This document shows positions 1 to 64,000 of a stretch of 64,000 bases of DNA, piece after piece (the stretch's first letter is position 1; each line of letters opens with the position of its first letter). Where the stretch lies: contig JAUIJZ010000008.1 in the NCBI GenBank assembly GCA_030430715.1, forward strand, positions 1,450-65,449. The letters run 5' to 3'. A program made the translations under genes and the position numbers. The notes beneath the pieces were generated by a model, which searched no databases, was not told the origin of the DNA, and saw nothing but the letters and a program-made list of their open reading frames with translations. This DNA is from Alphaproteobacteria bacterium. Its GTDB lineage: Bacteria; Pseudomonadota; Alphaproteobacteria; Caulobacterales; Aquidulcibacteraceae.

Positions 1-32
1 TGAGCGCGCCCAAGCAGGAGAGCAATCCAGCA

Positions 33-1250
33 TTGGCGGCGCTGGTCACAGCAGGCGAAGCGCAGACGGAAGCGACGAAAATCGGCGGCTTCATCTGGAT
101 GGTGAAGGATATTTCCAACCTATATCTGATCAACACAGGCGATGGCGATGTGCTGATCAATGCGGGGTTCATGGACAATGCCGAGCGCAACAAGAAGCTG
201 CTTGCGCCGCATCGTGGCGGCCCGTTGCGCAGGATCATACTGACTCAGGCTCATGCTGATCATTATGGCGGCGTGCCGAGCATCAGAGACGAGCAAACCG
301 AAATCGTCGCTCATCGCTGTTTTGTTGAGACCTGGAATTATTTCAACGAACTGGGCCCGTATTTGCAGCGCCGGTCGCGGCGGTTATGGGCGTCAACCAT
401 CAAGCGCGGCGCCAATGCGCCTGCGCCCCCGAAGATCACGCCCGATATCGAAGTCGACCGAACCTATTCGTTCGAACAAGGTGGGAAACGATTTGAATTG
501 ATTTCCACGCCTGGCGGGGAAAGCTTGTGCTCCTTGGTGGTGTGGCTTCCGGACGAACGGATCGCCTTCACTGGAAACCTATTCGGCCCCGTGTTCGAGG
601 CGCTGCCGAACTTGACCACTGTGCGTGGAGACAAGCCGCGCTTGGCGGCCAATTATCTGCGCTCGCTGGAACGTGTGCGCGACCTGAAGCCGAAGCTTCT
701 CATAACTGGGCACGGGGCGCCGATTGAAGGCGAAAGCGAAATCAAGCGCAGTCTCGACAAGATGCACGCGGCGGTCAGTTACATTCGCGCTGAGACAATC
801 AAGGGCATGAATGAAGGCAAGGACGTGCACACGCTCATGCGTGAGATCACGCTCCCGCATGATCTGGCAATCGGAGAGTTTCACGGCAATACGCGCTGGA
901 CCGTGCGCGCGATCTGGGAAGAAAACTCAGGCTGGTTCCACTATGAGTCGACCGCGTCGCTCTATGGCGTGCCGCGCGAGCATATCAATGCCGATCTTCT
1001 GGAATTGTCGGGGGGCGCGAACCGCATCGCCGCGCGTGCGCGCTCTAAACTCAGCGAGGGGATGACGCTTGAAGCCGTTCATCTCCTCGATATTGCGCTT
1101 GGCGTCGAACCGGACCATGTGGAATCCATCAAGGCGATGCGGGATGCTTTGCGCGAACTTTTGGCGCAAAGCGGCGGGGTAAATTTGAGCGAGACCATGT
1201 GGCTGCGGACTGAGATTGGCCGGCTGGAAAGTAAGTTGGCGTCGAAATAA
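33..1250 (+). CDS. MBL-fold metallo-hydrolase, alkyl-sulfatase-like with C-terminal dimerization region
   Basis: 405 aa ORF; TQAHADHYGG metal motif, TPGGE, GHG, and a C-terminal W..Y.GW-type segment like SdsA1/BDS1 relatives; the true start may differ slightly. Confidence 0.75.
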   Translation: MAALVTAGEAQTEATKIGGFIWMVKDISNLYLINTGDGDVLINAGFMDNAERNKKLLAPHRGGPLRRIILTQAHADHYGGVPSIRDEQTEIVAHRCFVETWNYFNELGPYLQRRSRRLWASTIKRGANAPAPPKITPDIEVDRTYSFEQGGKRFELISTPGGESLCSLVVWLPDERIAFTGNLFGPVFEALPNLTTVRGDKPRLAANYLRSLERVRDLKPKLLITGHGAPIEGESEIKRSLDKMHAAVSYIRAETIKGMNEGKDVHTLMREITLPHDLAIGEFHGNTRWTVRAIWEENSGWFHYESTASLYGVPREHINADLLELSGGANRIAARARSKLSEGMTLEAVHLLDIALGVEPDHVESIKAMRDALRELLAQSGGVNLSETMWLRTEIGRLESKLASK

Positions 1251-1273
1251 GCGCTACGCGTGTGGAGATAGTT

Positions 1274-2029
1274 ATGAGTATGCGCCTTGAGGGGCGGTTG
1301 GCGGTCGTGACGGGCGGCGCGGGCGGTCTGGGGCGCGCCATCGCGCTTGCGTTTGCGCGAGAGGGCGCAAGGGTTGCGCTCATGGATTTGGATGATGCCG
1401 GTATGGCCGAGACGGCTAAGCTGCTCGGCGCCGCGCATGTTTCGTCACATCGGGTAGACCTCAGCGCCGAGAGCGAGATCCACGACTTCGCCAAATCTTT
1501 CTGTGCCAAGCACGCGCGCCTAGACGCGCTGGTGAACAATGCCGGCCTTGCCTATGGCGAAATCGCCCACTCCTTTACCGGGCTGAGCCAGGAAAAATGG
1601 CTTCGATATTTTTCGGTCAATACGGTCGCGCCGCTAATATTGGCGGAAGCGTTGCGGGCGCCGCTGGCGGCAGCGAAGGGGGTTATTCTTAATCAGTCCT
1701 CCATGGCGTCGAATACGCCAGCCACGGCTTACGGGGTGACCAAGGCGGCGTTAAATTCGATCACTTATGGCATGGCGCATCAATTTGCGTCTGATGGCGT
1801 GCGGGTCAACGCGGTTGAACCGGGGATTATGGAAACGCCCGCGAATGTGGCGGGGCTGCCTAAGGAAACGTATGCGCGCGTGCAGGGCATGCAATTATTG
1901 CCGCTACACGGCACGGCCGATGACATAGCCAATCTTTATGTGTTTCTGGCTTCGGACGAAGCGCGGTTCATCAATTGCGAGATTGTGAGCTGCGATGGCG
2001 GCAATCGCCTTCGTGGCTGGCGTTACTAA
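1274..2029 (+). CDS. SDR family oxidoreductase
   Basis: TGGAGGLG Rossmann motif, NNAG, YGVTK catalytic motif; GGAG upstream of ATG 1274. Confidence 0.9.
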   Translation: MSMRLEGRLAVVTGGAGGLGRAIALAFAREGARVALMDLDDAGMAETAKLLGAAHVSSHRVDLSAESEIHDFAKSFCAKHARLDALVNNAGLAYGEIAHSFTGLSQEKWLRYFSVNTVAPLILAEALRAPLAAAKGVILNQSSMASNTPATAYGVTKAALNSITYGMAHQFASDGVRVNAVEPGIMETPANVAGLPKETYARVQGMQLLPLHGTADDIANLYVFLASDEARFINCEIVSCDGGNRLRGWRY

Positions 2030-2913
2030 TGACTAGAGGCGCATCCGCCGCAGCCTTAGATGCGCGCACGTTGCTAGATTTGCAGCAGGTCGATGAGCGG
2101 CGCTTTCGCAGCGTGCGGCAGCATGACAACGGATTGGATGCGATTTTCGGCGGCCAATTCGTGGCGCAAGCGCTGTGCGCGGCGCAGCGTGTCACGCCTC
2201 CCTGGGCGGCACATTCGTGCACCGGATATTTTTTGCGTGCAGGGGTGGTCTCTGAACCGGTCGATTATGAGGTTGAGATCGTCCGCGACGGACGCCGCTA
2301 CGCAATGCGGCGTGTGTTGGCTTGGCAGAAGGATAAGCCGGTCTTTGATTTGCTGTGCTCTTTCCACGATGGGGAAAACGGACCCGCGCATCAGGCCAAC
2401 GACGTGCGTCCAGCGCCGTCACCTGAGGACGTCGCGAGCATGGGGGATGTGCTGCGTGCAGGTGGGGGCAAAGTCTCGCAGATCATGGCGGAGATATACG
2501 AGCGCTTTCCGCTTGAGCTTCGTGTGATTGATGCGGGTAAATTGCGCTTTGGGGAGAATGGCGCGCCAGAGCGCAGCTATTGGCTGCGCATGCCTTCTGC
2601 GGCGGACATTGATGACGCGCGCGCGCATCAATGTGTGTTGGCTTTTATGTCGGATTATTGGTTTCCGTCATCAGCCGGCGCTGCGCATCAAAAATCCGGA
2701 AACACTATGAGCGTTGCATCGCTCAATCATACGCTTTGGTTTCATGCGCCGCTACGCGCCGATGAATGGCTGTTATTTCGCACGGAAAGCCCATGGACGG
2801 GGCATGGACGGGGGCTGGTGCGCGGCATGATTCATGATCGCACCGGGCGGCTGGTCGCTAGCGCCGCGCAGGAGATCAGCATGCGCGAGACGGATATCAC
2901 GCGGAATAAATGA
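2029..2913 (+). CDS. Acyl-CoA thioesterase II (TesB-like)
   Basis: FGGQFVAQAL, AFMSDY, ASLNHTLWFH and ASAAQE motifs; ATG overlaps the upstream TAA (TAATG). Confidence 0.88.
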   Translation: MTRGASAAALDARTLLDLQQVDERRFRSVRQHDNGLDAIFGGQFVAQALCAAQRVTPPWAAHSCTGYFLRAGVVSEPVDYEVEIVRDGRRYAMRRVLAWQKDKPVFDLLCSFHDGENGPAHQANDVRPAPSPEDVASMGDVLRAGGGKVSQIMAEIYERFPLELRVIDAGKLRFGENGAPERSYWLRMPSAADIDDARAHQCVLAFMSDYWFPSSAGAAHQKSGNTMSVASLNHTLWFHAPLRADEWLLFRTESPWTGHGRGLVRGMIHDRTGRLVASAAQEISMRETDITRNK

Positions 2914-4282
2914 CCTCGCCGCCGGCAATGGTCGCGCGGACTTGTATTGCGGACGGTTCGTTTAAAGCCGTCGAGAGCGGGGTGGCCAATAGGCAGAGGT
3001 CGGCGGGCGCGCCTACGGCAATGCGGCGTTCTGGGCCGCCTGGATCTGGGGCTGCCGTCAGATATAGTCCGAGTGCGTCGCGTGCGGCGATACGCTCTTC
3101 CTCACCTAAGACGCGACCATTTTTTGATGTCCGATCGGTAGCGGTTTGGATCGCGCGCCAAGGATCGAAGCTGCCATAGGGCGCGTCGCTGCCCGCCGCG
3201 ATGGCGATGCCAGCTTGGCGTAGACTGGCTAGACGATAGAGGTCGGGCCGTTCGTCAGGGGAGATGTCGCGGGCATAGCGGTCTCCGCGATCGAAAATGA
3301 AGGCCGGTTGCGTGACGACAATCAAGCCAAGGGTGCGGATGTTTTCGAATAGGCCTGCCGGGATTATGCCGCCATGCTCGATCCTATCGCCTGGGAGAGC
3401 GCCAATGGCGTCGAACGCGGCGAGCGTAATCGCGAGTTCGGCGGCTGTGACGCAGTGAACCGCGATGCGCCGCTGCTGTGAGCGCGCCGTGTTCATTTGC
3501 GCGACGATGTCTGTAAGTGCGGGCAATGCGCGCTCGTCGGGAAGAATTTTAGCCGGTCCTATTTCATAATGCGGTGACGGCGGGAGCGCCGCGCCGCTCA
3601 TGAGATACAGCGATTGCAGCAGCTCGCCGTGCGCGCGCGCCTGCGCTAGCAGCGCAGCTTCGTCCGGCCCAGTTGTGACGCTCGCGTCAGTGACGCCCGT
3701 GATCCCGAAGCTGGCGAGCTTTTGGCTGAGCCCGGTGAGCGATGGCGGCGCTGAAGACAAGCGCGTACGCAACCATGTGTCACCGCGCCATATGCGTCCG
3801 GTTGGCATTCCGCTGGCGTCCCGATCGACGCAGGGCGGCGGCGCATCGTCCAGCACGCGCTCCAGCGCGTGTGTGTTGAGCACCCAAAGCGCTCCTGTTC
3901 GATCTTGCACGCGAATTGGATGCGCGAGGCCGGCAGCGTCGAGATCGGCGCGGCCGATGAGGCCGATGCGGCTGTCGTCATAGGCGACGGCGCGGATCCA
4001 ATCTTGAGCTGGGCGCGAGGCGGCGGCCGTTCGGAGTGCATCAAGCAAGGCTTGCTTGCTCTGCACGCCCGACAAATCGACCGATGCCAGCCGAGCCGCT
4101 GTCGCGAAAAGATGGATATGGTGATCGTGAAGGCCGGGAATGAGAGCGCCGCCTGCGGCGTCGCGTTCGCAGGCGGTGCGTGGAAGGCCTTCACCAATGG
4201 CTGCGATGCGGCCTGCTTCGATGCGCACGTCTTTAAGTTCGCCGCCCAGTTCGGCGTTGCGGATGAGAAGCGCGTTTGTCAT
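2897..4282 (-). CDS. Amidohydrolase family 3 protein
   Basis: PGLHDHHIH, AVHC, RIEH and GSDAP metal-binding motifs; start MTNALLIRNA chosen because it overlaps the upstream stop. Confidence 0.85.
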   Translation of the reverse strand: MTNALLIRNAELGGELKDVRIEAGRIAAIGEGLPRTACERDAAGGALIPGLHDHHIHLFATAARLASVDLSGVQSKQALLDALRTAAASRPAQDWIRAVAYDDSRIGLIGRADLDAAGLAHPIRVQDRTGALWVLNTHALERVLDDAPPPCVDRDASGMPTGRIWRGDTWLRTRLSSAPPSLTGLSQKLASFGITGVTDASVTTGPDEAALLAQARAHGELLQSLYLMSGAALPPSPHYEIGPAKILPDERALPALTDIVAQMNTARSQQRRIAVHCVTAAELAITLAAFDAIGALPGDRIEHGGIIPAGLFENIRTLGLIVVTQPAFIFDRGDRYARDISPDERPDLYRLASLRQAGIAIAAGSDAPYGSFDPWRAIQTATDRTSKNGRVLGEEERIAARDALGLYLTAAPDPGGPERRIAVGAPADLCLLATPLSTALNEPSAIQVRATIAGGEVIYSA

Positions 4283-5262
4283 CCTTGAGCCGCAACGTAG
4301 GCCGCGACATGAGAGAGGCTGGCGTCGATCATGCCGCTTTCGCCGCGCTCTCGCATAGCAAGCGCCGAAGCCGCGGCCGCCATACCCGTGAGGGGATCCG
4401 CGATTGCATCGCCGATAAAGTGCGGCGCACCCTCGCGCCAATCCAACAATCCCCCGGCAGCAGCTGCATCGTCACCAAAGGCAATGCGGCTGGATTTTCG
4501 CCCATGGCCGGTAATGGCGATCCAGATGAGAGAGGGATTACGCGCAAAGACGCGGGCCTGATCGATTCGCAGCGCGTCCAGTGCGCGCGTGCGTGCGCTG
4601 GTAATGAGAATGTCTGATCGCGCGATGAGGTCGTTCAGTGTGCGGCCCGCTTCGGCAATGGGCATGCTTTGTCTGGTCTTTCGGCCATTCAGGCGCCGGT
4701 CTAGCACTGGCGCTGTGTGTGGCGTTGGATCGGGGCGCTCGGTCGTATCGAGTTTTAGGACCTCTGCGCCCATCCCGGCAAAGATCGAGCCGCAGAGTGG
4801 GCCGGCCCAGAGCGTTGAGAAATCGATGACGCGCAGGGGCTTGCCCGTCCGTTGGCTCTCGCCCACGCGTAGTATTGAGCATGGCAGTTCCGGCGCCGCA
4901 GTTTCAGCCACGCGCGCGATAGCCAGGCCGAGCAGTTTCGCGCGGCCCACTAGAGAAGCGCAGGAATGACGCGGCGTCCTCAATTCCAGCATAGCCCAAA
5001 TGTCGCCGCCCGGCGCTTCTTCCAACAGCGCGGGAATGGCTTCCAGATCATCGGTTCTTGGCAGGTTGGCGGCGATCCAGCCGTCGCGCGCGGAGATTAG
5101 CCGGCACGCGCCATTGGCGGACTGACGTCCCGGCGGCGAGAGTGGAACGCTGTCGCTACGGTCAAGTATGCTGGCGTCCAAGAGCACGCGCTCGCCTAGC
5201 CGCGCGCTTGCTCGGGCAATTTCGTGCGCGGTGGATTCGAGGAATACGCTGGCTCGATGCAT
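4279..5262 (-). CDS. CoA transferase family III (CaiB/BaiF-like), C-terminally short form
   Basis: VIDFSTLWAGPLCG, GAEVLK, LNGRK, FGDD motifs; start set at MHRASVF, since the longer ORF overlaps the opposite-strand SDR. Confidence 0.8.
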   Translation of the reverse strand: MHRASVFLESTAHEIARASARLGERVLLDASILDRSDSVPLSPPGRQSANGACRLISARDGWIAANLPRTDDLEAIPALLEEAPGGDIWAMLELRTPRHSCASLVGRAKLLGLAIARVAETAAPELPCSILRVGESQRTGKPLRVIDFSTLWAGPLCGSIFAGMGAEVLKLDTTERPDPTPHTAPVLDRRLNGRKTRQSMPIAEAGRTLNDLIARSDILITSARTRALDALRIDQARVFARNPSLIWIAITGHGRKSSRIAFGDDAAAAGGLLDWREGAPHFIGDAIADPLTGMAAAASALAMRERGESGMIDASLSHVAAYVAAQG

Positions 5263-5466
5263 GTGTGCGAAGCATGAACTGGGGCGGCAAGAGGTTGCAA
5301 GCCGAGACCGCGCAAAGAGGGAGCGCTGTGCGCCAATTTGGGCTCGCTCCTCCGCTGCGATGCTGTTACTCACGCCATGCAGGGGCGCACACAGCATCGG
5401 CATCGCCGCGGCGATGGGGATTGCGCGCTCCGTGCAGAAAACGAAGGTGAGTGAGGGAGGAAGAGC

Positions 5467-6207
5467 GTGTCGAAAGTCATCGTCATTACCGGCGCCGGAG
5501 TGGGCCTTGGGCGCGCCTTGGCGCGGCGTTTCGCGGCTGACGGTGACAATGTCGTTTTGCTTGGGCGTACGCTGGCGAAGGTTGAGGCCGCCGCCCAGGA
5601 GATCGGCGAGAAGGCGGTGGCCATTGGATGCGATGTTGGCGCTCCCGAATCCGTGAAGAGTGCGTTCGCGGCGATTGCGAAAACGCACCCGAAGATCGAC
5701 GTGCTCATCAATAATGCTGCGATCTATGAGCCGACGCTCATCGCCGATGCGAGCGACAAACAAATTGTACAAGCGGTGCACACCAACGTCATGGGGCCGA
5801 TCCTGTGTACGCGCGCGGCGCTGGCGATGATGGGGCGCGGCGGACACGTGATCAATGTGGGCAGCGAGGCGGTTGGCATAAGCCCGTTCCCGCACCTGGT
5901 TCTGTATCAGACGACCAAGGCGGCCCTGGATCGGCTTTCAGAGGGACTTTATCACGAGCTTCAGCCTGCCGGCATCCGCGTCACCAATGTGCGCGCCGGC
6001 ATGATGATCGACATGGAAAAGCCGATGGAGGTCGCCGATCCCGAAGCCTGGAAGCGTTTCCATGAATCGTGCGCGGAAGCCGGTCTGAACTTGCGTCAAC
6101 GTCCGATCTCGCAGGTGAAGTCGGTGACAGACGCGTTCCGCGCGGTTATCGACATGCCGTCCGATGTCTTTATGGCCAATGTGCATCTGCACGCCTGGAA
6201 GCCGTAA
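5467..6207 (+). CDS. SDR family oxidoreductase
   Basis: TGAGVGLG, NNA, YQTTK; GTG start after GGAGG. Confidence 0.9.
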   Translation: MSKVIVITGAGVGLGRALARRFAADGDNVVLLGRTLAKVEAAAQEIGEKAVAIGCDVGAPESVKSAFAAIAKTHPKIDVLINNAAIYEPTLIADASDKQIVQAVHTNVMGPILCTRAALAMMGRGGHVINVGSEAVGISPFPHLVLYQTTKAALDRLSEGLYHELQPAGIRVTNVRAGMMIDMEKPMEVADPEAWKRFHESCAEAGLNLRQRPISQVKSVTDAFRAVIDMPSDVFMANVHLHAWKP

Positions 6208-6242
6208 GTAAAACAAAGAACGGGCGAGGAGGGCGCGCACGA

Positions 6243-7895
6243 ATGGATGAGACATTCGATTTCGTTGTGATCGGCAGCGGCGGGGGATCAATGGCGGCGG
6301 CGCTGCTGCTCCGCTCTTTAGGCAAAAGCGTCGTCATCCTGGAGAAGACCGATCTGGTCGGCGGCACCACGGCGCGCTCTGGCGGCGTCATGTGGATTCC
6401 GAACAACCGGTTCCTGAAGCAAGACGGTGTCGAGGATAGCGCCGAAAAAGCCAATGCCTATCTCGATGCGATCAATAGCGACGATCCGAACTTGCCTGGG
6501 GCGACGCCGGCGCGGCGGCGCTCATTTGTTTCTGAGGCGCCGAAGCTGCTCGATTTTCTGATCGCTCAGGGCATCAAGCTTCAGCGTATCAAATACTGGC
6601 CCGATTATTATGACGATGCGCCGGGCGGCCTTGAGGCTGGACGTACGATTTGCGCCGATCTGTTCGATATCAATGAACTCGGCGAATGGAAGGAAAAGCT
6701 GAGGCCCACCGTTATTCCAGTGCCCGCAACCATGGGCGAAGTGATGCGTGTCGGCGGCGGCGGTTTGGACGCCAAGCTGGCCATGGCCGCGATCGGGCTT
6801 CGCATGATCTATATGAAGCTGACCAAGGCGCCGCTCGTCACAGGCGGACAGGCTTTGCAAGGGCGCATGTTGCAGGCTTCGCTGAAGGCGGGCGCCGATA
6901 TTCGCGTCAATACGCCGGTGAAGGAAATTCTGATTGAGAACGGCCGTGCGGTAGGTGTTGTCGTTACTCAGGACGGTAAGGATAAGCGCATTGGCGGCGC
7001 CCTTGGCGTGCTGATTAATGCGGGAGGTTTCTCCAAGAGTCAGAAACTCCGCGATCAATATCTGCCCGGCACGAAGGTGGAATGGTCGCAGGTTCAGCCG
7101 GGCGATACCGGCGAGATGATTGAAGAGGCGTTGCGTATTGGGGGCGCGGTCGCACAGATGGATGCGACAGTCGGGTCCCAAATTGCGCTGCCGCCGGGCG
7201 CGACAGACATGAAGCCGATGCTGCAGAGCGATGCAGCCAAGCCGCATGCGATCGTCGTCGATCAAAGCGGCGAGCGTTTCATGAATGAGGCGGGGTCGTA
7301 TGTGGATTTTTGCGACGGCTTGAAGGCGCGCGATAAGGTCTCGCCCGCTGTGCCGAGTTGGCTGGTGGTCGATAGCCAATACACCGGCAAATATTCGCTG
7401 ATGAACCAAAAGGGCGAGAAGCTCGAAGCGATGGTGGGCTTTGGCGTTTTCAAGAAGGGCGAAACGCTAGAGGCGCTCGCCGCAGCGTGCGGGATGGATG
7501 CTGGAAAACTGAAAGCCTCGGTCGAACGTTTCAACGGCTTTGCGCGGCGCGGCAAGGACGACGATTTCAACAAGGGCGGCAACGTCTATCAGCGCTGGCA
7601 GGGCGATAGAGCGCATCAGCCGTCGCCATCCCTGGGAACGCTGGAGCAGGGGCCGTTCTATGCGGTTCAGGTGTACCCTGGCGATGTGAGCACGTATGGA
7701 GGGCTGGTCACGGATGAGTATGCGCGCGTGCTGAAGGCGGATGGTGCGCCGATCGAAGGGCTCTACGCGACCGGCGTATCGACTGCGTCGGCCATGGGGC
7801 GGCGTGAACCCGCGGCAGGCGGCAGCGTGGGGCCTTCCTTCGTGTGGGGTTACGTAGCGGCCAAACACGCGGCCCATGCTGGAAATCAAGCGTAG
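6243..7895 (+). CDS. FAD-dependent oxidoreductase, 3-ketosteroid-delta1-dehydrogenase-like
   Basis: GSGGG FAD motif, GGTTARSGG, GPFYAVQVYPGD, C-terminal G.GGS.GP. Confidence 0.75.
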   Translation: MDETFDFVVIGSGGGSMAAALLLRSLGKSVVILEKTDLVGGTTARSGGVMWIPNNRFLKQDGVEDSAEKANAYLDAINSDDPNLPGATPARRRSFVSEAPKLLDFLIAQGIKLQRIKYWPDYYDDAPGGLEAGRTICADLFDINELGEWKEKLRPTVIPVPATMGEVMRVGGGGLDAKLAMAAIGLRMIYMKLTKAPLVTGGQALQGRMLQASLKAGADIRVNTPVKEILIENGRAVGVVVTQDGKDKRIGGALGVLINAGGFSKSQKLRDQYLPGTKVEWSQVQPGDTGEMIEEALRIGGAVAQMDATVGSQIALPPGATDMKPMLQSDAAKPHAIVVDQSGERFMNEAGSYVDFCDGLKARDKVSPAVPSWLVVDSQYTGKYSLMNQKGEKLEAMVGFGVFKKGETLEALAAACGMDAGKLKASVERFNGFARRGKDDDFNKGGNVYQRWQGDRAHQPSPSLGTLEQGPFYAVQVYPGDVSTYGGLVTDEYARVLKADGAPIEGLYATGVSTASAMGRREPAAGGSVGPSFVWGYVAAKHAAHAGNQA

Positions 7896-8010
7896 CGAGG
7901 CGTCTGGGATCATCGGGGCGATAACAGCACCGCGCGGGCGGCAGAGGCCTCGCACTGGGGCCGGGCGCGGCTTAAATATGCTGTCCGGTGCGCATGAGGG
8001 AGATGAGAAC

Positions 8011-9477
8011 ATGGCGAAGCTTTCTGACGGCCTGCTCTATATCGACGGCAAGTTGCGGCCGGCCGCTGGCGGCCGGACCTATGACGACATCAGCCCGTGG
8101 ACGGGGGAAGTCATCGCCAAGGCCGCGGATGCGACGCCGGAAGATGTGAACGAAGCCATTGCCGCCGCGCGCCGCGCTTTCGATGCGGGCGATTGGACCA
8201 CCAATAAGGAAAAGCGCTTCGAGCTTGTGAAGAAATTCCAGGACTTGCTGCGCGCCAACAAGGAGCGGCTTGGCGATATTGCGCGTCACGAAGCCGGCGC
8301 CGCGACTGGCGCAGTAGGTTTGGCGCATGTCGATAACGCTCTTCAGGGAGGGGACGACTACCTCAAAGTCTTTCCCGATGTCGCGTGGGAAAAGGATTAT
8401 GGCCTGCGCGAGTTTCGCGGCGGCAATACTCATCGTGTCGCCGTGTATGAGCCTGTAGGTGTTGTCGGCGCCATCACGCCTTGGAATGTGCCGCTCTATG
8501 TGCAGATCGGCAAAGTGCATGCCGCTCTGCTCGCCGGTTGCACGGTGATTTTGAAGCCGGCGCCCGATACGCCGCTCATGGGCGCGATCATGGGTGAACT
8601 CGCCCATGAGGCCGGTTTCCCGCCGGGCGTGTTCAACGTGATCACGGCTTCCGATCCGGCGCAGGCTGGCGAAATGCTGGTCACCGATCCGCGCGTCGAT
8701 CTCATCTCGTTCACGGGTTCGACGGGCGTAGGGCGGCGCATCATGGAAAAGGGCGCGCCGACGCTGAAACGCGTTTTCCTCGAATTGGGCGGCAAGTCGG
8801 CGCACATCATCCTGGACGATGCGCCGGACTTTCCGATGACCGTCGCGCGTTCGATGTTGGTATTTCATGCCGGCCAGGGCTGCGCGGTCACATCGCGGCT
8901 TCTGGTGCCAAAGAGCCGCTATCAGGAAGCGGTCGCCATCCTTGAGAAGGCCTATCAAGGCTTCGGCGACAATTGGGGCGACATCGACAATCCGGGACAC
9001 ATCATGGGTCCGGTTGTGTCCAAGAAGCAGCAAGAGCGCGTGCTGGCCTATATCGAGCTTGGCAAGAAGGAAGGCGCGCGGCTGTTGGCCGGCGGCAAGG
9101 CGCGTCCAGACAAGGGCGAAGGCTATTTCATCGAGCCGACTGTGTTCGTCGATGTCGACAACAAGATGCGCATTGCGCAGGAGGAAATTTTCGGCCCGGT
9201 GCTCGTCGTCATTCCTTATGAGGACGATGAGGACGCGATCCGCATCGCCAATGAAAGCGATTATGGGCTTTCGGGCATGGTCACTGGCGGGAAGGAGCGG
9301 GCGATGAAAATCGCTAAGCGCATCCGTACCGGCACGATGAGCGTGAATGGCGGCATGTGCATTGCCGGCGACCTTCCTTTCGGCGGTTACAAGCAAAGCG
9401 GCATCGGGCGCGAGTGGGGCCGTGAGGGCATCGAGGAGTTCCTCGAAACCAAACTTATCGGCGTGGGCGGCGCCTAA
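8011..9477 (+). CDS. Aldehyde dehydrogenase
   Basis: ITPWN, FTGST, LELGGK, GQGC, EEIFGP, PFGGYKQSG. Confidence 0.95.
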   Translation: MAKLSDGLLYIDGKLRPAAGGRTYDDISPWTGEVIAKAADATPEDVNEAIAAARRAFDAGDWTTNKEKRFELVKKFQDLLRANKERLGDIARHEAGAATGAVGLAHVDNALQGGDDYLKVFPDVAWEKDYGLREFRGGNTHRVAVYEPVGVVGAITPWNVPLYVQIGKVHAALLAGCTVILKPAPDTPLMGAIMGELAHEAGFPPGVFNVITASDPAQAGEMLVTDPRVDLISFTGSTGVGRRIMEKGAPTLKRVFLELGGKSAHIILDDAPDFPMTVARSMLVFHAGQGCAVTSRLLVPKSRYQEAVAILEKAYQGFGDNWGDIDNPGHIMGPVVSKKQQERVLAYIELGKKEGARLLAGGKARPDKGEGYFIEPTVFVDVDNKMRIAQEEIFGPVLVVIPYEDDEDAIRIANESDYGLSGMVTGGKERAMKIAKRIRTGTMSVNGGMCIAGDLPFGGYKQSGIGREWGREGIEEFLETKLIGVGGA

Positions 9478-9496
9478 GGGCGCGCGCAGGGAGTTG

Positions 9497-10213
9497 ATGA
9501 GCGTGGGCAAAACGCAATCGTCGCAGAAAGCTATAGCTGATGCGCCGACCGCGCAGGCTGGTGAAGACATCAGCCATAACTTGCTAGGGCAGCGGCTTGG
9601 CCGTAAAGGCCGCGACACGCGCGAGCGCATTCTCGCAGCGACGGAAAAGCTGCTGACTTCGGAGACGGATACGCCGCTCTCGCTAAGCTCGGTTGCGCGT
9701 GAAGCGTCGTTGGGGATGACGACGCTCTATTTGTATTTCAACGACCTGAGCGAATTATTTCTCGCCGTGCTCGACCGTACCATGGCGTTGGCGGAAGAGG
9801 CCTATGTGGCGAAGCTGCGAACGCAATGGCCCGACGAAAATCTTGGCGCATGTTGCGAAGCCTTCCTGCATGATTACTGCCATTTTTGGGTTTTCCGTGT
9901 GCGCATCCTGCAACTGCGCAACAGCTATATTGACGCCGGTGATGATCGCATAAGAGCGCATCGCATCGCCACAACCACGCCAGTGCTCAGATTGCTGGTC
10001 GAGCAGATGGATGGCGATCCCGATGATACGCTGGCGCCGACTTATGCAATGGCGACAGCGCTTTGGACTGGGGTTGAGCGCAGCGTTACGCTCGTGACCG
10101 ACGCAACCTTCAAAAGCCGAAGCGTGCGGGCTGATGTTCAGTCGGAGCTGCTTCTGCGTGCTGAGGCGCGTCTTATGGAGCTTGGCATCCGCGATTATCG
10201 CGGCCGAAGCTGA
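9497..10213 (+). CDS. TetR/AcrR family transcriptional regulator
   Basis: N-terminal HTH TRERIL...SVAREASLGMTTLYLYF. Confidence 0.85.
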   Translation: MSVGKTQSSQKAIADAPTAQAGEDISHNLLGQRLGRKGRDTRERILAATEKLLTSETDTPLSLSSVAREASLGMTTLYLYFNDLSELFLAVLDRTMALAEEAYVAKLRTQWPDENLGACCEAFLHDYCHFWVFRVRILQLRNSYIDAGDDRIRAHRIATTTPVLRLLVEQMDGDPDDTLAPTYAMATALWTGVERSVTLVTDATFKSRSVRADVQSELLLRAEARLMELGIRDYRGRS

Positions 10214-10216
10214 AGC

Positions 10217-11716
10217 TCATTTTGTATTGAATAGGGCACGCAAAGCAGGGCGGTCCGTCTTTACGGAAGGCGTGCGCGGCAAGCTTTCGACAATGCGCCA
10301 TTGTGTTGGGATATGTGTCGCGGGCACATGCTGACGCAGGTGTATTTCAAGCTCGACAATATCTGGCGTCGGGGCGGCCGGTTTCACTTCGATCGCTGCG
10401 GCTGGGGTTTGGCCAAGCCGGCGGTCGGCAATGCCGATCACACCAGCGGCCGCTACGGCCGGGTGCAATAACAGCGCGCGCTCAATCGTTTCCGGAAGCA
10501 GCTTGAACCCGCCGCGCATGATGGCGCCGTCTGCGCGGCCGCGATGGAAAATGAATCCATCTTCGTCGATCAATGCGATGTCAGAGGTGTGAATCCAATC
10601 TGGGCCAATCCGGGGTGAAATCACTTCGAGAATGCCTTCTTGGCCTGGAGGCAATGGCGCGCCTGTCTCGATGTCGACCACGCGTAATTGCGCGCCAGGG
10701 ATTGGCTTGCCGACGCTGCCGAATTTCTTTTCACGCCATTCCTGATAGAGCGCCGGCGTCCATGCTGTTACCGGACCGCCAAACTCGGTAGCGCCATAGG
10801 AGAGCAGGATCGGGACGCCGTAATGGTCTTCAAAAGTGCGATGTACAGTCGGATCAAGCGGCGCGGCGCCTGCGCCCATGCTTTCGATGCAAGACAGCTC
10901 TTCGCGCGGAATGTTGGCGTCGAGCACCATCTGATATCCGGCAGGCGGCAAACCGCTGCGGCGCGGGCGGTAGCGAACGAGGTGGTCGCGCCAGCCCTCC
11001 ACGGTGAAACGCTCAAGCAAGACGACGCGCTGACCGCTGAGAAGCGTCGGCACGGTGGTGTAGATGCCTGAGATGTTGCCGAGCGGGAAATAGAGGAGCG
11101 CGGGCGGCTGTTTTTCAGGCGTCTGCTGGAACAGGTTGAAGCCCAGATAGTGGCGCGCAATCAGGTCATAACGTAGCGGGAATTGTTTAGGCGGGCCGGT
11201 GGTGCCGCTGGTCAGGATGTCGATGCGCGCTTCGCCTTCGGCGTCGGGGCTTTGGCGTGTGGCGTGTTCAAATCCGGCAATCGGCGCGGCATCCATTTCG
11301 CTGAGCCCAATGAGTGCAACGCCGTGCTCACGCGCCATGTCGCGTACATCCTCAACGCAATCGGCGGCGTCGGCTACAAGCACGGGCGCGTCCAGGCGTA
11401 AGACATCACGCGCGATCCCGGCTTTGGATTGATACGCATAAATCATACAGATATTGCGCTTTTCGGCGATCAGGCCGACCAAAGCCGCGAGCGCCGCCGG
11501 CCGGTTGTGCGGTGCGAATGCGATGGGTGTGCGTGGGCTGGCGCCGCTGGCGGCGATGGCGGCTTTGAGAGCAGCCGCGATCCGGCGCAGGTCGCCCCAG
11601 GTGAACCATCGGCCTTTGAACTCGATGGCCGGATCAGAATCCGGGCGTGAAAGCGCTTCGCGCGCGAGCATGTCTAGAGACGCAGGCTCGGATGGCGTCT
11701 CTTGGCGCGGTGTCAT
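10217..11716 (-). CDS. Acyl-CoA synthetase (AMP-binding, class I adenylate-forming)
   Basis: TSGTTGPPK, YGATE, GRAD and terminal PRTPSVK. Confidence 0.9.
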   Translation of the reverse strand: MTPRQETPSEPASLDMLAREALSRPDSDPAIEFKGRWFTWGDLRRIAAALKAAIAASGASPRTPIAFAPHNRPAALAALVGLIAEKRNICMIYAYQSKAGIARDVLRLDAPVLVADAADCVEDVRDMAREHGVALIGLSEMDAAPIAGFEHATRQSPDAEGEARIDILTSGTTGPPKQFPLRYDLIARHYLGFNLFQQTPEKQPPALLYFPLGNISGIYTTVPTLLSGQRVVLLERFTVEGWRDHLVRYRPRRSGLPPAGYQMVLDANIPREELSCIESMGAGAAPLDPTVHRTFEDHYGVPILLSYGATEFGGPVTAWTPALYQEWREKKFGSVGKPIPGAQLRVVDIETGAPLPPGQEGILEVISPRIGPDWIHTSDIALIDEDGFIFHRGRADGAIMRGGFKLLPETIERALLLHPAVAAAGVIGIADRRLGQTPAAAIEVKPAAPTPDIVELEIHLRQHVPATHIPTQWRIVESLPRTPSVKTDRPALRALFNTK

Positions 11717-11783
11717 GAGCGGCTTTCCTCCTGTGGCGGAGTCTACCATCGCGGAACACGCGGAAAACCTCTAAACTTGGAGC

Positions 11784-12749
11784 ATGGACGTGCAGGAATT
11801 GATCGTCGCGCCACAGGATCTACCCGACGCCGTAGCGGCTGGGCGCAATCTGGCGTTTATCGATCTGGAATCTTGTCTATCCGACACGCGCATTGCGGAA
11901 GCATCCATACCTTTGGTCGGAATTGGCGATCGCGCGCATCCGGCGGCGCCCGCGCTCGACGCGATAATTGAAGAGCCGATAAGTGCGGATGCGATTGCGC
12001 GGCAGGTTGAGCGGGCGCCGAAGGCCGCAAGCGTCGCCATGCAATTGCTGCGCGCTTTGGAGGGGATCGACGCGTCGCGCGCGCTGATGCTGGAGTCGAT
12101 GTGCTACGGGCTGCTGCAAGGCAGCGCTGAACATCGGGGCTGGCTGGCGGGGCGCAAGCCCGCGCCCAATGCACTACCCGACGGACGTGTGCGTTTGGAG
12201 CGGCGCGATGACGTGCTGCGCATCGTGCTCGATCGTCCGGAGGCGCGAAACGCCATTGGCCGTGTCATGCGCGATGGATTGAGCGAAGCCTTTGCTGTCG
12301 CCGGCGCCGATCCGGATATCAAAATTGTGGAGCTGCGCGCCGCAGGGGCGGCATTCAGTATCGGCGGCGATCTCGAGGAATTCGGCGTCACGGACGACCC
12401 GGCAAGCGCACACATTATCAGGAGCCGCACATTGCCGGCTCAGATGCTTGCGATGAGCGGCCGTGCGCAAAGCCTCCATGTGCATGTCCAGGGCGCATGT
12501 GTCGGCGCGGGCATGGAGTTGGCTGCCTTTGCAGGGCGTGTGACGGCCTCCGCTAATGCTTGGTTCCAGCTTCCGGAACTGGCCATGGGGCTCATCCCAG
12601 GCGCTGGTGGTTGCGTATCCGTGCCGGGCCGCATAGGCCGCCAGCGCGCCGCTTTGATGCTGCTTTCCGGACGGCGTATCAGCGCCAACACGGCGCTGGC
12701 ATGGGGGCTGGTGGACGAGATCAAAGAGCATGCGCCGGATGACGCCTAG
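11784..12749 (+). CDS. Enoyl-CoA hydratase/isomerase family protein with N-terminal extension
   Basis: FSIGGDL, GAGMEL, LPELAMGLIPGAGG. Confidence 0.88.
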   Translation: MDVQELIVAPQDLPDAVAAGRNLAFIDLESCLSDTRIAEASIPLVGIGDRAHPAAPALDAIIEEPISADAIARQVERAPKAASVAMQLLRALEGIDASRALMLESMCYGLLQGSAEHRGWLAGRKPAPNALPDGRVRLERRDDVLRIVLDRPEARNAIGRVMRDGLSEAFAVAGADPDIKIVELRAAGAAFSIGGDLEEFGVTDDPASAHIIRSRTLPAQMLAMSGRAQSLHVHVQGACVGAGMELAAFAGRVTASANAWFQLPELAMGLIPGAGGCVSVPGRIGRQRAALMLLSGRRISANTALAWGLVDEIKEHAPDDA

Positions 12750-12752
12750 GCG

Positions 12753-13661
12753 TCAGATTTTGGAGATCACATCAGCGCCAATGCGTTCAGCGTTTTCGCA
12801 CCATTCTTTGACGTTATTGCCGCTAACGTGGAGCGCGGCGGAAAGGATGCCGCGATCTTTGAAGCGGCCGATCTTGTCGATCAGGGATGCCGGCGTCCAT
12901 TGCTCGCCGGGCGAGGTGAGGCTGCTGAGGTGAACCTCCGGCATTTTTAGCCCAGTTTTTTCGGCGTGCGCGCGCATGTAGGCGATGCCTTCGTCGATAT
13001 CGAGTTCGCTATTCATAGCTTGCGTGCGCGCTGTCGCGGAAAGCTGTGCGGGGCCGGTGAAGAACGGATACCAGGCGTCGCCGAGTTCAACGGCGCGACG
13101 GATTGCGCGCTTGGAATTGCCGCCGATCAGAATAGGCGGATGCGGACGCTGTAAGGGGCGCGGCATGACGCGATTGCCGAGAGCCTGATAGCCCGTGCCT
13201 TCAAAAGTGAATTCATCTTGCGTCCACGCCGCTTTCAGCGCGCGGATATATTCATCCATGATTTCGTTGCGTTGATCGAAATTGGCGCCGAGCGCCTTGT
13301 ATTCGCCTTTTAAGTAACCTGCGCCGACACCAAGCGAAACGCGGCCTTTGGAGAAGATGTCGAGTGTGGCGACGGAGCGCGCAACGATGAAGGGATTGCG
13401 GTAGGGCAGCACGAGGATGCCGGTTTGCAGGCGCAGGGTTTTGGTCGCAGCCGCGATGAAGGACAGCATGACGAATGGATCTTGCGCGTTGTGCCCACCG
13501 GCATCGAGCCAACGGCCCGTCGGCGCCGGGTGATCGGTGACGCATGCGCCCGCAAAGCCAGCGCGTTCCGCCGCTTGGGAAATCGCGGTCACTGCTTCCG
13601 GCGTCTGGAAATCGTCCGGCGTGCCGGAACGATCGAAGGGCATGGTGACGTTAATTCTCAT
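12753..13661 (-). CDS. LLM-class oxidoreductase, probably F420-dependent (Rv2161c-like)
   Basis: TDHP, DPFVML, LPYRNP, GVGAG...E, IGGNS motifs. Confidence 0.85.
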   Translation of the reverse strand: MRINVTMPFDRSGTPDDFQTPEAVTAISQAAERAGFAGACVTDHPAPTGRWLDAGGHNAQDPFVMLSFIAAATKTLRLQTGILVLPYRNPFIVARSVATLDIFSKGRVSLGVGAGYLKGEYKALGANFDQRNEIMDEYIRALKAAWTQDEFTFEGTGYQALGNRVMPRPLQRPHPPILIGGNSKRAIRRAVELGDAWYPFFTGPAQLSATARTQAMNSELDIDEGIAYMRAHAEKTGLKMPEVHLSSLTSPGEQWTPASLIDKIGRFKDRGILSAALHVSGNNVKEWCENAERIGADVISKI

Positions 13662-13671
13662 CGGATCACCT

Positions 13672-14532
13672 TCAGGCTTTCAGGGTTTCCTCGACGAGCA
13701 CCCACTTACCGGTTTGATTGCGCACCCAGCCGCTCGACGCCCATGTGCCGCCATCGACGGGAAGAGTAGCGCCATTCACATAAGCACTCATGTTCGACGC
13801 GAGAAACACGGCTGCGTCGCCGCATTCGCTATCGATGCCGGCGCGTCCTGCCGGAATGCGGCGCGCGGTGGCGTCGTCTTGGGCGGCGTTCGGCTTGAAC
13901 CATTTGGACTCATCGACGGGCCCGCCAATATTGCCGCGCGTGCCCGGCGTGATTGTGTAGTCCGGCGCTATGGCGTTGACGCGAATACGGTGCTCCGCCA
14001 GCTCGAGCGCCATCGTGCGCGTAAAATTCAGCATGCCGGCCTTACAGGCCGCGTAGGCCGCATAGCCGGGCGCTGCGCGCGAGCCCTCAATACTGGCCAC
14101 ATTGATGATGGCGCCGCCGCGCTTGCCTTTGATGATTTCTGGAACCGCAGCGTGCGTGGCGGCGAACATGCTGACTAGATTGAGGTCTATCAGTTTACGC
14201 CAGCTTTTTTCGGATTGGTCCAAAAAGGGGCGCTGATTAGTGCCGCCAGCATTGTTGACGAGAATATCGAGCCGGCCGAATTCCTTCGCGGCTCGCTCGA
14301 CCGTTGCTCGGATTTTGTCCGTATCGGCAACGTCTGTCGGCGCGGAAAGGGCGCGGCGTCCTAAGGCGCGCACGCGTGCGGCGGTCTCCTCGCAACGCTC
14401 CGGAACAATGTCGGCTATGACGATATCAGCACCGACGGACGCGAAGGCCAGCGCAATGGCGCGCCCGATGCCGCCGCCGCCACCGGTGATAATGGCGACC
14501 TGTTCGGTCAAAGACATATCGGGCGGGGGCAT
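13672..14532 (-). CDS. SDR family oxidoreductase
   Basis: TGGGGGIG, NNAG, YAACK; AGAGG upstream of the start. Confidence 0.92.
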   Translation of the reverse strand: MPPPDMSLTEQVAIITGGGGGIGRAIALAFASVGADIVIADIVPERCEETAARVRALGRRALSAPTDVADTDKIRATVERAAKEFGRLDILVNNAGGTNQRPFLDQSEKSWRKLIDLNLVSMFAATHAAVPEIIKGKRGGAIINVASIEGSRAAPGYAAYAACKAGMLNFTRTMALELAEHRIRVNAIAPDYTITPGTRGNIGGPVDESKWFKPNAAQDDATARRIPAGRAGIDSECGDAAVFLASNMSAYVNGATLPVDGGTWASSGWVRNQTGKWVLVEETLKA

Positions 14533-14644
14533 GTGTCACCTCTGTTCAGGAGGCAGAATAGCGCGGCGACTGAAGGCGTAGCATAGCACGCACGGCTAGA
14601 TACCGCACGGGCGATATCTAGGACCTGTGCGCCAGTGGATCCTG

Positions 14645-15232
14645 CTATGCGCGCAATGCCTCCGGCACATCCGCCAGATCGTTCGGCTCGTCTATGTCTA
14701 GCGCCAAGGTTGGCGAACAGATCGCGGCTATATTGAGTGCGAGGCGTTCAATCTCGGCGCTATGCAAAGCGAAGCTGTTCGCCCCGAATTGAAATTTGAA
14801 ATCGGCTGCGGCTGGGAGAGGCAGCGATAGGGCGTTTGTGCCGGAGCGTTTACGATCGGGTGCGATGGCGCAAACATCGGCTCCAAGCATCGCGAGTGCG
14901 TCTACATCATGGGATGTGAGCTTTGGCAGATCGGCTGCAATGATGATGACGCGGTCGACGCCCGCTTTAGCAGCGACGTGGAGCGCTTGCGTAAGCTCGT
15001 CATTGAGGCCTGCGCCTCGGTCCGCGAGCCGCGGAGTTGAGTGTGGCAAGGCATGGCGCGATGGCCCAAGCACATAGACTTTGTCGACGTGCAATGCTGC
15101 GCTTGTCGTCTCCACCACATGGCGCAGCATGTTCGCAACAAGGCGCAGGCGGGCCGTTTCACTGAGCGCCGGCTGAAGCCTTGTTTTGCAATTTTGGGGC
15201 GCCTTGATTGGCGTAATGGCCCAGCAGGTCAC
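14645..15232 (-). CDS. cofC: 2-phospho-L-lactate/phosphoenolpyruvate guanylyltransferase
   Basis: PIK...KTRL, GLN, ADLP, PDR..GTNAL, FG..SF..H, DID...DL motifs; GTG start; neighbours cofE/cofD. Confidence 0.92.
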   Translation of the reverse strand: MTCWAITPIKAPQNCKTRLQPALSETARLRLVANMLRHVVETTSAALHVDKVYVLGPSRHALPHSTPRLADRGAGLNDELTQALHVAAKAGVDRVIIIAADLPKLTSHDVDALAMLGADVCAIAPDRKRSGTNALSLPLPAAADFKFQFGANSFALHSAEIERLALNIAAICSPTLALDIDEPNDLADVPEALRA

Positions 15233-15525
15233 GACGGCATGGACTTAAGGCCGAGCACAAAGTCCTTGTTCGCTGGCGCAATATTGTTAGCGGCGAACGC
15301 GGCCTCGCTATGTTTGGCGTGCGGATGCGCAAGGTGACTGGGGTGTTCCGCGCGGCCGGCAATGGCGAGTACAGCCATGATTATCTCCCAAGACGCTTCA
15401 AGCATGCGCGCGCGCTAGCCGCAATCGGGCTCGACTGGACAGGTTCGGCTTGTGGCGCCACTGTTTGCCACGGCTGCAGCGGCGGCTGTAATAGGCAATC
15501 CGCTGAGGCGAAAGGGTGCTTTCAG

Positions 15526-16335
15526 ATGCAGCCAGAAGACGCGCCCGCTTCCGGGCCAAGCGTCGTCACCGGCATGAGTGTGACGGTTCTACGTGGGTTG
15601 CCAATGTTTCAAGAGGGCATGAGCGTAGCGCGCGAAATCGCCAAGGCCGCACTGCATGTAGGGTTTAATGTCAACGACGGCGATGTGGTGGTGGTCGCTC
15701 AAAAAATAGTCTCGAAGGTTGAAGGGCGAAAAGTGCGTCTGAGTGATGTGGAGGCTGGCGCGGAGGCAGAGACGCTTGCGCAGCGCACTGGCCGGCCTGC
15801 CGCTCTGATGCAATTGATGCGTGATGAAAGCGCTGAGATTATGCGCGCTACGCCACAAGTGACGATCACGCGTCAACGCACCGGTCATGTTGCAGCAAAT
15901 GCGGGCATAGATGCGTCCAATATAGAAGGCGGCGAAGATGACGCCGTTTTGCTTTGGCCGCGCGATGCGGACGCTAGCGCGCGGGCCATCCGTGCTGAGC
16001 TAAGCGCAGCGTCAGGTGCGGCGCCTGCTGTGTTGATCGCCGACAGTTTGGGCCGCGCATGGCGCATGGGCACAATTGGCACGGCGATTGGCTGCGCTGG
16101 ATTGCAAGTACTGCACGATCGCTGCGGCGAGGCTGACCTCTTTGGCAGGGCGTTGCGCGCCACGTTGGTCGGTGTTGCGGACTCGATTGCGGCGGTGGCG
16201 GTCTTGGCCATGGGCGAGGGGGCGGAGGGCACGCCGGTTGCGATTGTGCGCGGGGTGCAGCGTTATGTGACGCGCGAGGATGGAAACGGCGCGGTTATGG
16301 CTCTGCGTCCGCTGGATCAGGATCTATTCCGGTGA
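15526..16335 (+). CDS. cofE: Coenzyme F420-0:L-glutamate ligase (stand-alone, no nitroreductase domain)
   Basis: VAQKIVSKVEGR, ANAGIDASN, DSLGRAWR, GEGAEGTP, ending RPLDQDLFR. Confidence 0.92.
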   Translation: MQPEDAPASGPSVVTGMSVTVLRGLPMFQEGMSVAREIAKAALHVGFNVNDGDVVVVAQKIVSKVEGRKVRLSDVEAGAEAETLAQRTGRPAALMQLMRDESAEIMRATPQVTITRQRTGHVAANAGIDASNIEGGEDDAVLLWPRDADASARAIRAELSAASGAAPAVLIADSLGRAWRMGTIGTAIGCAGLQVLHDRCGEADLFGRALRATLVGVADSIAAVAVLAMGEGAEGTPVAIVRGVQRYVTREDGNGAVMALRPLDQDLFR

Positions 16336-17294
16336 TGGAAGGGCATGTGCTGGCGCTCTGCGGCGGCGTGGGCGGCGCCAAGTTCGCGGCGGGGCTGGCG
16401 GCAGTGCTGCCCCCGGAGCAGCTAACCATCGTCGTCAATACGGGCGATGATTTCGAACATATCGGGCTCAGCATTTCGCCAGACATTGACACCGTCTTGT
16501 ACGCCTTGTCCGGGCTTTCCGATGCTGTGCGCGGCTGGGGAGTCGCTGATGAGAGTTGGCGCTGCATGGAGATGCTTGAGCGCTTGGGTGAGCCGCAATG
16601 GTTCATGCTTGGCGATCGCGATCTCGCCATGCATTTGGCGCGCACCCATCGCTTGCGCGCCGGAGAGACTTTGTCGGGGGTCACATCAGATCTCGCGCTT
16701 CGCCTAGGTATTGCAGCGGCGATCGCACCCATGAGCGACGACCGTGTGCGCACCGAGGTTGACACCGAGCAGTGTGCGTTGCCGTTTCAACGCTATTTCG
16801 TCGCTGAGCAGTGTAAGCCCGTGGCGCGCGCCATTCGCTACGTGGGTGCAGAGGTGGCGCGACCATCACCGGCTTTTTCCGCTGCCTTGACGCGGCGTGA
16901 CCTCGCCGCCGTGATGATCTGTCCGTCCAATCCCTATCTCAGCATAGACCCGATCTTGGCGGTTCCTGGCGTGCGTGCGCAGTTGGAGCGTGTGCGTGCG
17001 CCGCGGGTGGCGGTCTCGCCGATTATCGCCGGCAAGGCGCTCAAAGGGCCTGCGGCCAAGCTCATGGGGGAGCTTGGGGTGGAGCCGGATGTAGTTTCTG
17101 TTGCGCGCCATTATCGTGAGCTGATCGACGTGCTGATCATTGATGAGTCCGACGCTGCGCGTGCTGGCGATGTCGAGGCCGTTGGCGTAAAGGCGGTGAC
17201 AGCGCCCGCCATCATGCGTACGGCGGCTGATCGTGCTGCGCTCGCACGCGAAGCATTGGCGGCGGCGCGCCAGTCGAAGGGAGTGGCCGTTTGA
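16335..17294 (+). CDS. cofD: 2-phospho-L-lactate transferase
   Basis: GGVGGAKF, NTGDDF, SPDIDT, LGDRDLA, PSNPYLSIDPIL, KGPA; overlaps cofE stop. Confidence 0.95.
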   Translation: MEGHVLALCGGVGGAKFAAGLAAVLPPEQLTIVVNTGDDFEHIGLSISPDIDTVLYALSGLSDAVRGWGVADESWRCMEMLERLGEPQWFMLGDRDLAMHLARTHRLRAGETLSGVTSDLALRLGIAAAIAPMSDDRVRTEVDTEQCALPFQRYFVAEQCKPVARAIRYVGAEVARPSPAFSAALTRRDLAAVMICPSNPYLSIDPILAVPGVRAQLERVRAPRVAVSPIIAGKALKGPAAKLMGELGVEPDVVSVARHYRELIDVLIIDESDAARAGDVEAVGVKAVTAPAIMRTAADRAALAREALAAARQSKGVAV

Positions 17295-19630
17295 AACTGG
17301 AGGCGGATACAAGTCTACGGCGTTGGCTGCTTGAGGCGCCGACCGAGACCTTGCTCACGGAAGCGCGCGCGCGTCGTGATGGGCGTGGTCCAATGCGGAC
17401 GACCTATTCGCGAAAAGTGTTTATCCCGCTGACGCAGCTTTGCGCCGATGTTTGCCATTATTGCACCTTTGCGAAGGCGCCGCGCAAATTGGCCGCCACG
17501 TATCTGACGCCCGACCAAGCGCTGGACATTGCGCGGCGTGGCGCGGCGATGGGATGCAAGGAAGCGTTGTTTACGCTCGGCGATGCGCCTGAGCGCCGTT
17601 ATGCGGTCGCGCGGGATGCACTGACCGAAATGGGCTTTGAGCGCACGATCGATTATGTCGCGCATGTCGCGGGGCTGGTGCTCAAGGAAACGGGACTTCT
17701 ACCGCACATCAATGCCGGCGTTCTGAGTGAGGACGATTATCGCCAGCTGCGCGGTGTTTCGGCATCGGCGGGGCTCATGCTGGAAAGCGCGTCGGACAGG
17801 CTGTGCGAACGCGGTGGACCGCATTTCGGTTCGCCGGACAAGCGCCCCGCTGTGCGAATGGAGTCGCTCGCGGCGGCGGGCGTGGTGCGCATGCCGGTCA
17901 CAAGCGGTGTACTGATTGGTATCGGTGAGACTGAAGAAGAGCGGTTGGATGCGCTGATTGCGCTGCGCGATCTGCATCGCCGTTACGGCCATCTACAAGA
18001 AGTGATCGTGCAGAACTTCCTGCCTAAGGCTGGCACGCGCATGGAGCATGCGTCGCCGCCGCCGGAAGACGCTTTTTTGCGGGCGGTCGCCTGGGCGCGC
18101 ATCGTTCTCGATGACGATGTAGCCGTGCAAGCGCCGCCAAACTTGAATATGGCGCGGCTCGCACGGTTGCTTGATGCTGGCATCGACGATTGGGGCGGCG
18201 TTTCGCCTGTGACCGCCGATCATGTCAATCCTGAAGCGCCCTGGCCGGAAGTTGAACGGCTCGCCGCAGTTTGCGCACGTGCGGGCCGGCCATTGACCGA
18301 GCGCCTTACTATCTATCCGAGGTTTGCTCTCGCCTCTGAAATTTGGCTCGACGCGGCCGTGCGCCCTGCTGTGTTGGCGCTAAGTGATGGCGAGGGGCTT
18401 GGGCGGGAAGGCGATTGGAGCCCCGGCGTGGCCGCGCCAGCGTTGGGTTCGTCACAAAAACCGTTGCCGCACGCGCCGGGTATAATGGGCGACGCTGCTA
18501 TTGAGCGTAATCTTGCGCGCGCGCAGAACGGGATGGAGCTTTCGGAAGCCGATATCGTGCGGTTGTTCGAGAGCCGCGGTGCGGCGGCGGAAGCGATTGT
18601 GCGCGCGGCGGATGCATTGCGCGCCGAGGTGAAGGGCGACGCGGTGACGTATGTTGTCAACCGCAACATCAACTATACCAATATATGTAGCTATAAGTGT
18701 TCCTTCTGTGCGTTCTCCAAAACGTCGGCGAAAGCCGGTCATCGCGATACGCCTTACGTGCTCGACTATGAGGAGGTCGCTGCGCGCACGCTTGAGGCGC
18801 GGGCGCGTGGCTCGACGGAGGTGTGCCTGCAGGGCGGTATTCATCCAAGTTATACGGGGGAGACCTATCTCGGCATTCTTGAGTCGGTGAAGCGTGCCTG
18901 TCCGGACATGCATGTACACGCCTTCTCGCCGCTTGAGGTGAGCTCTGGCGCCGCCACGTTGAAGATGCCGGTACGCGATTTCCTGAAACGCTTGAAGGAG
19001 GCGGGGCTCGGCTCGTTGCCGGGCACGGCGGCGGAAATTCTCGATGACGAGGTGCGGGCGCTTATCTGCCCCGATAAATTATCTACCCAAGAATGGCTCA
19101 GCGTCGTGAAGACTGCGCATGAGGTTGGCTTGGCGACGACGGCGACAATCATGTTCGGCCACGTAGAGACTTACACACATTGGGCGCGGCATTTGCTCGC
19201 TATTCGCCGCCTGCAATTGCAAACGGGTGGGTTCACGGAGTTCGTACCGCTACCGTTCGTACATATGGAAGCCCCGATGTTTCATCGCGGAAAGGCGCGG
19301 CGAGGGCCAACATGGCGCGAGACGGTGCTGATGCATGCGGTGAGCCGTTTGGTACTACATGGTGCGATCGATTCTATTCAGTGTTCTTGGGTCAAGCTTG
19401 GCGTGGACGGGGCCGCAGCCTGTCTTGCGGCAGGCGTGAACGATCTTGGCGGCGTGCTCATGAATGAGAGCATCAGCCGCGCGGCGGGCGCTGCGCATGG
19501 GCAAGAAGTCAATGTTGAAGACCTCGCTGCGGCAGCGCGTGCGGCTGGCCGTACGCTGCGCCAGCGTACTACGCTCTATGGCCTGATCGATGAAGGCGGG
19601 TCGCAGGCTCTGGCTCAGGCGCCCGCCTGA
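17291..19630 (+). CDS. fbiC: Bifunctional FO synthase (fused CofG-CofH)
   Basis: Two radical-SAM motifs (CADVCHYC, CSYKCSFC), DDWGGVSPVT.D.VNPE.PWP, SLPGTAAEIL; TTG start overlaps cofD stop. Confidence 0.95.
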   Translation: MKLEADTSLRRWLLEAPTETLLTEARARRDGRGPMRTTYSRKVFIPLTQLCADVCHYCTFAKAPRKLAATYLTPDQALDIARRGAAMGCKEALFTLGDAPERRYAVARDALTEMGFERTIDYVAHVAGLVLKETGLLPHINAGVLSEDDYRQLRGVSASAGLMLESASDRLCERGGPHFGSPDKRPAVRMESLAAAGVVRMPVTSGVLIGIGETEEERLDALIALRDLHRRYGHLQEVIVQNFLPKAGTRMEHASPPPEDAFLRAVAWARIVLDDDVAVQAPPNLNMARLARLLDAGIDDWGGVSPVTADHVNPEAPWPEVERLAAVCARAGRPLTERLTIYPRFALASEIWLDAAVRPAVLALSDGEGLGREGDWSPGVAAPALGSSQKPLPHAPGIMGDAAIERNLARAQNGMELSEADIVRLFESRGAAAEAIVRAADALRAEVKGDAVTYVVNRNINYTNICSYKCSFCAFSKTSAKAGHRDTPYVLDYEEVAARTLEARARGSTEVCLQGGIHPSYTGETYLGILESVKRACPDMHVHAFSPLEVSSGAATLKMPVRDFLKRLKEAGLGSLPGTAAEILDDEVRALICPDKLSTQEWLSVVKTAHEVGLATTATIMFGHVETYTHWARHLLAIRRLQLQTGGFTEFVPLPFVHMEAPMFHRGKARRGPTWRETVLMHAVSRLVLHGAIDSIQCSWVKLGVDGAAACLAAGVNDLGGVLMNESISRAAGAAHGQEVNVEDLAAAARAAGRTLRQRTTLYGLIDEGGSQALAQAPA

Positions 19631-19635
19631 TGCCA

Positions 19636-19663
19636 TTGACGCAAAGTGTCACCGCTCTAGTCT
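19636..19663 (+). promoter_or_regulatory. Putative sigma70-type promoter with an overlapping inverted repeat
   Basis: TTGACG-N16-TAGTCT; TGAC-N7-GTCA dyad at 19637-19651. Confidence 0.4.
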
Positions 19664-19686
19664 GAAGACAGAGAGGGAGATGTCGG

Positions 19687-20805
19687 ATGCGTGTTCAGCC
19701 TGCTGCATTCCTGCGCACGACATTGCCTTTGGATTTCTCGAAACTGAGCGAGTACGACAGCGGGCGATATCACTCGATCTGGTTGCCGGATCATATGGTG
19801 AGTTTCTGGCCGGATTCGATCTGGAGTTCGGAGTTCACGGATCTCGCTTCGGTATCTCCATCGCCACACCGGCATCTCGATGGATTGGCCATAGCCGCCG
19901 CCGTTTCGCAGCAAACGAAAAATGTGCCGATCGCGATGAGTGTGGTCGATACGGTGCGGCGCCATCCTTCGCTCTTGGCTCAGACGGCGCTGACGATCGA
20001 TCATCTCGCCAAGGGGCGTTTCATTCTTGGCCTCGGCAGCGGCGAAACAGAAAACACCGTTCCCTATGGTTTTGACTTCAACAAGCCGGTGGGGCGGTTT
20101 GAAGAAGCGCTTAAAGTGATCCGCTTACTTTGGGATACGCAGGGGCCAATCGATTTCGAAGGCAAGTTTTTCAAGCTGAGCCACGCGCGCCTCGATACCG
20201 AACCCTATCAAGGCAAATTTCCCAGTATTTGGATCGGCGCTAGCGGGCCGCGCATGCTTGGCATTACTGGCCGCTATGCCGATGGCTGGTGGCCGGCGGG
20301 CGCGTGGACGCCGGAGGATTTTGCCGCCAAGCTGAAAGTGGTGCGCGAGTCAGCTGAGCGCGCTGGGCGCGACCCCATGGCGATCACGCCTGCTTACATC
20401 ATGATGTGCCTAATTGGTGATGAGACGGAGGTGGCGGAGATGCTCGAGGCGCCGCTGATCAAAGCGGGCATCCTCATGCACCTTGAGGCAAAGCTATTGA
20501 ATGAACGCGGCTTCGATCATCCGCTTGGTAATGATTGGCGTGGCTACCAAGATATAGATCCTGGTGCGCTGACCCGCGAACGCATCTTGGACATGCTTGG
20601 CAAAGTCGATGTGAGGGCGATCACTTCGATCGTGCCGACCGGCGCGCCGAAAGAGATTGCGAGGATCGTGAAGGGCTATGTGGATGCCGGCCTGCGGGTG
20701 CCGAAAATTCTCGATTACGGTGGAATGGCGGGCATGAAGTATGGCGCGCGTTCGGCAGAGAAAGTGCGCCAGACCGAAGACGAACTGCTGAAATTGTGCG
20801 CTTGA
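19687..20805 (+). CDS. LLM-class oxidoreductase, Rv2951c (phthiodiolone ketoreductase)-like, probably F420-dependent
   Basis: WLPDH, RRHP, GLGSGETENTVPYG, KPVGRFEEAL, GPRML..TGRYADGW, GRDPMAITPA. Confidence 0.8.
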   Translation: MRVQPAAFLRTTLPLDFSKLSEYDSGRYHSIWLPDHMVSFWPDSIWSSEFTDLASVSPSPHRHLDGLAIAAAVSQQTKNVPIAMSVVDTVRRHPSLLAQTALTIDHLAKGRFILGLGSGETENTVPYGFDFNKPVGRFEEALKVIRLLWDTQGPIDFEGKFFKLSHARLDTEPYQGKFPSIWIGASGPRMLGITGRYADGWWPAGAWTPEDFAAKLKVVRESAERAGRDPMAITPAYIMMCLIGDETEVAEMLEAPLIKAGILMHLEAKLLNERGFDHPLGNDWRGYQDIDPGALTRERILDMLGKVDVRAITSIVPTGAPKEIARIVKGYVDAGLRVPKILDYGGMAGMKYGARSAEKVRQTEDELLKLCA

Positions 20806-20809
20806 GCCT

Positions 20810-21973
20810 ATGAGTAGATCTATTCTCGACGCGGACGCGTTGCTCGCGGCGGCTGAGGCCGAAACTGGGCTAAGCGATTATGGCGACCCGACGTTCAAGG
20901 AGCGCTTCGCTATCGCGGCTCAGCAGATTTCGGCATGTGGCATGGATGAGTTCGGGCAGCGCAAGGGCGCAGAGGTTTGCCGTTGGCTTCTGACGTCGCG
21001 CCTCAACTTCTTTGAAGATCATAAGCGCTATCACCTCGACGACGAAAAGATCGAAAAGCCGCTTTTCGCGACCGGAGAGCCTCGTTCGGGAACGACGCTG
21101 CTGCATGCGTTGCTGTCCGTGGATCCGAACGCGCGTTCGCTGCGCTTTTGGGAGGTGATGTACCCTTCGCCACCGTCTGGCATGGCCGCAGATGATGATC
21201 CGCGACGCGCGCAAGCAGACAATGATTGGCGCGAGATCAATGCGAAAATACCCCTTTGGCTGCATAGCCATCCGTACAATGACATGCTCGGCAATGGCTT
21301 GCCCGAAGACGAGCGCACTTGGGCGATGGATTTTCGTGTAATGACGCCGACCGCGTGGTGGCGCGTGCCGATGGGCATGAATTTCGCGGGGCTACCTTCT
21401 GACCCGCGCGCGCAGTATCGGTTGCATAAGATGATGCTGCAGCATTGCCAGCATACGCGTCCGAAGAAGTATTGGGTGCTGAAGGGGTTTCATAACGCGC
21501 GCCTCAAAGCGCTGTTCGAAACCTATCCGGATGCGGCAATCATATGGACGCACCGCGATCCCATACAAACTATTGCCTCGCGCATCGCCATGGCGGCGGA
21601 GATCACGGACGGTCTCGTTGGGCATGTGGACTGGAGGGCGATCGCTAAAGGTCAGCTCGCTTATGCTCGCAACAGCATAAAAACGACGATGGAAAGCCCT
21701 TGCGTGAACGATGCGCGCATCCACCATGTGCGCTATCCGGACTTCATCGCCGATCCGGTGAGAACAATACGCGATTTTTACGAGACGTATGGCGTGCCAT
21801 TCAATAACGAGATGGCGCGCAAGATGCAGGATTATCTCGCCAATAATAGAGGCGATCGCTACGGCAAGTTCGTCTATTCGGCCGATATGATCGGCGAGGA
21901 TCTGGACAAGCTGAACGACGAGTTCGCGCCATTCCGTGAACGGTTCGGGTTGGAGATTGAGAAGCGCAAATAG
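20810..21973 (+). CDS. Sulfotransferase (PAPS-dependent, mycobacterial-type)
   Basis: GEPRSGTTLLH 5'-PSB loop, WVLK, HRDP 3'-PB motif. Confidence 0.9.
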   Translation: MSRSILDADALLAAAEAETGLSDYGDPTFKERFAIAAQQISACGMDEFGQRKGAEVCRWLLTSRLNFFEDHKRYHLDDEKIEKPLFATGEPRSGTTLLHALLSVDPNARSLRFWEVMYPSPPSGMAADDDPRRAQADNDWREINAKIPLWLHSHPYNDMLGNGLPEDERTWAMDFRVMTPTAWWRVPMGMNFAGLPSDPRAQYRLHKMMLQHCQHTRPKKYWVLKGFHNARLKALFETYPDAAIIWTHRDPIQTIASRIAMAAEITDGLVGHVDWRAIAKGQLAYARNSIKTTMESPCVNDARIHHVRYPDFIADPVRTIRDFYETYGVPFNNEMARKMQDYLANNRGDRYGKFVYSADMIGEDLDKLNDEFAPFRERFGLEIEKRK

Positions 21974-21982
21974 GGGGCGCTG

Positions 21983-22792
21983 ATGCACGAGCGGATTTCG
22001 ATCAATAGCATCAGCTTTTTGGGTTCGCCGCTCACGGCGTTCGCTGAGATTTGCCGCGACTTGCAGCCCAAGCGCGTGAGTTTTCTGAATAGCGAGCTTG
22101 ACGATGCGGGCAGCGTGCGGCGGTTGCTCGACGAAGGCCGGTATCGGTTTGAGACATGTACGCATGTCTTCATGCCGGGTCAGCACCTCGATCCGAATGA
22201 GGAAACCTGGGCCGAACCGCGCGCGCGACTTAACAGCTTGATTGATCGTGTCGCAGCGCTCGGCGGAAACTCCATCTACATGCTGACGGGTGGCCACGGT
22301 AGTCTAACCTGGGAGCAAGCGGCGGAAACCTTCGCGGCGATAATTGCGCCCTGCGCGTTGCGCGCGAGGGAGGCCGGGGTTCAGCTGCTCATTGAGAATG
22401 CGTCGGTTCTGTTCGCCGACAACCATATCGCCCACAATCTGCGCGATCTCGCAACGCTGGCGGAGATGGCAGATATTGGCGTCAATGTTGATATCTACGG
22501 CATTTGGATGGAGGCGGATCTCAAGGCGTCTCTGGAGCGTCTCATGCCGCGTTGCCATCTCATTCAGGCCAGCGATTATGTTTATGGAGACCGCTCGTTG
22601 CCGTGCCGCGCGGTGATCGGCGATGGCGCCGTGCCCTGGCCGCGCATTTTGGACTGGGTGTTGTCGGCCGGCTATGCGGGGGCGTTCGATCTTGAGCTTA
22701 TGGGGCCCCGAATTGAACGAGAGGGGCGCGTGGCGGCGAACCGGAGAAGCGCGGAGCGGTTAAGCGAAATGTTGCACAAGCTAGGCGCTTAA
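21983..22792 (+). CDS. Sugar-phosphate isomerase/epimerase-like TIM-barrel protein
   Basis: LLIEN, NVDIY, SD....DR....GDG..PW, DLEL pattern of the xylose-isomerase-like fold. Confidence 0.8.
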   Translation: MHERISINSISFLGSPLTAFAEICRDLQPKRVSFLNSELDDAGSVRRLLDEGRYRFETCTHVFMPGQHLDPNEETWAEPRARLNSLIDRVAALGGNSIYMLTGGHGSLTWEQAAETFAAIIAPCALRAREAGVQLLIENASVLFADNHIAHNLRDLATLAEMADIGVNVDIYGIWMEADLKASLERLMPRCHLIQASDYVYGDRSLPCRAVIGDGAVPWPRILDWVLSAGYAGAFDLELMGPRIEREGRVAANRRSAERLSEMLHKLGA

Positions 22793-22810
22793 AGGAGCGG
22801 AGAGACGCAA

Positions 22811-24040
22811 ATGGCTTTTGGAGCAGCTGCGGAGGATGCGGCGCTGCGCGCGGCCTGGAACGATTTCTGCGACAAGCTGCGCGCTGCTGGCGAGCAGGCG
22901 TTCAAAGACGCCAATCCGGCGAACCCGCTGCAGCGTGCTGATGCGTTCCGCTTTCTGACGCAAAATCTGGGGCAGGCCTTCGATTTGGGGCTTGAAACCA
23001 AGGATACGCGTTATCCTCTGTTGCACGCCTTTTGCTCGCCAACACGCAAGCTTGGCGGAGACGCTGGAGACTTCAGCTATCAGCAAGCCTGGATCGACGG
23101 CGCATCGCGTTACAGGCTCTTCGGCGATCGCGGCACGGCGCGCTTTCTCAATGTGACTGTGCAGGGGCCGCGGCCTGAGAAAATACCGAATACGGACTGG
23201 CCAAGCTTGCATGAGCCGTTCGGCGATATTCCAGAAGCAAATCTGTTCGCGCATCAACTGAAGACGGAGACGGACGGACGCTTCGAAATTTTTATAGGCG
23301 GGCCGGAGCGGGGGGCGAATTGGCTGCCGACAACACCAGGGTCGCGTAAGCTATTCATTCGCCAGGGTTTCGACGCCTGGAAGGAAACGCCGGCGCGGAT
23401 GCAGATTGAGCGGCTGGATATGGAGGCGCCGAAACCGGCGCCGACTCCGGGCGACATGATCGGCGCGATGGATTGGGCGGGGACCTTCGTCACCGGCCTT
23501 ATGCGCGATTGGCCCGAGCATCCGCACGCTTATAGCGGCGGCGTCGTCGATCCGGGGCGACCCAACATCTTTCCGCAAATAGAGGCGACGGGAGCTGACC
23601 AAAAGCGAGGCCGCGCCATCGCGCATATGTGCTGGACGCTCCGGCCAGATGAAGCGTTGATCATTGAGTTCAATGAACATGATGCGTTTTGGATGCTTAC
23701 CAATTCGGGCGCGTTCTTCAACAGCATGGATTATCTGTATCGCCAGGTCAGCTACACGCCGGCGCGCACAAAGACAGATAGCGACGGGATGGTGCGGCTC
23801 ATCCTCGCTCACGAAGATCCCGGCTGTCACAATTGGCTGGACACGCAGGGTTTTGCGCAGGGCAATATCACCTACCGCGAATTGCTGAGCCCGGGAAAAG
23901 CGACGCTGTCGACGAGACTTGTGAAGCGGACGGAGCTTGACGAGGCTTTGCCGGCCGATACGGCTAAAGTCACGCCGGAAGAGCGCCGCGCGCAAATGCT
24001 GGCTCGGTTCTATGGAGTTTTGCGGCGCTACCCGCTCTAG
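22811..24040 (+). CDS. DUF1214-like conserved hypothetical protein
   Basis: KLGGDAGDFSYQQA.IDG...YR..G.RG, L.PDEALIIE, DPG..NWLDT.G pattern of proteins often found beside sulfotransferases. Confidence 0.7.
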   Translation: MAFGAAAEDAALRAAWNDFCDKLRAAGEQAFKDANPANPLQRADAFRFLTQNLGQAFDLGLETKDTRYPLLHAFCSPTRKLGGDAGDFSYQQAWIDGASRYRLFGDRGTARFLNVTVQGPRPEKIPNTDWPSLHEPFGDIPEANLFAHQLKTETDGRFEIFIGGPERGANWLPTTPGSRKLFIRQGFDAWKETPARMQIERLDMEAPKPAPTPGDMIGAMDWAGTFVTGLMRDWPEHPHAYSGGVVDPGRPNIFPQIEATGADQKRGRAIAHMCWTLRPDEALIIEFNEHDAFWMLTNSGAFFNSMDYLYRQVSYTPARTKTDSDGMVRLILAHEDPGCHNWLDTQGFAQGNITYRELLSPGKATLSTRLVKRTELDEALPADTAKVTPEERRAQMLARFYGVLRRYPL

Positions 24041-24723
24041 TCACCGCGTTTCAAATCATCGGTTTGATTTTCAGCCCAGTCTTTGACTTCTGCAGGCCGA
24101 AAGCGCGCGCTTGGCGAGTTTCCTGAAGCGGTACGCAAATCGTAGCCGATAGGATCAACGCCGTCTTCAAGCTGAATTCCAAAGGCGGTGACGGCCCAAC
24201 TCAGCATCACATAATGGCCGATAGTGAAAACGAGATCCATGATCTGCTGGCGATCGAAATGTGCGGATAGCGCGTTCCAGGTACTATCGGAAAGGCGCGA
24301 GGCATCGATGAACTCATCGACAGCATTAAGCACGGCGCGGTCAGCCTCGTTCCAGATCGCAGCGTTTGCGCCATCTTTTATGGCGGCGATCTCTTCCAAG
24401 CTCATGCCTAAATTGACGCAATAGCCGACATGGTAGTGCCATTCGTAGTCGCATTTCAGTCGCCATGAGATGCGGATGACGACAAGTTCTTTGACGCGCC
24501 CCGATAGCGTTGAGTCGATGAGCAGGTGCTTGCCGAATATATTGTAGGCAGTCGCTAGCTTCGGGTGCTGTGCGAGGGTCATGACAATGTTGGTCTTTGA
24601 TCCATCGCGCCATGAATCCGGCTCGCCCCAAAACGCGAAAACTTCGCGAGCGGGATTGTCCCAATCTTCGGGCGGCAGCGTCGGGATGCGAGGCGTGTCT
24701 TTTCTCATGTCTTTCGTCGCCAT
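24037..24723 (-). CDS. Carboxymuconolactone decarboxylase/AhpD-like protein (paralog 1)
   Basis: LAQHP.L, KELVVIRISW...YEWHYH, MDLVFTIG.Y. Confidence 0.85.
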   Translation of the reverse strand: MATKDMRKDTPRIPTLPPEDWDNPAREVFAFWGEPDSWRDGSKTNIVMTLAQHPKLATAYNIFGKHLLIDSTLSGRVKELVVIRISWRLKCDYEWHYHVGYCVNLGMSLEEIAAIKDGANAAIWNEADRAVLNAVDEFIDASRLSDSTWNALSAHFDRQQIMDLVFTIGHYVMLSWAVTAFGIQLEDGVDPIGYDLRTASGNSPSARFRPAEVKDWAENQTDDLKRGD

Positions 24724-24793
24724 TCATTAGGCTGGTGCTTGCATCGATGCGGCAAGGTCGTAGATGATGGCCGTTGAAACAAGGGAGAATTTC

Positions 24794-25477
24794 ATGGCCT
24801 CGGACAAAGAAGGCGAAGAGCGGAAGGTTAAGCGTAAGAAGCCCCGGATTCCGCCGCTGCCGCGGGAAGAGTTCACCGACGACGCGCGTGAGGTGTTTGC
24901 GTTCTGGGGCGAGCCCAATGCTTGGGAGGAGGGCTCGAAGACGAATGTCATCAACACCATGGGCAACCATCCGGCGCTTGGAAAGGTGTACAACGTCTGG
25001 GGCATGCATTTCCTGATGCATAATTCGATGCACATTAGGCAGCTTGAGCTCGTTGTGTTGCGCGTCGCGTGGCGGGTGAAGTCGGAATACGAGTGGCACA
25101 ACCATGTCGGCTACGCCATGAACGCGGGCATCACGCTTGAGGAGATTGAAGCGATCAAACTCAAGCCGGCGGATGGGCCGTGGGATGAATTGGACAAAGC
25201 GGTTCTCGTCTCCGTTGACGAGCTGATTGGCAAGGGACGCATCAGCGACAAAACCTGGAAGATCCTGACCAAGCATTATGACAAGCGTCAGATGATGGAT
25301 TTGCTGTTCACCATCGGTCACTACGTGATGACGAGTTGGGCTTTGTCATCGATGGGTGTCGAGATGGAATCGCCGGACCCGATTGGCTTCGATCTCAGAA
25401 CGGCTTCCGGGCGTATTCCTGGAAAGACTTATAAGCCGGGCGAAGTCGAAGATTGGATCAAGACTCGCGGCTACTAA
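24794..25477 (+). CDS. Carboxymuconolactone decarboxylase/AhpD-like protein (paralog 2)
   Basis: MGNHP.L, ELVVLRVAW...YEWHNH, MDLLFTIGHY; GGAG before ATG 24794. Confidence 0.85.
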   Translation: MASDKEGEERKVKRKKPRIPPLPREEFTDDAREVFAFWGEPNAWEEGSKTNVINTMGNHPALGKVYNVWGMHFLMHNSMHIRQLELVVLRVAWRVKSEYEWHNHVGYAMNAGITLEEIEAIKLKPADGPWDELDKAVLVSVDELIGKGRISDKTWKILTKHYDKRQMMDLLFTIGHYVMTSWALSSMGVEMESPDPIGFDLRTASGRIPGKTYKPGEVEDWIKTRGY

Positions 25478-25507
25478 AGCTTTGCGCTCTGTGCGTTAGG
25501 GGGAAGT

Positions 25508-26791
25508 ATGCCTGCGGAAAAAGGCGGCGATACACATTCGTCGGCCACACGTCCGCCATCGGGGCTCGCGCGCTGGCGTTTGATCGGCCCCGGCATTGTC
25601 GTTGCCGTGACCGGCGTCGGCGCCGGCGATTTGGTGGCGACGCTCGTGGCGGGCTCTCGCTTTGGCTATACGCTGCTTTGGGCCGCGATTATCGGCTGCG
25701 TCGTGAAAATTGCCCTGGCGGAAGCGGCTGGCCGCTATCATCTCGCGACGGGCAAGACCATTCTCGAAGGCTGGCGCTCCTTGGGACGATGGACCAGCTG
25801 GTATTTCGGTATTTATATTTTGCTGTGGGGCTTCGTTTACGGCGCCACGGCGATGAGCGCCACAGCCCTGCCGCTTGCCGCGCTCTTTCCCGATGTCATG
25901 CCTTTATGGGCGTGGGGCGTATTGATGGGCGTGTTCGGCGCCGCATTCGTGTTGTTCAATCGCTACGCCGTGTTCGAAACGGTCATGAAGCTCCTCGTGG
26001 GCGTCATGTTCGTGATCGTTGTTGGGCTTTCCGTTCTAGTTGCGCCCAGCCTTGGAGAACTCATCGGTGGGTTAGCGCCGCGTCTACCGGAAGGTGCTGG
26101 CATTTACACGCTTGGTCTGATCGGCGGCGTTGGCGGCACGATCACGCTCGCTGCTTATGGCTATTGGGTGAATGCGAAGGGATGGCGCACGCCTGAGTGG
26201 ATGAGCATGATGCGGCTCGACAATATCGCCGCTTACATTCTCACAGGCATCTTCGTGATCGCGATGCTGATAGTCGGCGCGGAGCTGCTCTATTCGGCGC
26301 AGATTGCTTTGGCGGGCGGTGGGCGCGGGCTGCTCGATCTCGGAGATGTCTTGGCGCAACGTTTCGGCGCGCCGATAGCAGCGATCTTCCTGCTGGGCTT
26401 CTTTGCGACGACCTTATCGTCGCTGCTTGGTGTTTGGCAGGGCGTATCGCTGTTGTTCGCCGATTTCGTGCGCAACCTTTCAGGATCAGCGATGTCGGAG
26501 GGGACGTCGGGCTTGGAGGCGTCGCCCGCGTTTCGCTTCTATGTGTTCTGGCTTACCGTTCCGCCCATCGCGCTGTTGCTGCTGGGGCGTCCGTTCGCAT
26601 TGATCATTGCCTATGGAGCATTCGGCGCCTTTTTCATGCCGTTCCTGGCTTTGACGCTGATGTGGCTGCTGAACTCGGCCCGAACCCCAGCCGCATGGCG
26701 TTCGGGATGGCTGTCCAATGCGCTGCTCGGTTTGGCCGCCGCGTTGTTCGTGGTTTTGTGCATCAACGAACTTGGTTCGTTGATGTCATAG
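25508..26791 (+). CDS. Nramp-family divalent metal transporter (YcsG-like)
   Basis: About 11 hydrophobic segments; GPGIVVAVTGVGAGDLV, GGVGG. Confidence 0.82.
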   Translation: MPAEKGGDTHSSATRPPSGLARWRLIGPGIVVAVTGVGAGDLVATLVAGSRFGYTLLWAAIIGCVVKIALAEAAGRYHLATGKTILEGWRSLGRWTSWYFGIYILLWGFVYGATAMSATALPLAALFPDVMPLWAWGVLMGVFGAAFVLFNRYAVFETVMKLLVGVMFVIVVGLSVLVAPSLGELIGGLAPRLPEGAGIYTLGLIGGVGGTITLAAYGYWVNAKGWRTPEWMSMMRLDNIAAYILTGIFVIAMLIVGAELLYSAQIALAGGGRGLLDLGDVLAQRFGAPIAAIFLLGFFATTLSSLLGVWQGVSLLFADFVRNLSGSAMSEGTSGLEASPAFRFYVFWLTVPPIALLLLGRPFALIIAYGAFGAFFMPFLALTLMWLLNSARTPAAWRSGWLSNALLGLAAALFVVLCINELGSLMS

Positions 26792-26832
26792 GGGCGCCGC
26801 CGAGCCCGGTTTCGATTGGTCTATTAAAAGCT

Positions 26833-26908
<76 letters not shown>

Positions 26909-26972
26909 GAGCCGAAGCGAAGGGCATTGCGCATAGGCTGATTGGGCCCGTGTGTCCAGGGGAGTGTGAAAG

Positions 26973-27683
26973 ATGGGTGGCTTCACGTTGGCCTTGGCCG
27001 GGTTTGTTCTGCTTCATGTGGGCGTGGCTGCTACCGGGGCTCGTGTGGCGTTGGTGCGGGGGATCGGCGAGGGGGCCTATCGGGCGCTGTTTTCGCTCGC
27101 GTCCGCCGCGCTGCTCTTCTGGCTCGTCAGCGCCTTTGGCGCGATGCGCGCCGATCCGTTCGACCCGCTCAATGAGGCTCTATGGCTGCCGCCAGATTGG
27201 ACGCGCTGGCCTGCGGGGGCGCTGTCGTTCCTGGGGATAATTTTGGCCGTAGCCGGGCTGCTGACGCCGGGGCCAACCCTCGCTGGGTTCGAGAAGCGCA
27301 GCCTTGCCTTAGCTGAGCCTGCTCATGGCGTGCTTCGGATCAGCCGGCATCCGTTTCTGTGGGGCGTGGCGCTGTGGGGGGCCGGGCACTTGTTGGCCAA
27401 TGGCGAGCGGTTCGCGATCATGCTGTTCGGCGCGCTGACTTTCATGGCGATCTACGGCGCCCGCTCAATCGATCGCAAAGCCCGCGCCCGTGATCCGGAG
27501 CGTTGGGCTGAATTCGAGGCGGTAACGTCGAATGTGCCGTTCATGGCCGTCACTCAGGGGCGCAACCGGCTCGTCTTTGGTGAGATGTGGCTGAAGCTGC
27601 TCGCGGGCTTGATTGTGGCTGTCATCATTGCCCTGGCGCACAAAAATCTGTTTGGCGCGGCTGTGATTTCAACCTCGTTTTAA
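26973..27683 (+). CDS. NnrU family membrane protein
   Basis: ISRHPFLWGVALWGAGHLLANG, TSNVPF. Confidence 0.85.
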   Translation: MGGFTLALAGFVLLHVGVAATGARVALVRGIGEGAYRALFSLASAALLFWLVSAFGAMRADPFDPLNEALWLPPDWTRWPAGALSFLGIILAVAGLLTPGPTLAGFEKRSLALAEPAHGVLRISRHPFLWGVALWGAGHLLANGERFAIMLFGALTFMAIYGARSIDRKARARDPERWAEFEAVTSNVPFMAVTQGRNRLVFGEMWLKLLAGLIVAVIIALAHKNLFGAAVISTSF

Positions 27684-27706
27684 GCGCCTGCGCGTGAGCA
27701 TAAGGC

Positions 27707-28015
27707 ATGAACCCAATATTTGATCGCGCCCATTTTGACCATATGACCGGTGCTGATCGTGCGCTGCAGCATGAAGTGGTGGAGCTGTTTCGCGGTCAGA
27801 TCGGAGGCTGGGATGCCGCGCTCGCTGGCGGCGATTGGCGCGCTGCCGCGCACACAATCAAGGGCTCGGCGCGTGGCATCGGTTTGCAGGCGCTAGCCGA
27901 CGCGTGTGAGCGCGCTGAAGCGGCGGCGACGCCGGAGCCCGCCATGACGGAATTGCGCAGCGCGTTATCCGAAGCCATGGCCGCGCTGGAGCGCTTCGTC
28001 GCCGAGCCGGTTTGA
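27707..28015 (+). CDS. Stand-alone Hpt (histidine phosphotransfer) protein
   Basis: AHTIKGSARGIG with conserved His, helical 102 aa. Confidence 0.88.
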   Translation: MNPIFDRAHFDHMTGADRALQHEVVELFRGQIGGWDAALAGGDWRAAAHTIKGSARGIGLQALADACERAEAAATPEPAMTELRSALSEAMAALERFVAEPV

Positions 28016-28029
28016 GCTAAAGTCGGCGC

Positions 28030-28437
28030 ATGATCGCCGAAGTTTTTACGCAACGCTTCGTGGTGCCGGCCGATGACATCGACGAACTCGGTCATGTCAG
28101 CAACATTGCTTATCTGCGCTATGCGCAGGATATCGCGGTGGCGCATTGGCGTGCGCGCGCAACGCCGGAAATGATCAACGATTATGTGTGGGTGGTGACG
28201 CGCCACGAGGTTGATTATCGCGCATCGCTGTTGCTGAACGATGAGGTCGAGGTGCGCACCTGGGTTGACGGCGCCCCGCGCGGTTCGACTTGGGCGCGAT
28301 TTGTAGACATTGGCAAACTCGGCGCGGAAAAGCCTGCTGCGCGCGTGGTCTCCAATTGGTGCATGTTGGAAAGCGCCTCGCGCCGCATCAGACGCGTGCC
28401 GGCTGAGATCGTAGCGCGCTTCTTCGGTCAGAATTGA
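28030..28437 (+). CDS. Acyl-CoA thioesterase (4HBT/YbgC hot-dog fold)
   Basis: DIDELGHVSN..YL motif. Confidence 0.88.
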   Translation: MIAEVFTQRFVVPADDIDELGHVSNIAYLRYAQDIAVAHWRARATPEMINDYVWVVTRHEVDYRASLLLNDEVEVRTWVDGAPRGSTWARFVDIGKLGAEKPAARVVSNWCMLESASRRIRRVPAEIVARFFGQN

Positions 28438-28736
28438 GAATAGTCCGGAAGGCGGTTGCGAATTTCGACCAGGCGCTCATAGGCGAGAAAAGCGAGCATG
28501 AAGAGTTCGCACAAGAAGCGCCAATAAACGAGCGCAACGGCGGCGACGGCAGGCGCGCCGACGAACAGCATCAAGCCATTACCGAAATTGCCGGCGAGAA
28601 GCGCCATCAGCCCCATAAACATCCAGCCGAGCGCCGCCAGCAGGATGAATGCGGACGCGACATAATAAACGATGCGTACCAAGGCGGGGCCGAGCAATTG
28701 ATCGAACCCGAGGAAACGCTGAACGACAGTGAACAT
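28428..28736 (-). CDS. Small membrane protein (DUF4282-like)
   Basis: FL.FD.LL.P.L...VY, two TM segments, R..CE....F. Confidence 0.7.
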   Translation of the reverse strand: MFTVVQRFLGFDQLLGPALVRIVYYVASAFILLAALGWMFMGLMALLAGNFGNGLMLFVGAPAVAAVALVYWRFLCELFMLAFLAYERLVEIRNRLPDYSQF

Positions 28737-28770
28737 GGTTGGCTCCAAGAATCGCGCCGCTTTTGGCTGA

Positions 28771-29508
28771 TCAGATCGCGTGGCCGGGGTCCATGACAAG
28801 CACCGCGCCTGAAATTGATGAGCCACCCGCGAGCAGCATCATGGCTAAGCTCCCGGCTGGCTCGGGACCGCTATAACGCGCAAGTCGCCGGGGAACGTGT
28901 TCCATCGCATCAAGCGCGGCGCGTGCGTTGCCCCGTTCGCGCACAAGATCCTGAAACAGCGGCGCATCACGCCAATATGTTGCGTTTGCCGCACCGCCGG
29001 CAATTGCGTTGACGCGGATCTGATCCGCTGTGCCGTCCTGAGCTGCGGTGTCAATGAAGCTACGCGCGTCGTCATCCATTGCGGGCAACATAAGAATAAT
29101 GGCGCCGCCTTGAGCGTTGTAGCGCATGAGCGGGGTCAGCATGTTCAAGCAAAGGCTCGCCGCGTCGAGGCTGCTTTTGGGGCGCCCCCATTGAACAAGG
29201 TCGTCAGCGCCGGGCTCGGCGGGATCGGCCGCGTTGATCACAGCCCAGTCGAGACGGCCGTAGTGCGTGCGGATAAAGTCCACAGCTTGGCGCCAGCGCT
29301 CGGCATCATTGGTATCGAAACCCAGGGTGGAGACGCGCTCGGGCGGTTCCTCGAAGCTATCGGCTATGGCGTCGAGGCCGCTTGCATCGGCGTCGGCTAA
29401 AATGAGGCCGCCTTCAGCCCTGCGTGCGATTTCGCTGGCGCTGGCGGCGCCAAGCCCGGCGGCAGCCCCGACGATCAGCGCAACGGGTTGAATGCGGTCA
29501 AAATTCAT
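28771..29508 (-). CDS. Degenerate SDR-fold protein
   Basis: VGAAAGLG, GRLDWAVINA, IRVNAI retained; no YxxxK found. Confidence 0.7.
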   Translation of the reverse strand: MNFDRIQPVALIVGAAAGLGAASASEIARRAEGGLILADADASGLDAIADSFEEPPERVSTLGFDTNDAERWRQAVDFIRTHYGRLDWAVINAADPAEPGADDLVQWGRPKSSLDAASLCLNMLTPLMRYNAQGGAIILMLPAMDDDARSFIDTAAQDGTADQIRVNAIAGGAANATYWRDAPLFQDLVRERGNARAALDAMEHVPRRLARYSGPEPAGSLAMMLLAGGSSISGAVLVMDPGHAI

Positions 29509-29584
29509 GCAGCCATCTGGCCATGAGGAAAGCACGATTTCAACGGGTCGCCAGAGCGCTCGCCGCGCGCTATATCCCGCCAGC

Positions 29585-30043
29585 ATGACCCGCTTCGCGC
29601 TGCAGTTCGGCCAGACCCAATCGGGGCTGACATATTTAGAGCGGATGTCCGCCTATGGCCTGTGTCCGCGTGGCGAGGCGCAGATCGCTGTCGCCCAGAT
29701 CGGCAAAAGCGCGCCCTACGAATACGATCTTCCGGGCGGCGGTGTCGAAACCAATGAGGATGAAGCGGCGGCGCTGATGCGCGAGTTTCTTGAAGAAACG
29801 GGGCTCACGGTGTGGCCGACGCGCGTCATTGGGCGCGCCGGCCAGTTCTGGATCAACAGGGGCGAGCCGCGAAACTCATTGTCCACATTCTACGAGGTGG
29901 AGCTCTCCGCAAACGATAGCCCGCCTAGCGAACCCGATCACGAGCTGGTTTGGATGAGTCCCGCCGAAGCTTTGGTCAAAATGCGCCATGAAGCGCATGC
30001 ATGGGCGATACTGCATTGGATGCGTGAGCGCCGCTCACGCTAA
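29585..30043 (+). CDS. NUDIX hydrolase
   Basis: Nudix box GGGVETNEDEAAALMREFLEETG. Confidence 0.92.
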   Translation: MTRFALQFGQTQSGLTYLERMSAYGLCPRGEAQIAVAQIGKSAPYEYDLPGGGVETNEDEAAALMREFLEETGLTVWPTRVIGRAGQFWINRGEPRNSLSTFYEVELSANDSPPSEPDHELVWMSPAEALVKMRHEAHAWAILHWMRERRSR

Positions 30044-30802
30044 TCAGCGTTCGCCGTAAGCAATTGGATTCAGTGCGCTGATGCGCTCAAGCAATGTCGC
30101 TTCTCGCACTTGCTGCGGTTCATAGGCTGCTACGTCGCTGATTTCACCCGGCTGCAATTCTGGCAGCTGTTCAGAGGCGAAACCGCGTACCGACAATGAG
30201 TTGGCAGTCTCAGCCGGATCATTGAGTGAGGCGGGCTCAAAGGCGCTCATGGGACCTCCCATGCCTGCGCTATCGATCAGCGCAAGCGTCACTTTTTCGT
30301 CGTCAAAAGCGTGCTCCTTGATGTCTCCGGGCGCATCGCCTCCGATCATAAGCGCTACGCCAGCCGCAACTGCACCTGCGATGCCCACGGCGATTGCCGG
30401 CTTCCGCATGGGCTCCGGCTGAGGATTGATGAAGCGATGCACCGCGCGCAGCCGCTCGGAGAGCGCGTGCCATGCGCGTCCGCCGCGTTCGCCGCGCCAT
30501 GTGGAGAAATCAATGACTGGAGCACGCCGTTGTGTTCGTGGCCAACCTGGAGCGCGTGCGATTTCCACAACGCGCTCTGGCGGTATCATATTGGCCCATT
30601 GCCGCATGTAATGCGCGTTCGGCGCATCATACGACCAGATCAGCAGCACGGCTTCGGATGCTTCACAGGCGGCGGGCAAGGCCTCAAGCGATTGGCGTCC
30701 AAACGTAATGCGCACATCGTCGCCCTCGGCGCCGAGCAGGCGTGCGAGCGTTTCCGCGATTTTCACGGCGTCATGAGTGCAGACGATGCGAATACTGTTC
30801 AT
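30044..30802 (-). CDS. Hypothetical protein with TIR-like N-terminal domain and one TM helix
   Basis: VLLIWS, IDFSTWRGE....W..L pattern; hydrophobic segment IAVGIAGAVAAGVALMI. Confidence 0.55.
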   Translation of the reverse strand: MNSIRIVCTHDAVKIAETLARLLGAEGDDVRITFGRQSLEALPAACEASEAVLLIWSYDAPNAHYMRQWANMIPPERVVEIARAPGWPRTQRRAPVIDFSTWRGERGGRAWHALSERLRAVHRFINPQPEPMRKPAIAVGIAGAVAAGVALMIGGDAPGDIKEHAFDDEKVTLALIDSAGMGGPMSAFEPASLNDPAETANSLSVRGFASEQLPELQPGEISDVAAYEPQQVREATLLERISALNPIAYGER

Positions 30803-31082
30803 ACGGATCTAACAAAAAGCCAGGCTGGCTAGCACGAGCAATGCGACAAGCAATGTCAGCATGTGCGCTTTTGTGAATAAGAGCGCTTTTGTTTCGTGGG
30901 CAAGACATGTCCCATGAAACAATGCTGCGACGAAAGCGAATTTGCCCGAAAGATTGGCGTCAATAGGGCTGGTGCGGGCGCATTACACCGTTGCAATCTT
31001 TGTTGTGAATTTCCCCCAACTTCGTATGCTTCCGACAAGCTCGCGCTGACACTTGTTGCTGCGACGGGCAGGGAGGGAGAGC

Positions 31083-31388
31083 ATGGACCTGGCAACAGTA
31101 CTTCCATACCTCGTGCAGGCGCTTGGCGGGGCAATAGGCGGCAATATTCTTGGGGCGGTTACGCGCGGCGGCGGCGGCATTGTCGGACGCACGATTATTG
31201 GCGCAGTCGGCGGTATCGGTGCTGCCTATGCTGCGGGCAGCGTAGAGGCGATTGGTTCGGCGGCATCTACGTGGAGCAATCTGATCGAGGGCGAAAACGG
31301 CGTGCATCTCGCCAACCTCATCACCGGCGCAGCGGGTGGCGGCGTGCTTGGGCTTATTGGTGGATTGTTGATCCGTCCGCGCGGCTGA
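31083..31388 (+). CDS. Small glycine-zipper membrane protein
   Basis: GGGAG RBS; repeated GxxxG motifs in hydrophobic helices. Confidence 0.75.
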   Translation: MDLATVLPYLVQALGGAIGGNILGAVTRGGGGIVGRTIIGAVGGIGAAYAAGSVEAIGSAASTWSNLIEGENGVHLANLITGAAGGGVLGLIGGLLIRPRG

Positions 31389-31391
31389 AGC

Positions 31392-32405
31392 CTATAGGTC
31401 GCGCCAGACAAGCGATAAAAATTGCGCGTCCGACCAGCGGGCAGTCTCGCTGCGCGATTGGCGCACGATAATCACGCCCGTTGACGGTGAGATGTAGAGG
31501 CGCTGTCCGCCGTCGCCAGCAGCGATGGCCAGATCGAGAGGGGCGGGAGATGACGCGCGCCACAGATCGCTGTCGAATGGCGGCGCGCTGCGGTCACGCG
31601 CAGGCACGCCGAGCCAAAGACCTATCCCAGCGCGCGGCTCGGCAAAAGTGCCAAGCATGGCTTCGCGCAATACCGCGCCATCGGCCAATTGGCGCGCGCG
31701 CCAGATGCCTTCACGCCGGATCAACTCGCCTGTTTGCGCCCATCCGCGCGCGGTTACTGCGGCGCCGTCATCAAGACGAGGCGTGCCATCGGGCATACGT
31801 GTCCATCCGATCGGCACGCAGCCAATTGGCAACAGGGTGCGTGTGGTGAGATAGCGCGCCGGATCGGGCTCGCGTCCGCTTGCCGCTAATTTACGCCGCG
31901 CGATTTCAGCGAAGATGATCGACGCTGCGGGATCGCCGGAGAAGCTTTGCCCGAGCGGCTCGGCAGGTTCCAGGGCGAGGGCGGTTGTCAGGTTGCTCGC
32001 ATCGCTGCGGCGCATGCGGATGCCGCTGGTCCCATTCAACAGCGACCGGACGGAGATCAGGCTCTTCTGTGGATGCGCGCCCCATTCGCCCAGCGTGAGC
32101 GCGACAGGCTCGTCGAGGCTCATCAGCCGGTCCCCGGCGAGAGACGCGGCCAAAAGCGGCGTGAACACGCGTGTGCCGGTGCGGATCGGCCAACGCGTAT
32201 CGGGGCCGCCCTCTAAATATTCCTCACCCAAGACGACGCCGTGGCGGGCGACCAGGAAGCTGACGCCCGCCCGCTCGGAGCTGTAACGGGCGGCTTCATA
32301 AAAGCGCGGCGTCGCCTGCGCTCGCGCGCTCCGTTGCGACGCGCTGAGCACGCTGCACGCGGCTGCGGCTGCGGCTGCGGCTGCTAAGAAAGCGCGACGA
32401 TCCAT
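31392..32405 (-). CDS. Tat-exported beta-lactamase/serine hydrolase-fold protein with altered catalytic motifs
   Basis: MDRRAFL twin-arginine signal; fold motifs LSLDEPV, VRSLL, G.GGQRLYI.P. Confidence 0.75.
   Translation of the reverse strand: MDRRAFLAAAAAAAAACSVLSASQRSARAQATPRFYEAARYSSERAGVSFLVARHGVVLGEEYLEGGPDTRWPIRTGTRVFTPLLAASLAGDRLMSLDEPVALTLGEWGAHPQKSLISVRSLLNGTSGIRMRRSDASNLTTALALEPAEPLGQSFSGDPAASIIFAEIARRKLAASGREPDPARYLTTRTLLPIGCVPIGWTRMPDGTPRLDDGAAVTARGWAQTGELIRREGIWRARQLADGAVLREAMLGTFAEPRAGIGLWLGVPARDRSAPPFDSDLWRASSPAPLDLAIAAGDGGQRLYISPSTGVIIVRQSRSETARWSDAQFLSLVWRDL
32359..32382. repeat. Hexamer tandem repeat (GCGGCT)x4 encoding a poly-Ala run in the Tat signal peptide
   Basis: Four exact copies read directly. 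Confidence 0.85.
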
Positions 32406-32477
32406 GCGACTCCCCGCGCTATTCTCGCCAAATCAGCTGGCCCGGGCAAGGCGGTGGCAGGGGCGTCGCTGCGGTAG

Positions 32478-33563
32478 TTATTTCTGCGGGGTTTGCTCGC
32501 GTCCGCCAATGTCCTCAATGGACACGCTGACTTGCATCGTATTGTCACCGCGCTGAACCGTGAGCGCGATGTTATTTCCGACACCGATACGGTCGAGCGC
32601 GCGGGTAAGGTCGGCAAGGCGGCGAACGGGTTCGCCTTCAGCCTGCACGATGACATCCCCCAACACGCCGCTCGTCGGATCTGTGCCGCGCAGACCCGCC
32701 TCCGCCGCGGCCGAGCCGTTTATGGTTTGCCAGACAAGCACGCCTTCGACTCCGAGGCGGGTGGCGACGGCTTGATCCGCCGCCATGATGCCGATGCCGG
32801 CAATTGGCGCGCGGCCGTCAGCGATCAATTGCGGCGCCACTCGCACGACCGTATCGATCGGCACAGCAAAACCGAGCCCCGCATAGGCGCCCGAAGGAGA
32901 GTAGATCGCCGTCGTTACCCCAATGACGCGTCCTGCGGAATCGAGCAATGGCCCGCCGGAATTGCCTGGATTGATCGCCGCATCGGTTTGAATGACGTCG
33001 GCGATTTCACGGCCTTGCTCAGTGGGCAATTGCCGGCCAAGGGCGCTGACAATGCCTGATGTGATGGTTCGGTCGAATCCAAACGGGTTGCCAATGGCGA
33101 ACGCCGCTTGCCCAACGCGCAAATCTGCGGACGTGCCAATCGCAAGTGGCTGAGCGTTGGGGGATCGCGAAAGGCGCAGTACGGCCAAATCGTATTGCGG
33201 CGCTTGGCCGATGATTTCCGCTGGGATGTCTTCGCCGCTGGCGAGCCGCACCGTGATGTCGCCGCCTTGCACCACATGATTGTTGGTGACGACATGGCCT
33301 GCCTCATCCCAAATGAAGCCCGTGCCCGCGCCAATTTGCTCGCCGCTCAAATTTCCTCGTCCGGCGCTGCTGATCACCAGCACGACGGATGGGGAGACCG
33401 CTTCGAAGATAGCGATGGTGGCGCGTTCGCTTTCGGCCAGCGTGCCGCGTGCGGCGATCACCTGCGGGCTCACGCCGGGTGTTTCCGGCTCGCGGCTGCA
33501 GGCGGCTATTGCGGTCAACAATACCGCGAGAAGTGTGAAACGGACGGGTCGGAGTGCGTGCAT
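32478..33563 (-). CDS. HtrA/DegP-like S1C serine protease with one PDZ domain
   Basis: TNNHV, YDLAVL, GNSGGPL triad motifs; N-terminal lipoprotein-like signal. Confidence 0.92.
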   Translation of the reverse strand: MHALRPVRFTLLAVLLTAIAACSREPETPGVSPQVIAARGTLAESERATIAIFEAVSPSVVLVISSAGRGNLSGEQIGAGTGFIWDEAGHVVTNNHVVQGGDITVRLASGEDIPAEIIGQAPQYDLAVLRLSRSPNAQPLAIGTSADLRVGQAAFAIGNPFGFDRTITSGIVSALGRQLPTEQGREIADVIQTDAAINPGNSGGPLLDSAGRVIGVTTAIYSPSGAYAGLGFAVPIDTVVRVAPQLIADGRAPIAGIGIMAADQAVATRLGVEGVLVWQTINGSAAAEAGLRGTDPTSGVLGDVIVQAEGEPVRRLADLTRALDRIGVGNNIALTVQRGDNTMQVSVSIEDIGGREQTPQK

Positions 33564-33628
33564 GAAATCCCTCGCGCCGCTTATGTAGCGTCGGCGTGGG
33601 CAAAAATCGACTACGCGAGAGGGGGCGG

Positions 33629-34909
33629 CTAGCGCGCCAAGAAGGCTTCGGGTGGCCGTGGGCCCACGCCGGACGGAACCGGGACGTCGGTTTCGTCATA
33701 ATTGGCGTTGAGAACGAGATCCGGTCCCGAGCGCACATTGATCCGCCGCGCCACGATCACCGTGTAGGCGGAGCGGTCGGCGATTGGGCGGTCCGCGTCA
33801 ACGTCGAGCACGCCATCACGCAAATAGATTGTGCCGAGCAGGTTGCGCGCATTGTTGCTGTTGATAACGAAGTGGCGAAGGTTCAGGTCGCCAGTCAGCA
33901 GCACGCGATTGGCAAAAAACAGGAAGCCCGCCATGGGCCCATCGCGCGGCGCTGTGAGGTCAATATTGCTGCGGTCGGCGAAATTCATCACAGACAAGTC
34001 GCCCACGAAATAGAAGCCGGTGTGTTGGCCGCTCAATGTGCCGCCGTTCATCACCAGAAGCGGGCCATTCTTGATGACATAGATCCCAGGATCGAGTTCT
34101 GCGGTGGCGCCGGGCAGCACGGTGATGCCGCCGCAATAGACGCCAGGCTGCAGCCTTTGGCGGCCGACGACCTGAAGGAGCAGAAGCCGATCGCAGCCGC
34201 GCGCGTCTGGTTCCTCGCGGCCAGCGAGGGGGTCGTCGATGACCGGGCAATCGGTAATCGGCTGAGGATCGAAATTTGACCCGCGGCCGTTTGCGCCGCC
34301 CGCCGAGCAGATCATGGCTGCGTTTATTTCCGAATTGTTGTCGGCGACGATGCCGCGCGGGTTCGTGGAATTCGAAACAACGGCGCAATTTGGCGCAATC
34401 ACGCGCGCTCGGTTAACAAGATTTATCGCTTGGGGCGCGCGCTCTTCAAGCGCTAGCGCGCAGAGCGGGTCGCCATTGGACAGACGCGCAACAGCGACGA
34501 CGCTGGGCGCTAACCGCCCCCCGCCTAGAAAACCCCCAAGAATTGTCGGCATGGAGCCGGATAGTTCGACGCGGACACCTTCGCGCTCGTCGAGAATGGC
34601 GCTGGAGAGCTGCAACACTTCGATGTTTTCATCGAGGTTTTGCGCCACATATTCATGCACGATCGACGATACAGTCATTTCCGACGTGGAGCGGAGCTGT
34701 AATTCGCGTGTTGCGGCTAGCGCCGCGGAATCCGCCGCCGATTGCAACGCGCCGCGGACGGATATGCCCTGAGCGAAATCTAAAGCAAGCGCGCCTCCGC
34801 CAAGCAGAAGCGGCGCGGCGCCCGCGAGCATCAGGCCCATATTGGCCTGACGCGCTCGCGTGAAGCTCAGCGTCTCGCGCAGTAACTCGGTTAAGAACTT
34901 CCTGAACAA
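33629..34909 (-). CDS. TadG-like Flp pilus-associated protein
   Basis: N-terminal Tad motif (hydrophobic helix, ALD....LQSAADSAALAA); C-terminal G/C-rich beta domain; TTG start. Confidence 0.75.
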   Translation of the reverse strand: MFRKFLTELLRETLSFTRARQANMGLMLAGAAPLLLGGGALALDFAQGISVRGALQSAADSAALAATRELQLRSTSEMTVSSIVHEYVAQNLDENIEVLQLSSAILDEREGVRVELSGSMPTILGGFLGGGRLAPSVVAVARLSNGDPLCALALEERAPQAINLVNRARVIAPNCAVVSNSTNPRGIVADNNSEINAAMICSAGGANGRGSNFDPQPITDCPVIDDPLAGREEPDARGCDRLLLLQVVGRQRLQPGVYCGGITVLPGATAELDPGIYVIKNGPLLVMNGGTLSGQHTGFYFVGDLSVMNFADRSNIDLTAPRDGPMAGFLFFANRVLLTGDLNLRHFVINSNNARNLLGTIYLRDGVLDVDADRPIADRSAYTVIVARRINVRSGPDLVLNANYDETDVPVPSGVGPRPPEAFLAR

Positions 34910-34976
34910 GCACTGCTCGTAATTTACAAATATCTAGAACCTTTCCATTACAAGCAAAGCCTTACTAAAATTGAGA

Positions 34977-37010
34977 ATGCGCGTGATTAACGTCGGTAAA
35001 GCAAAGCTTGATGAGCCGGCGCGGCGGAAGCGTTCGCTAAGCCGCAAGCTGCAGCTTGTTGTCGTTGCATCGGTGATGGCTGCCGTTGTCGTGATTGCTG
35101 TTGGCGCGTTGGCGCAACAAGCGCAGCGGCATACGCAGGCGAAGGTGTCGTATCTTCAAGCAACCGCGGCGGCGTTCGCGTCGGCGGCGTCACAATCCGT
35201 GGCGGACGGCGATCGCCGCGCCGCGCAGAACGCATTACGCGGCATAGGGCGGGCGCCTAGTCTGGTCTATGCGCGCATCGACGATGCCGGCGGCGCGCGC
35301 TTGGCGGAGATGGGGTTCGGCGTATCGCTCGACAGCGATATGCGTTTCGATGCGGAGGCAGGTGAGACTGGTTCGCTTTGGCGCGCGCTCGGCAGTGGAT
35401 CAATCGCTGTGTCCGAGCCGATCGTACAAGGTGGGGCGCCGGTCGGACGCATTACGCTGGTTGCCGATAATTCCGACCTCTGGCCGCGCTTGATCGAGAC
35501 GCTGTTGCAGACATTGCTTGGCGCGGCGGCTGCATTGATTGTCGCGGTGATAATCGCGGCGCGGCTGCAAGACTGGATCGTGCGCCCGCTCGTGCGGCTG
35601 ACGAATGTTGTGCGTGATATCTCTCGATCACATGATTACGAGACGCGCGTCGATATAGAAACGAATGATGAGGTTGGCGATCTCTGTAGCGGGTTCAACA
35701 CCATGCTCGGCGAGATACGCCAGCGCGAGCGCAAGATCATAGATCTCGCACATCATGATCCCGAAACGGATTTACCCAATCGCATCGCGTTTGAACGCGC
35801 GTTGGCGGATAGCATTGCAAAAGGTGGAAATGTACTCGTGGCTGCGGTCGGCATTGATCGCTTCCAATATGTGCGCGGTGCTATCGGCTATCATTATGCA
35901 AATGATTTGCTAGGTGAGCTGGGCGCGCGCGCTGTGATGTATGGCGGTTTTGCGGCGCGTATTTCCACGGATTCAATTGGCATCGTGGCTTCCGCTTCCA
36001 GCGATGCCGAAGCGCATGCTCTGGCGGCGGAGATCATCGCAGAGATGGAACGGCCGATGCTTCTCGGCACGAACCCGATCGAGGCGCATGTTCGTATCGG
36101 TTTTGCGCTTGCTGGGGAGGAGGCCGGGGAGCCTCAGGCTTTGATTGAACGTGCAATTATCGCGCTCGATCAGGCGCGAGCTGGGCATGGCAAGATCGCT
36201 ATGTTCGATGAGGCGCAGTATCTTGAAACCGCCAGCAATCTCTCGCTGATCACCGACATGATGCGCGCTTTGGAAAATGGCGAAATGCGCATCGTGCTTC
36301 AGCCAAAATACGATTTGCGCGCGGGGCGTGTCACTGCGGCGGAAGTGCTTGCGCGCTGGACTCATCCGGTGCGGGGCGCTGTGCGCCCTGATGTGTTCGT
36401 AAACATGGCCGAGGAAACGGGCGCCATTGGTCCGCTTACCGAATGGGTATTGCGTGCGACGATTGAAGCGCAGGACCGGATGCGGGGAATGGGCGTTGAC
36501 GTCGCCTTGGCAGTCAATTTGTCCGGACGCTTGGTGAGCGATCCCGAATTTATCGAGATTGCGCTTGCTGCACTCGCAGGCGCAGAAGGCGAGATCTATT
36601 TGGAGATTACCGAGACGGCGAGCATAGAGGATGAAGAGCTATCATTGCGTCACATCAATGCTTTGATCGCCGCTGGTGCGCATATCTCGATCGACGATTA
36701 CGGTCAGGGGCTGTCTTCGCTGGCATATCTCAAGCGAATTCCCGCCAATGAGTTGAAGATCGACAAAGCGTTTATTGAATCTCTCGCGCACTCCAAGCGT
36801 GATGCGCTTCTAGTGAAGTCCACCATCGAGTTGGCGCATTCGCTCAGCATGAAGGTGACGGCCGAGGGGGTCGAAGATGAAGTGACCCTGAATGCGCTCA
36901 AGAATATGGGGTGCGACCGCATTCAAGGCTATTATATCGGCAGGCCCATGCCTGAAGCGGAATTTGCTGAGCGCTATTCGCCTCGCCGCGCGCAAGCCGT
37001 CAGCGGCTAA
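34977..37010 (+). CDS. Membrane c-di-GMP phosphodiesterase (periplasmic sensor-HAMP-degenerate GGDEF-EAL)
   Basis: Two TMs, HAMP (DEVGDLCSGFNTML), ISTDS in place of GGDEF, EVLARW, DDYGQG, LKIDK, AEGVE. Confidence 0.88.
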   Translation: MRVINVGKAKLDEPARRKRSLSRKLQLVVVASVMAAVVVIAVGALAQQAQRHTQAKVSYLQATAAAFASAASQSVADGDRRAAQNALRGIGRAPSLVYARIDDAGGARLAEMGFGVSLDSDMRFDAEAGETGSLWRALGSGSIAVSEPIVQGGAPVGRITLVADNSDLWPRLIETLLQTLLGAAAALIVAVIIAARLQDWIVRPLVRLTNVVRDISRSHDYETRVDIETNDEVGDLCSGFNTMLGEIRQRERKIIDLAHHDPETDLPNRIAFERALADSIAKGGNVLVAAVGIDRFQYVRGAIGYHYANDLLGELGARAVMYGGFAARISTDSIGIVASASSDAEAHALAAEIIAEMERPMLLGTNPIEAHVRIGFALAGEEAGEPQALIERAIIALDQARAGHGKIAMFDEAQYLETASNLSLITDMMRALENGEMRIVLQPKYDLRAGRVTAAEVLARWTHPVRGAVRPDVFVNMAEETGAIGPLTEWVLRATIEAQDRMRGMGVDVALAVNLSGRLVSDPEFIEIALAALAGAEGEIYLEITETASIEDEELSLRHINALIAAGAHISIDDYGQGLSSLAYLKRIPANELKIDKAFIESLAHSKRDALLVKSTIELAHSLSMKVTAEGVEDEVTLNALKNMGCDRIQGYYIGRPMPEAEFAERYSPRRAQAVSG

Positions 37011-38175
37011 GTTCGCGCATCGCGCCGTCGAGCCCGGCGATGGTCAGTGGAAACATGCGTTGCGGCCCGATGATCTTCTGAATGACGCCGATTGATGGCG
37101 TGCCTTCCCAATGTGCTTCGGACGTGGGGTTGAGCCAGACCATGCGCTCATAGACGTGCGTCATGCGCTGCAGCCACAAGGCGCCGGCTTCTTCATTCCA
37201 GTGATCTACTGAACCGCCAGCGTGTGTGATTTCGTAAGGGCTCATCGTAGCGTCGCCGACGAAGACCACACGATAATCGCCGGGATATTTGTGCATGATG
37301 TCCCAGGTCATCGTGCGCTCGTTCGAGCGGCGGCGATTATCCTTCCACACGCTCTCATAGAGGCAGTTGTGGAAGTAGAAGAATTCAAGGTGCTTGAATT
37401 CGGTGCGCGCCGCGGAGAACAATTCCTGGCAAAGCTCGATATGGCTATCCATGGATCCGCCGACATCGAGCAGGAGCAACACCTTCACCGCATTGCGCCG
37501 CTCAGGGCGCAGTACGATATCGAGATAGCCTTCGCGGGCGGACTTCGCGATGGTGCCGTCGAGATCGAGTTCGTCCGGTGCGCCGGCGCGCGCGAACTTG
37601 CGCAGGCGCCGTAACGCGACCTTGATGTTGCGCACGCCAAGCTCAACGGAATCGTCGAGGTTCTTGTATTCGCGCTTGTCCCACACTTTGACGGCGCGAC
37701 CGTGCCGGCCTTTGCCGCCGATGCGAATGCCCTCGGGATTATAGCCGCTATGGCCGAAGGGCGAGGTGCCGCCGGTGCCGATCCATTTATTGCCGCCTTC
37801 GTGGCGCGCCTTCTGTTCTTCGAGCCGCTCTTTGAGCGTCTCCATCAGCTTCTCCCAGCCGCCGAGCGCTTCGATCTTGGCTTTCTCTTCCTCGCTGAGG
37901 AAGCGTTCTGTCAGCGCCTTGAGCCATTCTTCCGGGATGTCGGCTTCTATCGCTTCGCCCGTGTTTTCGATGCCCTTGAAGACGTGGCCGAACACGCGAT
38001 CGAATTTGTCGAGGTGCCGCTCATCTTTCACCAGCGCCGCGCGTGAAAGATAATAAAAGTCGGTGACATTCGAAGGGATGGCGTCTTTCTCCAACGCCTC
38101 GATCAGCATCAAATATTCTTTGAGGCTAACGGGCACGCGCGCGGCGCGGAGTTCGGTGAAGAAGCGCTGGAACAT
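37000..38175 (-). CDS. VWA domain protein (CoxE-like)
   Basis: DVGGSMD MIDAS motif, FYFHNC, VGDATMSPYE. Confidence 0.9.
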   Translation of the reverse strand: MFQRFFTELRAARVPVSLKEYLMLIEALEKDAIPSNVTDFYYLSRAALVKDERHLDKFDRVFGHVFKGIENTGEAIEADIPEEWLKALTERFLSEEEKAKIEALGGWEKLMETLKERLEEQKARHEGGNKWIGTGGTSPFGHSGYNPEGIRIGGKGRHGRAVKVWDKREYKNLDDSVELGVRNIKVALRRLRKFARAGAPDELDLDGTIAKSAREGYLDIVLRPERRNAVKVLLLLDVGGSMDSHIELCQELFSAARTEFKHLEFFYFHNCLYESVWKDNRRRSNERTMTWDIMHKYPGDYRVVFVGDATMSPYEITHAGGSVDHWNEEAGALWLQRMTHVYERMVWLNPTSEAHWEGTPSIGVIQKIIGPQRMFPLTIAGLDGAMRELSR

Positions 38176-38179
38176 GCGG

Positions 38180-39025
38180 TTAGCGCGGCAGCTCCCGCCG
38201 CGCCAGGAAGGCGAGGCGTTCGAACAGCTGCACGTCGGCTTCGTTTTTCAGCAGCGCGCCATGCAGCGGCGGGATCAGCTTGTTTGGATCGGCGCGCAGC
38301 GTCTCGGGATCGATGTCATCCGTCATCAGCAGCTTCAGCCAGTCGAGCAATTCGCTGGTACTCGGTTTCTTCTTCAGGCCGGGCGCCTTGCGGATATTGT
38401 AGAAGACGGTGAGCGCTTCGTTGACGAGGCGTGTCTTCACCCCGGGGAAGTGCGCTTCGATGATGGCGCGCATCGTCTCTTCCTCGGGAAAGCTGATATA
38501 ATGGAAGAAGCAGCGGCGCAGGAACGCGTCGGGCAATTCCTTCTCATTGTTCGACGTGATCATGATGATCGGGCGCTGCGCGGCCTTGATCGTCTTGTTC
38601 AGCTCATAGACATAGAATTCCATGCGATCGAGCTCCTGCAGGAGATCGTTCGGGAATTCGATGTCGGCTTTGTCGATCTCGTCGATCAGCAGGAGCGGAC
38701 GCGTGGGGCTCTCGAAGGCGTCCCAAAGCTTGCCGCGTTTGATGTAATTGGAAATGTCGGCGGCGCGCGCGTCGCCCAGCTGGCTGTCGCGCAGACGCAT
38801 GACCGCATCGTATTCATAAAGGCCCTGGGTGGCCTTGGTCGTAGATTTGATGTGCCATTCGATCAGCGGCGCGCCGAGCGCCTTGGCGGCCTCGATGGCG
38901 AGCATGGTTTTGCCGGTGCCGGGCTCGCCCTTGACCAGCAAGGGCCGCTCCAGCTTGATCGCCGCGTTGACGGCGACCTTCAGGTCTTCCGTGGCGACAT
39001 AGCCCTCTGTTCCTTCAAATCGCAT
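38180..39025 (-). CDS. MoxR family AAA+ ATPase
   Basis: GEPGTGKT, LLIDEIDK, ELPDAFLRRC. Confidence 0.95.
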   Translation of the reverse strand: MRFEGTEGYVATEDLKVAVNAAIKLERPLLVKGEPGTGKTMLAIEAAKALGAPLIEWHIKSTTKATQGLYEYDAVMRLRDSQLGDARAADISNYIKRGKLWDAFESPTRPLLLIDEIDKADIEFPNDLLQELDRMEFYVYELNKTIKAAQRPIIMITSNNEKELPDAFLRRCFFHYISFPEEETMRAIIEAHFPGVKTRLVNEALTVFYNIRKAPGLKKKPSTSELLDWLKLLMTDDIDPETLRADPNKLIPPLHGALLKNEADVQLFERLAFLARRELPR

Positions 39026-39147
39026 CTGTGCTCCTGGTGTTTCGTGTCAGGAATAAGCAATGCTTACAGCTGAGCGCAACAAGCGGTTAACCAAACGGGG
39101 CGACTCTGCGCCAAAACGCGCTCCCAGAAGCGGGAGGAGGGGCCCCG

Positions 39148-39579
39148 ATGCCGCTAAAGCTGTCCTTGCGTCCAGGCGAGAAGTTCGTCGTCAATGGCGC
39201 TGTCGTGCAGAACGGTGACCGCCGTGCTGCCCTGGTCTTGCAGAACAAAGCTTCCGTGCTGCGGGAGAAGGACATCATGCAGCCCGACGAGGCGGATACG
39301 CCGGCGAAGCGGATCTATTTCCCCGTCATGCTTATGTATCTCGACGAGCAGGCCAAGGATAAGGCGCACGCCGAATTCGCGGCGCGGCTGGCCGAGTTTA
39401 TGGGCGCTGTGCGGGATCCGGCTGTACTGTCAGAATGCGTCGGCGTTTCCAAAGAAGTAATGGCTGGCGAATATTACCGGGCGCTCATGCGCTGCCGTCG
39501 GCTGATTGCCTATGAGGCGGAGCGCTTGGGGCAGGCGGATGTCAATCAAAGCATACCAGCGCGCAGCCACGCAGGCTGA
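39148..39579 (+). CDS. flbT: Flagellin translational regulator FlbT
   Basis: MPLKLSLRPGEKFVVNGAV, LREKDIM.P..ADTP..RIYF. Confidence 0.93.
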   Translation: MPLKLSLRPGEKFVVNGAVVQNGDRRAALVLQNKASVLREKDIMQPDEADTPAKRIYFPVMLMYLDEQAKDKAHAEFAARLAEFMGAVRDPAVLSECVGVSKEVMAGEYYRALMRCRRLIAYEAERLGQADVNQSIPARSHAG

Positions 39580-39886
39580 CTCGCCGCGCGAACTGGAATA
39601 TCGCGCGTTTGGTCAGGTCACGGCTGGGCTTGTGCGCTTACAGCAAGAGGATGCGTCGCCGACGCAGCGCGCGGAGGCGCTCGACGCCAATCGCCGTCTC
39701 TGGGGCGTGCTTTCCGCTGATTGCAGCGTGCCGGAAAATCAATTGCCGCTTCAACTGCGTGGTCAGATCATCGCGCTTGCGCTTTGGGTGGCGCGCTACT
39801 CAAGCGAAGTGCTGCGCGATGGCGCTGATGTCGAGCCTCTGATCGACATCAATCGCACGATGATGGAAGGCCTCGCGGCGCGCTGA
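39539..39886 (+). CDS. flaF: Flagellar biosynthesis regulator FlaF
   Basis: AYQ....SPRELEY.AF, AL..NRRLW, N.LP..LR..II.L, LIDINR..M.GL. Confidence 0.93.
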   Translation: MSIKAYQRAATQADSPRELEYRAFGQVTAGLVRLQQEDASPTQRAEALDANRRLWGVLSADCSVPENQLPLQLRGQIIALALWVARYSSEVLRDGADVEPLIDINRTMMEGLAAR

Positions 39887-39887
39887 G

Positions 39888-39925
39888 CCGGGCAAAATTT
39901 GCCGGCTGCTAGGCTGAATTTGCCG
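39888..39925. promoter_or_regulatory. Putative ftr (FlbD-binding) enhancer elements upstream of flagellin
   Basis: CCGGGCAAAATTTGCCGG dyad followed by a second AATTTGCCG, about 130 bp upstream of a sigma54-like promoter. Confidence 0.6.
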
Positions 39926-40023
39926 CTGGAAAAAGCCCGAATCGTTTCGGGCCGTGACGAGACGTTAACCTCCGTCCCTTAGAAACCCACGCAGCGCGAG
40001 GTGCTCTCTTCATTTCTTGAAGG

Positions 40024-40039
40024 GGGCGCGCAGTTTGCT
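40024..40039 (+). promoter_or_regulatory. Sigma54 -24/-12 promoter for flagellin
   Basis: GGGCGC-N5-TTGCT, correct GG-N10-GC spacing. Confidence 0.6.
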
Positions 40040-40110
40040 TCCACGCGTTGCGGGCAGGAACGCCCAACCGGCTAAAATGGCCGGAAACACATGTCCAGAA
40101 GGACCTATAA

Positions 40111-41352
40111 ATGACTAGCGTCAACACCAATTATGGTGCGCTTGTTGCGCTCCAATCGCTCAATCAAACAACCCGCGATCTCGCTGAAGTCCAAAACCGC
40201 GTCAACACCGGCCTCAAGGTCGCGTCGGCGAAGGACAACGGCGCTGTGTTCGCTATCGCTGAAGGTCAACGCGCGCGCGTTGCTTCATTGAGCGCGGTGA
40301 CGGACGGCATCGACCGTGCGACCTCCGTGATCGACGTCGGCTTGTCGGCCGGCGAAGCCATCGGCGACATTCTGAAGCAATTGAAAGACAAGGCGGTTGC
40401 CGCGCAAGCGAACGACCTCAGCCAAGATCAGCGCGACGCGCTGCAAGCTGACTTCGCCGCGCTGCGCGACCAGATCAACCAGATCGCCAACGCCGCGACG
40501 TTCAACGGTTCGAACCTCGTCAACGGCACCAACCTGACGGGCGGCTCGTCCGCGTTCTCCGTGCTGACGTCCGACATTGGCGGCACGGCTGGCGCCTACG
40601 AACTGGATGGCTTGACGGTTGGTCTGCATTCGTCGTCGGAAACGCTGGCGAACGCGACGGGCCTCACGATCAACGCCAACGACGTTCTGTCGTTCACGAT
40701 CACCAATGGCAATGAAACGACGACCTTCACGGTCGACGTCGAAGCTGCTGACACGATCCAAGAGTTCGTCGACAGCGTCGGCACCGCTTCGGGCGGCCGC
40801 GTGACGGCGACCTACGACGATACGACCGGTGTGATCAGCTACCATTCGTCTGAAGACTTCACCGTGACGTTCGAAGACGGCGCTGGCGCCGGCGTCGACG
40901 ACGACGGCTTCTTCGACGGCACCGACGGCGCAACAGGCACGTCGTTTACGCAAGTCGTGGCGCCGGGCGCGGGCAGCAACACGCTGACCGTTTCGGGCTT
41001 TGACTTCCGTCTCGGCACGTCTGGCCAAGCTCTCGCCGGCCTGACTTCGTCCCTCGACATTTCGACGGCGAATGGCGGCGCGCTTGCTTCCGACGCCATC
41101 GACACCGCGCTGACCAACCTCAACAAGGACCTGGCCACGCTCGGTGCGCAGTCGAAGGCGCTGGAAGTGCAAAAAACCTTCTTGGGCAAGCTGTCTGACT
41201 CGATCGAAGCCGGTATCGGCAACCTGGTCGATGCGGATCTCGCCAAGGAATCTGCTCGCCTGCAAGCGCTGCAAGTCAAGCAGCAACTGGGCGCGCAAGC
41301 ATTGTCGATCGCCAACTCGGCGCCGTCGATCGTGCTGTCGTTCTTCCGCTAA
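40111..41352 (+). CDS. Flagellin
   Basis: SVNTNYGALVALQSL, TGLKVASAKDN, C-terminal LVDADLAKESARLQALQVKQQLG. Confidence 0.97.
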   Translation: MTSVNTNYGALVALQSLNQTTRDLAEVQNRVNTGLKVASAKDNGAVFAIAEGQRARVASLSAVTDGIDRATSVIDVGLSAGEAIGDILKQLKDKAVAAQANDLSQDQRDALQADFAALRDQINQIANAATFNGSNLVNGTNLTGGSSAFSVLTSDIGGTAGAYELDGLTVGLHSSSETLANATGLTINANDVLSFTITNGNETTTFTVDVEAADTIQEFVDSVGTASGGRVTATYDDTTGVISYHSSEDFTVTFEDGAGAGVDDDGFFDGTDGATGTSFTQVVAPGAGSNTLTVSGFDFRLGTSGQALAGLTSSLDISTANGGALASDAIDTALTNLNKDLATLGAQSKALEVQKTFLGKLSDSIEAGIGNLVDADLAKESARLQALQVKQQLGAQALSIANSAPSIVLSFFR

Positions 41353-41368
41353 GAGCGATTACGGAAGA

Positions 41369-41392
41369 GGCGGGGAGCGCAAGCTCCCCGCC
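41369..41392 (+). terminator. Stem-loop after flagellin (terminator or stabiliser)
   Basis: GGCGGGGAGC-GCAA-GCTCCCCGCC, 10 bp stem with GNRA loop; weak U tract. Confidence 0.6.
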
Positions 41393-41413
41393 GATTTCCG
41401 GTGAGAGGGTCCG

Positions 41414-41716
41414 ATGGACTCGATTGGATCACAAAGACCGGCCTCCGAGCCGCACCTGACGCCGCAAAAGGCAGCGTTGAACGAGTCTGGTGATGCAGCC
41501 CAAATCAAGCGGCCGGATGTTGACCAGCACGCTGTTGCACTCCGCAACGAATTATTGCCCGACAAATTGCTGGTCCGCCTTGACGCTGAGGCTCAGCGTT
41601 TCGTGCAGACCTTGACGGATCCAAACACCGAGGAGACTGTGCGACGCTATCCTAGCGAAGCGCAGCTCGCTTATTCGCGCGCGGTAATGGCCTATCTTCG
41701 CGCTCTAGAGTCGTAA
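41414..41716 (+). CDS. FlaG-like flagellar protein
   Basis: L..D....RFV..L.DP.T.E.VRRYPSE. Confidence 0.7.
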   Translation: MDSIGSQRPASEPHLTPQKAALNESGDAAQIKRPDVDQHAVALRNELLPDKLLVRLDAEAQRFVQTLTDPNTEETVRRYPSEAQLAYSRAVMAYLRALES

Positions 41717-41753
41717 ACGAATAGTAAAAAACACAGACGCCGAGCCAATCGCG

Positions 41754-41768
41754 TTAATGTTTCGTTAA
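41754..41768. promoter_or_regulatory. CtrA-binding box
   Basis: Perfect TTAA-N7-TTAA (TTAATGTTTCGTTAA) 85 bp upstream of the 41854 start. Confidence 0.7.
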
Positions 41769-41853
41769 CGTATTTACGCTTTCTTCACCTTCGCGGCGAA
41801 ACGCAGCGCGTGCATTCGCGTCATACGCGCGCGCATCCGAAGGAGCGGAAGCA

Positions 41854-42573
41854 ATGGTCTCAAGCATTGTCCCTGGAGCCCCTGGCGCCGGATTAGCAGT
41901 TGATCCGCGGGCAACGCGTTCAATGCCGCTTGGATCGTCGGAAAAGCATGAGGTCGCGAACCAGAGAAACGACAGCGTTGATGTAGGTGACGCGGCCAGT
42001 TGGGCTGCGTCGCGGGAGAGCGTCCGCGTCGGTTTATCTTACGTGCGCGAAGCGCTGACATTGGCGCGCGAAGCGCAGATCATGCTGCTTCAGGTGCAAT
42101 CATTGGTTCAGAACGAAGGCCCGCAGGGTGATCTCGACGCATTGCTGCAGAGTTACGCTGAGCGTGCGGAGCAGGCCGCGCGCGATAGCGCCGGTCTTAC
42201 GGATGGTGGCGACGTCTCGGTTTCTGCTGAGCCCGGCGCGCCGCCTGCGCGCATAGATGGTGTTGATTTGCGTCTTGGCGGGCAGGTGATCGCGCTCGCG
42301 GGTGATGCGGCACTCGCCGACGGCATTTTCGATACCGCTCAGCGCTCATTTGAAGCTCTGCAGGCCGCCACGGAGCGTTTGATGTCGGCTGCGCGGGCGC
42401 TGGAAGCGCATCAGGGAATCCTCGGCGCTGCTGAAGGAGCGCTTGCCGCTAATCCCGATCTTGATGCGGACGGTGCGAGGCTGCTGGCTTTGCAAGTGCG
42501 CCAGGGGCTTTCGGGAGGCGGAGCGATCGCAAACGTTGAGCCGCAGGCCGTGTTGGCGCTATTCCGGAATTAA
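41854..42573 (+). CDS. Degenerate flagellin-like protein
   Basis: C-terminus DLDADGARLLALQVRQGL...IANVEPQAVLALFR aligns with the flagellin C-terminus; N-terminus is not flagellin-like. Confidence 0.7.
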   Translation: MVSSIVPGAPGAGLAVDPRATRSMPLGSSEKHEVANQRNDSVDVGDAASWAASRESVRVGLSYVREALTLAREAQIMLLQVQSLVQNEGPQGDLDALLQSYAERAEQAARDSAGLTDGGDVSVSAEPGAPPARIDGVDLRLGGQVIALAGDAALADGIFDTAQRSFEALQAATERLMSAARALEAHQGILGAAEGALAANPDLDADGARLLALQVRQGLSGGGAIANVEPQAVLALFRN

Positions 42574-42584
42574 GCGGCCGCTAC

Positions 42585-43754
42585 CTAGAGCGGGTTCCAA
42601 TTGCTGCTTGATATGTCGACCAACTCGCCGCCGTATTCGTCGTCGCGCATACGTTGCCAGACTCGTCGGCAAATTCGGAACAGCATGTAGCAGATCATGC
42701 CGATCATTCCGAGCGCCGCCGCCGCACTGATGGCGATGGCGGTGGCAAGGTCGCGCGTCATTGTCAGTTCACCACGCGCTGACCTGAGGAGACGCTCGTC
42801 GCGCGGCAAACGCTTGGCTGCGGCCGCTGCCCGGTCTTGTCCTGCTTGCGCCAGCAAGCTGAGACGCGGCAGGTCTGCGAGTGTGTGTGCGTGTGTAAGC
42901 AAAGCTGCGGCGCCGGCCAGTGAAGCGGTTTCGGCCATGCCGCCTATGACCGCGAGTGTTTCCTTCAGCGTGTCCATTTGCTCAAGGCTCAGCGTTTGGC
43001 GAAATGCCGCCGAAGCGTTGACGTAAGCAGCGGCATCGCCATCGCCGGCGCCTTCGGTCGCAGCTAAACGGAAAGCCGCGCGCGGGGCGGCGGCTTCAAT
43101 TTGGGTTGCGACGTCGTAGGCAAGGTCGGCGGGGTAATCATCCCGCCGGCTTGCGGCCAACAAAGCAGCCGCGCCTCGATCTACGTTGGCAGTTACGTCT
43201 CCGGCTAATCCGAGGGCGATGCCAGTTAGGACAAACTGAAGCGCATCCGAATTTGAGTCGGCCAGCATGTTGCGCGCGAGCAATTCGAAATTTCGCTCAT
43301 CAGCCAACAATCCAGCGCCGTTTGGATCTCGGCGTTCAGCAGCGCCGCTCGCCGCACGGCGCGACAAGAGCGGCACAGTCGCCTCGTAGCGTGCCCGCGT
43401 GCCTGGGGTGAGCAATTCGAGGGCGGCGAGTTCGAGCTCAGCGTCATTTTCGGATCGCCGCAACTGGCTGGCTTGCCGGCCCGAGATCATGCCAGGGGCG
43501 GAAAGCAGGAAGCCGCGTGCGGCGGCGACGTCTCCAGCCATCAACTCCATGGCCACCAGATCGTCCCATTGGCGCTCGCGGTCGAAATCCAATTGGATAA
43601 GCTCGCCGTTCAGCCGCTCAATTCGTTGCCGCACGACGCGAGCGCCCGCATCGGAATACTCGTAGGCGTAGAGTTGATCTCTTTCGACGATCAGGAACGC
43701 GCTGGCCGCAGCTAAGGGCAGCAATAGCAGGCACAGATTGAAGGCAAACGCCAT
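42585..43754 (-). CDS. Hypothetical membrane protein (N- and C-terminal TM helices)
   Basis: About 390 aa Ala/Leu-rich helical ORF with normal codon pattern; no motif recognised. Confidence 0.7.
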   Translation of the reverse strand: MAFAFNLCLLLLPLAAASAFLIVERDQLYAYEYSDAGARVVRQRIERLNGELIQLDFDRERQWDDLVAMELMAGDVAAARGFLLSAPGMISGRQASQLRRSENDAELELAALELLTPGTRARYEATVPLLSRRAASGAAERRDPNGAGLLADERNFELLARNMLADSNSDALQFVLTGIALGLAGDVTANVDRGAAALLAASRRDDYPADLAYDVATQIEAAAPRAAFRLAATEGAGDGDAAAYVNASAAFRQTLSLEQMDTLKETLAVIGGMAETASLAGAAALLTHAHTLADLPRLSLLAQAGQDRAAAAAKRLPRDERLLRSARGELTMTRDLATAIAISAAAALGMIGMICYMLFRICRRVWQRMRDDEYGGELVDISSSNWNPL

Positions 43755-43940
43755 CAGCACGCCTGGCGGCGCGCGATGATTGGAGCTGTGCGCCCGCACT
43801 GGGCGCCATGCCCTGGATGGCTTCGCGTGCTTCATTCTCCCCCGTGCGGTTCCCTAACAAACCGACCCAAACGAGGCAGAGCAAGATGAATTACAGGAAA
43901 GGCGAATTCATCACCGGAGAGGGGCGTAATCGCGGCAGAA

Positions 43941-44384
43941 TTAAGCTTGTCGATCCAGTACGGCGGGGGTCGGCGATGCAGACGCCTCGATGCTGCCGCC
44001 TGAACCGTAATTCGCGCCGCCGCTGCGCTGGCGGACAACTTCCTCGGCCATCGCGTGAACGAGGCCCTCGGCCACCGCTTTAATGGCGTCTAGCGCAACC
44101 TCATGGCTGTGCAGCACATCCTGCAATTGAGCCGTGCGCTCTCGCAATTGAGCGAGCAGAGGGCCAGGGGCCGTATCGATGAGCTGTGGCTCCTGCTTTA
44201 TGCGCGCGAGCTCAAGGCGATAGGCATTGGCGAGACGCTGTTTTTCTTCGGCCTCGGCGCCGTCAAGCGGTGGCTCGCGCGCATCGATGCGCCGGGTTTC
44301 CTCGACGATGAGCGCCATGAGGCGCTCTGTAACCAGCAGCAATTGCTCTGCGCGGTCGGTGGGATCGTTAGCGATCAGAGCCAT
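43941..44384 (-). CDS. FlgN-like flagellar chaperone
   Basis: Helical 147 aa, EKQRLA..Y, C-terminal YG..G; downstream of flgI-flgJ; GAGGAG RBS. Confidence 0.65.
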   Translation of the reverse strand: MALIANDPTDRAEQLLLVTERLMALIVEETRRIDAREPPLDGAEAEEKQRLANAYRLELARIKQEPQLIDTAPGPLLAQLRERTAQLQDVLHSHEVALDAIKAVAEGLVHAMAEEVVRQRSGGANYGSGGSIEASASPTPAVLDRQA

Positions 44385-44712
44385 CGGGCGTCTCCTCTCG
44401 CGGCTGAATGACGGTTTGCATGCGGGTTAGTTCCGCCACGATGCTGTCGGCGATGCCTATGCCGCCCGCATTGGCGATGGCATTGGCATATTGCTCCACC
44501 AGCATTGGGCGGAACATGCGCTCGCCAGCGCCGCCGCCGCCTAAGCCATCTGTTTCCAGACTGTCGAACATCGGAGCCAGCATTTCGGACAAAAACACCG
44601 CTTCGAATTCCTCGGCAACGCGGCGCACCTCTGCATTCGGCTGGGTGGGCTCGCGCCGGGTCGGCGTGGGCGCCATGGGCAATGGCGCGCCGGGTGGGGC
44701 GATATCGCTCAT
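44368..44712 (-). CDS. flgJ: FlgJ-like rod-binding protein without muramidase domain
   Basis: AEEFEAVFL..ML, GGG.GE..FR.ML..QYA, GGIGIAD. Confidence 0.8.
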   Translation of the reverse strand: MSDIAPPGAPLPMAPTPTRREPTQPNAEVRRVAEEFEAVFLSEMLAPMFDSLETDGLGGGGAGERMFRPMLVEQYANAIANAGGIGIADSIVAELTRMQTVIQPREETPDGSDR

Positions 44713-45851
44713 CACATCACCTCGATTTCAGCTTGAACGGCGCCGGCGGCTTTGAGGGCCTGCAGGATCGAAATCATGTCGCGGGGGCTGACGCCGAGTG
44801 CGTTGAGACCGTTCACGAGCTGGCGCAGCGGCACGCCGCCCGGCACCATGACAAGTCCCCCATTATCTTCTTCTTCAACGTCGATGCCGGTCTGCGGCAC
44901 GATGACGGTCTCACCGCGGCTGAACGGCGCCGGCTGGCTGACAAACGGGTCCTCACTGACCGAAATTGTCAGATTGCCCTGTGCAATCGCAACAGTCGAC
45001 ACGCGGACATTGTCGCCCATGACGACAATGCCGGAGCTTTCATCGATGACGATGCGGGCGGGCGTATCGACTTCGACTTCGAGGTTTTCGATGCGCCCGA
45101 CCAGAGAGACCATATCGCCAGCGTATTCTGTGGGGCGCTGCAGGATTACCGAACCTGGATTGGCTGCGCGCGCTGCTTCGACGCCGACGGCCGAGTTAAT
45201 AGCGGCGGCAATTCGTTGAGCGGTTGTGAAATCTGGATTGCGCAGCGCGAGGCGCAGCTCGCGTTGAGCTGCGATGTCAAAATGAATTTCCCGTTCGACC
45301 AAGGCGCCAGAAGCGATGCGGCCGGCCGTGGGCACGCCGCGTGTTACGGATGAGCCTGATTGCCCGCCGGCCGAAAAGCCGCCAATGGCGAGCGAACCCT
45401 GCGCCACCGCATAGATTTGCTGATCGGCGCCCATAAGCGGGGTCACGAGCAATTGTCCTCCGGCAAGACTGCGCGCGTCGCCGAGCGCAGAAACCGTAAC
45501 ATCGATGCGTGAGCCCTGTGACGCGAAGGGGGGGAGATTGGCTGTGACCATCACCGCGGCAACATTGCGGGTGTTGAGATTGCCATTCTGCGCATTAACG
45601 CCGAGACGCTCCAGCATGGCGGCCAAGCTCTGCCGGGTGAAAGGCGAGTTGCGCAACGAGTCGCCGGTGCCTGCGAGCCCGACCACCAAGCCGTATCCGA
45701 CCAATTGGTTTTCTCGCACGCCCTCGAAGTCAGCCACATCCTTGATGCGTGGCCCAGCCCATGCGCTTGGAGCAGCAATAGGCGCTGTAATCGCCGCGAC
45801 GGAGGCGACAGCGAGAAGCGCTTGGCGCGCCGTCCGTGAAAGCAAACCCAT
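44712..45851 (-). CDS. flgI: Flagellar P-ring protein
   Basis: RIKD...EGVRENQLVGYGLVVGL.GTGD, C-terminal ILQALKAAGA..AE. Confidence 0.95.
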   Translation of the reverse strand: MGLLSRTARQALLAVASVAAITAPIAAPSAWAGPRIKDVADFEGVRENQLVGYGLVVGLAGTGDSLRNSPFTRQSLAAMLERLGVNAQNGNLNTRNVAAVMVTANLPPFASQGSRIDVTVSALGDARSLAGGQLLVTPLMGADQQIYAVAQGSLAIGGFSAGGQSGSSVTRGVPTAGRIASGALVEREIHFDIAAQRELRLALRNPDFTTAQRIAAAINSAVGVEAARAANPGSVILQRPTEYAGDMVSLVGRIENLEVEVDTPARIVIDESSGIVVMGDNVRVSTVAIAQGNLTISVSEDPFVSQPAPFSRGETVIVPQTGIDVEEEDNGGLVMVPGGVPLRQLVNGLNALGVSPRDMISILQALKAAGAVQAEIEVM

Positions 45852-45874
45852 ATTGCGGGTAGAAAGCGGTTCGG

Positions 45875-45889
45875 TTAACGGCGAGTTCA
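45875..45889. promoter_or_regulatory. Near-consensus CtrA box between flgI and fliX
   Basis: TTAA-N7-TTCA (one mismatch); fliX is a CtrA-dependent class II gene in Caulobacter. Confidence 0.45.
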
Positions 45890-45939
45890 TCGGCGGATCG
45901 TTAAGCGACTAGAAACAGCAGCAGCCAAGAGTCGGGTGC

Positions 45940-46359
45940 ATGAAGATTCAGAGTGGACGCGGCGTGACGCCCACGGGTGGGCCCAGGCGCACCGGCGCTT
46001 CTTCCGGCGCCTCGGATTTCACCCCAGCTGTGGATGGGGCCCAGAAACTGGCGGGCGCCTCAGGCGCGGCGCCGGTGGCGTCTCTAGATGCGATCTTGGC
46101 GCTTCAATCGGAAGAGGGACCATCTGAACGTGGCGCGCGGCAGGCGCGGCGCGGGCAAGCTTCGCTCGATGCACTGGAAGAGCTTGAAAAGGCGTTGTTG
46201 TTGGGGCGCGCACCGGCAGCTCTTGCCAATGAATTGCAACGCCTGCGGGCGGGGGGCGAGCGGACAGGACACTCTGACCTCGACGCGATTCTTCTTGAAA
46301 TCGACACACGGGTGGCGGTGGAGCTGGCCAAGTTGGAAAAAATGCAGGCGCCAGCCTGA
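45940..46359 (+). CDS. fliX: Flagellar assembly regulator FliX
   Basis: SLDAILALQ, RG...LD.LEEL...LL.G, EID.R..VELAK; divergent from flgI. Confidence 0.88.
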   Translation: MKIQSGRGVTPTGGPRRTGASSGASDFTPAVDGAQKLAGASGAAPVASLDAILALQSEEGPSERGARQARRGQASLDALEELEKALLLGRAPAALANELQRLRAGGERTGHSDLDAILLEIDTRVAVELAKLEKMQAPA

Positions 46360-46483
46360 CGTTGCGCCGTAACTTACGGATTTTAGGGCGACAATGCCCT
46401 GCAGTGGCGCCTTCCTTGCTCCATGGACGCCGGTCAAGACCGCGGTTATAAGGCGCCCGCGTCTGGGCGCCGGGAGTGCGGGC

Positions 46484-46900
46484 ATGCGTTCGACCACGAT
46501 GAAGGAATATCGGCCGAGCGACGACGAGCCGTTCATGAATGAACGGCAGCGTGACTATTTTCGGCATAAGCTCAATGAGTGGAAGGAAGAGATCCTGGAG
46601 GAATCGCGCTCCACGATCGCCTCCCTCAAGCAGGATACCGTTGCCGAACCGGATCTCGCCGATCGCGCCACGAGCGAATCCGACCGCGCCCTTGAGCTGC
46701 GTACCCGAGATCGCCAGCGCAAACTGATCTCTAAGATCGACGAAGCGCTCCGGCGCATCGAAGACGGCTCCTACGGGTATTGCGAGGAGACGGGCGAGCC
46801 GATTTCGCTTTCGCGCCTGGAGGCGCGCCCCATAGCTACGCTTTCGCTCGAGGCGCAGGAACGGCATGAGCGCCGTGAACGAGTGCATCGCGACAGCTGA
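46484..46900 (+). CDS. dksA: RNA polymerase-binding protein DksA
   Basis: YRPSDDEPFMN, DLADRATSE, YGYCEETGEPI...RLEARP.A. Confidence 0.95.
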   Translation: MRSTTMKEYRPSDDEPFMNERQRDYFRHKLNEWKEEILEESRSTIASLKQDTVAEPDLADRATSESDRALELRTRDRQRKLISKIDEALRRIEDGSYGYCEETGEPISLSRLEARPIATLSLEAQERHERRERVHRDS

Positions 46901-46922
46901 TCTCAAGAGCTAGGTGCTCGTC

Positions 46923-47381
46923 ATGCTCTATCACGACGCTGGCCTTGCTTGGCTCCACTTCGTTTTTGCTTTCATTCTTGTCGGCGCGCTGTTTGCGGAA
47001 GCCGTGCTTTTGCGTCTGCCGGTTGATGCGCGGATGGCGCGCGTGCTGTTGCGCGTAGATTTATTCTACGGCGCTTCTGCGGTGTTGCTTATCTTAGCCG
47101 GCATTTCGCGCGTCGTATGGGGCGCGAAGGGGTGGGCGTTCTATGAGGCGCAACCCTTCTTCTGGGCCAAGATGGCGACGTTCGCCGTGATCGGCCTGCT
47201 GTCGATTGGGCCGACGCGGAGCTTCATGCGCTGGGTTCGCGAAGCGAAAGCGGATACGGGCTTTGTCGTGTCCGGGGAGGAAGCGAAGCGCGTGCGGCGA
47301 ATGGTGATGATCGAGGTGCATGTCGTCGCATTATTGCTTCTGTTCGCAAGTCTGATGGCGCGGGGCGTAGGCGGCGCTTAA
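46923..47381 (+). CDS. DUF2214-like membrane protein
   Basis: Four TMs, DLFYG..A, KG..FY...P.FW.K. Confidence 0.75.
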   Translation: MLYHDAGLAWLHFVFAFILVGALFAEAVLLRLPVDARMARVLLRVDLFYGASAVLLILAGISRVVWGAKGWAFYEAQPFFWAKMATFAVIGLLSIGPTRSFMRWVREAKADTGFVVSGEEAKRVRRMVMIEVHVVALLLLFASLMARGVGGA

Positions 47382-47498
47382 TCGCTGCAACCTAGCCTTG
47401 AGGCGGCGTGGTGCGTGCTGTTTAGGACGAAGGACCGCCAAACATGCCGACCATCACAGGCTTCAAGCTCAGCCGATCGCGAACAGGGCCCGTCACGC

Positions 47499-48287
47499 TT
47501 ACCAAGGCGTGACGGCGTCGCCGATGCGCTGCCCCCAATTGGGGCGCTGAACCGCGCTGAGCTGCCCGCGTCCGCCGTAGGAAATACGCGCTTCGGCGAT
47601 CTGCGTGTGATTGATGGTGTTGTTGGCGGTGACGTCTTCAGGACGAATGATGCCGCTGACAGTGAGTTCGCGCAATTCGGCGTTGATGCGCACTTCCTGG
47701 CGCCCGGCAATAACCAGATTGCCGTTCGGCAAGCGATCGACGATCACGGCTGCGACTGTCAGCTCTATTTTTTCCTCGCGATTGATCGCGCCAGAACCGC
47801 TTTGCGATGATGACGCTTCCGCGCCGACGAGATTTTCGGGATCGAAACTGCTACCGAAGAAACGGCTGACGCCAGTTTCAAGTCCGAAAAAATTGCTGAT
47901 GCCAGCTGACGTCGAGCTGTCGCGTGAGCGGTCCGAAGAGTTTGACAGCTCGGCCTTGTCGTCGATCTCGATATTCACCGTGATGATGTCGCCGACAATG
48001 CTTGCGCGTTGATCGTTGAAGAAGCTGCGCGACCCTGTGCGCCAAAGTGAATTCGGCGCTCCCGGCTCAACATAAGGAAACTGAGGTTGTGGCACGCTTT
48101 GCTGACCGCCGCCCGTTAGCGAGGCTGGTGAGGCTATCGCCTGCAATTGAGGGCCGCTGACGGCGCGGCGCGCTGCGTCATATGCAACGCCAGGCGCTGC
48201 AAGCGCGTCGTGAGCGATCGCAGATCGATCAGTGCTGGCGCAGCCGACCGTGCCGGCGGCGAGAGCGAGGAGCGCAAGGTGGCGCAT
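47499..48287 (-). CDS. flgH: Flagellar L-ring protein
   Basis: Lipobox TVGC, SLW..G...FF.DQRA..VGDI.TV, EARISYGGRG. Confidence 0.95.
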   Translation of the reverse strand: MRHLALLALAAGTVGCASTDRSAIAHDALAAPGVAYDAARRAVSGPQLQAIASPASLTGGGQQSVPQPQFPYVEPGAPNSLWRTGSRSFFNDQRASIVGDIITVNIEIDDKAELSNSSDRSRDSSTSAGISNFFGLETGVSRFFGSSFDPENLVGAEASSSQSGSGAINREEKIELTVAAVIVDRLPNGNLVIAGRQEVRINAELRELTVSGIIRPEDVTANNTINHTQIAEARISYGGRGQLSAVQRPNWGQRIGDAVTPW

Positions 48288-48301
48288 GTTGTTCTCCAAG
48301 G

Positions 48302-48838
48302 TCATGGCGTCACCGCGCGGGCCATGTTGGGGCCAGTGACAATGGCGTCGACGGTGCGGTTGGACACGGTGTTGAGCAGGCGCACGCTTTGCCCCATCGC
48401 TCCATCTTCGAGTGCGCGTGCGCGCGTTGTAAGTGAGAGCCCTGGCGCGAGATAAACGAGAGAAACGGTTTCTCCGCGGCGCACGGCGGCTTCCGCTGCG
48501 GCGGAAATTTGTGTGGTGGCGGCAGGCAAGGTCGCGCGTGCGCCTGCAGGGCGTACAACACGCACCTCCATAACGCCAGGAGGAGGCGTCCATTCCAAGC
48601 CGGCAGCGGACGCGGCCGCTGCGAGCACAGGGATGGAAAGGGAAGAGACTTGTCCCGGTGGCGGCGCCGGCGCAATCGCGCGCCCCGCAGCGTCGCCTGC
48701 GCCGTCGAACACGTCTCCGAGCGTCACCGCGCGACCGTTGGCTTCGATACGTGTGCGTAGCGTGACGGGATCGGCGAACGCGACGCTCGCGCACGCCATC
48801 ATCCACATGCAAGCAAAAAGGGCGATCCAGCGCAGCAT
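48302..48838 (-). CDS. flgA: P-ring formation chaperone
   Basis: VRRGE.V, ARALEDG..GQ.VR..N..S; between flgG and flgH. Confidence 0.85.
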   Translation of the reverse strand: MLRWIALFACMWMMACASVAFADPVTLRTRIEANGRAVTLGDVFDGAGDAAGRAIAPAPPPGQVSSLSIPVLAAAASAAGLEWTPPPGVMEVRVVRPAGARATLPAATTQISAAAEAAVRRGETVSLVYLAPGLSLTTRARALEDGAMGQSVRLLNTVSNRTVDAIVTGPNMARAVTP

Positions 48839-48845
48839 TATGGCC

Positions 48846-49631
48846 TCAGCGGAGTTGGGTGGTGGTTTGCAGCATTTCGTCGGCGGCGGTGATCACGCGC
48901 GCATTCATTTCGTAAGCGCGCTGCGCCACGATCAGCGACGAGATTTCTTCCACCGCATTGACGTTGGAAAGTTCAAGGTAGCCCTGCATGAGCGTGCCGT
49001 AGCCGGGCGATCCCGGCGTGGCTGTGTTGGGTGAGCCAGATGCAGGCGTTTCCAAGAAAAGATTATCGCCGATCGCTTCGAGGCCGGGCGGGTTCAGAAA
49101 GGTGGCGATCTCAAGCTGGCCGATTTGCTGTGGCTCGGTTTGGCCGGTCATCGTCACTTCGATCATGCCATCGCGCGTGATCTGAATCGCCGTGGCGTCT
49201 TGCGGAACGGTGATCGATGGTTCGAGCGGATAGCCGTCGGCGGTTACGATCTCGCCATCCGCGTTGACCGCGAAATTGCCGGCGCGCGTAAAGGCGGTTT
49301 GTCCGGACGGCAGCGTGACTTGGAAATAACCACGCCCGTCGATGGCGAGGTCGTAGGGGTTCTCGGTGGCGCTAATGCCGCCTTGTGAAGCGATACGGCC
49401 TACGGCGTCCGCGCGGACACCGACACCCAACTGAATGCCGAGCGGCAGGATCGATCCGGATGCCGACGAGGTCGAGCCGGGGCGCTCCATGTTTTGGTAA
49501 AGCATGTCCTGGAATTCAGCGCGTTGGCGCTTGTAGCCAGTCGTGTTCATGTTCGCGATGTTGTGCGAAATGACATCTACATTGAGCTGCTGGGCTTGCA
49601 TGCCGCTTGCGGCGATGGATAGGGCGCGCAT
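48846..49631 (-). CDS. flgG: Flagellar distal rod protein
   Basis: MRALSIAASGM.AQQ, SHNIANMNTTGYK, LELSNVN.VEE. Confidence 0.96.
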   Translation of the reverse strand: MRALSIAASGMQAQQLNVDVISHNIANMNTTGYKRQRAEFQDMLYQNMERPGSTSSASGSILPLGIQLGVGVRADAVGRIASQGGISATENPYDLAIDGRGYFQVTLPSGQTAFTRAGNFAVNADGEIVTADGYPLEPSITVPQDATAIQITRDGMIEVTMTGQTEPQQIGQLEIATFLNPPGLEAIGDNLFLETPASGSPNTATPGSPGYGTLMQGYLELSNVNAVEEISSLIVAQRAYEMNARVITAADEMLQTTTQLR

Positions 49632-49643
49632 CTGCTTTTACTC

Positions 49644-50369
49644 CTAGCGGCCGAGCCGTTCGATCGCGCGCTGACGAAGCTCGTCTGCACCCGAAACAAT
49701 CTTGGCTGCCGATTGATAGGCACGCGAAATCTCGATGAGACGCGTGAGTTCGACGACGGGGCGCACGTTTGATCCTTCGAGCGCACCCTGCAGCACCACG
49801 CCTTCAAAAGGCTCTGGCGCTTGATCCTGCGCGTCCCAAAGGTTGTCCCCGACCTTCAGAAGCGCGCCGGGCGCAGCGAAAGCCGCCACGCCAATGCGGC
49901 CGGCTTCGACGCCGGCCACGCGAATAGCGCCGTCGCGCCCGATCACTGGGCTCTCGCCCTGCGGATCGAGCACGATCGGCGCTCCCCCCGAGCTGAGGAC
50001 GGAGCGACCATCGGAGGTCACCAAGCGTCCATCGCTCGTAAGTGAAAACGCGCCATCGCGCGTATAAAGCGGCCCATCCGGACCTTCGACTGTAAAGAAA
50101 CCTTCGCCCTCAATGGCGACGTCCAACGTGTTGCCGGTCATCGCGATCGCCCCTTGGCGCATATCGCGCATCAAGGTCACGTCGCGTACGAAACGAATGC
50201 TGCGGGGGTCGGCGTCGGCGTGCGCGCCGCTATTGTCCATCTCCTCCGTCACCAGCGCGTCGGCTTTGAAGCCTGTGGTGGCGACGTTGGCCAAGTTGTT
50301 GGCGGCGACGTCCATACGCCTTTGCAGAACGCGTTGTGTCTGCAGGCCGAGCATGAGGGCGTTATCCAT
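49644..50369 (-). CDS. flgF: Flagellar proximal rod protein
   Basis: ANNLANVATTGFK, YTRDG.F, LEGSNV. Confidence 0.93.
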   Translation of the reverse strand: MDNALMLGLQTQRVLQRRMDVAANNLANVATTGFKADALVTEEMDNSGAHADADPRSIRFVRDVTLMRDMRQGAIAMTGNTLDVAIEGEGFFTVEGPDGPLYTRDGAFSLTSDGRLVTSDGRSVLSSGGAPIVLDPQGESPVIGRDGAIRVAGVEAGRIGVAAFAAPGALLKVGDNLWDAQDQAPEPFEGVVLQGALEGSNVRPVVELTRLIEISRAYQSAAKIVSGADELRQRAIERLGR

Positions 50370-50382
50370 GCCCGTTAACCAC

Positions 50383-50397
50383 GCAAGCGCCGTGCCA
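50383..50397 (-). promoter_or_regulatory. Sigma54 promoter of flgFGAH
   Basis: TGGCAC-GGCGC-TTGC, exact -24/-12 consensus. Confidence 0.8.
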
Positions 50398-50473
50398 GAA
50401 TCTAACTATTTGAAAACAAAAAGATTGGGGTGCGCGATATGGTGAATAGGGGGGTGAAATCCTGCCTGCGGCG

Positions 50474-50490
50474 CCGGCAAGTTTTGCCGG
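50474..50490. promoter_or_regulatory. Putative ftr element between flgF and fliL
   Basis: CCGGCAAGTTTTGCCGG dyad about 80-90 bp from the sigma54 promoter. Confidence 0.6.
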
Positions 50491-50555
50491 GGTGCTACCA
50501 ATCCTTAACCAGCCATTGCGCACCAACGGTATGAGCAACCGTCGAAGCGATTCCT

Positions 50556-51215
50556 ATGTTCGGAAAGAAAAAGAAAGCCAAGGACGCGCCCCAGGAGGCC
50601 GATGCCGATCTCAACGCCGGTAACGGCGAGGGGGAAGGCGTCGAAGGCGCGGAGGGTGCGCCGAAGAAAAAGAAGCTTTCGGGCAAGAACCTCATCTTGT
50701 TCATCGTCTTGCCTGCCATCCTCGTGCTGGGTGCGGGCGGAGGCGCTGCCTTTATGTTGCTCGGCAATGGCGGCGGCGGCGAGCAGCATGCCGACGCGAA
50801 TGCCGGTCACGCCAAGTCTAAGGGCGGCGGTCATGGCGGCGGCGGGCATGGCGGCGAACCGGGCGAGCCTACGCCTGGGCCGAATGGCACGACGATTTCC
50901 TATGGAGAGGATGTCGTCTTTGTTTCTCTGCCGGAGATGCTGGTCAACATCATCGGGCCGGATGGGCGGCCAGCTTATTTAAAGTTGCGTTTGACGTTGG
51001 AAGCACCGGACGAAGCGGCGGTCGGCGCGCTTACCGAGCACGTTCCGCGGGTGACCGATCAGTTCAACGGCTTTCTGCGTGAGTTGCGCACGGATGACAT
51101 CGCGGGGTCTGCTGGCGCGTATCGCTTGCGGCTTGAATTGCTGCGGCGGGTGAACCTTGTTGTGGCGCCGTCGCATATCAACGCTGTGCTGATCGAAGAA
51201 ATGCTGGTGCAGTAG
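50556..51215 (+). CDS. fliL: Flagellar basal body protein FliL
   Basis: Charged N-terminus, one TM, LP.MLVN, D.F..FLRELR..D..GS.G..RL..EL. Confidence 0.9.
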   Translation: MFGKKKKAKDAPQEADADLNAGNGEGEGVEGAEGAPKKKKLSGKNLILFIVLPAILVLGAGGGAAFMLLGNGGGGEQHADANAGHAKSKGGGHGGGGHGGEPGEPTPGPNGTTISYGEDVVFVSLPEMLVNIIGPDGRPAYLKLRLTLEAPDEAAVGALTEHVPRVTDQFNGFLRELRTDDIAGSAGAYRLRLELLRRVNLVVAPSHINAVLIEEMLVQ

Positions 51216-52292
51216 ATGAGCGATACCGCTGAAGCAGCGGCCGAGGCGCCGCAAGAAGGCGAAGGCTGGGAAGGGGAAGCCGGAGGCGATCCCCAGGCTG
51301 CCGAACGCATTCTCAACCAGGATGAAATCGACAGCTTGCTGGGGTTTGGCCTTGGCGAGGAAGATAATGCCGGGCGCACAGGCGTGCGCGCGATCATCAA
51401 TTCCACGCTCGTTTCCTACGAGCGCTTGCCGATGCTGGAAATCGTATTCGACCGCCTGGTGCGGTTGATGACGACGAGCCTGCGCAATTTTACCTCGGAC
51501 AATGTTGAAGTCAGTCTCGATCAGATCAGTTCGATTCGATTTGGCGACTATCTCAATTCCATTCCCTTGCCCGCGATCATTTCGGTGTTTCGCGCTGAGC
51601 AACTCGACAATTTCGGATTGGTCACGGTCGATTCCAGTCTGATCTATTCGGTTGTGGATGTTCTGCTTGGCGGGCGTCGCGGCGGTGTGTCGACCCGTGT
51701 CGAGGGGCGTCCCTACACCACGATCGAGCGTATGCTGGTCACGCGGATGATCGAGGTGGTGTTGAATGACGCGCGCTCGGCGTTTGCGCCGTTGACCGAG
51801 GTGGATTTCGTTCTCGATCGGATTGAAACCAACCCGCGGTTCGCGGCGATCGCGCGTCCGCCGAATGCAGCCATCGTGGTGAAACTGCGCGTCGATATGG
51901 AAGATCGCGGCGGCCGCCTGGAGTTGCTGCTGCCTTACGCGACGCTTGAACCGATCCGTAAAATGCTCCTGCAGCAATTCATGGGCGAGAAGTTCGGCCG
52001 CGACAATATTTGGGAAGGCCACCTCGCCAGCGAACTTTGGAACACGAAGCTCGAAGTGCGCGCCGTGCTTGATGAGACCACGCAGCCATTGCGCCGCGTG
52101 CTGGACCTGAAAGTTGGCGATACGCTGATGCTGGATGCCCCGCCGGACTCACCCGTCACACTAAAGTGTGGCGCGGTGAATTTAAGTGATGGACGCGTCG
52201 GGCGCATGGGACATGCGCTTGCTGTGCGCGTGGAAAGGCCGATCGCGCCGGCATTACAGCAGGCATTGATCAAGAGTGGAGGCGTAAAATGA
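51216..52292 (+). CDS. fliM: Flagellar motor switch protein FliM
   Basis: ILNQDEIDSLL, YERLPMLEIVFDR, ETNPRFA, C-terminal SpoA domain. Confidence 0.96.
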   Translation: MSDTAEAAAEAPQEGEGWEGEAGGDPQAAERILNQDEIDSLLGFGLGEEDNAGRTGVRAIINSTLVSYERLPMLEIVFDRLVRLMTTSLRNFTSDNVEVSLDQISSIRFGDYLNSIPLPAIISVFRAEQLDNFGLVTVDSSLIYSVVDVLLGGRRGGVSTRVEGRPYTTIERMLVTRMIEVVLNDARSAFAPLTEVDFVLDRIETNPRFAAIARPPNAAIVVKLRVDMEDRGGRLELLLPYATLEPIRKMLLQQFMGEKFGRDNIWEGHLASELWNTKLEVRAVLDETTQPLRRVLDLKVGDTLMLDAPPDSPVTLKCGAVNLSDGRVGRMGHALAVRVERPIAPALQQALIKSGGVK

Positions 52293-52606
52293 GCCCGATC
52301 GCTTTAGGTTTGGAAATCGTGCTCGCGCTTATGCTGGCGGGTTGCTTGTTTTGCTTTTGGCGCCTCGACCGCAAGCTGTCGGCGCTGCGCAACGGTCAGG
52401 ATGGCGTGAGGGCCGCCGCGGCAGAGCTAGTGCAGGCGACTGCGCAGGCTGAATCCGCTGTCCGCGCTATGCGGATGAGTGCGCAAGAGGCTGGCCGAGA
52501 TCTGCAACAACGCATCAATGATGCGCGTGCGACTGCAGATAGGCTGGGCCTTGGCGCCGGGCGCTTGCGTTCGACCGCCGATGTCGGCGCGCGCGGGAGA
52601 ATCTGA
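52289..52606 (+). CDS. TM plus coiled-coil protein (DUF6468/PflI-like)
   Basis: N-terminal TM, RLDRKL..LR, coiled coil; directly after fliM. Confidence 0.65.
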   Translation: MSPIALGLEIVLALMLAGCLFCFWRLDRKLSALRNGQDGVRAAAAELVQATAQAESAVRAMRMSAQEAGRDLQQRINDARATADRLGLGAGRLRSTADVGARGRI

Positions 52607-53310
52607 TGTCGAAGGCGCCAAAGCGGCCCGTTGGCGTGCGGCTGATGCCGGCAGCAATGGCGACAGCCGCGGCTTTGCTGGCGATGAAAGCGGTTGCGAT
52701 GGCTGAGGACATCGCCGACACGGCGACGCCTACCGCCGCCGCTGCGGACGAACACGCTGAGGTGACGCAAGAGAGCGCGGCGTCCGCGAACCAGTGTGCG
52801 CCGGCGAGTTTCGCCGAAATGGCTGGGCTCAGCCAATCAGAGGTGCAAATCCTGCAGGCATTGAGCGCGCGGCGCGAGACGCTTGATCAGCGCGCCGCGG
52901 CTGCAGACACGCAAAGCGAATTGATGGCGGCCGCGGAGCATAGGCTCGATGAGCGTCTCGCTGAGCTGCGCAGGCTTGAGGCTACGGTCAGCGATCTTCT
53001 CGGCCAGCTCGATGAATCGCAGGAGCAGCGTCTTGCCAGTCTGGTGGACGTCTATCAGCGCATGCGTGCAAAAGATGCGGCGACTGTTTTCGATCGACTT
53101 GATGACGGCACATTGGTGCAGGTGGCGAGCCGCATGCGCCAAGCAAATTTAGCTGAGGTCATGGGGCGCATGCAGCCAGACCGGGCGCGTGAGTTGACAG
53201 AAATGCTTGCCGATCGCGCGCGTCCTCCTGAAGGCGGAGCCGACTTGCTTGCCCGCGCCAATGGCGGCGCACCCTCTGCCTCCGCGCCTGCTGCGGGCAA
53301 TGGCGGCTAA
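52606..53310 (+). CDS. MotE-like flagellar protein (MgtE N-terminal-like domain)
   Basis: Signal peptide, coiled coil, LV.VY..M..KDAA..F..L, M....A.EL. Confidence 0.75.
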   Translation: MSKAPKRPVGVRLMPAAMATAAALLAMKAVAMAEDIADTATPTAAAADEHAEVTQESAASANQCAPASFAEMAGLSQSEVQILQALSARRETLDQRAAAADTQSELMAAAEHRLDERLAELRRLEATVSDLLGQLDESQEQRLASLVDVYQRMRAKDAATVFDRLDDGTLVQVASRMRQANLAEVMGRMQPDRARELTEMLADRARPPEGGADLLARANGGAPSASAPAAGNGG

Positions 53311-53352
53311 ACGTCGGTTTAACCGCGTGTATCGGAGAATTCACGGCGCGAG

Positions 53353-56300
53353 ATGAAGTCACTGCGCAACTCCCCTTTGGCACTTGCCACGGCGGCTCTG
53401 GTCGCCGCGCCAAGTGCTGGTGCGCAGCCGATGCAGATTACGCCGCCTGCAAGCGAGCCCGCGCAAGCCGAGCCACGTGCGCCGTCTGGTCCCTCGGCGA
53501 TTGCTCCGGTGCCGCAGGAATTGACGCCGCGCACAGCGCCATCGGCCGACGAGGCGCCTGCGCCCGCTCGGCAGGCGCAAACGCAAACCGCTCCGCCAGC
53601 GCCGCCGCCTTCACCGCCAGCGCCGCCGCCGCGCATGGCCTCCACGCCAAGCGCTACGGTGAGCGTGGGCGAGCAGACCGATTACACCCGCTTGTCGTTT
53701 AATTTCGCAGGCGCGACCAGCGTGACCACCGCTTTGAATGGCGATCGTTTGGAATTGCGTTTCTCGCGCGCTGCTGATCTCGATTTGGCTGAGATTCGCG
53801 CCGCGCCGCCGCGTCTATTGCGCGAAGCGCGCCGCGCGAGCGCGGCAGGTGCGCCTGTGCGTGTTGTTCTCACTGTAGATGCGGGCGTGCGCGAGCGTCA
53901 CTTCACGGATGGCAATCGTGTTGTCATAGATCTCTTGCCGCCCACACCCGAAACGGGTGGTTTGGCTGTCACAGAGAATGGCGTCACCGCGCCGGCTCCC
54001 GCGCTTGCGTCGATCTCGGGCGATGCGCGCGTGCGATTGGTGGAAGAGGCGAACGCGACGCGGATCACCGTCTCGTGGCCGGGGCCTGCGCGTGCGGCTG
54101 CTTTCCGGCGCGGGGAGGCGATCTGGTTATTGTTCGATGCAACTGGGCGCGTCGATCTTGCTGGCGTTGCCCGCGCAGGACGGCGCCATCGCGATATTGA
54201 AGTCGTGCGCGGAGAGGGGGTCGTTGGCTTACGCATTCCTGCGCCCTCCGATATGCAAGTCTCTGCGACGGCGAGCGGCAATGATTGGATATTCAGCCTT
54301 GGCGCGCGCGCCGATGCTGGCGCCGCCGCGTCGCTCGTGCGCGACCTCCGCGCCGATGGCAGCGCACGCTTGGTTGCCCAATTCAGCCGGCCGGGTGCTG
54401 TGCGTTGGATTAATGACCCTGAAATCGGAGATCGTATCGCGGTCGCGTTGATCGGCGGACCGGCGAAAGGCATTGATGTCAGACGTGCGGCGATTGAAGC
54501 GGCGATATTGCCCGCCGCGCATGGCGCCGTTATCGAACCGCGCGCAGATGGCGTCACGGCCGCATTCTCAAATGGCTCGTTGATCGTCTCAAGAGGTGAT
54601 GACGGATTGTTGGCGTCTGCGCCGCCTACGGCGGCTGCGGTCGAGTTGAACGCTGCGTTGTTGGAAGCTGCGGTCAATCCGCATGGCGAAGAAGCGCACG
54701 CGCCCGCTGTCTCTGCGGCGGAAGTGAACCTTGTACAGGTGCGCGAGCGCATCGACGAGTTGACGCGACAGGCGGCGATGGAAGGTAGTGAGCCGGGCGC
54801 TCCTGTGACCGGACGCATCGAACTCGCACGTTTGCTGCTTGAACATGAGTTCGCCGTCGAGGCTTTGGGCGCCTTGCGGATGGCGGCTCTAAACCAACCC
54901 GAGTTGCCGGAAACCGACGCCGAGTATCGCCTGATGCGCGGCGCGGCCAATATTATGATGGGGCGTGTCAGCGCCGCACTTGCCGATCTCAACGCGTCAG
55001 TGCTGCAGGATAATCCTTCCGCTGCCTTGTGGCGCGGTTACGCTGCCGCCGAGCAGCAGGAATGGAGCGACGCGCGCCGTGAATTGGAGCGCGGCATCGG
55101 TGCGCTTGAAGAACACCAGCCAATCTGGCGCGCGCGTTTTCAGCTCGCCCTCGCGCATGCGGCGCTCGAATTGAACGATCTGCCTGCGGCGGATGCAGCC
55201 GCGAGCGCGGCGCTCGGTCAATCTCCGGACGCGCATGTCCGCGGTGCGGCGCAATTGGTGCAAGCGCAAATCGCGGCGGCCCGCGGCGATCAAGAACGCG
55301 CCTTCGCTATGCTTGAACAGCTTTCCGGAGTTCCGGAAGAAGAGGTTGCGGTATCGGCGAACGTGCAGGCCATTCGTTTGCGGCGCTTGTCCGGGCAATT
55401 GGCCGCTGAAGATGCGATCGAGCCATTGGAGGCTCTGCGCTATCGCTGGCGCGGCGATTCCTCGGAGCTAGCCGTTGTCGGCATGCTTGGCGATGTCTAT
55501 TCCGAGCTTGGCCGTTGGCGCGATGCGTTGGCGACCATGCGCATCGCTTCCGATCGTTTTCCAACAAATCCCGCCTCGCGCCAGTTGCGCGTGGATATGT
55601 CCAATTTATTTGAGCGTCTTTTCCTCGATGGCGAAGCCGATCAACTCGAGCCTATTCAAGCGCTCGCGCTTTTCTATGAGTTCAGCGACATCACGCCGGT
55701 AGGGCCGAACGGCGATCGCATTGTACGATTGCTTGCTGGACGCCTTGTGAATGTCGATTTGCTGGAACAGGCGTCGCTCCTCTTGCAGCATCAGGTCGAT
55801 GAACGCCTTGAGGGCGTGAGCAAGGCAAACGTGGCAGCCGATCTCGCGCTAATTTATCTGATGGATCGTAAGCCGGACCGCGCGCTGGTTGCGCTTGCGA
55901 CCTCCCGCCAGCCCAACATGCCAGCAAATCTGCTTGCGGATCGCCGAATTCTTGAGGCGCGGGCGCTGCTGGAATTGGGGCGGCTTGAAGCCGCTGTCGA
56001 ACTGGTTGAGCGTGACCGTAGCGAGGATGCACAGCGCGTCCGTGCGGAAGCGGCGTGGCGTGCGCGTGACTGGGAGCGCGCTTCAGCTGAATTGCGTAAT
56101 TTCTTGTCGCTTCGTGATCGCGCGCAACCGCTTGATGCCGATGCGCGTCAGGCTGTTCTTCGCGCCGGTGTGGCGATGACGCTAGCGGGGAATGAATCCG
56201 GCGTGCGCCAGCTCTATCGTGATTATGCAGGCGATATGGCCAATACGGATGAGGCGGATGGCTTTGAGGTGATCGCCTCGGGCGTGAACGCGGATGGTGT

Positions 56301-56463
56301 TGCAATCCGCGACGTCGCGCGCGCCGTGGCGCGCACGGATCTACTGGACCGCTTCATGCAGCGTATGCGTACGCATCTAACCGAGGAAGCAGCGCAAGCG
56401 AGCAACGCGCAAGAAACGCCGCCGCGTCCGCAAGCAGCCGCACCCGCGACGCCTACAGGCTAG
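53353..56463 (+). CDS. Large exported TPR-repeat protein of the fliLM operon (MotK-like candidate)
   Basis: 1036 aa, signal peptide, Pro-rich linker, helical repeats, L.P..ALALFYEF...TP.G..GD. Confidence 0.7.
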   Translation: MKSLRNSPLALATAALVAAPSAGAQPMQITPPASEPAQAEPRAPSGPSAIAPVPQELTPRTAPSADEAPAPARQAQTQTAPPAPPPSPPAPPPRMASTPSATVSVGEQTDYTRLSFNFAGATSVTTALNGDRLELRFSRAADLDLAEIRAAPPRLLREARRASAAGAPVRVVLTVDAGVRERHFTDGNRVVIDLLPPTPETGGLAVTENGVTAPAPALASISGDARVRLVEEANATRITVSWPGPARAAAFRRGEAIWLLFDATGRVDLAGVARAGRRHRDIEVVRGEGVVGLRIPAPSDMQVSATASGNDWIFSLGARADAGAAASLVRDLRADGSARLVAQFSRPGAVRWINDPEIGDRIAVALIGGPAKGIDVRRAAIEAAILPAAHGAVIEPRADGVTAAFSNGSLIVSRGDDGLLASAPPTAAAVELNAALLEAAVNPHGEEAHAPAVSAAEVNLVQVRERIDELTRQAAMEGSEPGAPVTGRIELARLLLEHEFAVEALGALRMAALNQPELPETDAEYRLMRGAANIMMGRVSAALADLNASVLQDNPSAALWRGYAAAEQQEWSDARRELERGIGALEEHQPIWRARFQLALAHAALELNDLPAADAAASAALGQSPDAHVRGAAQLVQAQIAAARGDQERAFAMLEQLSGVPEEEVAVSANVQAIRLRRLSGQLAAEDAIEPLEALRYRWRGDSSELAVVGMLGDVYSELGRWRDALATMRIASDRFPTNPASRQLRVDMSNLFERLFLDGEADQLEPIQALALFYEFSDITPVGPNGDRIVRLLAGRLVNVDLLEQASLLLQHQVDERLEGVSKANVAADLALIYLMDRKPDRALVALATSRQPNMPANLLADRRILEARALLELGRLEAAVELVERDRSEDAQRVRAEAAWRARDWERASAELRNFLSLRDRAQPLDADARQAVLRAGVAMTLAGNESGVRQLYRDYAGDMANTDEADGFEVIASGVNADGVAIRDVARAVARTDLLDRFMQRMRTHLTEEAAQASNAQETPPRPQAAAPATPTG

Positions 56464-56476
56464 CTCAGCTGGAAAT

Positions 56477-58075
56477 TTATTCTGGAAGCCCGCGCGCGTA
56501 GCGGGCGTCCAAAGGCGTGTACAAAGCTGCTTCGCCGCCGGCCAGGCGATCGAGTTCAGGGGTTGGCTGACCGTAACGGCGCCGGCACAAGGCCATGTGC
56601 GAAAGCGAGCGCTCGGCGTAATCCCGGCTTTCCGCGCGCGGCATGGTTTCAAGCAACATGAGCGGATCGATGTCGGCGGGCTGCGTCGCAAGCCAACGCG
56701 AAAGCCAGCCCGGTCCACCATTATAGGCGGCGAAGACGCGGCCAAGATCGCCATTTTCGTGAAACTCGCGGATCAGCCATTGTAGATAGGATTGACCGAG
56801 GCGCATGTTCAGGCCCGGCTCAAATAGCGCCGAGGGATTGCGCCGATAATTCGTTGACCGATCCATGTCGCGCGCTGTGGATGGCAGCAGCTGCATGAGT
56901 CCGCGTGCGTTGGAAACACTGACTGCTTTCGGATTGAAATAGCTCTCCTGCCGAACGATGGCGTAAATCATCGCGCGGTCGAGCGAAAATCCGTCATCGG
57001 GTTCGAACGACGTGGCGGGGCAGAAGCCCGCGGCTTCGTTGGGCCCGCCATATTCAGCGGCGCGCAACTGTGCCGCGGGCGCGCGCAGCGCGATTGCGAG
57101 CGCGAGGAATATGGGATCGTCGGAGGGAAGAAGATCGCCGTGGAGACGGCGCAATTCTTGCTCCGTTTCGGAGAGACGGCCCAGCTGCGCCAGCGCCGCT
57201 GCGCGCAGCGCGCCAGGGTGGCGTTCGACGAAACTGGCAAGTTGCGCGTCCTGGATTTGCGGCGGCGTGTAAGAGAGCGCGCTGTCGCGGCCGAGCTGTG
57301 CTTCGGCAAGTTGGCCGTAAAATGTCCATGGCCGGGCGGCGGCTTGTTCAAGATGTTGTACGACCCCGTGCGTTTCGCCGGCTGCGAGACGGGCGCGCGC
57401 GGCCCAATAATGCGCCGCCGCCCGCGCCCAGCCGCCATGATGAGGCCAAGTTGTGGAAGCTTCGAACTGCCGCACGGCTTCAGCGTAATCATGTGTGCGG
57501 TAGGCGACGAGCCCCAACTGGAATTGGACCTGCCCAGAGCGTGGACCGTCCAATTGCGCGTAGGCAAGTGAGCGTGCGCCTGCGTCATCGCCTGCGCCGA
57601 TGCGTTCCGCGATGCGCTCAATGGCGACTCGCGCCGATGAGCTGTCGCCCACGACCGGCGGCGGCGTGCCAGGCAATTGCCTCGAACCGCCCGATTGCGG
57701 CGATGGCGCGCGTACGCCGCGGCGCCGGGCGCTGCGCGAACGTGAATCCATAGCGCGCTCGTAAACGGACGATGCGATGCCATAATCGCCGTAGCGGTTC
57801 AGCCAGGATGTGTAATCGCCCCAATCGGCGCGATAGGAGCTGGAGAGCAGCATGCGCCCACGCACAACTCCAACCAATACATCGTCCTCAACGCTGCCAA
57901 GCGCAGTATTGGCTGTGCGCCAATTGCCGGATTCAATCGCCTCAAAGGCCTCACGATAGGCGGCCTCGTCATGGGAAGTGAGCGCCACCACCCGGCTTTG
58001 CGCGGTGGCCGGTGTGGTAAAGCCGACCGCGCCCGCAAGGACGCTAAGGGCGGCGAAGGCGGTGCGGATCGTCAT
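56477..58075 (-). CDS. Lytic transglycosylase (SLT domain)
   Basis: IVRQES, ARGLMQL, AAYNGG motifs; signal peptide from MTIRTAF. Confidence 0.9.
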   Translation of the reverse strand: MTIRTAFAALSVLAGAVGFTTPATAQSRVVALTSHDEAAYREAFEAIESGNWRTANTALGSVEDDVLVGVVRGRMLLSSSYRADWGDYTSWLNRYGDYGIASSVYERAMDSRSRSARRRGVRAPSPQSGGSRQLPGTPPPVVGDSSSARVAIERIAERIGAGDDAGARSLAYAQLDGPRSGQVQFQLGLVAYRTHDYAEAVRQFEASTTWPHHGGWARAAAHYWAARARLAAGETHGVVQHLEQAAARPWTFYGQLAEAQLGRDSALSYTPPQIQDAQLASFVERHPGALRAAALAQLGRLSETEQELRRLHGDLLPSDDPIFLALAIALRAPAAQLRAAEYGGPNEAAGFCPATSFEPDDGFSLDRAMIYAIVRQESYFNPKAVSVSNARGLMQLLPSTARDMDRSTNYRRNPSALFEPGLNMRLGQSYLQWLIREFHENGDLGRVFAAYNGGPGWLSRWLATQPADIDPLMLLETMPRAESRDYAERSLSHMALCRRRYGQPTPELDRLAGGEAALYTPLDARYARGLPE

Positions 58076-58098
58076 CGGGGCCCGTCCGGGGTCTGTCT

Positions 58099-58908
58099 CT
58101 ATGAATGGGGCGCTCGCTCGACCCCCAGCTCGTCGAGCCAAGTTTCGGCCAGCAATAGATCGTTCCAAGCCAGACGCTTCTGCTGCGGCTGGCGAAGCAA
58201 ATATGCCGGATGAAGCATCACCATCGCGTTGACGGGCAGTGGAAACTCATCCCGGCTGTATTGCAGCTTACGGCCTCGCAGCTTCAGCACGCCGTCGACC
58301 CGTTTGAGCATCGTGTGTGCAGCCGATTTGCCCGCTAGAATCAGTAATTTGGGTTGAACAATCTCAACGAGGCGCTCCGCGAATGGCAGACAGGCTGCGA
58401 TTTCGCCCTGGGTCGGATCGCGATTGCCTGGCGGGCGCCAATAAATAGTATTTGAAATCAATAAATTGGACCGTCGGTTGAGTCCGATTTGTTCGAGCAT
58501 CCGATCGAGTAGCTGCCCTGAGCGGCCGACAAATGGTTTGCCGGCTTGGTCCTCGTCCTTACCTGGCGCTTCGCCAATCAGCAGCACCGGGGCGTTCTCG
58601 ACGCCATCGACGAATACGGTATTCCGGGCTGTTCGTTTGAGTGCGCAACCTTCGAAGTTTTCAAGCGCGGCGCGGAGCTCCGCAACCGAATTCGCCGCCT
58701 GCGCCGCCGATCGCGCTGCCTCTAAAGAAGTGTCTGCCCGGGGCCGCAACGGACGCGGGGCAGAGGCCCGTTTGGGCCGGGCTACGGTTTCAACTGGCTG
58801 GGACGGCGCCGCCGCGTAAACCGCTTCGGCCATGTCCATGTCGACGCCTGCGGCGCGCCAAAATGCTAAAAGCGCCCGCGCAGCACTCTGCCCGGCATTG
58901 GTTTCCAT
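58099..58908 (-). CDS. Uracil-DNA glycosylase family 4
   Basis: IGEAPG..ED..G.PFVGRSG, WRPPGNR.P, HPAYLLR. Confidence 0.93.
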   Translation of the reverse strand: METNAGQSAARALLAFWRAAGVDMDMAEAVYAAAPSQPVETVARPKRASAPRPLRPRADTSLEAARSAAQAANSVAELRAALENFEGCALKRTARNTVFVDGVENAPVLLIGEAPGKDEDQAGKPFVGRSGQLLDRMLEQIGLNRRSNLLISNTIYWRPPGNRDPTQGEIAACLPFAERLVEIVQPKLLILAGKSAAHTMLKRVDGVLKLRGRKLQYSRDEFPLPVNAMVMLHPAYLLRQPQQKRLAWNDLLLAETWLDELGVERAPHS

Positions 58909-59015
58909 AGACTCCTTTTTGCAGAGAATCGCTCAAATCGCCACATGAGGCTGGCGTGCCTTGCACAGCCCGGAGCTTACTTCGATAAGCGCTTGATGAA
59001 GCGGAAAGGATCGTA

Positions 59016-60686
59016 ATGTCGGACGAAGCGCGCGACGCGATGGAATACGATGTCGTGATTGTCGGCGCGGGACCGGCCGGATTGTCGGCTGCCATCCGGC
59101 TAAAGCAGTTGGCGGCAGAAGCCGGGACGGAGATCAACGTCGCGGTTCTGGAGAAGGGCGCCGAGGTTGGCGCGCACGTCCTCTCCGGTGCCGTGATTGA
59201 TCCCTGCGCCCTGAACGAGCTTATTCCGGATTGGAAGGAAAAGGGCGCGCCGCTCGATACGCCGGTGACGACAGACGAGTTCAAGATTCTCGGCCCCGGC
59301 GGTGCGGCAGCTCTGCCGACGTTTCTCATGCCGCCTCTGTTCAATAATCACGGCAATTACATTGCATCACTCTCCAACGTATCGAAGTGGTTGGCGCAGG
59401 AGGCGGAAGCGCTTGGCGTCGAGATTTATCCAGGCATGGCGGCGTCCGACCCTGTGTTCGACGATACGGGTGCGCTCAAGGGCGTCGTTGCTGGCGTGTT
59501 CGGCATAGCCAAGGACGGGCACAAGAAAGACGATTATCAGCGGGGCATGGAGCTGCACGCCAAATACACGCTCATCGCCGAGGGCGTGCGCGGTTCATTG
59601 GCGAAGCTGCTTCAAGATAAATTCGATCTTTGCACGAATAGCGATCCGCAGAAATTCGGCATCGGCATCAAGGAATTGTGGGAAGTGCCGGCTGAGAAGC
59701 ACCAGCCTGGCATGGTTCTGCACACTGTGGGCTGGCCGCTCGATGACAATACCGGCGGCGGCTCCTTCATGTACCATTGGGGCGAGCGCTTCGTTTCAGT
59801 GGGATATGTGATCCACCTCAATTATAAGAATCCGTACATCTCGACTTTTGACACTTTCCAGCAACATAAGCTGCACCCGGAAATTTCACAGCATCTGGAA
59901 GGCGGCAAGCGAATAGCCTATGGCGCGCGCGCCATAACAGAGGGCGGTTTCCAATCCGTGCCGCAGCTTTCGTTTGCGGGCGGGGCGCTGATTGGTTGCT
60001 CGGCTGGATTCGTGAACGTGCCGCGCATCAAGGGCAGCCATAATGCGATGAAAACCGGCATGATGGCCGCGGAAGCCGCCTTCGATGCAATCGCCGATGG
60101 CCGGCAGCGCGATCGGCTGGAAAGTTATGACGCGGCCTATCGTGAAAGCAGCGTCTACAAGGATCTCTACCGCGTTCGGAACGCCAAGCCGCTGCTCAGC
60201 AAGCTAGGCACGTTCTGGGGTGGCGTGGTCGGCATGGCGGATATGTGGACCACGACGCTGCTGGGCGGATTTTCATTCCTTGGCACACTCAAGCACGGCA
60301 AGCCGGACTATGCCGCACTGGAGCCGGCGTCCAAGCATAAGCCGATTGCTTACCCCAAGCCTGACGGCGTTCTGACCTTTGACAAACTCTCGTCAGTATA
60401 TCTGGCCAATACCAATCATGAGGAAGATCAGCCGGCGCACTTGCATCTGCTCGATCCCAGCGTGCCAATCCGGGTCAACCTCCCTGAATACGCCGAGCCG
60501 GCGACACGATATTGCCCTGCTGGCGTGTACGAAGTGCTCTATGATGAGAGCGGCGCCAATCCACGTTTCCAGATCAATGCGCAAAACTGCGTTCACTGTA
60601 AAACGTGCGATATCAAGGACCCGAGCCAGAATATAAATTGGGTGACGCCGGAGGGCGGAGGCGGCCCCAATTACGCCAATCTGTAG
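59016..60686 (+). CDS. Electron transfer flavoprotein-ubiquinone oxidoreductase
   Basis: GAGPAGL, NVPRIKGSH.AMK.G, RYCPAGVYE, NCVHCKTCDIKDP. Confidence 0.97.
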   Translation: MSDEARDAMEYDVVIVGAGPAGLSAAIRLKQLAAEAGTEINVAVLEKGAEVGAHVLSGAVIDPCALNELIPDWKEKGAPLDTPVTTDEFKILGPGGAAALPTFLMPPLFNNHGNYIASLSNVSKWLAQEAEALGVEIYPGMAASDPVFDDTGALKGVVAGVFGIAKDGHKKDDYQRGMELHAKYTLIAEGVRGSLAKLLQDKFDLCTNSDPQKFGIGIKELWEVPAEKHQPGMVLHTVGWPLDDNTGGGSFMYHWGERFVSVGYVIHLNYKNPYISTFDTFQQHKLHPEISQHLEGGKRIAYGARAITEGGFQSVPQLSFAGGALIGCSAGFVNVPRIKGSHNAMKTGMMAAEAAFDAIADGRQRDRLESYDAAYRESSVYKDLYRVRNAKPLLSKLGTFWGGVVGMADMWTTTLLGGFSFLGTLKHGKPDYAALEPASKHKPIAYPKPDGVLTFDKLSSVYLANTNHEEDQPAHLHLLDPSVPIRVNLPEYAEPATRYCPAGVYEVLYDESGANPRFQINAQNCVHCKTCDIKDPSQNINWVTPEGGGGPNYANL

Positions 60687-60723
60687 AGCGGCGTTTCGGA
60701 GACGATAGACAAGGGTGGTGAAA

Positions 60724-62652
60724 ATGCGTTGGGCGCGGATGTTTGCGAGCCTCGCGGCTGGGATCGGTCTCGCGACGACCGCGATGGCGCAGGAGAAGCC
60801 CGAGGAAACGGCGGGCGCGGCGGATGTAGCCTCCGCTCCGGCGCTTTCGACGATTGAAACATCGGCGGTTCTGCGCAGCACCACGCCGCCGGATGCCGCA
60901 TCCGATCGCACGTACGACGATTCCGAAGCAGCGCTGCTGCAGGCCGACATCGACTACATCGTGCGCGCCGGCCGCGTCGCTTTGGAAGATGGCGAAAATG
61001 ACGCGCTCTGGAATTTTGCGGTGTTCGCGGACGAGATGGCTGCTGGCCGGCACGAGGCGGCTCGCGAAATCCTTGAGAATGGCCCTGGCGGTCTACAGGG
61101 CACGCTCGCGGATATGCTCGAGCCGTTCTTGCTCGCTGCCGAAGGACGCCCGGACAGGGGTGTCGAGCGCGTCGATGCGGGGCGCGATAATCTTCCAGCG
61201 CCATTGCCGGAAGTGCAGCGCGCACTCGTATTCGAGTCCGCGGGCCGCATGGAGGAGGCTGCCGCGGTCTATGCGCAGATGGCGGAGCGGCTCGATCTCA
61301 CCCCGCCAGGCGATGGCGAGCCGACGACGACGGAGGAATTTGAGCGCTCACTCGCTGCTGCGCGGACAACGCATGCAATTTATCGCGCTGCGTTAGCACA
61401 TCATCGTCTCGGGCGCAGCGAGGATGCGCGCCGCTATTACGGCATAGTCAGCGCTTTTGCGCCGCGTTCAGTCGATGTGCAACGCAACCTCGAGCGTCTC
61501 GATGCGGGGCAGCCGCCTGTAGAATCTGCTCTGACGCCGATCGCCGCGTTAGGCCGTTGGATGTTGTTTCTGTCGGAATTTCTAACGCAGACCGAAAGCC
61601 TTAGTCGTTTGCTTGCCTCTCAGGATCCCAGCGCCGGGCTGGACTCTGTGAATGGCAATGCGCTGCTGCAAATGGGCGTGTTGCTTTCGGGGGACGCGGA
61701 CGATTGGCGCCTTCACGCCGCCTCGTCTCTGGTTGCCGCCGGCGGCCTTGAGGGCGCGCAACGTGTCATAGAACTCATGCCCGCGGACAGCGTGTTCTCA
61801 GCCGACGCCGAACTTATACGCGCGGGCATTTTGCTTGAGCGCTCCGATGATGCCGCAGCTGTCGCCGCCGCCGACCGCGTTATTTCAAGTGCGGGTGACC
61901 GGTGGTCGTTGGTGGCGTCCGCCGGAGACGTCTATCGCCGTGCTGGCCGCGCCGAGCAGGCGGTGGCTGCGCTCACGCGTGCGCTCGATATGGTGCAGGC
62001 TCCTGCCGACCGCGCCGATATTCTCGGCTGGCGCGCCTATGCGCATCGCTATTCGGGCAACATCCGCGCAGCCAGCGCGGACATTCGACAGGCTTTCGAC
62101 ATCGATCAGAGTGTCGATACGCGGCTGCTTTATGTGTCGATCCTAATGGATGATCCGAATGGTTGGTCGGATGGGATTCGAGTTGCGCGCAACCTGTTCG
62201 CCGAGCAGCCCGATTCAGTGATGCGCCTTAACGCGCTCGGCTACGCCCTAATCCAGCGCCCGGAAGGGTTGGAGGAAGGCTATCGTCTGCTCTGGCGCGG
62301 CTATGCGTTCGGCCAGCAGGATTATGCCGTGGTCGATAGCCTTGGCTGGGCTTACTATCTGCACGGATATTTCGAAGATGCGCTCACGCTGATCAGCCGC
62401 GCCAATGAGCTCTCGGTCAGCGATCCCAATGGCGAAATCCTTGATCATTTGGGAGACGTCTATTGGCGGCTGGGACGCCGCGAAGAAGCGCGTGAGGCTT
62501 GGCGTGAAGCCTTGGAAACGCGGCCCGATGCTATTCGGCGCGCTTCGCTTGAGCGCAAGCTGCGTAGTGGGTTGACGGAAGCGGCGCCACGCCGTCGCGA
62601 TCTGCCACGCGTAACTTTGCCGGAAGGGCCAAGCCAACGGGAAGAGCTGTGA
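60724..62652 (+). CDS. Exported TPR-repeat protein (paralog 1)
   Basis: Signal peptide; LNALGY, DSLGWAYY, EI.DHLGDVYW..GRR.EA...W. Confidence 0.85.
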   Translation: MRWARMFASLAAGIGLATTAMAQEKPEETAGAADVASAPALSTIETSAVLRSTTPPDAASDRTYDDSEAALLQADIDYIVRAGRVALEDGENDALWNFAVFADEMAAGRHEAAREILENGPGGLQGTLADMLEPFLLAAEGRPDRGVERVDAGRDNLPAPLPEVQRALVFESAGRMEEAAAVYAQMAERLDLTPPGDGEPTTTEEFERSLAAARTTHAIYRAALAHHRLGRSEDARRYYGIVSAFAPRSVDVQRNLERLDAGQPPVESALTPIAALGRWMLFLSEFLTQTESLSRLLASQDPSAGLDSVNGNALLQMGVLLSGDADDWRLHAASSLVAAGGLEGAQRVIELMPADSVFSADAELIRAGILLERSDDAAAVAAADRVISSAGDRWSLVASAGDVYRRAGRAEQAVAALTRALDMVQAPADRADILGWRAYAHRYSGNIRAASADIRQAFDIDQSVDTRLLYVSILMDDPNGWSDGIRVARNLFAEQPDSVMRLNALGYALIQRPEGLEEGYRLLWRGYAFGQQDYAVVDSLGWAYYLHGYFEDALTLISRANELSVSDPNGEILDHLGDVYWRLGRREEAREAWREALETRPDAIRRASLERKLRSGLTEAAPRRRDLPRVTLPEGPSQREEL

Positions 62653-64000
62653 GCGTGCGCGCGGCCGCGGGAGCGGCGCTCCTCGCCGCTTCGGCGCTCA
62701 CCGCATGCGCATCATCCGGTGCGCCGCCGTCAACGGAACGCTTGGCGCGGACCTATGCCGATTACCTGATCGGACGCACCGCCGATCTACGCGACGATCA
62801 TGCAGCCGCTGCCGATCGCTATTTCGCAGCACTCCAATATGCGCCGGACGACCCTGCGCTGATTTCCGGTGCGCTTGGCGCATCTATGGCGCTGGGCGAT
62901 TTAGATGGCGCGCGCCGCGCCGCGCGTATTGCACCAGATGAGGATGCGCCCGCGCAAGCGCATCTTGTACGCGCTGCCGATGCGCTGCGCGGCTCGAACT
63001 GGCGTGTAGCGAACCGCGAACTTGAACGCGCTGAAGGCGCGGCCGCCGACGAATTGTTGGCGCGTACGATGCAGATTTGGGCCAGCGCCGCTAGTGGCAG
63101 GCTCGACACCGCGCTCATGCATTTGCAGCCATTGCGGGCGATGCGTCCTTATGGCGGGCTGTTCGCGTATCAGCAGGCGATGGCTTTGCATTTATCTGGG
63201 CGGCGCGCCGAGGCGCTTGAAGCTTACCAGATCGGCGCGGAAGGCGGCATGATCTTGCCGACGGGGGTTATTCGTCATGCGCAGCTTTTGCTTGATGAAG
63301 ATCGGCGTTCGGATGCGCTGACTGTGCTGGAGGCCGCTTCCAACCACTCCGTTGATCCAGCTTTAGCGGGCGCGCTTGCGCGCGTGCGGGCGGGCGAGGC
63401 TGCAGCGTCTGATGCACTGACGCCGGCCATGGGGGCTGCGACGGGTGTCTATGGCATGGGCGTGATCTTCCTGCAGGAACGCGATGCCAATGGCGCCCTT
63501 GTGGCGCTCAGCTTGGCGCAATTGCTGGATCCGGACTACGAGCCCGCGCGGATATTGTTTGCGCAGGCTCAATCTGACATGGGGCGCGTCGATGTTGCGC
63601 GGAGCGCGCTTGCGCAGGTTCCAGCGAGTTCGCCCTATTTCAACGGCGCACGCATTATTGATGCGTGGATCCTGCTTGACGCAGGTCATGAACAAGCAGC
63701 CTTGGCCAGCATGCGTGAATTGTCTGAGGGGGGCGATTCTCGCGCCAAGCGCGCCCTAGCCGACATGTATGTACAGCTTGACCGCAATGCCGAGGCTGAG
63801 CCGATCTATTCCGATCTCATCGCTGCCGATGACAACAATTGGCTGCTGCATTTTTCTCGCGGCGCGGCGCGCGAACAGCTCGGGCGCTGGACTGAGGCGG
63901 AAGTAGATCTGCGCCAGGCGCTCGTGCTGGCGCCCGAACAACCGCAAGTCCTGAATTACCTCGGCTATAGCTGGATTGATCGTGGTCAAAACGTCAGGGA
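62649..64000 (+). CDS. TPR-repeat lipoprotein (paralog 2), truncated by the window end
   Basis: Not in the ORF track; GTG overlaps the upstream TGA; MSVRAAAGAALLAASALTAC lipobox; frame checked at start, middle and end and reads VLNYLGYSWIDRG at the edge. Confidence 0.85.
   Translation, partial: MSVRAAAGAALLAASALTACASSGAPPSTERLARTYADYLIGRTADLRDDHAAAADRYFAALQYAPDDPALISGALGASMALGDLDGARRAARIAPDEDAPAQAHLVRAADALRGSNWRVANRELERAEGAAADELLARTMQIWASAASGRLDTALMHLQPLRAMRPYGGLFAYQQAMALHLSGRRAEALEAYQIGAEGGMILPTGVIRHAQLLLDEDRRSDALTVLEAASNHSVDPALAGALARVRAGEAAASDALTPAMGAATGVYGMGVIFLQERDANGALVALSLAQLLDPDYEPARILFAQAQSDMGRVDVARSALAQVPASSPYFNGARIIDAWILLDAGHEQAALASMRELSEGGDSRAKRALADMYVQLDRNAEAEPIYSDLIAADDNNWLLHFSRGAAREQLGRWTEAEVDLRQALVLAPEQPQVLNYLGYSWIDRGQNVR

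Follow-up and report, generated by a model that had tools for sequence, protein, structure and literature searches.

The cofC and cofE-cofD-fbiC genes

The stretch of DNA that was analysed (64,000 nucleotides, hereafter the window) holds the genes for the synthesis of cofactor F420 in the following arrangement, the bit scores being given against the cut-off of each family.

14645-15232, minus strand: cofC (fbiD), 195 aa, GTG start (TIGR03552, 132 bits against 105)
15233-15525: spacer between the divergent cofC and cofE, the site of fno in the clusters of the closest relatives
15526-16335, plus strand: cofE, F420-0:gamma-glutamyl ligase, single domain (TIGR01916, 240 bits against 180.65)
16332-17294, plus strand: cofD (fbiA) (TIGR01819, 286 bits against 257.45)
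17291-19630, plus strand: fbiC, fused CofG-CofH FO synthase, 779 aa, TTG start (NF006687, 1091 bits against 1018)

All four products (4/4) exceed the curated NCBIfam cut-offs (for CofC, CofD and CofE, those of equivalog families), with concordant Pfam assignments. The CofG (TIGR03550) and CofH (TIGR03551) domains of FbiC occupy residues 38-361 and 418-764, respectively, and both radical-SAM CxxxCxxC motifs (CADVCHYC at residue 51 (C51) and CSYKCSFC at residue 466 (C466)) are intact, as had been claimed in the first-pass annotation. This annotation had also described cofC as divergent from an overlapping cofE-cofD-fbiC operon, and its coordinates were right. Neighbouring reading frames share 4 bp, through start codons that overlap stop codons, at both the cofE/cofD (GTGATG) and the cofD/fbiC (TTGA) junction. 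Its description of a core F420 gene set is appropriate for the four biosynthesis genes, but the genome yielded neither Fno nor a dehydro-F420 reductase.

The reading frame of cofE is open from 15310 (listed as 15310-16335), and the extra ~72 aa at its N-terminus are spurious. Since the HMM and the homologues align only from about residue 73-89 of this frame onwards (the TIGR01916 match at residue 90, and the tblastn alignment at window position 15574), the start codon is most likely the ATG at 15526. From there the protein, which lacks the C-terminal reductase domain of FbiB, has 269 aa, and homologues have 258-266 aa. This start leaves a cofC/cofE spacer of ~293 bp, in which neither a match to an Rfam family nor a promoter-like site was found, the count for the region being below the shuffle mean.

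In the predicted pathway, FbiC would convert tyrosine and a riboflavin precursor into the deazaflavin FO. CofC, a side-chain guanylyltransferase, would use GTP to activate a C3 acid (2-phospho-L-lactate (2-PL) or PEP, not 3-PG), CofD would transfer the activated side chain onto FO, and the single-domain CofE would add the glutamate tail.

Flanking genes

The core genes are bordered on both sides by genes for oxidoreductases and, on the right, by three further genes.

12753-13661, minus strand: LLM1, TIGR03619 (Rv2161c-type) F420-dependent luciferase-like oxidoreductase (241 bits against 166.9)
13672-14532, minus strand: SDR-family oxidoreductase, between cofC and LLM1 (Pfam adh_short, adh_short_C2)
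19687-20805, plus strand: LLM2, luciferase-like oxidoreductase resembling Mer, Adf and Fgd (Pfam Bac_luciferase)
20810-21973, plus strand: sulfotransferase, behind LLM2 (Pfam)
21983-22792, plus strand: xylose-isomerase-like TIM barrel (Pfam)
22811-24040, plus strand: DUF1214-like protein (Pfam)

Two divergent operons are predicted. One would consist of cofC, SDR and LLM1, the latter being its terminal gene. The other would be cofE-cofD-fbiC, behind which comes a tightly packed module of four genes (intergenic gaps of 5-19 bp), made up of LLM2 and then the genes for the sulfotransferase, the TIM-barrel protein and the DUF1214-like protein.

The proposal that two candidate F420-dependent LLMs flank the cluster was confirmed, with LLM1 above its cut-off and LLM2 F420-like but below it: the top NCBIfam matches of LLM2 are F420 LLM families, all of them sub-cut-off (118 bits against 166.9), and its best solved relatives are the F420-dependent Mer, fHMAD, Adf and Fgd. 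LLM1 has orthologues in Novosphingobium sp. PhB165 (locus L007, 57% identity) and in the metagenomic locus L106, in both cases at the equivalent position. The SDR also has an orthologue at the same position in L007 (62% identity), and an SDR gene is likewise present in L106. On the other side, the order fbiC-LLM-sulfotransferase-AP_endonuc_2-DUF1214 is shared with a second metagenomic locus, L107, while a sulfotransferase gene follows fbiC in L106. Within the genus, TIGR03619 LLMs occur in 6/6 F420-positive congeners and in 0/35 of the others. The use of the flanking LLMs as an argument for function therefore holds, because TIGR03619 is restricted to F420-positive congeners and both LLMs travel with the cluster lineage elsewhere.

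Host and the tRNA-Lys boundary

FlgI, which is encoded in the window, shares 87-91% identity with proteins labelled Vitreimonas sp., Terricaulis sp., Hyphomonadaceae and Caulobacterales. The host belongs to the Vitreimonas/Terricaulis group of Caulobacterales, in agreement with the Caulobacterales-like host suggested at first. The host is a bacterium of water and wastewater. Its genome is a MAG (98.8% complete, estimated contamination 1.29%) divided into 172 contigs, and for this reason the absence of a gene from it is not proof.

The cluster is located in a region that ends at a tRNA gene.

1-26832: lineage-specific segment with the cluster, with no DNA counterpart in 40 congeners
26833-26908, minus strand: tRNA-Lys(CTT) (ARAGORN, Rfam)

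The absence of this segment from the 40 sampled congeners is complete except for DNA matches to fbiC and Aldh at the level of paralogues. The segment is at least 26.8 kb long, and its left boundary is unseen because the contig stops 1.4 kb to the left of the window. Besides the cluster, it encodes an alkyl sulfatase, acyl-CoA enzymes, an aldehyde dehydrogenase, two CMD-family proteins, and an Nramp transporter. In contrast, the tRNA-Lys gene and everything to its right have DNA matches in nearly all of the 40 congeners, and conserved synteny begins exactly at the 3' end of the tRNA (26833), which faces the segment. In three congeners (G034, G004 and G064), tRNA-Lys is adjoined on its left by a block that the genome under study carries on another contig (C50).

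Like tRNA-associated integrative islands, the segment lies directly against the 3' end of a tRNA gene, and close relatives lack it. No mobility domain (integrase or recombinase) was found in the large ORFs scanned, nor any direct repeat of the tRNA end in the assembly, where the far border falls beyond the contig end. GC content shows no anomaly (0.57-0.64 on both sides, without a step at 26.8 kb). The segment does not correspond to a classical integrative island.

The junction could also be explained by an artefact of assembly or binning, in which a Sphingomonadales fragment was fused to a Caulobacterales contig at a shared tRNA gene. tRNA genes are common points of breaks and mis-joins in short-read assemblies, Logan contigs do break at this tRNA-Lys with many alternative continuations, and the genes on the left side have Sphingomonadales-like relatives. 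Nevertheless, depth is equal on either side of tRNA-Lys in four independent metagenomes of differing abundance (~8, 14.5, 14.5 and 3), and an independent contig, X2, extends from 23609 to 26889, within the tRNA gene. Moreover, genes for Fgd, LLMs and FDOR-A proteins are spread over five further contigs of the MAG, one of them adjoining leuS and holA. Together with the 1.29% contamination estimate, these data make an artefact extremely improbable.

Origin of the cluster

In a tree of FbiC proteins built with a quick LG+G4 method, the protein from the window falls in a clade (100% support) with those of Sphingomonas, Novosphingobium, Rhizorhabdus, and Phenylobacterium, nested within a Sphingomonadales-rich clade, and F420-positive congeners appear in at least three other places of the tree. 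An AU test, whose clade was specified with the tree already at hand, rejected a single genus clade (delta lnL 578, p-AU 2e-62). Sequence identities follow the same pattern: FbiC shares 70-77% identity with Sphingomonas/Novosphingobium-type proteins versus 56-60% with those of F420-positive congeners, and CofD is 72% identical to that of locus L099 (FbiC, 77%) versus 46-50% to those of congeners. The core trp genes of L099 are only 35-59% identical to those of the genome under study. In the few F420-positive congeners, the clusters are unrelated, linked to fno and different in gene order, and 0/24 genomes from the five remaining families of the order have the F420 gene. The order LLM1-SDR-cofC-fno, divergent from cofE-cofD-fbiC, is found in Novosphingobium sp. 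PhB165 and L106.

Because FbiC nests in a Sphingomonadales-rich clade, the congener clusters are unrelated, and one origin in the genus is rejected, it is strongly supported that the cluster was acquired horizontally. The first-pass annotation had proposed such an acquisition, with FbiC/CofD phylogeny against a species tree as one check. The FbiC tree conflicts with a single genus origin, and the lack of the segment in 40 congeners and the pattern of FbiC identities point in the same direction.

Vertical inheritance from an ancestor of the genus or family, with patchiness arising from many independent losses, would have some precedent. Loss does occur in one congener (G019), where cofD and fbiC are frameshifted, cofE is split and fno has an in-frame TGA, and in another (G025) F420 genes flank the equivalent tRNA-Lys on the corresponding side. 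This explanation is hardly credible, as it conflicts with the different lineages, gene order and fno linkage of the congener genes (CofD 46-50%, FbiC 56-60%), with the rejection of the genus-constrained tree (p 2e-62), with the lack of the gene in all 24 genomes of the other five families, and with the nested position of FbiC. The favoured reading, to which a probability of roughly 0.8 is given, is that the locus represents a working F420 module of a Sphingomonadales-centred lineage, which a member of the Vitreimonas/Terricaulis group (Caulobacterales) acquired horizontally.

No experimentally demonstrated F420 producer is known in the host order. Among 401 sampled alphaproteobacterial species, 55 have cofD. 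The initial statement that F420 is only patchily reported in Proteobacteria understates its frequency. The distribution and horizontal transfer of F420 in Alphaproteobacteria have already been described in a 2021 review (PMC8498797); complete gene sets are known to be common in this class, and the novelty of the finding is low.

Predicted reduction and use of F420

No match to the Fno family (TIGR01915) was obtained in the genome at E <= 0.001, the Fno of the closest cluster used as tblastn query gave only Rossmann-level matches, and no fno remnant was found in the cofC/cofE spacer. By comparison, the relatives L099, L105, L106, L005 and L007 carry fno between cofC and cofE, and TIGR01915 is above its cut-off in seven congeners (including the G019 copy with the in-frame TGA). 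The genome does encode an Fgd, unlinked to the cluster (contig C86:4578-5639; full-length TIGR03554 match, 474.5 bits against 420), which shares 82% identity with a Sphingobium faniae protein that bears the name Fgd. Within the genus, this is the only one of 41 genomes with Fgd. Among the 401 alphaproteobacterial species, Fgd was found in seven, all of them cofD-positive, often adjoining cofD. Most likely, F420 would be reduced by this F420-dependent glucose-6-phosphate dehydrogenase, which we infer to be the reducing enzyme of the host.

A further TIGR03619 LLM is encoded on contig C11 (18221-19141) and a near-cut-off LLM on contig C7 (2414-3439). The genome holds a total of five LLM-family genes and two genes for Ddn-like FDOR-A proteins (PF04075). 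F420H2 would be consumed by the flanking LLMs, the LLMs of C11 and C7, and the two FDOR-A proteins.

The arrangement of the cluster has been found in ~20 metagenomes at 95-100% identity. Contigs from two metatranscriptome assemblies also span it, with a flat, low coverage that is possibly DNA carry-over. The earlier view that the cluster is functional in this bacterium agrees with the genomic evidence (intact genes, Fgd, two FDOR-A proteins, F420-type LLMs, and presence in metagenomes and metatranscriptomes), and F420 is probably made in the host.

The cluster might instead be decaying or silent, the first step being the loss of fno, which all close relatives have exactly at that site, and the pseudogenised G019 illustrates that decay of the pathway is possible. 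This is very unlikely, given that none of the four genes is truncated or disrupted and their start and stop codons are coupled, that their arrangement is so highly conserved in the ~20 metagenomes, that within the genus only this genome has Fgd as an alternative reducing enzyme, and that several F420-dependent enzymes are still present.

The side chain

The closest solved relative of the window CofC is 7P97, the 3-PG enzyme of Mycetohabitans. The CofC residues diagnostic for the use of 3-PG have been defined (PMC8764529), and residues M91, C95, H145 and S162 of 7P97 align with L76, L80, S130 and G150, so that no Ser or Thr is found at the S162-equivalent position. All four diagnostic residues of the window CofC are of the 2-PL/PEP type, and a preference for 3-PG is therefore not expected. 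In vitro, the use of 2-PL and PEP by CofC is indistinguishable in Gram-negative bacteria (PMC8764529). With PEP as the in vivo substrate of CofC and CofD, the pathway would stop at the less stable dehydro-F420 unless another reductase exists, and no dehydro-F420 reductase (FbiB C-terminal domain or FbiE) was detected in the genome with TIGR03553 at E <= 0.001.

The genes could thus be active and give a product other than classical F420, either unreduced dehydro-F420 (PEP route) or a side-chain variant. The lack of FbiB C-terminal and FbiE homologues, the single-domain CofE, the 3-PG enzyme as nearest solved CofC, and the inability of the assays to separate 2-PL from PEP would all fit this possibility. 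It is nonetheless considered unlikely: the four 3-PG-linked positions are in the 2-PL/PEP state (PMC8764529), the downstream enzymes are members of families with ordinary F420 as their cofactor, and F420 has been detected in the alphaproteobacteria Paracoccus and Oligotropha, FbiE content aside (PMC8498797). A classical lactyl side chain is presumed.

A more speculative proposal, and a rather improbable one, is that the SDR (13672-14532) and the F420-type LLM1 (12753-13661) supply the side-chain chemistry that is missing in Proteobacteria without FbiE. If so, they might reduce dehydro-F420-0 to F420-0 or synthesize the lactyl precursor, which would explain saturated F420 in Gram-negative bacteria that have only CofC, CofD and CofE. 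Novosphingobium sp. PhB165 and L106 have both genes, which would be cotranscribed with cofC in that proposal, at the corresponding place.

Comparison with known systems

As in the mycobacterial system (FbiC, FbiD, FbiA, FbiB, Fgd, Ddn, and LLMs), F420 would be reduced through Fgd and glucose-6-phosphate rather than through Fno and NADPH, and Ddn-like FDOR-A and LLM-class enzymes would be the cofactor users. Contrary to mycobacteria, the window has neither the FbiB fusion nor its C-terminal dehydro-F420 reductase domain, and the F420-dependent enzymes are far fewer (five LLM-family and two FDOR-A genes).

The 3PG-F420 pathway of Mycetohabitans (Paraburkholderia) rhizoxinica likewise operates in a Gram-negative host that has a single-domain CofE and lacks a dehydro-F420 reductase. 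Its CofC (7P97), the nearest solved structure, differs from that of the window in that Ser162 is replaced by Gly, and M91, C95 and H145 by L, L and S, respectively (PMC8764529).

The clusters of Paracoccus denitrificans and Oligotropha carboxidovorans (Ney et al. 2017, cited in PMC8498797) have the same fused FbiC, CofC, CofD and single-domain CofE. Such alphaproteobacterial clusters are likewise patchy and HGT-shaped, with predicted F420-dependent LLMs nearby. Unlike in them, fno is lacking here from both the cluster and the genome, and the unlinked Fgd is the sole recognisable F420 reductase.

The closest syntenic relatives found are L007, L106 and L107. The locus of Novosphingobium sp. PhB165 (L007) has the same LLM1-SDR-cofC-(fno) order divergent from cofE-cofD-fbiC, with 48-72% protein identity. 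L106 shares the gene order of L007, and L107 has the fbiC-LLM-sulfotransferase-AP_endonuc_2-DUF1214 order of the window. Between cofC and cofE, an fno gene is present in L007 and L106 but lacking in the window, which, in contrast to all three, unites both flanking modules in one locus.

Gene Set and Gene Structure

The genomic evidence supports the view that the F420 cluster of the window was acquired horizontally, that it is probably functional, and that the luciferase-like oxidoreductase (LLM) genes flanking it are linked to it. The four F420 genes, with cofC divergent from cofE-cofD-fbiC, were called from an ORF map and two profile libraries (Pfam and NCBIfam), which agree with one another and with the first-pass annotation, apart from the start of cofE, which has been corrected. 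These genes and the two flanking LLM genes are the following:

12753-13661, minus strand: LLM1, F420-dependent LLM (TIGR03619, above cut-off)
14645-15232, minus strand: cofC (TIGR03552, 132 bits, cut-off 105)
15526-16335, plus strand: cofE, ORF open from 15310 (TIGR01916, 240 bits, cut-off 180.65)
16332-17294, plus strand: cofD (TIGR01819, 286 bits, cut-off 257.45)
17291-19630, plus strand: fbiC (NF006687, 1091 bits, cut-off 1018)
19687-20805, plus strand: LLM2 (likeness to F420-dependent LLMs, below cut-off only)

The intact motifs and overlapping genes described earlier were found again. In the profile search, FbiC shows separate CofG (residues 38-361) and CofH (residues 418-764) domains, both radical-SAM motifs are present (CADVCHYC at residue 51 and CSYKCSFC at residue 466), and the cofE/cofD and cofD/fbiC junctions each hold a 4-bp overlap. 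The best solved relatives of LLM2 are Mer, fHMAD, Adf, and Fgd.

Regarding cofE, the ORF open from 15310 encodes a Cys/Gly-rich N-terminal stretch that matches nothing, and both the HMM and the homologues align only from ORF residues 73-90 onward. A start at the ATG of 15526 yields a CofE of 269 aa, close to the 258-266 aa of its relatives. The stretch 15310-15525 is therefore best read as a non-coding spacer, with cofE starting at this ATG. Automatic annotation may over-extend the gene here.

Distribution and Phylogenetic Origin

The label "Caulobacterales-like" proved correct, since the window encodes, among the flagellar genes of its right half, a FlgI that shares 87-91% identity with proteins labelled Vitreimonas sp., Terricaulis sp., Hyphomonadaceae, or Caulobacterales. 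Within the genus, cofD scores above cut-off in 5 genomes of an initial sample of 37 (own genome included), and a sixth, G019, holds a frameshifted copy. It was found in none of 24 genomes from the five other families of the order, and in 55 of 401 evenly drawn species of the class (47 of 308 genera). The trait is thus patchy in the class, yet far from rare, so that the initial description of F420 as only patchily reported in Proteobacteria holds for its patchiness and not for its rarity. Patchy distribution and horizontal transfer have in fact already been described (Grinter and Greening 2021, PMC8498797).

Besides a strain variant at 98% identity, the nearest FbiC relatives are 70-77% identical, the named ones being from Sphingomonas, Novosphingobium, Phenylobacterium, an Acetobacteraceae MAG, and a MAG labelled Hyphomonadaceae. 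The CofD and CofE of this last MAG (locus L099) are 72% and 68% identical to those of the window, yet between its trp genes and those of the own genome identity is just 35-59%. The F420-positive congeners show 46-50% identity in CofD and 56-60% in FbiC, and exhibit other gene orders, in which fno (the F420:NADPH oxidoreductase gene) always adjoins fbiC.

In an FbiC tree of 134 sequences (quick LG+G4), the window falls inside a Sphingomonadales-rich clade with 100% support, away from its congeners. The congeners occupy three or more other positions: G017 groups with a Povalibacter sequence, G025 and G032 group with a Sphingobium MAG, and G030 and G012 form a branch of their own. Constraining the genus, a group named after inspection of the tree, to a single clade cost 578 log-likelihood units (p-AU 2e-62). 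The dispersed placements and the rejection of a single clade indicate that the genus has gained the F420 trait several times, the window copy deriving, as judged from this phylogeny, from a Sphingomonadales-centred lineage. The proposed horizontal acquisition is strongly supported by this placement and by the absence of the surrounding segment from congeners; given the counts and the rejected clade, the genes are very unlikely to be widespread and vertically inherited in the family.

Several independent acquisitions within one genus are mildly unusual. This genus offers a clean case study of cofactor spread: its FbiC proteins fall into four or more unrelated lineages, one of its pathways is decaying, and two different gene sets adjoin one tRNA-Lys on its island side. 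The decaying pathway is that of G019 (loci L088 and L101; C7:67001-97000), where frameshifts interrupt cofD and fbiC, cofE is in two pieces, and fno holds an in-frame TGA.

The Segment Next to tRNA-Lys

When window 9001-29000 was searched as DNA against 40 congeners, nearly all of them gave matches that start exactly at the tRNA-Lys gene (26833) and run to the right; left of 26833 there are only paralogue-level matches to fbiC and an aldehyde dehydrogenase. Window 1-9000 has no DNA counterpart in the congeners. In three of them (G034, G004, and G064), a block found in the own genome at the end of contig C50 lies on the far side of the tRNA-Lys, after 3.6, 3.6, and 13 kb, respectively. It follows from these bounded matches and the C50 block that at least 26.8 kb (28.3 kb with the first 1449 contig bases) are lineage-specific and fill a variable slot at the 3' end of the tRNA-Lys.

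A chimera or binning error at this join could also produce such a pattern, but it is unlikely. Contig depth is equal on both sides of the tRNA in four independent metagenomes (~8, 14.5, 14.5, and 3), one independent contig extends from 23609 to 26889, inside the tRNA, and five further contigs of the same MAG carry F420-dependent genes. The lineage-specific segment is not a classical island, because no integrase was detected by profile search in the large ORFs scanned, the assembly holds no att repeat of the tRNA-Lys end (the left border lying beyond the contig), and neither a GC step at the border nor another compositional mark of transfer was found.

The segment encodes an alkyl-sulfatase-like metallo-beta-lactamase protein (3-1250), a sulfotransferase (20810-21973), an acyl-CoA ligase, a hydratase, a thioesterase, a CoA-transferase, a KstD-like FAD enzyme, and an aldehyde dehydrogenase. 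This predicted content is reminiscent of a catabolic island whose substrate would be sulfated or lipid-like. The FAD_binding_2 gene of the segment (6255-7381) has a 68%-identical DNA paralogue at own contig C1:15926-17064.

An unrelated F420 set occupies the island side of the same tRNA-Lys/NnrU junction in the congener G025 (loci L093, L086, L094, and L095; C2:40001-110000), with cofE-cofD-cofC 8 kb and fbiC-fno 38 kb from the junction, and no far border within 48 kb. This suggests that the junction is a shared hotspot for accessory redox genes.

Predicted Use of F420

An F420-dependent glucose-6-phosphate dehydrogenase (Fgd) scores above the equivalog cut-off on own contig C86 (4578-5639). 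Judged from sequence, its neighbours are a TetR-like gene, which precedes fgd with zero gap, and a divergent P450-like gene (~520 aa, with a long C-terminal extension), and this region (C86:3283-7951) may be a second F420-linked accessory locus. Among 41 genus genomes, only the own genome encodes Fgd. Across the class, 7 of 401 species encode it, and every one of these is cofD-positive. For five of the other six, fgd and cofD share a contig at a distance of 1-11 kb. The closest named relatives of Fgd belong to Sphingobium and Novosphingobium (79-82% identity). Alphaproteobacterial F420 producers have been predicted to encode Fgd (PMC8498797).

LLMs of the TIGR03619 type are present in all six F420-positive genus genomes and in none of the other 35. 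The own genome holds five LLM-family genes in total and two Ddn-like FDOR-A genes. Its second TIGR03619 LLM (C11:18221-19141, 200 bits), of a family absent from F420-negative congeners, adjoins leuS and holA, housekeeping genes identified from their sequences, and resembles the insertion of one gene into a core region. Fgd would load the cofactor from glucose-6-phosphate, and the LLMs and FDORs would spend the reduced form, making up a coherent, if predicted, small F420 economy.

The claim that the cluster is functional is probably right on this genomic basis (Fgd, LLMs, FDOR-A, and intact genes). The cluster recurs at 95-100% identity, with its gene order kept, in about 20 public metagenomes (wastewater, biofloc, aquaculture, and biofilm). 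Of its sampled words, 58% and 49% are present in two metatranscriptome runs from biofloc; contig depth in these runs is low and flat, so these contigs give only a hint of transcription.

The Type of F420

Among solved CofC structures, the closest is that of the 3-PG enzyme 7P97, which raised the possibility of 3PG-F420. Use of 3-PG has been tied to CofC positions M91, C95, H145, and S162 (Hasan et al. 2022, PMC8764529), and the window CofC shows L76, L80, S130, and G150, the 2-PL/PEP state, so that this reading was rejected on the diagnostic residues. The best guess is classical F420 made via 2-PL, or via PEP and some further reductase. The product may instead be unreduced dehydro-F420, as neither an FbiB C-terminal domain nor FbiE was found by profile search in the own genome. 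This absence of any known dehydro-F420 reductase is mildly unusual, and the locus is a potential test bed for which C3 acid Gram-negative producers use.

Comparison with Related Clusters

The loci L007 (Novosphingobium sp. PhB165) and L106 (metagenomic) show LLM1-SDR-cofC-fno divergent from cofE-cofD-fbiC, with LLM1 and SDR of L007 being 57% and 62% identical to those of the window. In L106 a sulfotransferase directly follows fbiC, and the metagenomic L107 (11387-15776) exhibits fbiC-LLM-sulfotransferase-AP_endonuc_2-DUF1214, the window order. From these placements, both flanking LLMs appear to be habitual companions of this cluster lineage, which upholds their earlier use as an argument for function. 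The window module at 19687-24040 (LLM, sulfotransferase, AP_endonuc_2 TIM barrel, and DUF1214-like gene) is thus matched after fbiC in an unrelated 3.2-Mb genome (L107). The compact CofC/CofD/CofE/FbiC set and its companions (LLM1, SDR, and the LLM2-sulfotransferase module) may be of use in biocatalysis, although their practical value is modest.

The window alone among all close relatives lacks fno between cofC and cofE. A remnant was sought by tblastn, with three Fno proteins as queries, and by blastn against the stretch from cofC to cofE in three relatives; only chance-level matches were returned, homology being confined to the cofC and cofE ends. Promoter and terminator scans of the spacer gave results below shuffle expectation, the only Rfam match in the whole window is the tRNA, with no riboswitch or other RNA in the spacer, and no Fno was found anywhere in the own genome by profile search or tblastn.

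The cluster adds a water and wastewater Caulobacterales lineage (the Vitreimonas/Terricaulis group) to the predicted F420 producers, leaves the current picture of F420 biology unaltered, and is another case of a well-described kind. It differs from L007 and L106, which carry fno between cofC and cofE, and the mildly unusual presence of an unlinked fgd in place of fno shows that acquisition and exchange can affect the biosynthetic module and the reducing enzyme separately.

Follow-up and report, generated by a model that had tools for sequence, protein, structure and literature searches.

No FbiB C-terminal domain and no FbiE-type reductase of dehydro-F420 was found in the genome that carries the F420 gene cluster described here, and this absence holds at the level of the whole genome as well as in the window, by which we mean the whole stretch of 64,000 nucleotides that was analysed. 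By gene content, the genome contains a complete set of F420 biosynthesis genes. Our main reading, to which we assign a probability of about 0.6, is that the module is intact, that its CofC is of the 2-phospholactate (2-PL)/phosphoenolpyruvate (PEP) class, and that lactyl-F420 is made from PEP or 2-PL with no reductase of the nitroreductase fold. An alphaproteobacterial-type module, in which cofC-SDR-LLM faces cofE-cofD-fbiC, would have been acquired horizontally on an island beside a tRNA-Lys gene, by a host that would be a Hyphomonadaceae/Vitreimonas-like bacterium. Its CofC would feed the synthesis of ordinary lactyl-F420, and neither an FbiB C-domain nor FbiE would take part. Either PEP would be the substrate, with the reduction of dehydro-F420-0 left to a non-nitroreductase enzyme, or 2-PL would be used, in which case the reduction would not be needed.

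The genes were identified by NCBIfam profiles, and cofC, cofE, cofD and fbiC each scored above the curated cut-off (Table 1). cofC is encoded on the minus strand, opposite the cofE-cofD-fbiC unit (15574-19630, plus strand), which has 4-base overlaps at both the cofE/cofD and the cofD/fbiC junctions. On the strand of cofC, 112 bases separate it from an SDR oxidoreductase gene downstream, which is in turn followed, 10 bases on, by a gene for a luciferase-like F420-class oxidoreductase (LLM).

Table 1. Features of the F420 module and its surroundings, with coordinates in the window, and the CofC residues aligned to the published specificity sites.
Feature	Position	Strand	Basis or remark
LLM, luciferase-like F420-class oxidoreductase	12753-13661	-	TIGR03619, 241 bits (cut-off 167)
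SDR oxidoreductase	13672-14532	-	NF005559, 231 bits
cofC, putative guanylyltransferase of the 2-PL/PEP class, 195 aa	14645-15232	-	TIGR03552, 132 bits (cut-off 105)
Divergent intergenic region cofC/cofE	15233-15573		Site of fno in relatives; fno missing in the window
cofE, single-domain F420:glutamate ligase	15574-16335, within ORF 15310-16335	+	TIGR01916, 240 bits; PF01996
cofD/fbiA, phospho-acid transferase	16332-17294	+	TIGR01819, 286 bits
fbiC (fused cofG/cofH), FO synthase	17291-19630	+	NF006687, 1091 bits
tRNA-Lys(CTT), right boundary of island	26833-26908	-	ARAGORN
CofC specificity site Met91 (MycB3/Mrhiz-CofC)	Leu76 of window CofC		
CofC specificity site Cys95 (MycB3/Mrhiz-CofC)	Leu80 of window CofC		
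CofC specificity site His145 (MycB3/Mrhiz-CofC)	Ser130 of window CofC		
CofC specificity site Ser162 (MycB3/Mrhiz-CofC)	Gly150 of window CofC		

The open reading frame of cofE encodes 341 aa, and its similarity to 118 relatives begins only at residue 86-89, so that the real CofE would have a length of 253 aa if Met 15574 is its start and of 269 aa if Met 15526 is. The extension at 15310-15573 has no homology in the relatives, and the sequence upstream of the cofE start is probably a divergent promoter region. The protein ends in RPLDQDLFR, and because its stop codon lies 4 bases inside cofD there is no space for a C-terminal domain. F420_ligase (PF01996) is the sole Pfam domain in CofE, the match of the FbiB model NF009810 is confined to the ligase half, and no C-terminal FMN nitroreductase domain (TIGR03553) is fused to it. 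The first-pass annotation, which described a CofE of about 270 aa with this C-terminus and no FbiB-type domain, is thus acceptable on each point.

Looking for a reductase encoded elsewhere, we searched the whole assembly (3.24 Mb in 172 contigs, 98.8% complete, with the window on contig C94) in six frames with PF00881 and TIGR03553. The window contained no nitroreductase by either model, and the best TIGR03553 match in the entire assembly reached only 19.6 bits, against a cut-off of 249.55. The single PF00881 match, on contig C89, is the same gene. It encodes a YdjA-like nitroreductase (NF008088, 130 bits; 22 bits on the FbiB-C model) between NUDIX and QueF genes, and it is kept in 13 of the 15 congeners and in all ten same-order genomes, all of which lack cofC except one congener (G444). 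Its presence in relatives devoid of cofC indicates an inherited housekeeping gene outside the F420 module, and together with its low score on the FbiB-C model this led us to reject it as the F420 side-chain reductase. A tblastn search of the genome with an alphaproteobacterial FbiE-like protein gave nothing better than E ~1, and no strong FbiB-C profile match was present anywhere in the genome; as a positive control, the same search recovered FbiE-type genes (128-149 bits) in three of 57 other cofC-bearing members of the class. The earlier statement that no nitroreductase is present in the window or fused to CofE was therefore upheld by the six-frame search, and the genome-wide search for a canonical fbiE or fbiB-C, on which the reading built on it might have failed, was negative with both profiles and tblastn.

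The draft state of the assembly bears on this result, as the 1.2% that is unassembled could hold a canonical FbiE gene. Evidence from the clade to which the CofC belongs makes this most improbable. Eighty loci belong to this clade, among them loci from Phenylobacterium, Hyphomonadaceae, Novosphingobium and Sphingobium, and its canonical layout is fbiC< cofD< cofE< followed by fno> cofC> SDR> LLM>. In none of the 80 loci was a nitroreductase found within 10 kb, and none of the 32 genomes of the clade that were searched with TIGR03553 has FbiE: the two matches inspected there, of 64.5 and 79.9 bits, turned out to be BluB (dimethylbenzimidazole synthase). Such cross-matches (L083:1354-2085:+ and L085:1432-2070:-), which lie among or close to cobalamin genes, with cobA and cobN as neighbours in one case, led us to reject TIGR03553 matches of 40-80 bits in relatives as FbiE; moderate matches of this kind should not be taken for it.

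We then considered the class as a whole, using an even sample of 401 genomes, 58 of which carry cofC, i.e., 57 besides the source genome. Thirty-nine of the 57 had no FbiB-C (TIGR03553) match at E 1e-8, and 12 had matches of 38-65 bits, by score within the BluB range. Three, all of one family (f44), had an ambiguous nitroreductase, and the remaining three were those with the FbiE-type genes mentioned above. The nitroreductases of that family and of congener G444 scored 55-63 bits, with little difference between the BluB and FbiB-C models, and were therefore left unassigned; the G444 gene, located on a different contig from its cofC (L150:6866-7489:+), obtained 63 bits with FbiB-C and 62 with BluB. 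One FbiE-type gene (147 bits with TIGR03553; L087:1480-2472:-, and L119) is encoded in the operon fno-cofE-FbiE-cofD-cofC of G230, a genome of 6.0 Mb on a single contig. The G230 operon indicates that a PEP/FbiE route exists in a minority of Alphaproteobacteria. By these profile searches, having no recognisable reductase is the rule, the majority state, among the F420-making Alphaproteobacteria sampled. The missing reductase to which the first-pass annotation drew attention is thus real, but it is not special to this organism. The gap is already recognised in the literature as the "CofX or 2-phospholactate" problem: a separate enzyme, 'CofX', is expected in archaea and some bacteria (Bashiri et al., PMC6450877), and a 2024 paper speaks of 'a stand-alone nitroreductase or a yet-unknown enzyme' (PMC10949242).

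Given a short CofE and neither FbiB-C nor FbiE, one way out would be the synthesis of 3PG-F420 from 3-phosphoglycerate (3-PG), as in Mycetohabitans, by a route that needs no reductase. Among solved structures the best match of the window CofC is 7P97 (E 7.5e-21), the 3-PG guanylyltransferase of Mycetohabitans sp. B3, followed by the M. mazei CofC, and in the phmmer search M. tuberculosis FbiD (6BWH) was not matched at E 0.01 or better; both results speak for 3PG-F420. The residues that determine specificity speak against it. The 7P97 chain numbering is offset by +27 from that of the paper, and K20, K26, R28 and D116 all agree under this offset. D101, D179 and D181 then align to the Mg-binding D116, D191 and D193 of MycB3-CofC, and the carboxylate-binding S153 aligns to S165; all four are invariant in 120 CofC homologs. 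Ser or Thr at position 162 is diagnostic for 3-PG use (Hasan et al., PMC8764529), and the window CofC has Gly150 there; at the three supporting positions Met91, Cys95 and His145 it has Leu76, Leu80 and Ser130. Gly150 and Leu76 are themselves invariant in 120 of 120 CofC homologs. M91L and C95L lower 3-PG use, CofC enzymes with Gly at the S162 site show no 3-PG turnover, and mycobacterial FbiD gains 3-PG activity only with the double change G169S;T152H (PMC8764529). With non-3-PG residues at all four published positions, 3PG-F420 is very unlikely, and the alignment to 7P97 disfavours that option of the first-pass annotation. Judging by these residues, the window CofC would belong to the 2-PL/PEP class and not to the 3-PG class, and the end product is then most likely ordinary lactyl-F420.

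The first-pass annotation had listed four outcomes: 3PG-F420, use of 2-PL, accumulation of dehydro-F420, and an unlinked or unknown reductase. The logic of this list is sound, but the outcomes are not equally open, as 3PG-F420 is disfavoured. Within the 2-PL/PEP class, neither assays of CofC nor its sequence can discriminate between 2-PL and PEP, and it is the cognate CofD that gates the outcome (PMC8764529). The CofD of the window could not serve as a discriminator of LPPG and EPPG, being about equally similar to both solved types (196 bits to M. mazei CofD, 3C3D, and 186 bits to M. smegmatis FbiA, 6UVX). Sequence thus cannot distinguish the two routes. We know of no 2-PL source in any bacterium, and likewise of no dehydro-F420 reductase outside the nitroreductase fold in any bacterium.

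A 2-PL route, in which CofC draws on a pool of 2-phospho-L-lactate supplied by a kinase or by some side activity and F420-0 is made directly, with no reductase, is possible. When combined with the M. jannaschii CofD, the CofC proteins of P. denitrificans and O. carboxidovorans prefer 2-PL, with PEP at 3.5-30%, yet the same assay also shows a 2-PL preference for M. smegmatis FbiD, which uses PEP in vivo (PMC8764529). The 39 cofC-bearing Alphaproteobacteria with no FbiB-C match are consistent with such a route. So is the CofD, which is slightly nearer to the LPPG-using archaeal enzyme, although a 10-bit difference is not meaningful. PEP with a reductase of another fold is slightly favoured over 2-PL, because archaeal CofC and CofD expressed in yeast make only dehydro-F420-0 (PMC10949242). 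The same experiment, in cells with no dedicated reductase, fits another alternative, that PEP is used, the enolpyruvyl group stays unreduced and dehydro-F420 itself is the mature cofactor. Two further observations agree with it: neither profiles nor tblastn found a known reductase in the genome, and FbiB in yeast glutamylated dehydro-F420 to dehydro-F420-1 (PMC10949242). Nevertheless, the stability of dehydro-F420 is described as lower than that of the saturated forms (PMC8764529, PMC8498797), none of the literature cited here reports it as a final cofactor, and F420 was reported from the Alphaproteobacteria tested (PMC8498797). We regard this outcome as unlikely and prefer lactyl-F420 as the product, with product and route both inferred.

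If an enzyme outside the nitroreductase fold reduces dehydro-F420-0, the two genes that follow cofC come to mind. SDR orthologs (56-69% identity) follow cofC in 46 of the 56 divergent-type clade loci that had enough flanking sequence to be counted, and LLM orthologs (49-64% identity) follow cofC-SDR in 42 of them; four keep the SDR only. The SDR-LLM pair is missing from ten of the 56 and from all 11 colinear clade loci, and close orthologs of either gene are lacking near most other alphaproteobacterial clusters. We also considered a distribution of LLM/SDR complementary to that of FbiE and found no such pattern, and the nearest solved homologs are distant and of mixed cofactor type. Chemical precedent would come from the enzyme family of the LLM: LxmJ, a luciferase-like F420H2-dependent hydride transferase, reduces dehydroalanine (PMC8498797), which, like the enolpyruvyl group, is a 2-substituted acrylate, and by this analogy reduction of the enolpyruvyl group by a luciferase-like enzyme is chemically conceivable. 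As a candidate for the missing step, the cofC-SDR-LLM operon is weak but open to testing. The specific proposal that these clade-conserved genes, one or both, supply the missing chemistry, with the LLM acting as 'CofX' or the pair making 2-PL, is quite improbable.

Other genes bear on whether the cofactor is used. The genome encodes two stand-alone FDOR-A proteins (PF04075, F420H2_quin_red; G000:C147:5806-6246 and G000:C34:8658-9149), both in ordinary contexts, and within the genus this family is found only in the two cofC-bearing genomes and in none of 14 control genomes. Six luciferase-like genes are present in the genome, two of them in the window. As the FDOR-A family in the genus is limited to cofC-bearing genomes, the F420 pathway appears, from gene content, to be in use. 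In most clade relatives fno, which encodes the NADPH:F420 oxidoreductase, lies between cofE and cofC (cofE< fno> cofC>); it is absent from the window and from the whole genome by TIGR01915 and tblastn, and a remnant in the cofC-cofE spacer was sought by tblastn and none was found. The loss of fno from the cluster speaks against the main reading, and so does the report that F420 occurred only in trace amounts in P. denitrificans and O. carboxidovorans, the two Alphaproteobacteria tested (PMC8498797).

The F420 genes are part of a strain-specific island, at least 26.8 kb long, that ends at the tRNA-Lys gene. From 26,833 on, the window is syntenic with all 15 congeners (65-84% identity), and positions 1-26,832 show no synteny with any of them. 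The only substantial matches of this part to the congeners are two fbiC stretches (67%) in the different cluster of G444, and the rest are shorter than 400 bases. On its left side the island extends beyond the contig end, and no integrase was recognised among its annotated genes. Besides the F420 genes it contains a sulfotransferase operon and a block of CoA-ester metabolism. Contig misbinning was ruled out by the synteny of the region at 26.8-40 kb with 15 of 15 congeners, and on the right-hand side of the cluster the housekeeping genes share 85-86% identity with proteins of Hyphomonadaceae, Vitreimonas and Caulobacteraceae. cofC is found in only one of the 15 congeners, G444, whose cluster (L151) differs in type: its order is fno-fbiC-cofC-cofE-cofD, and its genes share 33-54% identity with those of the window. 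This and the lack of congener synteny indicate that the F420 module is a recent horizontal acquisition. In content and order it is nearest to that of Phenylobacterium (59-81% identity).

At locus L003 of Phenylobacterium sp. LjRoot225, the genes just past cofC-SDR-LLM include orthologs (70-72% identity) of the sulfotransferase and of the second LLM encoded in the window, and the F420 module and the sulfotransferase cassette appear to travel together. The island also encodes a 608-aa FAD_binding_2 flavoprotein (6069-7895, plus strand; fumarate-reductase/KstD-like), whose neighbours are genes for a CoA-transferase, an acyl-CoA ligase, a hydratase and a thioesterase; it is probably part of a lipid or steroid-type catabolic block. 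We considered it as a C=C reductase and rejected it, as it is not conserved beside F420 clusters in the 80 clade loci.

How a saturated lactyl side chain arises in organisms with a single-domain CofE, i.e., most archaea and most F420-making Proteobacteria, is an acknowledged gap, for which a 2-PL source and a 'CofX' reductase are the candidates. The window leaves this gap unsolved and shows that it is genuine at the whole-genome level in a near-complete genome, with 3PG-F420 not being the way out in this organism. The missing reductase is therefore a known general question and not a peculiarity of the locus; what is new here is the strain-specific island with its tRNA-Lys end, the loss of fno and the retained cofC-SDR-LLM operon of the clade. 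Cultured and tractable carriers of the same cluster exist, among them the Phenylobacterium LjRoot strains (such as LjRoot225 and LjRoot219) and many Novosphingobium (such as Novosphingobium sp. BL-8A and N. malaysiense), and offer two specific co-transcribed genes for study. The question is also relevant to engineered production of F420, since the cofactor obtained depends on the CofC/CofD and the reductase that are chosen.

In mycobacteria, FbiD, FbiA and FbiB use PEP to form dehydro-F420-0, which is reduced by the C-terminal FMN domain of FbiB. The window shares with this pathway homologous CofC, CofD, CofE-domain and FbiC proteins, and PEP as a possible substrate; unlike in mycobacteria, the nitroreductase domain is neither fused to CofE nor encoded as a stand-alone protein, and M. 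tuberculosis FbiD has no detectable phmmer match to the window CofC. Thermomicrobium roseum, going by what PMC8498797 relates of Braga et al. (2020), has a stand-alone FbiE; it resembles the window in its short CofE and separate genes, and differs in that FbiE is absent from the window genome. The Mycetohabitans 3PG-F420 system likewise has a proteobacterial host, a short CofE and no reductase, and 7P97 is the best-scoring solved homolog of the window CofC, but it has Met, Cys, His and Ser where the window protein has Leu, Leu, Ser and Gly. P. denitrificans and O. carboxidovorans are, like the source organism, Alphaproteobacteria, were reported as F420 makers (Ney et al., 2017, cited in PMC8498797 and PMC8764529), and have CofC proteins of the 2-PL/PEP class, like that predicted here. 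Likeness in gene content was judged on the 57 cofC-bearing genomes of the class, not on the clusters of these two species: as in the window, CofE is short and single-domain, FbiC is fused, and none has an FbiB C-domain. The common order in the class is fno-cofE-cofD-cofC-fbiC, with a CofC about 30% identical to that of the window, whereas the window, having lost fno, belongs to a separate Sphingomonadales/Caulobacterales clade with the divergent layout and the cofC-SDR-LLM arrangement.

Follow-up and report, generated by a model that had tools for sequence, protein, structure and literature searches.

A conserved four-gene cassette with a probable F420-dependent oxidoreductase and a Stf-type sulfotransferase

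Oxidoreductases encoded with derivatising transferases

In M. tuberculosis, the products of the cyp128-stf3 operon act in sequence on menaquinone, with Cyp128 hydroxylating it and Stf3 sulfating it to give sulfomenaquinone S881. A comparable arrangement, in which an oxidoreductase would make a hydroxyl group and an Stf-family enzyme encoded in the same operon would sulfate it, may be present in a 64,000-nucleotide stretch of DNA from an alphaproteobacterium (contig JAUIJZ010000008.1; hereafter the window). Here the oxidoreductase is an F420-type LLM enzyme rather than a P450 hydroxylase. Moreover, cyp128-stf3 has no TIM-barrel or DUF1214 partner, and it yields a known lipid of the envelope.

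A second parallel, drawn on function, comes from PDIM synthesis, where fPKR (Rv2951c) reduces phthiodiolone with F420H2 and the hydroxyl so formed is O-methylated by Rv2952 (PMC8498797). The shared logic would be that an LLM-class F420H2 ketoreductase makes a lipid hydroxyl, which is derivatised by a transferase encoded nearby. However, Rv2952 is a SAM methyltransferase, whereas the cassette encodes a PAPS sulfotransferase and two extra proteins (a TIM barrel and a DUF1214-like protein), and the Rv2951c-Rv2952 system is found in a few pathogenic mycobacteria, whereas the cassette is found in four phyla. No methyltransferase gene adjoins the inspected mycobacterial LLM paralogues of 36-38% identity.

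The third comparison is with Stf1 (Rv3529c; PDB 2zq5) and M. avium Stf9 (PDB 2z6v), which share their family and PAPS loops with the cassette enzyme but only about 30% identity with the sulfotransferase in the window. Rv3529c, Rv3530c (“possible oxidoreductase”) and Rv3531c (“hypothetical protein”) have been grouped among cholesterol catabolic genes (PMC6429209). The combination of oxidoreductase, sulfotransferase and DUF1214-like protein is a recurrent pattern in paralogous loci, but the redox partner at the stf1 locus is an SDR without a tie to F420, in contrast to the LLM of the cassette. The original prediction, made without a search, knew of no described pathway of this composition, and a literature search found no account of the four-gene unit.

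Composition and conservation of the cassette

The cassette consists of four open reading frames at positions 19687-24040, all on the + strand, with intergenic gaps of 4, 9 and 18 nt and with 56 nt between the end of fbiC and the first gene. The coordinates thus agree with the four co-oriented genes predicted directly after fbiC. The predicted composition is also borne out, since all four proteins have Pfam matches above the gathering score.

The first gene (19687-20805) encodes an LLM-class oxidoreductase of 372 aa that matches Bac_luciferase (2.5e-50). Its ten best NCBIfam matches all belong to F420 or Mer families, but it scores below every curated cut-off and is therefore a member of no defined subfamily. 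Its best PDB relatives (Mer, fHMAD, Adf and FGD) are all F420 enzymes, and the closest characterised relatives perform hydride chemistry on C-O or C=N. Weaker matches include SsuD, SfnG and RutA. Residues D35-H36, W41 and G117-x-G119-E120 are invariant across 22 orthologues.

The second gene (20810-21973) encodes a protein of 387 aa that matches Sulfotransfer_3 (3.1e-27) and aligns over its full length with PDB 2z6v (6.7e-35) and 2zq5 (1.1e-30). The RSGTT and HRDP motifs on which the PAPS assignment was first based are intact, as GEPRSGTT (residues 89-96) and THRDP...S (residues 247-257), and all 22 orthologues compared keep GEPRSGTT and HRDP...S unchanged. By motif and alignment, the protein is a PAPS-type O-sulfotransferase of the mycobacterial Stf1/Stf9 family. 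It has more than 2000 homologues, of which the best 120 are at least 68% identical.

The third gene (21983-22792) encodes a xylose-isomerase-like TIM-barrel protein of 269 aa (AP_endonuc_2, 7.5e-19; model pLDDT 95.8). Foldseek matched the model to 7vpf and SMc04130, which are uncharacterised “sugar isomerases” (TM 0.8), and next to ketose 3-epimerases, UlaE, AsbF and IolI, placing it among enolising epimerases, isomerases and dehydratases. The protein keeps E138, D/E170 and E238; the canonical metal-binding His, present at that site in 7vpf and 3qc0, is replaced by an invariant Gln (Q195).

The fourth gene (22811-24040) encodes a cytoplasmic DUF1214-like protein of 409 aa. Its match to DUF1214 (1.3e-8, 35.7 bits, cut-off 25) covers residues 92-182 only, and the protein also matches (1.3e-45) PDB 6ans, an uncharacterised Burkholderia cenocepacia protein with no assigned function. 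The two share 31% identity and a two-domain fold (Foldseek TM 0.76-0.85; model pLDDT 85). Foldseek found no characterised structural relative, with VPA0106/VPA0735 reaching a TM of about 0.4. Many charged residues are invariant down to paralogues of 26% identity. Of 12 mycobacterial loci, 7 have a DUF1214-like paralogue beside a sulfotransferase paralogue, as do 10 of 13 loci from the class of the window; this pairing recurs even among paralogues that are 25-30% identical, and also in genomes without FbiC. The gene neighbourhoods thus show that DUF1214-like proteins repeatedly accompany Stf-type sulfotransferases, in this cassette and beyond it.

Co-occurrence of the four genes in other genomes had been set beforehand as a test of the prediction. 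All four were found in the same order and on the same strand in 59 of 80 loci, each from a different species. In most of the remaining 21, the contig is truncated or the TIM-barrel or DUF1214 gene alone is absent; the TIM-barrel gene is absent from six of the 80 loci, and some loci have neither gene. In 74 of the 77 loci that could be judged, an LLM orthologue (60-76% identity) immediately precedes the sulfotransferase gene, and the LLM stop overlaps the sulfotransferase start in the called genes of L001, L003, L087, L088 and L089. The host range takes in Alpha-, Gamma- and Deltaproteobacteria, Verrucomicrobiota, Acidimicrobiia and many Mycobacterium species, with cassette proteins 42-76% identical to those in the window. 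Gene order across these genomes indicates that the four genes form a real conserved operon and not a chance neighbourhood.

The F420 connection

Upstream of the cassette lies a cofE-cofD-fbiC string for F420 biosynthesis (15310-19630, + strand), with 4-nt overlaps between the genes. The string scores above cut-off for TIGR01916 (240 bits, cut-off 181) and TIGR01819 (286 bits, cut-off 257), and fbiC itself (17291-19630, + strand) for NF006687 CofGH (1091 bits, cut-off 1018). Divergent from cofE is a cofC-SDR-LLM string (12753-15232, − strand; Pfam CofC, adh_short and Bac_luciferase), whose LLM scores 241 bits against the TIGR03619 cut-off of 167. In six loci, orthologues of its SDR and LLM pair (62-74% identity) are found no more than 10 kb from the cassette, and in L001 the pair adjoins cofC. 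This string forms a further F420-island module that is frequently linked to the cassette.

The 56-nt spacer that separates fbiC from the LLM gene (19631-19686, + strand) is a candidate promoter, containing TTGACG-N16-TAGTCT and a GGGAG Shine-Dalgarno sequence by reading of the letters. However, a scan for consensus sites revealed nothing sigma-70-like in the spacer, and L021, the only other locus in which fbiC and the LLM gene meet in this way, does not share its sequence, leaving the proposal that the cassette has its own promoter unconfirmed. The site scan found no terminator-like site 3′ of fbiC, so transcription could equally well continue into the cassette from cofE-cofD-fbiC.

Evidence that the cassette is tied to F420 came from its hosts. 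FbiC is encoded in 45 of 46 non-mycobacterial carrier genomes, against a background of 45 of 301 genomes (15%) in the window's own class, making it very likely that the LLM is F420-dependent. The converse does not hold: a sulfotransferase orthologue occurs in only 1 of the 301 class genomes, and the cassette in only 1 of the 45 that encode FbiC, indicating a niche use of F420. The claim that the cassette is packaged with its cofactor pathway holds in the window and in the 6 loci out of 80 that have F420 genes within 10 kb, none of them actinobacterial, but fails as a general property. F420 genes adjoin the cassette in the window and in L005, L008/L088, L009, L015, L021, L022 and L027; the mycobacterial cassette sits between ino1 and a GntR gene plus leuS, a region unrelated to F420 genes.

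Possible chemistry of the cassette

The genome of the window encodes an F420-dependent glucose-6-phosphate dehydrogenase (FGD; 474 bits, cut-off 420) and an APS kinase domain (232 bits) within a CysNC-like ORF of 699 aa, and is thus predicted to be able to supply both F420H2 and PAPS. No Fno was found in this genome. Recurrent neighbours of the cassette include a KstD-like FAD enzyme, ACAD, ECH, MaoC, P450, Rieske oxygenase, thiolase, TetR/GntR and a TonB receptor, and they suggest a hydrophobic substrate (lipid-, steroid- or alicyclic-like). The inspected loci share no exporter or envelope-lipid gene beside the cassette. Given the catabolic neighbours, a catabolic or detoxifying role fits better than production of a sulfated end product.

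The reading preferred here, which is held tentatively, is a horizontally mobile operon that would act on one conserved small carbonyl or alcohol substrate, first reduced by the LLM and then sulfated, with the other two proteins assisting. The LLM would convert a keto group to a hydroxyl with F420H2 from FGD, and the translationally coupled sulfotransferase would sulfate the new hydroxyl with PAPS from the CysNC-like APS kinase. Before or after these two reactions, the TIM barrel may abstract a proton beside the carbonyl, in an isomerisation, epimerisation or elimination. The DUF1214-like protein may be a dedicated partner of the sulfotransferase that handles substrate or product, or processes the sulfate ester. 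Reduction of a ketone before sulfation of the alcohol is plausible; what we infer is which way the redox step runs, how the steps are ordered, what kind of substrate is used, and what the TIM barrel and DUF1214-like protein do. The original reduce-then-sulfate reading, which proposed a lipid or xenobiotic as substrate, gave the latter two proteins no role, and the present model assigns them vague ones.

A serious rival, although on the unlikely side, is a catabolic route with sulfate as a leaving group. An unactivated hydroxyl would be sulfated, the TIM barrel, the DUF1214-like protein or both would eliminate the sulfate to leave an alkene or enone, and the LLM would reduce this product or a nearby carbonyl with F420H2. 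The net effect would be reductive removal of a hydroxyl in the breakdown of lipid-, steroid- or alicyclic-like compounds. Activation followed by elimination has precedents in the CurM sulfotransferase domain and in the phosphorylation-elimination of 25-hydroxysteroids in Sterolibacterium. Many loci have a catabolic context consistent with this model, including L089 (P450, ChsH2/Ltp2-like, FadD and FadE), L087 (Rieske oxygenase, ACAD and ECH), and the window and six others with a KstD-like enzyme. The fold neighbours of the TIM barrel include the dehydratase AsbF and other enolising enzymes, the invariant charged residues of the DUF1214-like protein would suit an enzyme or a sulfate-binding site, and a paralogous sulfotransferase adjoins a DUF7064 protein in L088. 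However, PAPS is a costly activator for bulk catabolic flux, and lyase activity is known neither for DUF1214 proteins nor for this TIM subgroup. Moreover, the loci that lack the TIM barrel, or both it and the DUF1214 gene, indicate that elimination is not obligatory for the LLM-sulfotransferase core.

The reductive direction of the preferred reading can itself be questioned. fHMAD, Adf and FGD are LLM enzymes that oxidise their substrates, so the direction of their relative in the cassette cannot be read from sequence. The LLM might, as fHMAD and Adf do, dehydrogenate an alcohol with reduction of F420 and pass the ketone to the enolising TIM barrel, while the sulfotransferase acts on another hydroxyl of the same molecule. 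The TIM fold class requires a carbonyl beside the abstracted proton, and extra F420-reducing enzymes would be useful in a genome without Fno. This account is nevertheless improbable: FGD would already provide F420H2, and the tight coupling of the LLM and sulfotransferase genes suggests consecutive steps at one position.

It is very unlikely that the LLM is instead an FMN-dependent monooxygenase that hydroxylates a substrate for sulfation, following the logic of Cyp128-Stf3 with a flavin enzyme. The superfamily is rich in FMN monooxygenases, the weaker matches to SsuD, SfnG and RutA are in line with such a role, and the LLM falls below all F420 subfamily cut-offs; yet its top matches are all F420 families, the cassette has no conserved flavin reductase gene, and FbiC is enriched in carriers. 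Hardly credible, finally, is modification of F420 or a precursor (for example, sulfation of the ribityl chain or 8-hydroxyl), which would explain why the cassette directly follows fbiC in the window and L021 and adjoins cof genes in several loci, but which is at odds with the scarcity of nearby F420 genes, the near-absence of the cassette from FbiC-positive class genomes, the unrelated mycobacterial site and the sulfotransferase-DUF1214 pairs in genomes without FbiC.

In keeping with the preferred reading, other Stf-type paralogues in the genome of the window and in mycobacteria also adjoin alcohol or carbonyl oxidoreductases. One such paralogue, on C25, overlaps a Zn-ADH gene, and another, in L130, lies beside an LLM paralogue.

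Layout and conservation of the cassette

The cassette follows three F420 genes on the plus strand, cofE (15310-16335), cofD (16332-17294) and fbiC (17291-19630), with 4-nt overlaps between neighbours. After a 56-nt spacer come the LLM gene (19687-20805, +; Pfam Bac_luciferase, PF00296, 172 bits against a cut-off of 27.9), the sulfotransferase gene (20810-21973, +; Sulfotransfer_3, PF13469, 96.7 bits against 27), the TIM-barrel gene (21983-22792, +; AP_endonuc_2, 68.8 bits against 31.1) and the DUF1214-like gene (22811-24040, +; DUF1214, PF06742, 35.7 bits against 25), separated by gaps of 4, 9 and 18 nt. These coordinates, gaps and matches above the Pfam gathering scores, together with the sulfotransferase motifs, bear out the four-gene layout and family identities of the original prediction. 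The F420 genes of the window pass the curated NCBIfam cut-offs. Divergent from cofE, cofC (14645-15232) heads a co-oriented string on the minus strand (12753-15232) that continues with an SDR gene (13672-14532) and a second LLM gene of the TIGR03619 F420 type (12753-13661; 241 bits against a cut-off of 167). Orthologous SDR and LLM pairs, with 62-74% identity, accompany the cassette at no more than 10 kb in six loci of other genomes (L008, L009, L015, L017, L020 and L023), and one adjoins cofC in L001, a Phenylobacterium isolate; the pair resembles a second conserved module within the F420 island.

The cassette had also been credited with a promoter of its own. A consensus scan of the 56-nt spacer between fbiC and the LLM gene found no promoter, and a terminator scan downstream of fbiC found no terminator. 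The spacer does contain TTGACG-N16-TAGTCT and a GGGAG ribosome-binding site, with no motif in common with the spacer of L021, the sole other locus with an fbiC-LLM junction. With the consensus scan empty and the spacer motif unshared, a separate promoter is not established.

Among the more than 2000 homologues of the sulfotransferase in the protein collection, each of the top 120 has 68% identity or more, and the same string of LLM, sulfotransferase, TIM-barrel and DUF1214-like genes surrounds several of them. Two orthologue-specific peptide patterns, run against a single genome from each of 185,579 species, returned 435 stretches encoding a relative, and synteny was counted by tblastn with the window's proteins in the best 80 of these. 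Represented among the 80 are Alpha-, Gamma- and Deltaproteobacteria/Myxococcota, Verrucomicrobiota, Acidimicrobiia, Williamsia and about 30 Mycobacterium/Mycolicibacterium species. All four genes are present, with order and strand unchanged, in 59 of the 80, so that the four-gene set expected from the window is recovered widely as a collinear unit. A contig end truncates an otherwise consistent cassette in four more loci; five are without a co-oriented adjacent DUF1214 gene, six lack only the TIM-barrel gene, and four lack both the TIM-barrel and the DUF1214 gene. The sulfotransferase gene is directly preceded by the LLM gene in 74 of 77 judgeable loci. Identity to the window's proteins in the tblastn loci is 60-76% for the LLM protein, 62-72% for the sulfotransferase, 41-58% for the TIM barrel and 52-71% for the DUF1214-like protein, and no other flanking gene was found to be conserved to a comparable degree. 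These counts rule out chance adjacency of the four genes.

In a tree of the sulfotransferase, the Mycobacteriales form one well-supported clade, and sequences from Verrucomicrobiota, Alphaproteobacteria and Gammaproteobacteria are interleaved; this interleaving indicates that the cassette has been transferred horizontally more than once outside the actinobacteria. A tblastn search of 72,556 plasmids found no match to the sulfotransferase at E <= 1e-40. In slow-growing mycobacteria, the cassette lies away from F420 genes, with ino1, a PadR-like gene and ponA to one side of it and a GntR gene and leuS to the other. The cassette is rare: a single genome in the 301-genome sample of the window's class has it, as do about 435 of the 185,579 species scanned (~0.2%). 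It therefore offers no general explanation of F420 in Proteobacteria.

The cassette proteins and their paralogues

The luciferase-like TIM-barrel fold (PF00296) of the LLM protein was confirmed. Its score falls below the cut-off of all 25 listed NCBIfam families, curated F420-specific LLM subfamilies (TIGR03619, TIGR03560, TIGR03554 and others) among them, the best being TIGR03619 with 118 bits against 166.9; because every one of these cut-offs is missed, the protein belongs to a separate, undefined subfamily. The best matches are to F420 subfamilies in NCBIfam and to Mer, fHMAD, Adf and F420-dependent glucose-6-phosphate dehydrogenase (FGD) in the PDB. A pairwise BLASTP alignment with the genome's own FGD starts at residue 43 and omits an upstream HSIWLPDH...W stretch, which by eye resembles DSVWISDHFQPW of FGD; from this resemblance, we infer that His36 is the equivalent of the catalytic His of FGD. 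No methyltransferase gene lies beside the mycobacterial LLM paralogues with 36-38% identity.

Alignments of the sulfotransferase with the structures of mycobacterial Stf9 (2z6v) and Stf1 (2zq5) span the whole protein, and its PAPS motifs align with those of 2z6v. Both the 5'-phosphosulfate loop (PxxGTT; GEPRSGTT, residues 89-96) and the 3'-phosphate motif (RDP...S; HRDPIQTIAS, residues 248-257, within THRDPIQTIAS) are present, and 22 orthologues all keep R92, G94, T95, T96, H248, R249, D250, P251 and S257 unchanged. The protein is thus predicted to be a PAPS-dependent sulfotransferase of the Stf1/Stf9 type. We know of no acceptor for either Stf9 or Stf1.

The model of the TIM barrel (pLDDT 95.8) is closest by Foldseek to the uncharacterised “sugar isomerases” 7vpf and SMc04130, followed by ketose 3-epimerases, UlaE, AsbF and IolI; TM-scores are about 0.8 to 7vpf, 3ju2 and the ketose 3-epimerases. 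Ketose 3-epimerases, UlaE, AsbF and IolI are metal-site enzymes that abstract a proton beside a carbonyl. The canonical Glu-Asp-His-Glu metal site is not complete in the cassette protein. Three acidic ligands are kept (E138, D/E170 and E238), whereas the residue that is His in 7vpf and 3qc0 is Gln195 in all 27 of 27 cassette-type sequences; we take these to be the four ligand positions from the motif spacing of ketose 3-epimerases.

DUF1214 usually lies C-terminal to DUF1254. In the cassette protein, the DUF1214 match is limited to residues 92-182, and Pfam gave no match to DUF1254, so that the two-domain architecture of VPA0735 was not encountered. Its model (pLDDT 85) has TM-scores of 0.76-0.85 to 6ans, the structure of an uncharacterised Burkholderia cenocepacia DUF1214-like protein, versus about 0.4 to the Vibrio DUF1254/DUF1214 proteins VPA0106 and VPA0735. 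Since DUF1254 is missing and the similarity to 6ans is far higher, the modelled protein represents the separate 6ANS-type branch. Foldseek matched the model to no characterised structure, and the fold gives no function. Cupins, Cry toxins and SIDT1 were disregarded as relatives because of TM-scores below 0.25.

The association between Stf-type sulfotransferases and DUF1214-like proteins extends beyond the cassette. A sulfotransferase paralogue adjoins a DUF1214-like paralogue in 7 of 12 loci in four mycobacterial genomes, and in 10 of 13 loci in the 301-genome sample of the window's class, where only two of the seven genomes holding these loci encode FbiC. The window's own genome carries four further Stf-type paralogues with about 25% identity, each beside a redox or VOC gene: one is overlapped by 4 nt by a Zn-alcohol dehydrogenase gene (contig C25:11458-13865), one belongs to a string of Abhydrolase_10, VOC, DUF1214-like and sulfotransferase genes (C133:58-4460), one is followed by a VOC gene with a convergent GMC oxidoreductase gene (C170:60-3041), and one lies near an aldo-keto reductase gene (C159:29241-32317). 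In L130, a locus from another genome, an LLM paralogue with 38% identity adjoins another sulfotransferase. On the 5.8-Mb contig of locus L087, a paralogous TIM-barrel and DUF1214-like pair is encoded with an SDR and a glyoxalase-fold protein (5366-8673, minus strand), divergent from and adjoining a full cassette, which shows that the TIM-barrel and DUF1214-like proteins can combine with other redox partners. From the pattern of these paralogue loci, the general unit is an oxidoreductase, an Stf-type sulfotransferase and a DUF1214-like protein, and the window's cassette is its F420-specific version. The Stf-type partner provides the first functional context for the DUF1214-like family to which 6ans belongs. 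In M. tuberculosis, Rv3531c, Rv3530c and stf1 are listed together among the cholesterol catabolic genes (PMC6429209); because these putative relatives of the pair lie in the cholesterol cluster, what the pair does may be relevant to the metabolism of sterols or lipids. Separately, a second sulfotransferase with 27% identity adjoins a DUF7064 protein in locus L088 (6419-8633, minus strand), where the two genes diverge from the cassette and have fno-cofC-fbiC next to them, and the same pair is found in L035.

F420 association and cosubstrate supply

FbiC/CofGH is encoded in 45 of 46 non-mycobacterial genomes that carry the cassette; the sole exception is a 1.8-Mb bin that was entered via a 4.4-kb contig. 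In an even sample of 301 genomes of the window's class, 45 (15%) encode FbiC/CofGH, as do 39 of the 256 high-quality ones, and a sulfotransferase orthologue was found only in the window's own genome. Even allowing for kinship of the carriers, the association of the cassette with FbiC is near-obligate. Given this association, and because the best LLM matches are all to F420 families, F420 is the likely cofactor of the LLM protein. F420 biosynthesis is fairly common in the window's class, yet the cassette occurs in one sampled genome only.

Physical linkage is less general. The cassette was originally described as packaged with its cofactor pathway, and this holds for the window, for L005, a 682-kb contig on which cofE-cofD-cofC-fbiC-fno directly follow the cassette string, and for six members of the 80-locus set, none of them actinobacterial; it does not hold for the remainder of the 80. 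In L001, cofC lies 6 kb downstream of the string.

The window's genome (3.24 Mb, 98.8% complete) encodes an FGD (TIGR03554, 474 bits against a cut-off of 420; contig C86:5019-5495 region). Fno was not found there, either as a TIGR01915 match or by tblastn when two Fno sequences of related loci served as queries. Since FGD is present and Fno was not found, glucose-6-phosphate rather than NADPH would reduce F420 in this organism. An APS_kinase domain (232 bits) lies in a 699-aa CysNC-like ORF on contig C57; with FGD and APS kinase both encoded, the genome can supply both F420H2 and PAPS.

Candidate reaction sequences and gene context

The best-supported reading, although held at somewhat below even odds, is that the LLM protein would reduce a keto group with F420H2, that the coupled sulfotransferase would sulfate the new hydroxyl with PAPS, that the TIM barrel would carry out enolisation chemistry on the same molecule, and that the DUF1214-like protein would act as the partner of the sulfotransferase. 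The parts of the cassette come from known superfamilies, and its logic has precedents. One is Cyp128-Stf3. Another is the ketoreductase fPKR, Rv2951c, followed by Rv2952 (PMC8498797).

The chief alternative is that sulfate serves as a leaving group in catabolic deoxygenation. This agrees with the catabolic gene context and gives the TIM barrel and the DUF1214-like protein a task, but it is weakened by the existence of cassette loci without the TIM-barrel or DUF1214-like proteins, and we regard it as rather unlikely, at about one chance in four. An elaboration of this idea is less probable again and should be read as speculative: the Stf-type and 6ANS-type proteins may form a hitherto unrecognised two-component unit, in which PAPS sulfation activates an alcohol and the partner, with the Gln-type TIM barrel, removes or displaces the sulfate. 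With the F420H2-dependent LLM protein, this could be a new aerobic route of reductive deoxygenation or rearrangement for lipid- or steroid-like compounds, and would rank with the first physiological roles of F420 to be defined in Proteobacteria and Verrucomicrobiota. Lower odds than for the leaving-group role are also given to an LLM protein that runs in the oxidative direction, or that is an FMN monooxygenase. Modification of F420 itself by the cassette has low odds because the cassette is usually away from F420 genes.

The original prediction knew of no pathway with the composition on which the reduce-then-sulfate reading is built, and a search of the accessible literature found no such description and no paper combining F420 with this sulfotransferase cassette. 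A major F420 review of 2021 nowhere mentions a sulfotransferase, and states that no F420-dependent enzyme has been experimentally studied in bacteria outside the Actinobacteria (PMC8498797). The cassette, which would join F420 redox chemistry to PAPS sulfation, is sharply defined, highly conserved and limited to F420 makers, and its presence in culturable Proteobacteria and non-tuberculous mycobacteria gives direct experimental access to one of the uses of F420 in these bacteria.

The neighbours of the cassette vary by lineage and are mostly catabolic or regulatory; no conserved exporter or envelope-lipid gene was found near the cassette loci. KstD-like FAD enzymes are encoded in the window (6069-7895, +) and, in six other loci, no more than 10 kb from the cassette. 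The window's protein (608 aa; 589 bits with NF009478, which has a cut-off of 789) is nearest to 3-ketosteroid-delta-1-dehydrogenase and 4-oxocyclohexanecarboxylate dehydrogenases, and its gene sits among those for a CoA-transferase, an aldehyde dehydrogenase, an acyl-CoA synthetase and an enoyl-CoA hydratase, surroundings that hint at cyclic-ketone catabolism. The other neighbours encode acyl-CoA dehydrogenases, enoyl-CoA and MaoC hydratases, P450s, Rieske oxygenases, acyl-CoA synthetases, thiolase/ChsH2-like pairs and SnoaL-like proteins, as well as TauD together with TetR, GntR and a TonB-dependent receptor. In the window, the cassette is followed by a head-to-head pair of CMD/AhpD-like genes (24037-25477), the first of which converges on the DUF1214-like gene with a 4-nt overlap. 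Distant homologues of CMD (30% identity) immediately precede the cassette in the Halieaceae loci L047 and L054, and an Nramp gene lies downstream of it in both L024 and the window.

Follow-up and report, generated by a model that had tools for sequence, protein, structure and literature searches.

A predicted F420-dependent LLM oxidoreductase, a distant paralog of Rv2951c, heads a conserved four-gene sulfotransferase cassette

Introduction

The mycobacterial phthiodiolone ketoreductase (fPKR) Rv2951c belongs to the luciferase-like (LLM) class of oxidoreductases, within which a 2021 classification puts fPKR beside the Mers in ‘Type A’, a clade that used to be called the reductase clade (Mascotti 2021, PMC8518648). 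In FGD1, another F420-dependent LLM hydride transferase (LLHT), F420 is contacted by Asp39, the Ser73–Val74 cis-peptide site, Gly106, Gly108, Glu109 and Asn112 (PMC13434993). As of a 2021 review of the cofactor, no F420-dependent oxidoreductase from a non-actinobacterial bacterium had been studied experimentally, and the same review counts ‘why Proteobacteria synthesize this cofactor’ among the open questions (PMC8498797).

Here an LLM gene is described in a 64 000-nucleotide stretch of DNA, referred to below as the window. The host is a non-actinobacterial organism, a Caulobacterales alphaproteobacterium, the named homologs of the window being those of Hyphomonadaceae, Caulobacteraceae, Viadribacter and Terricaulis. 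Also encoded in the window is FlgH, the flagellar L-ring protein, with a score that exceeds the curated cutoff. An earlier note, made from the sequence, had presented the gene as a homolog, outside Actinobacteria, of the F420H2-dependent Rv2951c, with a long-chain or steroidal ketone as a plausible substrate. The gene and the three that follow it are:

19687–20805, plus strand: LLM-class oxidoreductase, 372 aa, predicted to be F420-dependent (PF00296, 172 bits); gene 1 of the cassette
20810–21973, plus strand: PAPS-type sulfotransferase, 387 aa (PF13469, 96.7 bits); separated by 4 bp from the LLM stop
21983–22792, plus strand: xylose-isomerase-like TIM barrel, 269 aa (PF01261, 68.8 bits; AF2 model, pLDDT 92.4)
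22811–24040, plus strand: DUF1214-like protein, 409 aa (PF06742, 35.7 bits; PDB 6ans, ‘uncharacterized protein’, 160 bits)

Cofactor class of the LLM enzyme

The LLM open reading frame runs exactly from an ATG at 19687 to 20805 on the plus strand, with a purine-rich stretch (GAGAGGGAG) ~10–18 nt 5′ of the start, and its product is modelled as a TIM barrel of the LLM type (AF2 pLDDT 89.7, pTM 0.89). Among NCBIfam profiles, the F420 LLM families score 118–94 bits versus 59–45 bits for the FMN families (SfnG 59, SsuD 51 and RutA 45, against cutoffs of 383–518). The top subfamily, TIGR03619, gives 118 bits against a cutoff of 166.9, and the remaining F420 subfamilies score lower, all below cutoff; true fPKR likewise reaches no F420 LLM subfamily cutoff of NCBIfam/TIGRFAM. 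Since every such cutoff is missed, the enzyme is assigned to no named subfamily, and the missed cutoffs exclude the named F420 subfamilies and not the LLHT superfamily.

Structural comparisons point in the same direction. A sequence search of the PDB ranks Mer, fHMAD, Adf and FGD at 86–65 bits (Mer 86) versus RutA and SsuD at 54–44, and a Foldseek search with the AF2 model returns F420 enzymes in all of its top 20 matches (rmsd ~4 Å), with Mer first and FMN enzymes at 6–9 Å. The nearest solved relatives are thus Mer (8qpl, 1z69), Adf (1rhc), FGD1 (3b4y/3c8n) and FGD2/fHMAD (9fp4), at 86–65 bits, TM ~0.7–0.8 and rmsd ~4 Å. Contacts with the F420 ring and ribityl chain are shared with them, as is the non-prolyl cis-peptide site (Ser/Cys-Val), whereas the window enzyme is only ~20% identical and ~40 residues longer, owing to an insertion after beta-2 and an extended C-terminus. 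D35, H36, S85–V86, G117, G119, E120 and N123 align with FGD1 D39, H40, S73–V74, G106, G108, E109 and N112, and the predicted F420-contact residues are invariant across 31 sequences of the clade defined below, except that S85 is Cys in three. The catalytic His40 and Glu109 of FGD1 correspond to the invariant H36 and E120; in place of its Trp44 there is an invariant His (H61), and its sugar-phosphate residues Lys198, Lys259 and Arg283 are not kept. F420 dependence is therefore a well-supported prediction. The assignment made in the earlier note holds in that the profiles, the PDB search and the predicted structure all group the enzyme with the F420-dependent LLM proteins, with no best match in FMN-dependent clades; among TIGRFAM subfamilies, the F420 families rank first, although none is reached at its cutoff.

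Relationship with Rv2951c and the fPKR label

A sequence of Rv2951c, used solely as a search probe, retrieved a database protein of 381 aa (P0285) that is 100% identical to it, along with orthologs whose sources are named as M. leprae, M. lepromatosis, M. marinum and M. pseudokansasii. UniRef names the M. leprae ortholog phthiodiolone/phenolphthiodiolone dimycocerosates ketoreductase. The M. pseudokansasii ortholog (P0291) lies in a canonical PGL/PDIM locus, with genes for a methyltransferase, a Sacchrp_dh reductase, the LLM enzyme, a fadD29-type ligase, an Rv2949c-like protein, a fadD22-type ligase and a type I PKS. By BLASTP, the window enzyme shares 38% identity with P0285 over 317 aa (206 bits, E 8e-68) and 34% with the M. 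leprae ortholog over 345 aa (E 4e-67). Five segments had been quoted in the earlier note as matching Rv2951c in order, namely GLGSGETENTVPYGFDFNKPVGRFEEAL (residues 115–142), EPYQGKFPSIW (172–182), GPRMLGITGRYADGW (187–201), GRDPMAITPA (227–236) and HPLGNDWRGYQDIDP (278–292), and all five do align with P0285 in that order. Judged by alignment, this match far exceeds chance, and of the relatives studied by experiment Rv2951c is the nearest by bit score (206 bits, whereas Mer, the top PDB entry, gives 86).

The two enzymes have the same fold, a similar length (372 versus 381 aa) and 34–38% identity over nearly the full length. Both carry an insertion after the DH motif, which FGD1 lacks, and the two clades have both kept D, H, V, G, G and E at the positions of F420 contact. 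They differ at the position of FGD1 Asn112, which is Asn in the cassette clade and Gly in fPKR, and at that of Trp44, which is His in the window enzyme and Trp in P0285 according to a pairwise-anchored alignment. In a quick IQ-TREE phylogeny with SH-aLRT support, the fPKR clade (13 sequences plus P0140) and the cassette clade (32 sequences, stem 1.04) each have 100% support and sit in different subtrees with many lineages intervening. Moreover, ~20 environmental Mycobacterium and Mycolicibacterium genomes carry an ortholog of the window gene (70–72% identical), and a separate Rv2951c-type gene (54–72% identical to P0285) is present in 4 of 12 mycobacterial carriers. Separate, fully supported clades and the presence of both genes in one genome imply that the window enzyme is not the counterpart of Rv2951c; the tree and the coexistence of both paralogs rule out orthology. 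The homology claimed by the earlier note is thus genuine (38%, E 8e-68), and the status of ortholog that it might suggest is not; by these comparisons the enzyme represents a distinct subfamily and a distant paralog, at 38% identity, of Rv2951c.

Genomic context separates them as well. The PDIM/PGL setting (Rv2952 methyltransferase, fadD29, fadD22, pks15/1 and pps/mas) is found neither at the window nor at 80 related loci, so that pps, mas, fadD and PKS genes do not surround the window enzyme as they do Rv2951c, and the partner gene encodes a sulfotransferase instead of a methyltransferase. As the note had observed, the window holds no polyketide synthase; none occurs at the 80 related loci either, where genes for the sulfotransferase, the TIM barrel and the DUF1214-like protein are found instead. 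With no PKS in the window, the substrate must differ from that of Rv2951c.

The novelty of a homolog ‘outside Actinobacteria’ is weak, in spite of the non-actinobacterial host: 444 genome loci encode relatives of the window enzyme, and proteobacterial homologs already bear the fPKR name from the JGI pipeline (NCBI annotation calls them merely ‘LLM class flavin-dependent oxidoreductase’). The same label is found on distant LLM clusters, which also contain sequences from Asgard and Chloroflexota, and the source name ‘phthiodiolone ketoreductase’ was accordingly rejected as functional evidence. This corrects an annotation problem, since the pipeline-spread label covers diverse LLM enzymes of ~370–385 aa unrelated to PDIM.

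A conserved four-gene cassette

In the window, the four genes follow one another in the order given above, on one strand, with intergenic gaps of 4, 9 and 18 bp. Conservation was counted over the 66 loci whose sequence extends far enough downstream: the sulfotransferase gene lies directly 3′ of the LLM gene in 64, the TIM barrel and the DUF1214-like gene are each present in 55, and all three partners occur in 52. No fifth universal gene was found across related loci, where a generic SDR appears at variable positions, nor was a conserved flavin reductase partner present in cassette loci. Acyl-CoA dehydrogenase genes lie 5′ of the cassette in 21 loci, most of them from mycobacteria. An adjacent sulfotransferase gene is lacking in the two LLM lineages examined that come next in closeness.

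The sulfotransferase retains the PAPS motifs (PSB loop PRSGTT at 91, RDP at 249), and a PDB sequence search with it returns only 2z6v and 2zq5, presumably STF9 and STF1 of mycobacteria, in which some Stf enzymes are known to act on lipids. For the TIM barrel, Foldseek ranks sugar isomerases and ketose 3-epimerases (UlaE, IolI and YcjR) highest. Literature searches on the cassette, on DUF1214 and on F420 combined with a sulfotransferase returned nothing relevant. A similar logic is known from cyp128–stf3 (sulfomenaquinone), in which an oxidoreductase makes a hydroxyl that the adjacent sulfotransferase then sulfates. As in that M. tuberculosis pair, genes for a redox enzyme and a PAPS sulfotransferase stand side by side here; however, the redox partner is an F420 LLM enzyme instead of a P450, the TIM barrel and the DUF1214-like gene have no counterpart there, and the distribution of the cassette is mostly proteobacterial.

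F420 supply, distribution and transfer

Genes for F420 biosynthesis precede the cassette in the window:

14645–15232, minus strand: cofC, F420-synthesis guanylyltransferase (TIGR03552, 132 bits, cutoff 105); divergent from cofE
15310–16335, plus strand: cofE, F420-0:gamma-glutamyl ligase (TIGR01916, 240 bits, cutoff 181)
16332–17294, plus strand: cofD, 2-phospho-L-lactate transferase (TIGR01819, 285.9 bits, cutoff 257)
17291–19630, plus strand: fbiC, bifunctional FO synthase CofGH (NF006687, 1091 bits, cutoff 1018); ends 56 bp before the LLM start

No terminator-like site was found between fbiC and the LLM gene, and the cassette is probably co-transcribed with the cofE–cofD–fbiC operon. Elsewhere in the host are genes for an F420-dependent glucose-6-phosphate dehydrogenase (FGD; TIGR03554, 474 bits, cutoff 420) and an APS kinase (255 bits, cutoff 139). 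Fno was considered as a source of F420H2 and discarded, being absent from the host, in which FGD was found instead.

Adjacency to fbiC is not a conserved trait: it is absent in three relatives, and F420 genes occur within 8 kb of the LLM gene only in the window and in 2 of 80 other loci. In L076 and L083, F420 genes also flank the cassette, in arrangements differing from that of the window. For this reason, genome-wide co-occurrence was used as evidence. FbiC is encoded in 50/50 proteobacterial carrier genomes tested, a figure inflated by the shared ancestry of the carriers. In a random sample of the order of genome G001, 72 of 201 genomes encode FbiC and five the LLM enzyme, all five being FbiC-positive (hypergeometric p ~0.005, hand-calculated); in the host's own order, FbiC is present in 4 of 201 genomes, and the sole LLM carrier is among those four. 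FbiC was thus found in all 55 carriers tested (50 proteobacterial and 5 from the order sample), and among the genomes tested the cassette LLM gene is confined to F420-capable ones. FbiC itself is widespread in at least one of the carrier orders, at 36%.

Members of the cassette clade are 70–77% identical across Gamma- and Alphaproteobacteria and ~20 environmental mycobacteria, with carriers ranging from marine Proteobacteria to soil mycobacteria and including the culturable Solimonas terrae, Zhongshania aquimaris, Phenylobacterium and Halioxenophilus. The cassette has been widely transferred, and the cofE–cofD–fbiC operon of the host was acquired horizontally. Vertical inheritance in the host's order was rejected, given that the LLM gene is present in 1 of 201 genomes and that the FbiC proteins of the same genus are 56–58% identical and encoded without common flanks. 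A search for an integration site revealed no repeat of the tRNA-Lys end, and the GC content shows a small dip (0.57 versus 0.61).

Proposed pathway and alternatives

On balance, it is probable that the LLM enzyme is an F420-dependent hydride transferase that heads the cassette and reduces a carbonyl, with its neighbour O-sulfating the product. F420H2 would be produced by the host FGD. With it, the LLM enzyme would convert the carbonyl of a small, probably polar substrate into a secondary alcohol, the invariant His36 and Glu120 acting as a putative acid/base pair; the TIM-barrel enzyme would work next to the carbonyl, by epimerisation or isomerisation, and the sulfotransferase would O-sulfate the product with PAPS. 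By analogy, Rv2951c is followed by the O-methyltransferase Rv2952, so that in both systems a group-transfer step would come next on the presumed new hydroxyl. Reduction as the direction of the reaction, and a carbonyl as the group reduced, are suggested because the nearest studied relative is a ketoreductase, because fPKR belongs to the Type A clade and because the TIM barrel resembles enzymes acting alpha to a carbonyl. The order of the steps and the class of substrate are read from the domain families: the universally conserved ketose-epimerase-like barrel indicates polar substrates, and a polar, sugar-like compound fits better than a lipid or steroid. The complete scheme, i.e. a new F420H2-dependent pathway in which ketoreduction, epimerisation and O-sulfation yield a small sulfated metabolite, is more tentative and has a somewhat less than even chance of being correct.

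The LLM enzyme could instead run oxidatively, since alcohol and sugar dehydrogenases that reduce F420 (FGD, Adf) use the same His/Glu pair, here H36/E120, in catalysis. A dehydrogenase of the FGD, Adf or fHMAD type would then convert a hydroxyl into a ketone, which the barrel would epimerise or isomerise, with sulfation at another position. Such a route accords with the match of the invariant H36 and E120 to the substrate/catalytic His40 and Glu109 of FGD1, with the lack of Fno in the host and with the resemblance of the barrel to YcjR-type 3-keto-sugar epimerases, which act after a dehydrogenase in oxidise–epimerise–reduce routes. The F420 LLHTs are, besides, described as catalysing either direction (PMC8498797). 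However, a bona fide FGD is already available in the host for the reduction of F420; fPKR, the nearest studied relative, is a reductase of the Type A (ex-reductase) clade with the Mers, and Mer is the top structural match; finally, FGD1 Trp44 has given way to the invariant H61 and the sugar-phosphate residues are absent. Oxidation is therefore considered unlikely, at about one chance in a handful.

Still less likely is that the enzyme takes the functional role of Rv2951c with a ketone of the long-chain or steroid type as substrate, with the sulfotransferase yielding a sulfated lipid or steroid. Carriers include Hydrocarboniphaga and Steroidobacteraceae, whose names suggest hydrocarbon or steroid degradation, as well as Solimonas, Zhongshania, Sphingobium and Mycobacterium, all of which we take to be degraders of hydrophobic compounds. 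The acyl-CoA dehydrogenase genes 5′ of the 21 mostly mycobacterial loci and the presumed STF9 and STF1 as sole PDB relatives of the sulfotransferase would agree with a hydrophobic substrate, as would a KstD-like gene (6069–7895), an acyl-CoA ligase gene and an enoyl-CoA hydratase gene within 12 kb in the window. It was on such neighbours that the earlier note had based its choice of ketone, a proposal that comparison across loci does not support, for these genes do not travel with the LLM gene, whereas those of the sulfotransferase, the TIM barrel and the DUF1214-like protein do. In addition, the KstD-like protein scores below its cutoff (589 versus 789), the universally conserved partner is the ketose-epimerase-like barrel, and the window enzyme is no ortholog of Rv2951c and has no PKS/PDIM genes around it.

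Finally, an FMN-dependent LLM monooxygenase (SsuD, SfnG or LuxA type) standing beside an F420 operon by coincidence would agree with the general NCBI name of the homologs, the missed F420 subfamily cutoffs and the unconserved fbiC adjacency, but is highly improbable given the far lower rank of FMN families in sequence and structure comparisons, the conserved F420-contact residues, FbiC in all 55 carriers and the lack of a conserved flavin reductase partner.

Significance

Because the cassette is a compact, highly conserved unit, strictly tied to F420 producers among the genomes tested and present in culturable Proteobacteria and non-pathogenic mycobacteria, it makes the question of why Proteobacteria synthesize F420 directly testable. 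If the pathway to a sulfated metabolite by carbonyl reduction is correct, F420 would for the first time have a defined physiological role in Proteobacteria and a connection with sulfation. The 70–77% conservation across phyla would then reflect repeated horizontal transfer, favoured by the selective value of the product, which could be an osmolyte, a signal or an envelope component.

Relationship to Rv2951c

The luciferase-like protein (LLM) of 372 aa lies where the earlier note placed it (19687-20805, forward strand) and matches PF00296 with 172 bits. All five segments quoted there as likenesses to Rv2951c, the mycobacterial F420H2-dependent phthiodiolone ketoreductase (fPKR), are present. 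An Rv2951c sequence, used purely as a search probe, retrieved the database protein P0285 (381 aa, 100% identical) and source-named orthologs of M. leprae (phthiodiolone/phenolphthiodiolone dimycocerosates ketoreductase in UniRef), M. lepromatosis, M. marinum and M. pseudokansasii. The last is located within a canonical PGL/PDIM locus, with the gene order methyltransferase, Sacchrp_dh reductase, LLM, fadD29-type ligase, Rv2949c-like gene, fadD22-type ligase and type I PKS. Because of these orthologs and this locus, P0285 is a genuine yardstick for Rv2951c. The five segments align with it in order and the homology is real, with 38% identity over 317 aa (206 bits, E 8e-68) and, for the M. leprae protein, 34% over 345 aa. 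P0285 itself scores below every curated NCBIfam cutoff, NCBIfam having no fPKR model.

Among the representatives of 50%-identity clusters, searched exhaustively, a single cluster is close (P0121, 67% identity, 588 bits); scores then drop steeply to ~280 bits at 35-41% identity. When one genome was scanned for each species, relatives turned up at 444 loci, and those of the 80 best loci are 70-77% identical to the window LLM. Carriers among these 80 are distributed as follows.

Gammaproteobacteria: Cellvibrionaceae, Litorivivens, Zhongshania, Halieaceae, Spongiibacteraceae, Solimonas, Hydrocarboniphaga, Steroidobacteraceae
Alphaproteobacteria: Phenylobacterium, Rhizomicrobium, Sphingobium, Acidocella
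Mycobacterium/Mycolicibacterium, ~20 species: M. deserti, M. pulveris, M. neumannii, M. sphagni, M. tusciae, M. barrassiae, M. celeriflavum and others

In mycobacteria, there is therefore a far closer relative of the window LLM than Rv2951c. In a maximum likelihood tree (quick IQ-TREE, SH-aLRT support), the relatives of the window LLM form one clade with 100% support and a long stem, and the true fPKR sequences form a second one, also with 100% support, in a separate subtree. Moreover, 4 of 12 cassette-bearing mycobacterial genomes have an additional Rv2951c-type gene, 54-72% identical to P0285, and their cassette LLMs are 36-38% identical to P0285. Separate clades and coexistence rule out orthology; the two proteins are distant paralogs. 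Thus, the earlier description of an Rv2951c homolog outside Actinobacteria stands as to homology and falls as to its ortholog framing. The host is indeed non-actinobacterial, with a flagellar L-ring protein encoded in the window whose named homologs are from Hyphomonadaceae, Caulobacteraceae, Viadribacter and Terricaulis.

The JGI pipeline already names proteobacterial homologs phthiodiolone ketoreductase, as it does distant clusters including Asgard and Chloroflexota sequences, so that this label is neither new nor informative. In full ('phthiodiolone/phenolphthiodiolone dimycocerosates ketoreductase'), it is carried by a wide range of LLMs of about 370-390 aa from many lineages, called 'LLM class flavin-dependent oxidoreductase' by NCBI. 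The former name is too specific; the latter hides the F420 link.

A four-gene cassette

The LLM gene opens a cassette with intergenic gaps of 4, 9 and 18 bp.

19687-20805, +, LLM
20810-21973, +, PAPS-type sulfotransferase
21983-22792, +, TIM barrel
22811-24040, +, DUF1214-like protein

In the three relatives examined first, upstream genes differ and three downstream genes are alike (PF13469 sulfotransferase, PF01261 TIM barrel and ~410-aa DUF1214-like protein). Of the 66 loci whose downstream sequence reaches 4.5 kb or more, 64 have the sulfotransferase directly after the LLM, 55 the TIM barrel and 55 the DUF1214-like gene; all three partners are present in 52, mycobacteria included. Clustering all ORFs of the 80 loci revealed no further universal neighbour, and in the two next-closest LLM lineages examined no sulfotransferase is adjacent.

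In one 5.8-Mb genome (L002:6487-9794, reverse strand), a second TIM-barrel and DUF1214-like pair, oriented divergently, precedes the cassette and is linked with an SDR and a glyoxalase-fold gene, which suggests that the two proteins act as a pair with exchangeable reductases. Immediately 3′ of the window cassette is a head-to-head CMD/AhpD-like gene pair (24037-25477) with the lowest GC of the region (0.54-0.55); a few Halieaceae loci (L042, L063, L081 and L084) likewise have CMD homologs beside the cassette.

Link to F420

The window encodes cofC on the reverse strand and cofE, cofD and fbiC on the forward strand, each above its curated cutoff. The LLM starts 56 bp past fbiC, with no terminator-like site in the gap. 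F420 LLM families of NCBIfam score above FMN families, and PDB sequence matches are led by F420 enzymes (Mer 86 bits, fHMAD 68, Adf 65 and FGD 65) ahead of FMN enzymes (RutA 54 and SsuD 44). The AlphaFold model (pLDDT 89.7, pTM 0.89) retrieves F420 enzymes only among its top 20 Foldseek matches. Hence, best matches in FMN monooxygenase clades, the outcome set against the proposal in the earlier note, were not obtained. In the glucose-6-phosphate dehydrogenase FGD1, F420 is contacted by Asp39, the Ser73-Val74 cis-peptide site, Gly106, Gly108, Glu109 and Asn112, His40 being a substrate residue (PMC13434993). These align with D35, S85-V86, G117, G119, E120, N123 and H36 of the LLM, invariant in 31 clade members except for S85 (Cys in three).

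FbiC is encoded in all 50 proteobacterial carrier genomes tested. In a random sample from the order of one carrier (G001), 72 of 201 genomes encode FbiC and five, all FbiC-positive, encode the LLM; in the host's own order, FbiC occurs in 4/201 and the LLM in the host only. FbiC is thus far more frequent in the former order, which holds Halioxenophilus (36%), than in the host's order (2%). In loci L076 and L083, too, the cassette is flanked by F420 genes, in differing arrangements, and an fbiC-type gene is found 2.5 kb from a more distant member of the family. Just beyond cofC (12753-14532, reverse strand) are a second LLM (TIGR03619, F420_Rv2161c family, 241 bits, cutoff 167) and an SDR; since their homologs (66% and 69% identical) adjoin the cassette and F420 genes in L083, they may constitute another F420-linked module.

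Cofactor and sulfate supply also appear to be provided for. A bona fide FGD (TIGR03554, 474 bits, cutoff 420; contig C86:4590-5582 of the host genome, outside the window), 55% identical to mycobacterial FGD1, means that F420H2 can be made. With FGD present and Fno absent (no TIGR01915 match in the genome), glucose-6-phosphate is the probable reductant of F420, as in mycobacteria. In the sulfotransferase, the PAPS-binding motifs PRSGTT and RDP are retained, and the host encodes APS kinase.

Proposed function

In the simplest scheme, whose direction, step order and substrate are all inferred, the LLM would use F420H2 to reduce a carbonyl, and the hydroxyl so formed would be esterified by the sulfotransferase, in parallel with Rv2951c followed by the O-methyltransferase Rv2952. 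The opposite direction, with the LLM as an F420-reducing dehydrogenase, is unlikely but stays a candidate owing to the His/Glu pair that it has in common with FGD and Adf.

As to the substrate of the putative carbonyl reduction, the TIM-barrel partner (model pLDDT 92.4) resembles sugar isomerases, ketose 3-epimerases, UlaE, IolI and the 3-keto-glucoside 4-epimerase YcjR, enzymes that work next to a carbonyl; this epimerase-like partner favours a polar substrate. This fold usually bears a metal-binding His (HxxD) where the partner has an invariant Gln195 in the strand motif LVQVSD. Other acidic positions (E138, the D in CIDLF and E238) are conserved, and the metal site may be altered.

The long-chain or steroidal ketone proposed earlier was based on window neighbours that do not stay with the cassette. 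Its steroidal part probably stems from a KstD-like FAD oxidoreductase (6069-7895; 3-ketosteroid-delta-1-dehydrogenase model, 589 bits, below the cutoff of 789); no such gene recurs beside the cassette in the clustered neighbours of 80 loci. Other lipid-type neighbours are an acyl-CoA ligase and an enoyl-CoA hydratase. A distant family member from an Asgard (Promethearchaeota) MAG (L106:3279-4529) has an alkyl-sulfatase-type gene (Lactamase_B and Alkyl_sulf_dimr) 1.5 kb away, possibly a further tie to sulfate esters or else a coincidence.

Origin and significance

The cassette was acquired horizontally, as probably was the F420 operon. In the tree, the window LLM groups with a metagenome sequence beside marine gammaproteobacterial sequences and away from Phenylobacterium, and same-genus FbiC proteins are just 56-58% identical, without common flanking genes. 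GC at the cassette region is 0.57 versus 0.61, with no clear boundary. The following tRNA gene is found 2.8 kb downstream of the cassette.

26833-26908, -, tRNA-Lys (CTT)

Direct repeats of its ends (14-mers) were not found elsewhere in the window, which gives no evidence of an integration site.

According to a 2021 review, LLHTs are broadly present among F420 producers, none from non-actinobacterial bacteria had then been studied, and the role of F420 in Proteobacteria was an open question (PMC8498797). A literature search found no paper on the LLM-sulfotransferase-TIM-DUF1214 cassette. The remaining interest lies in a reductase-sulfotransferase cassette, as yet uncharacterised, that is tied to F420 producers.
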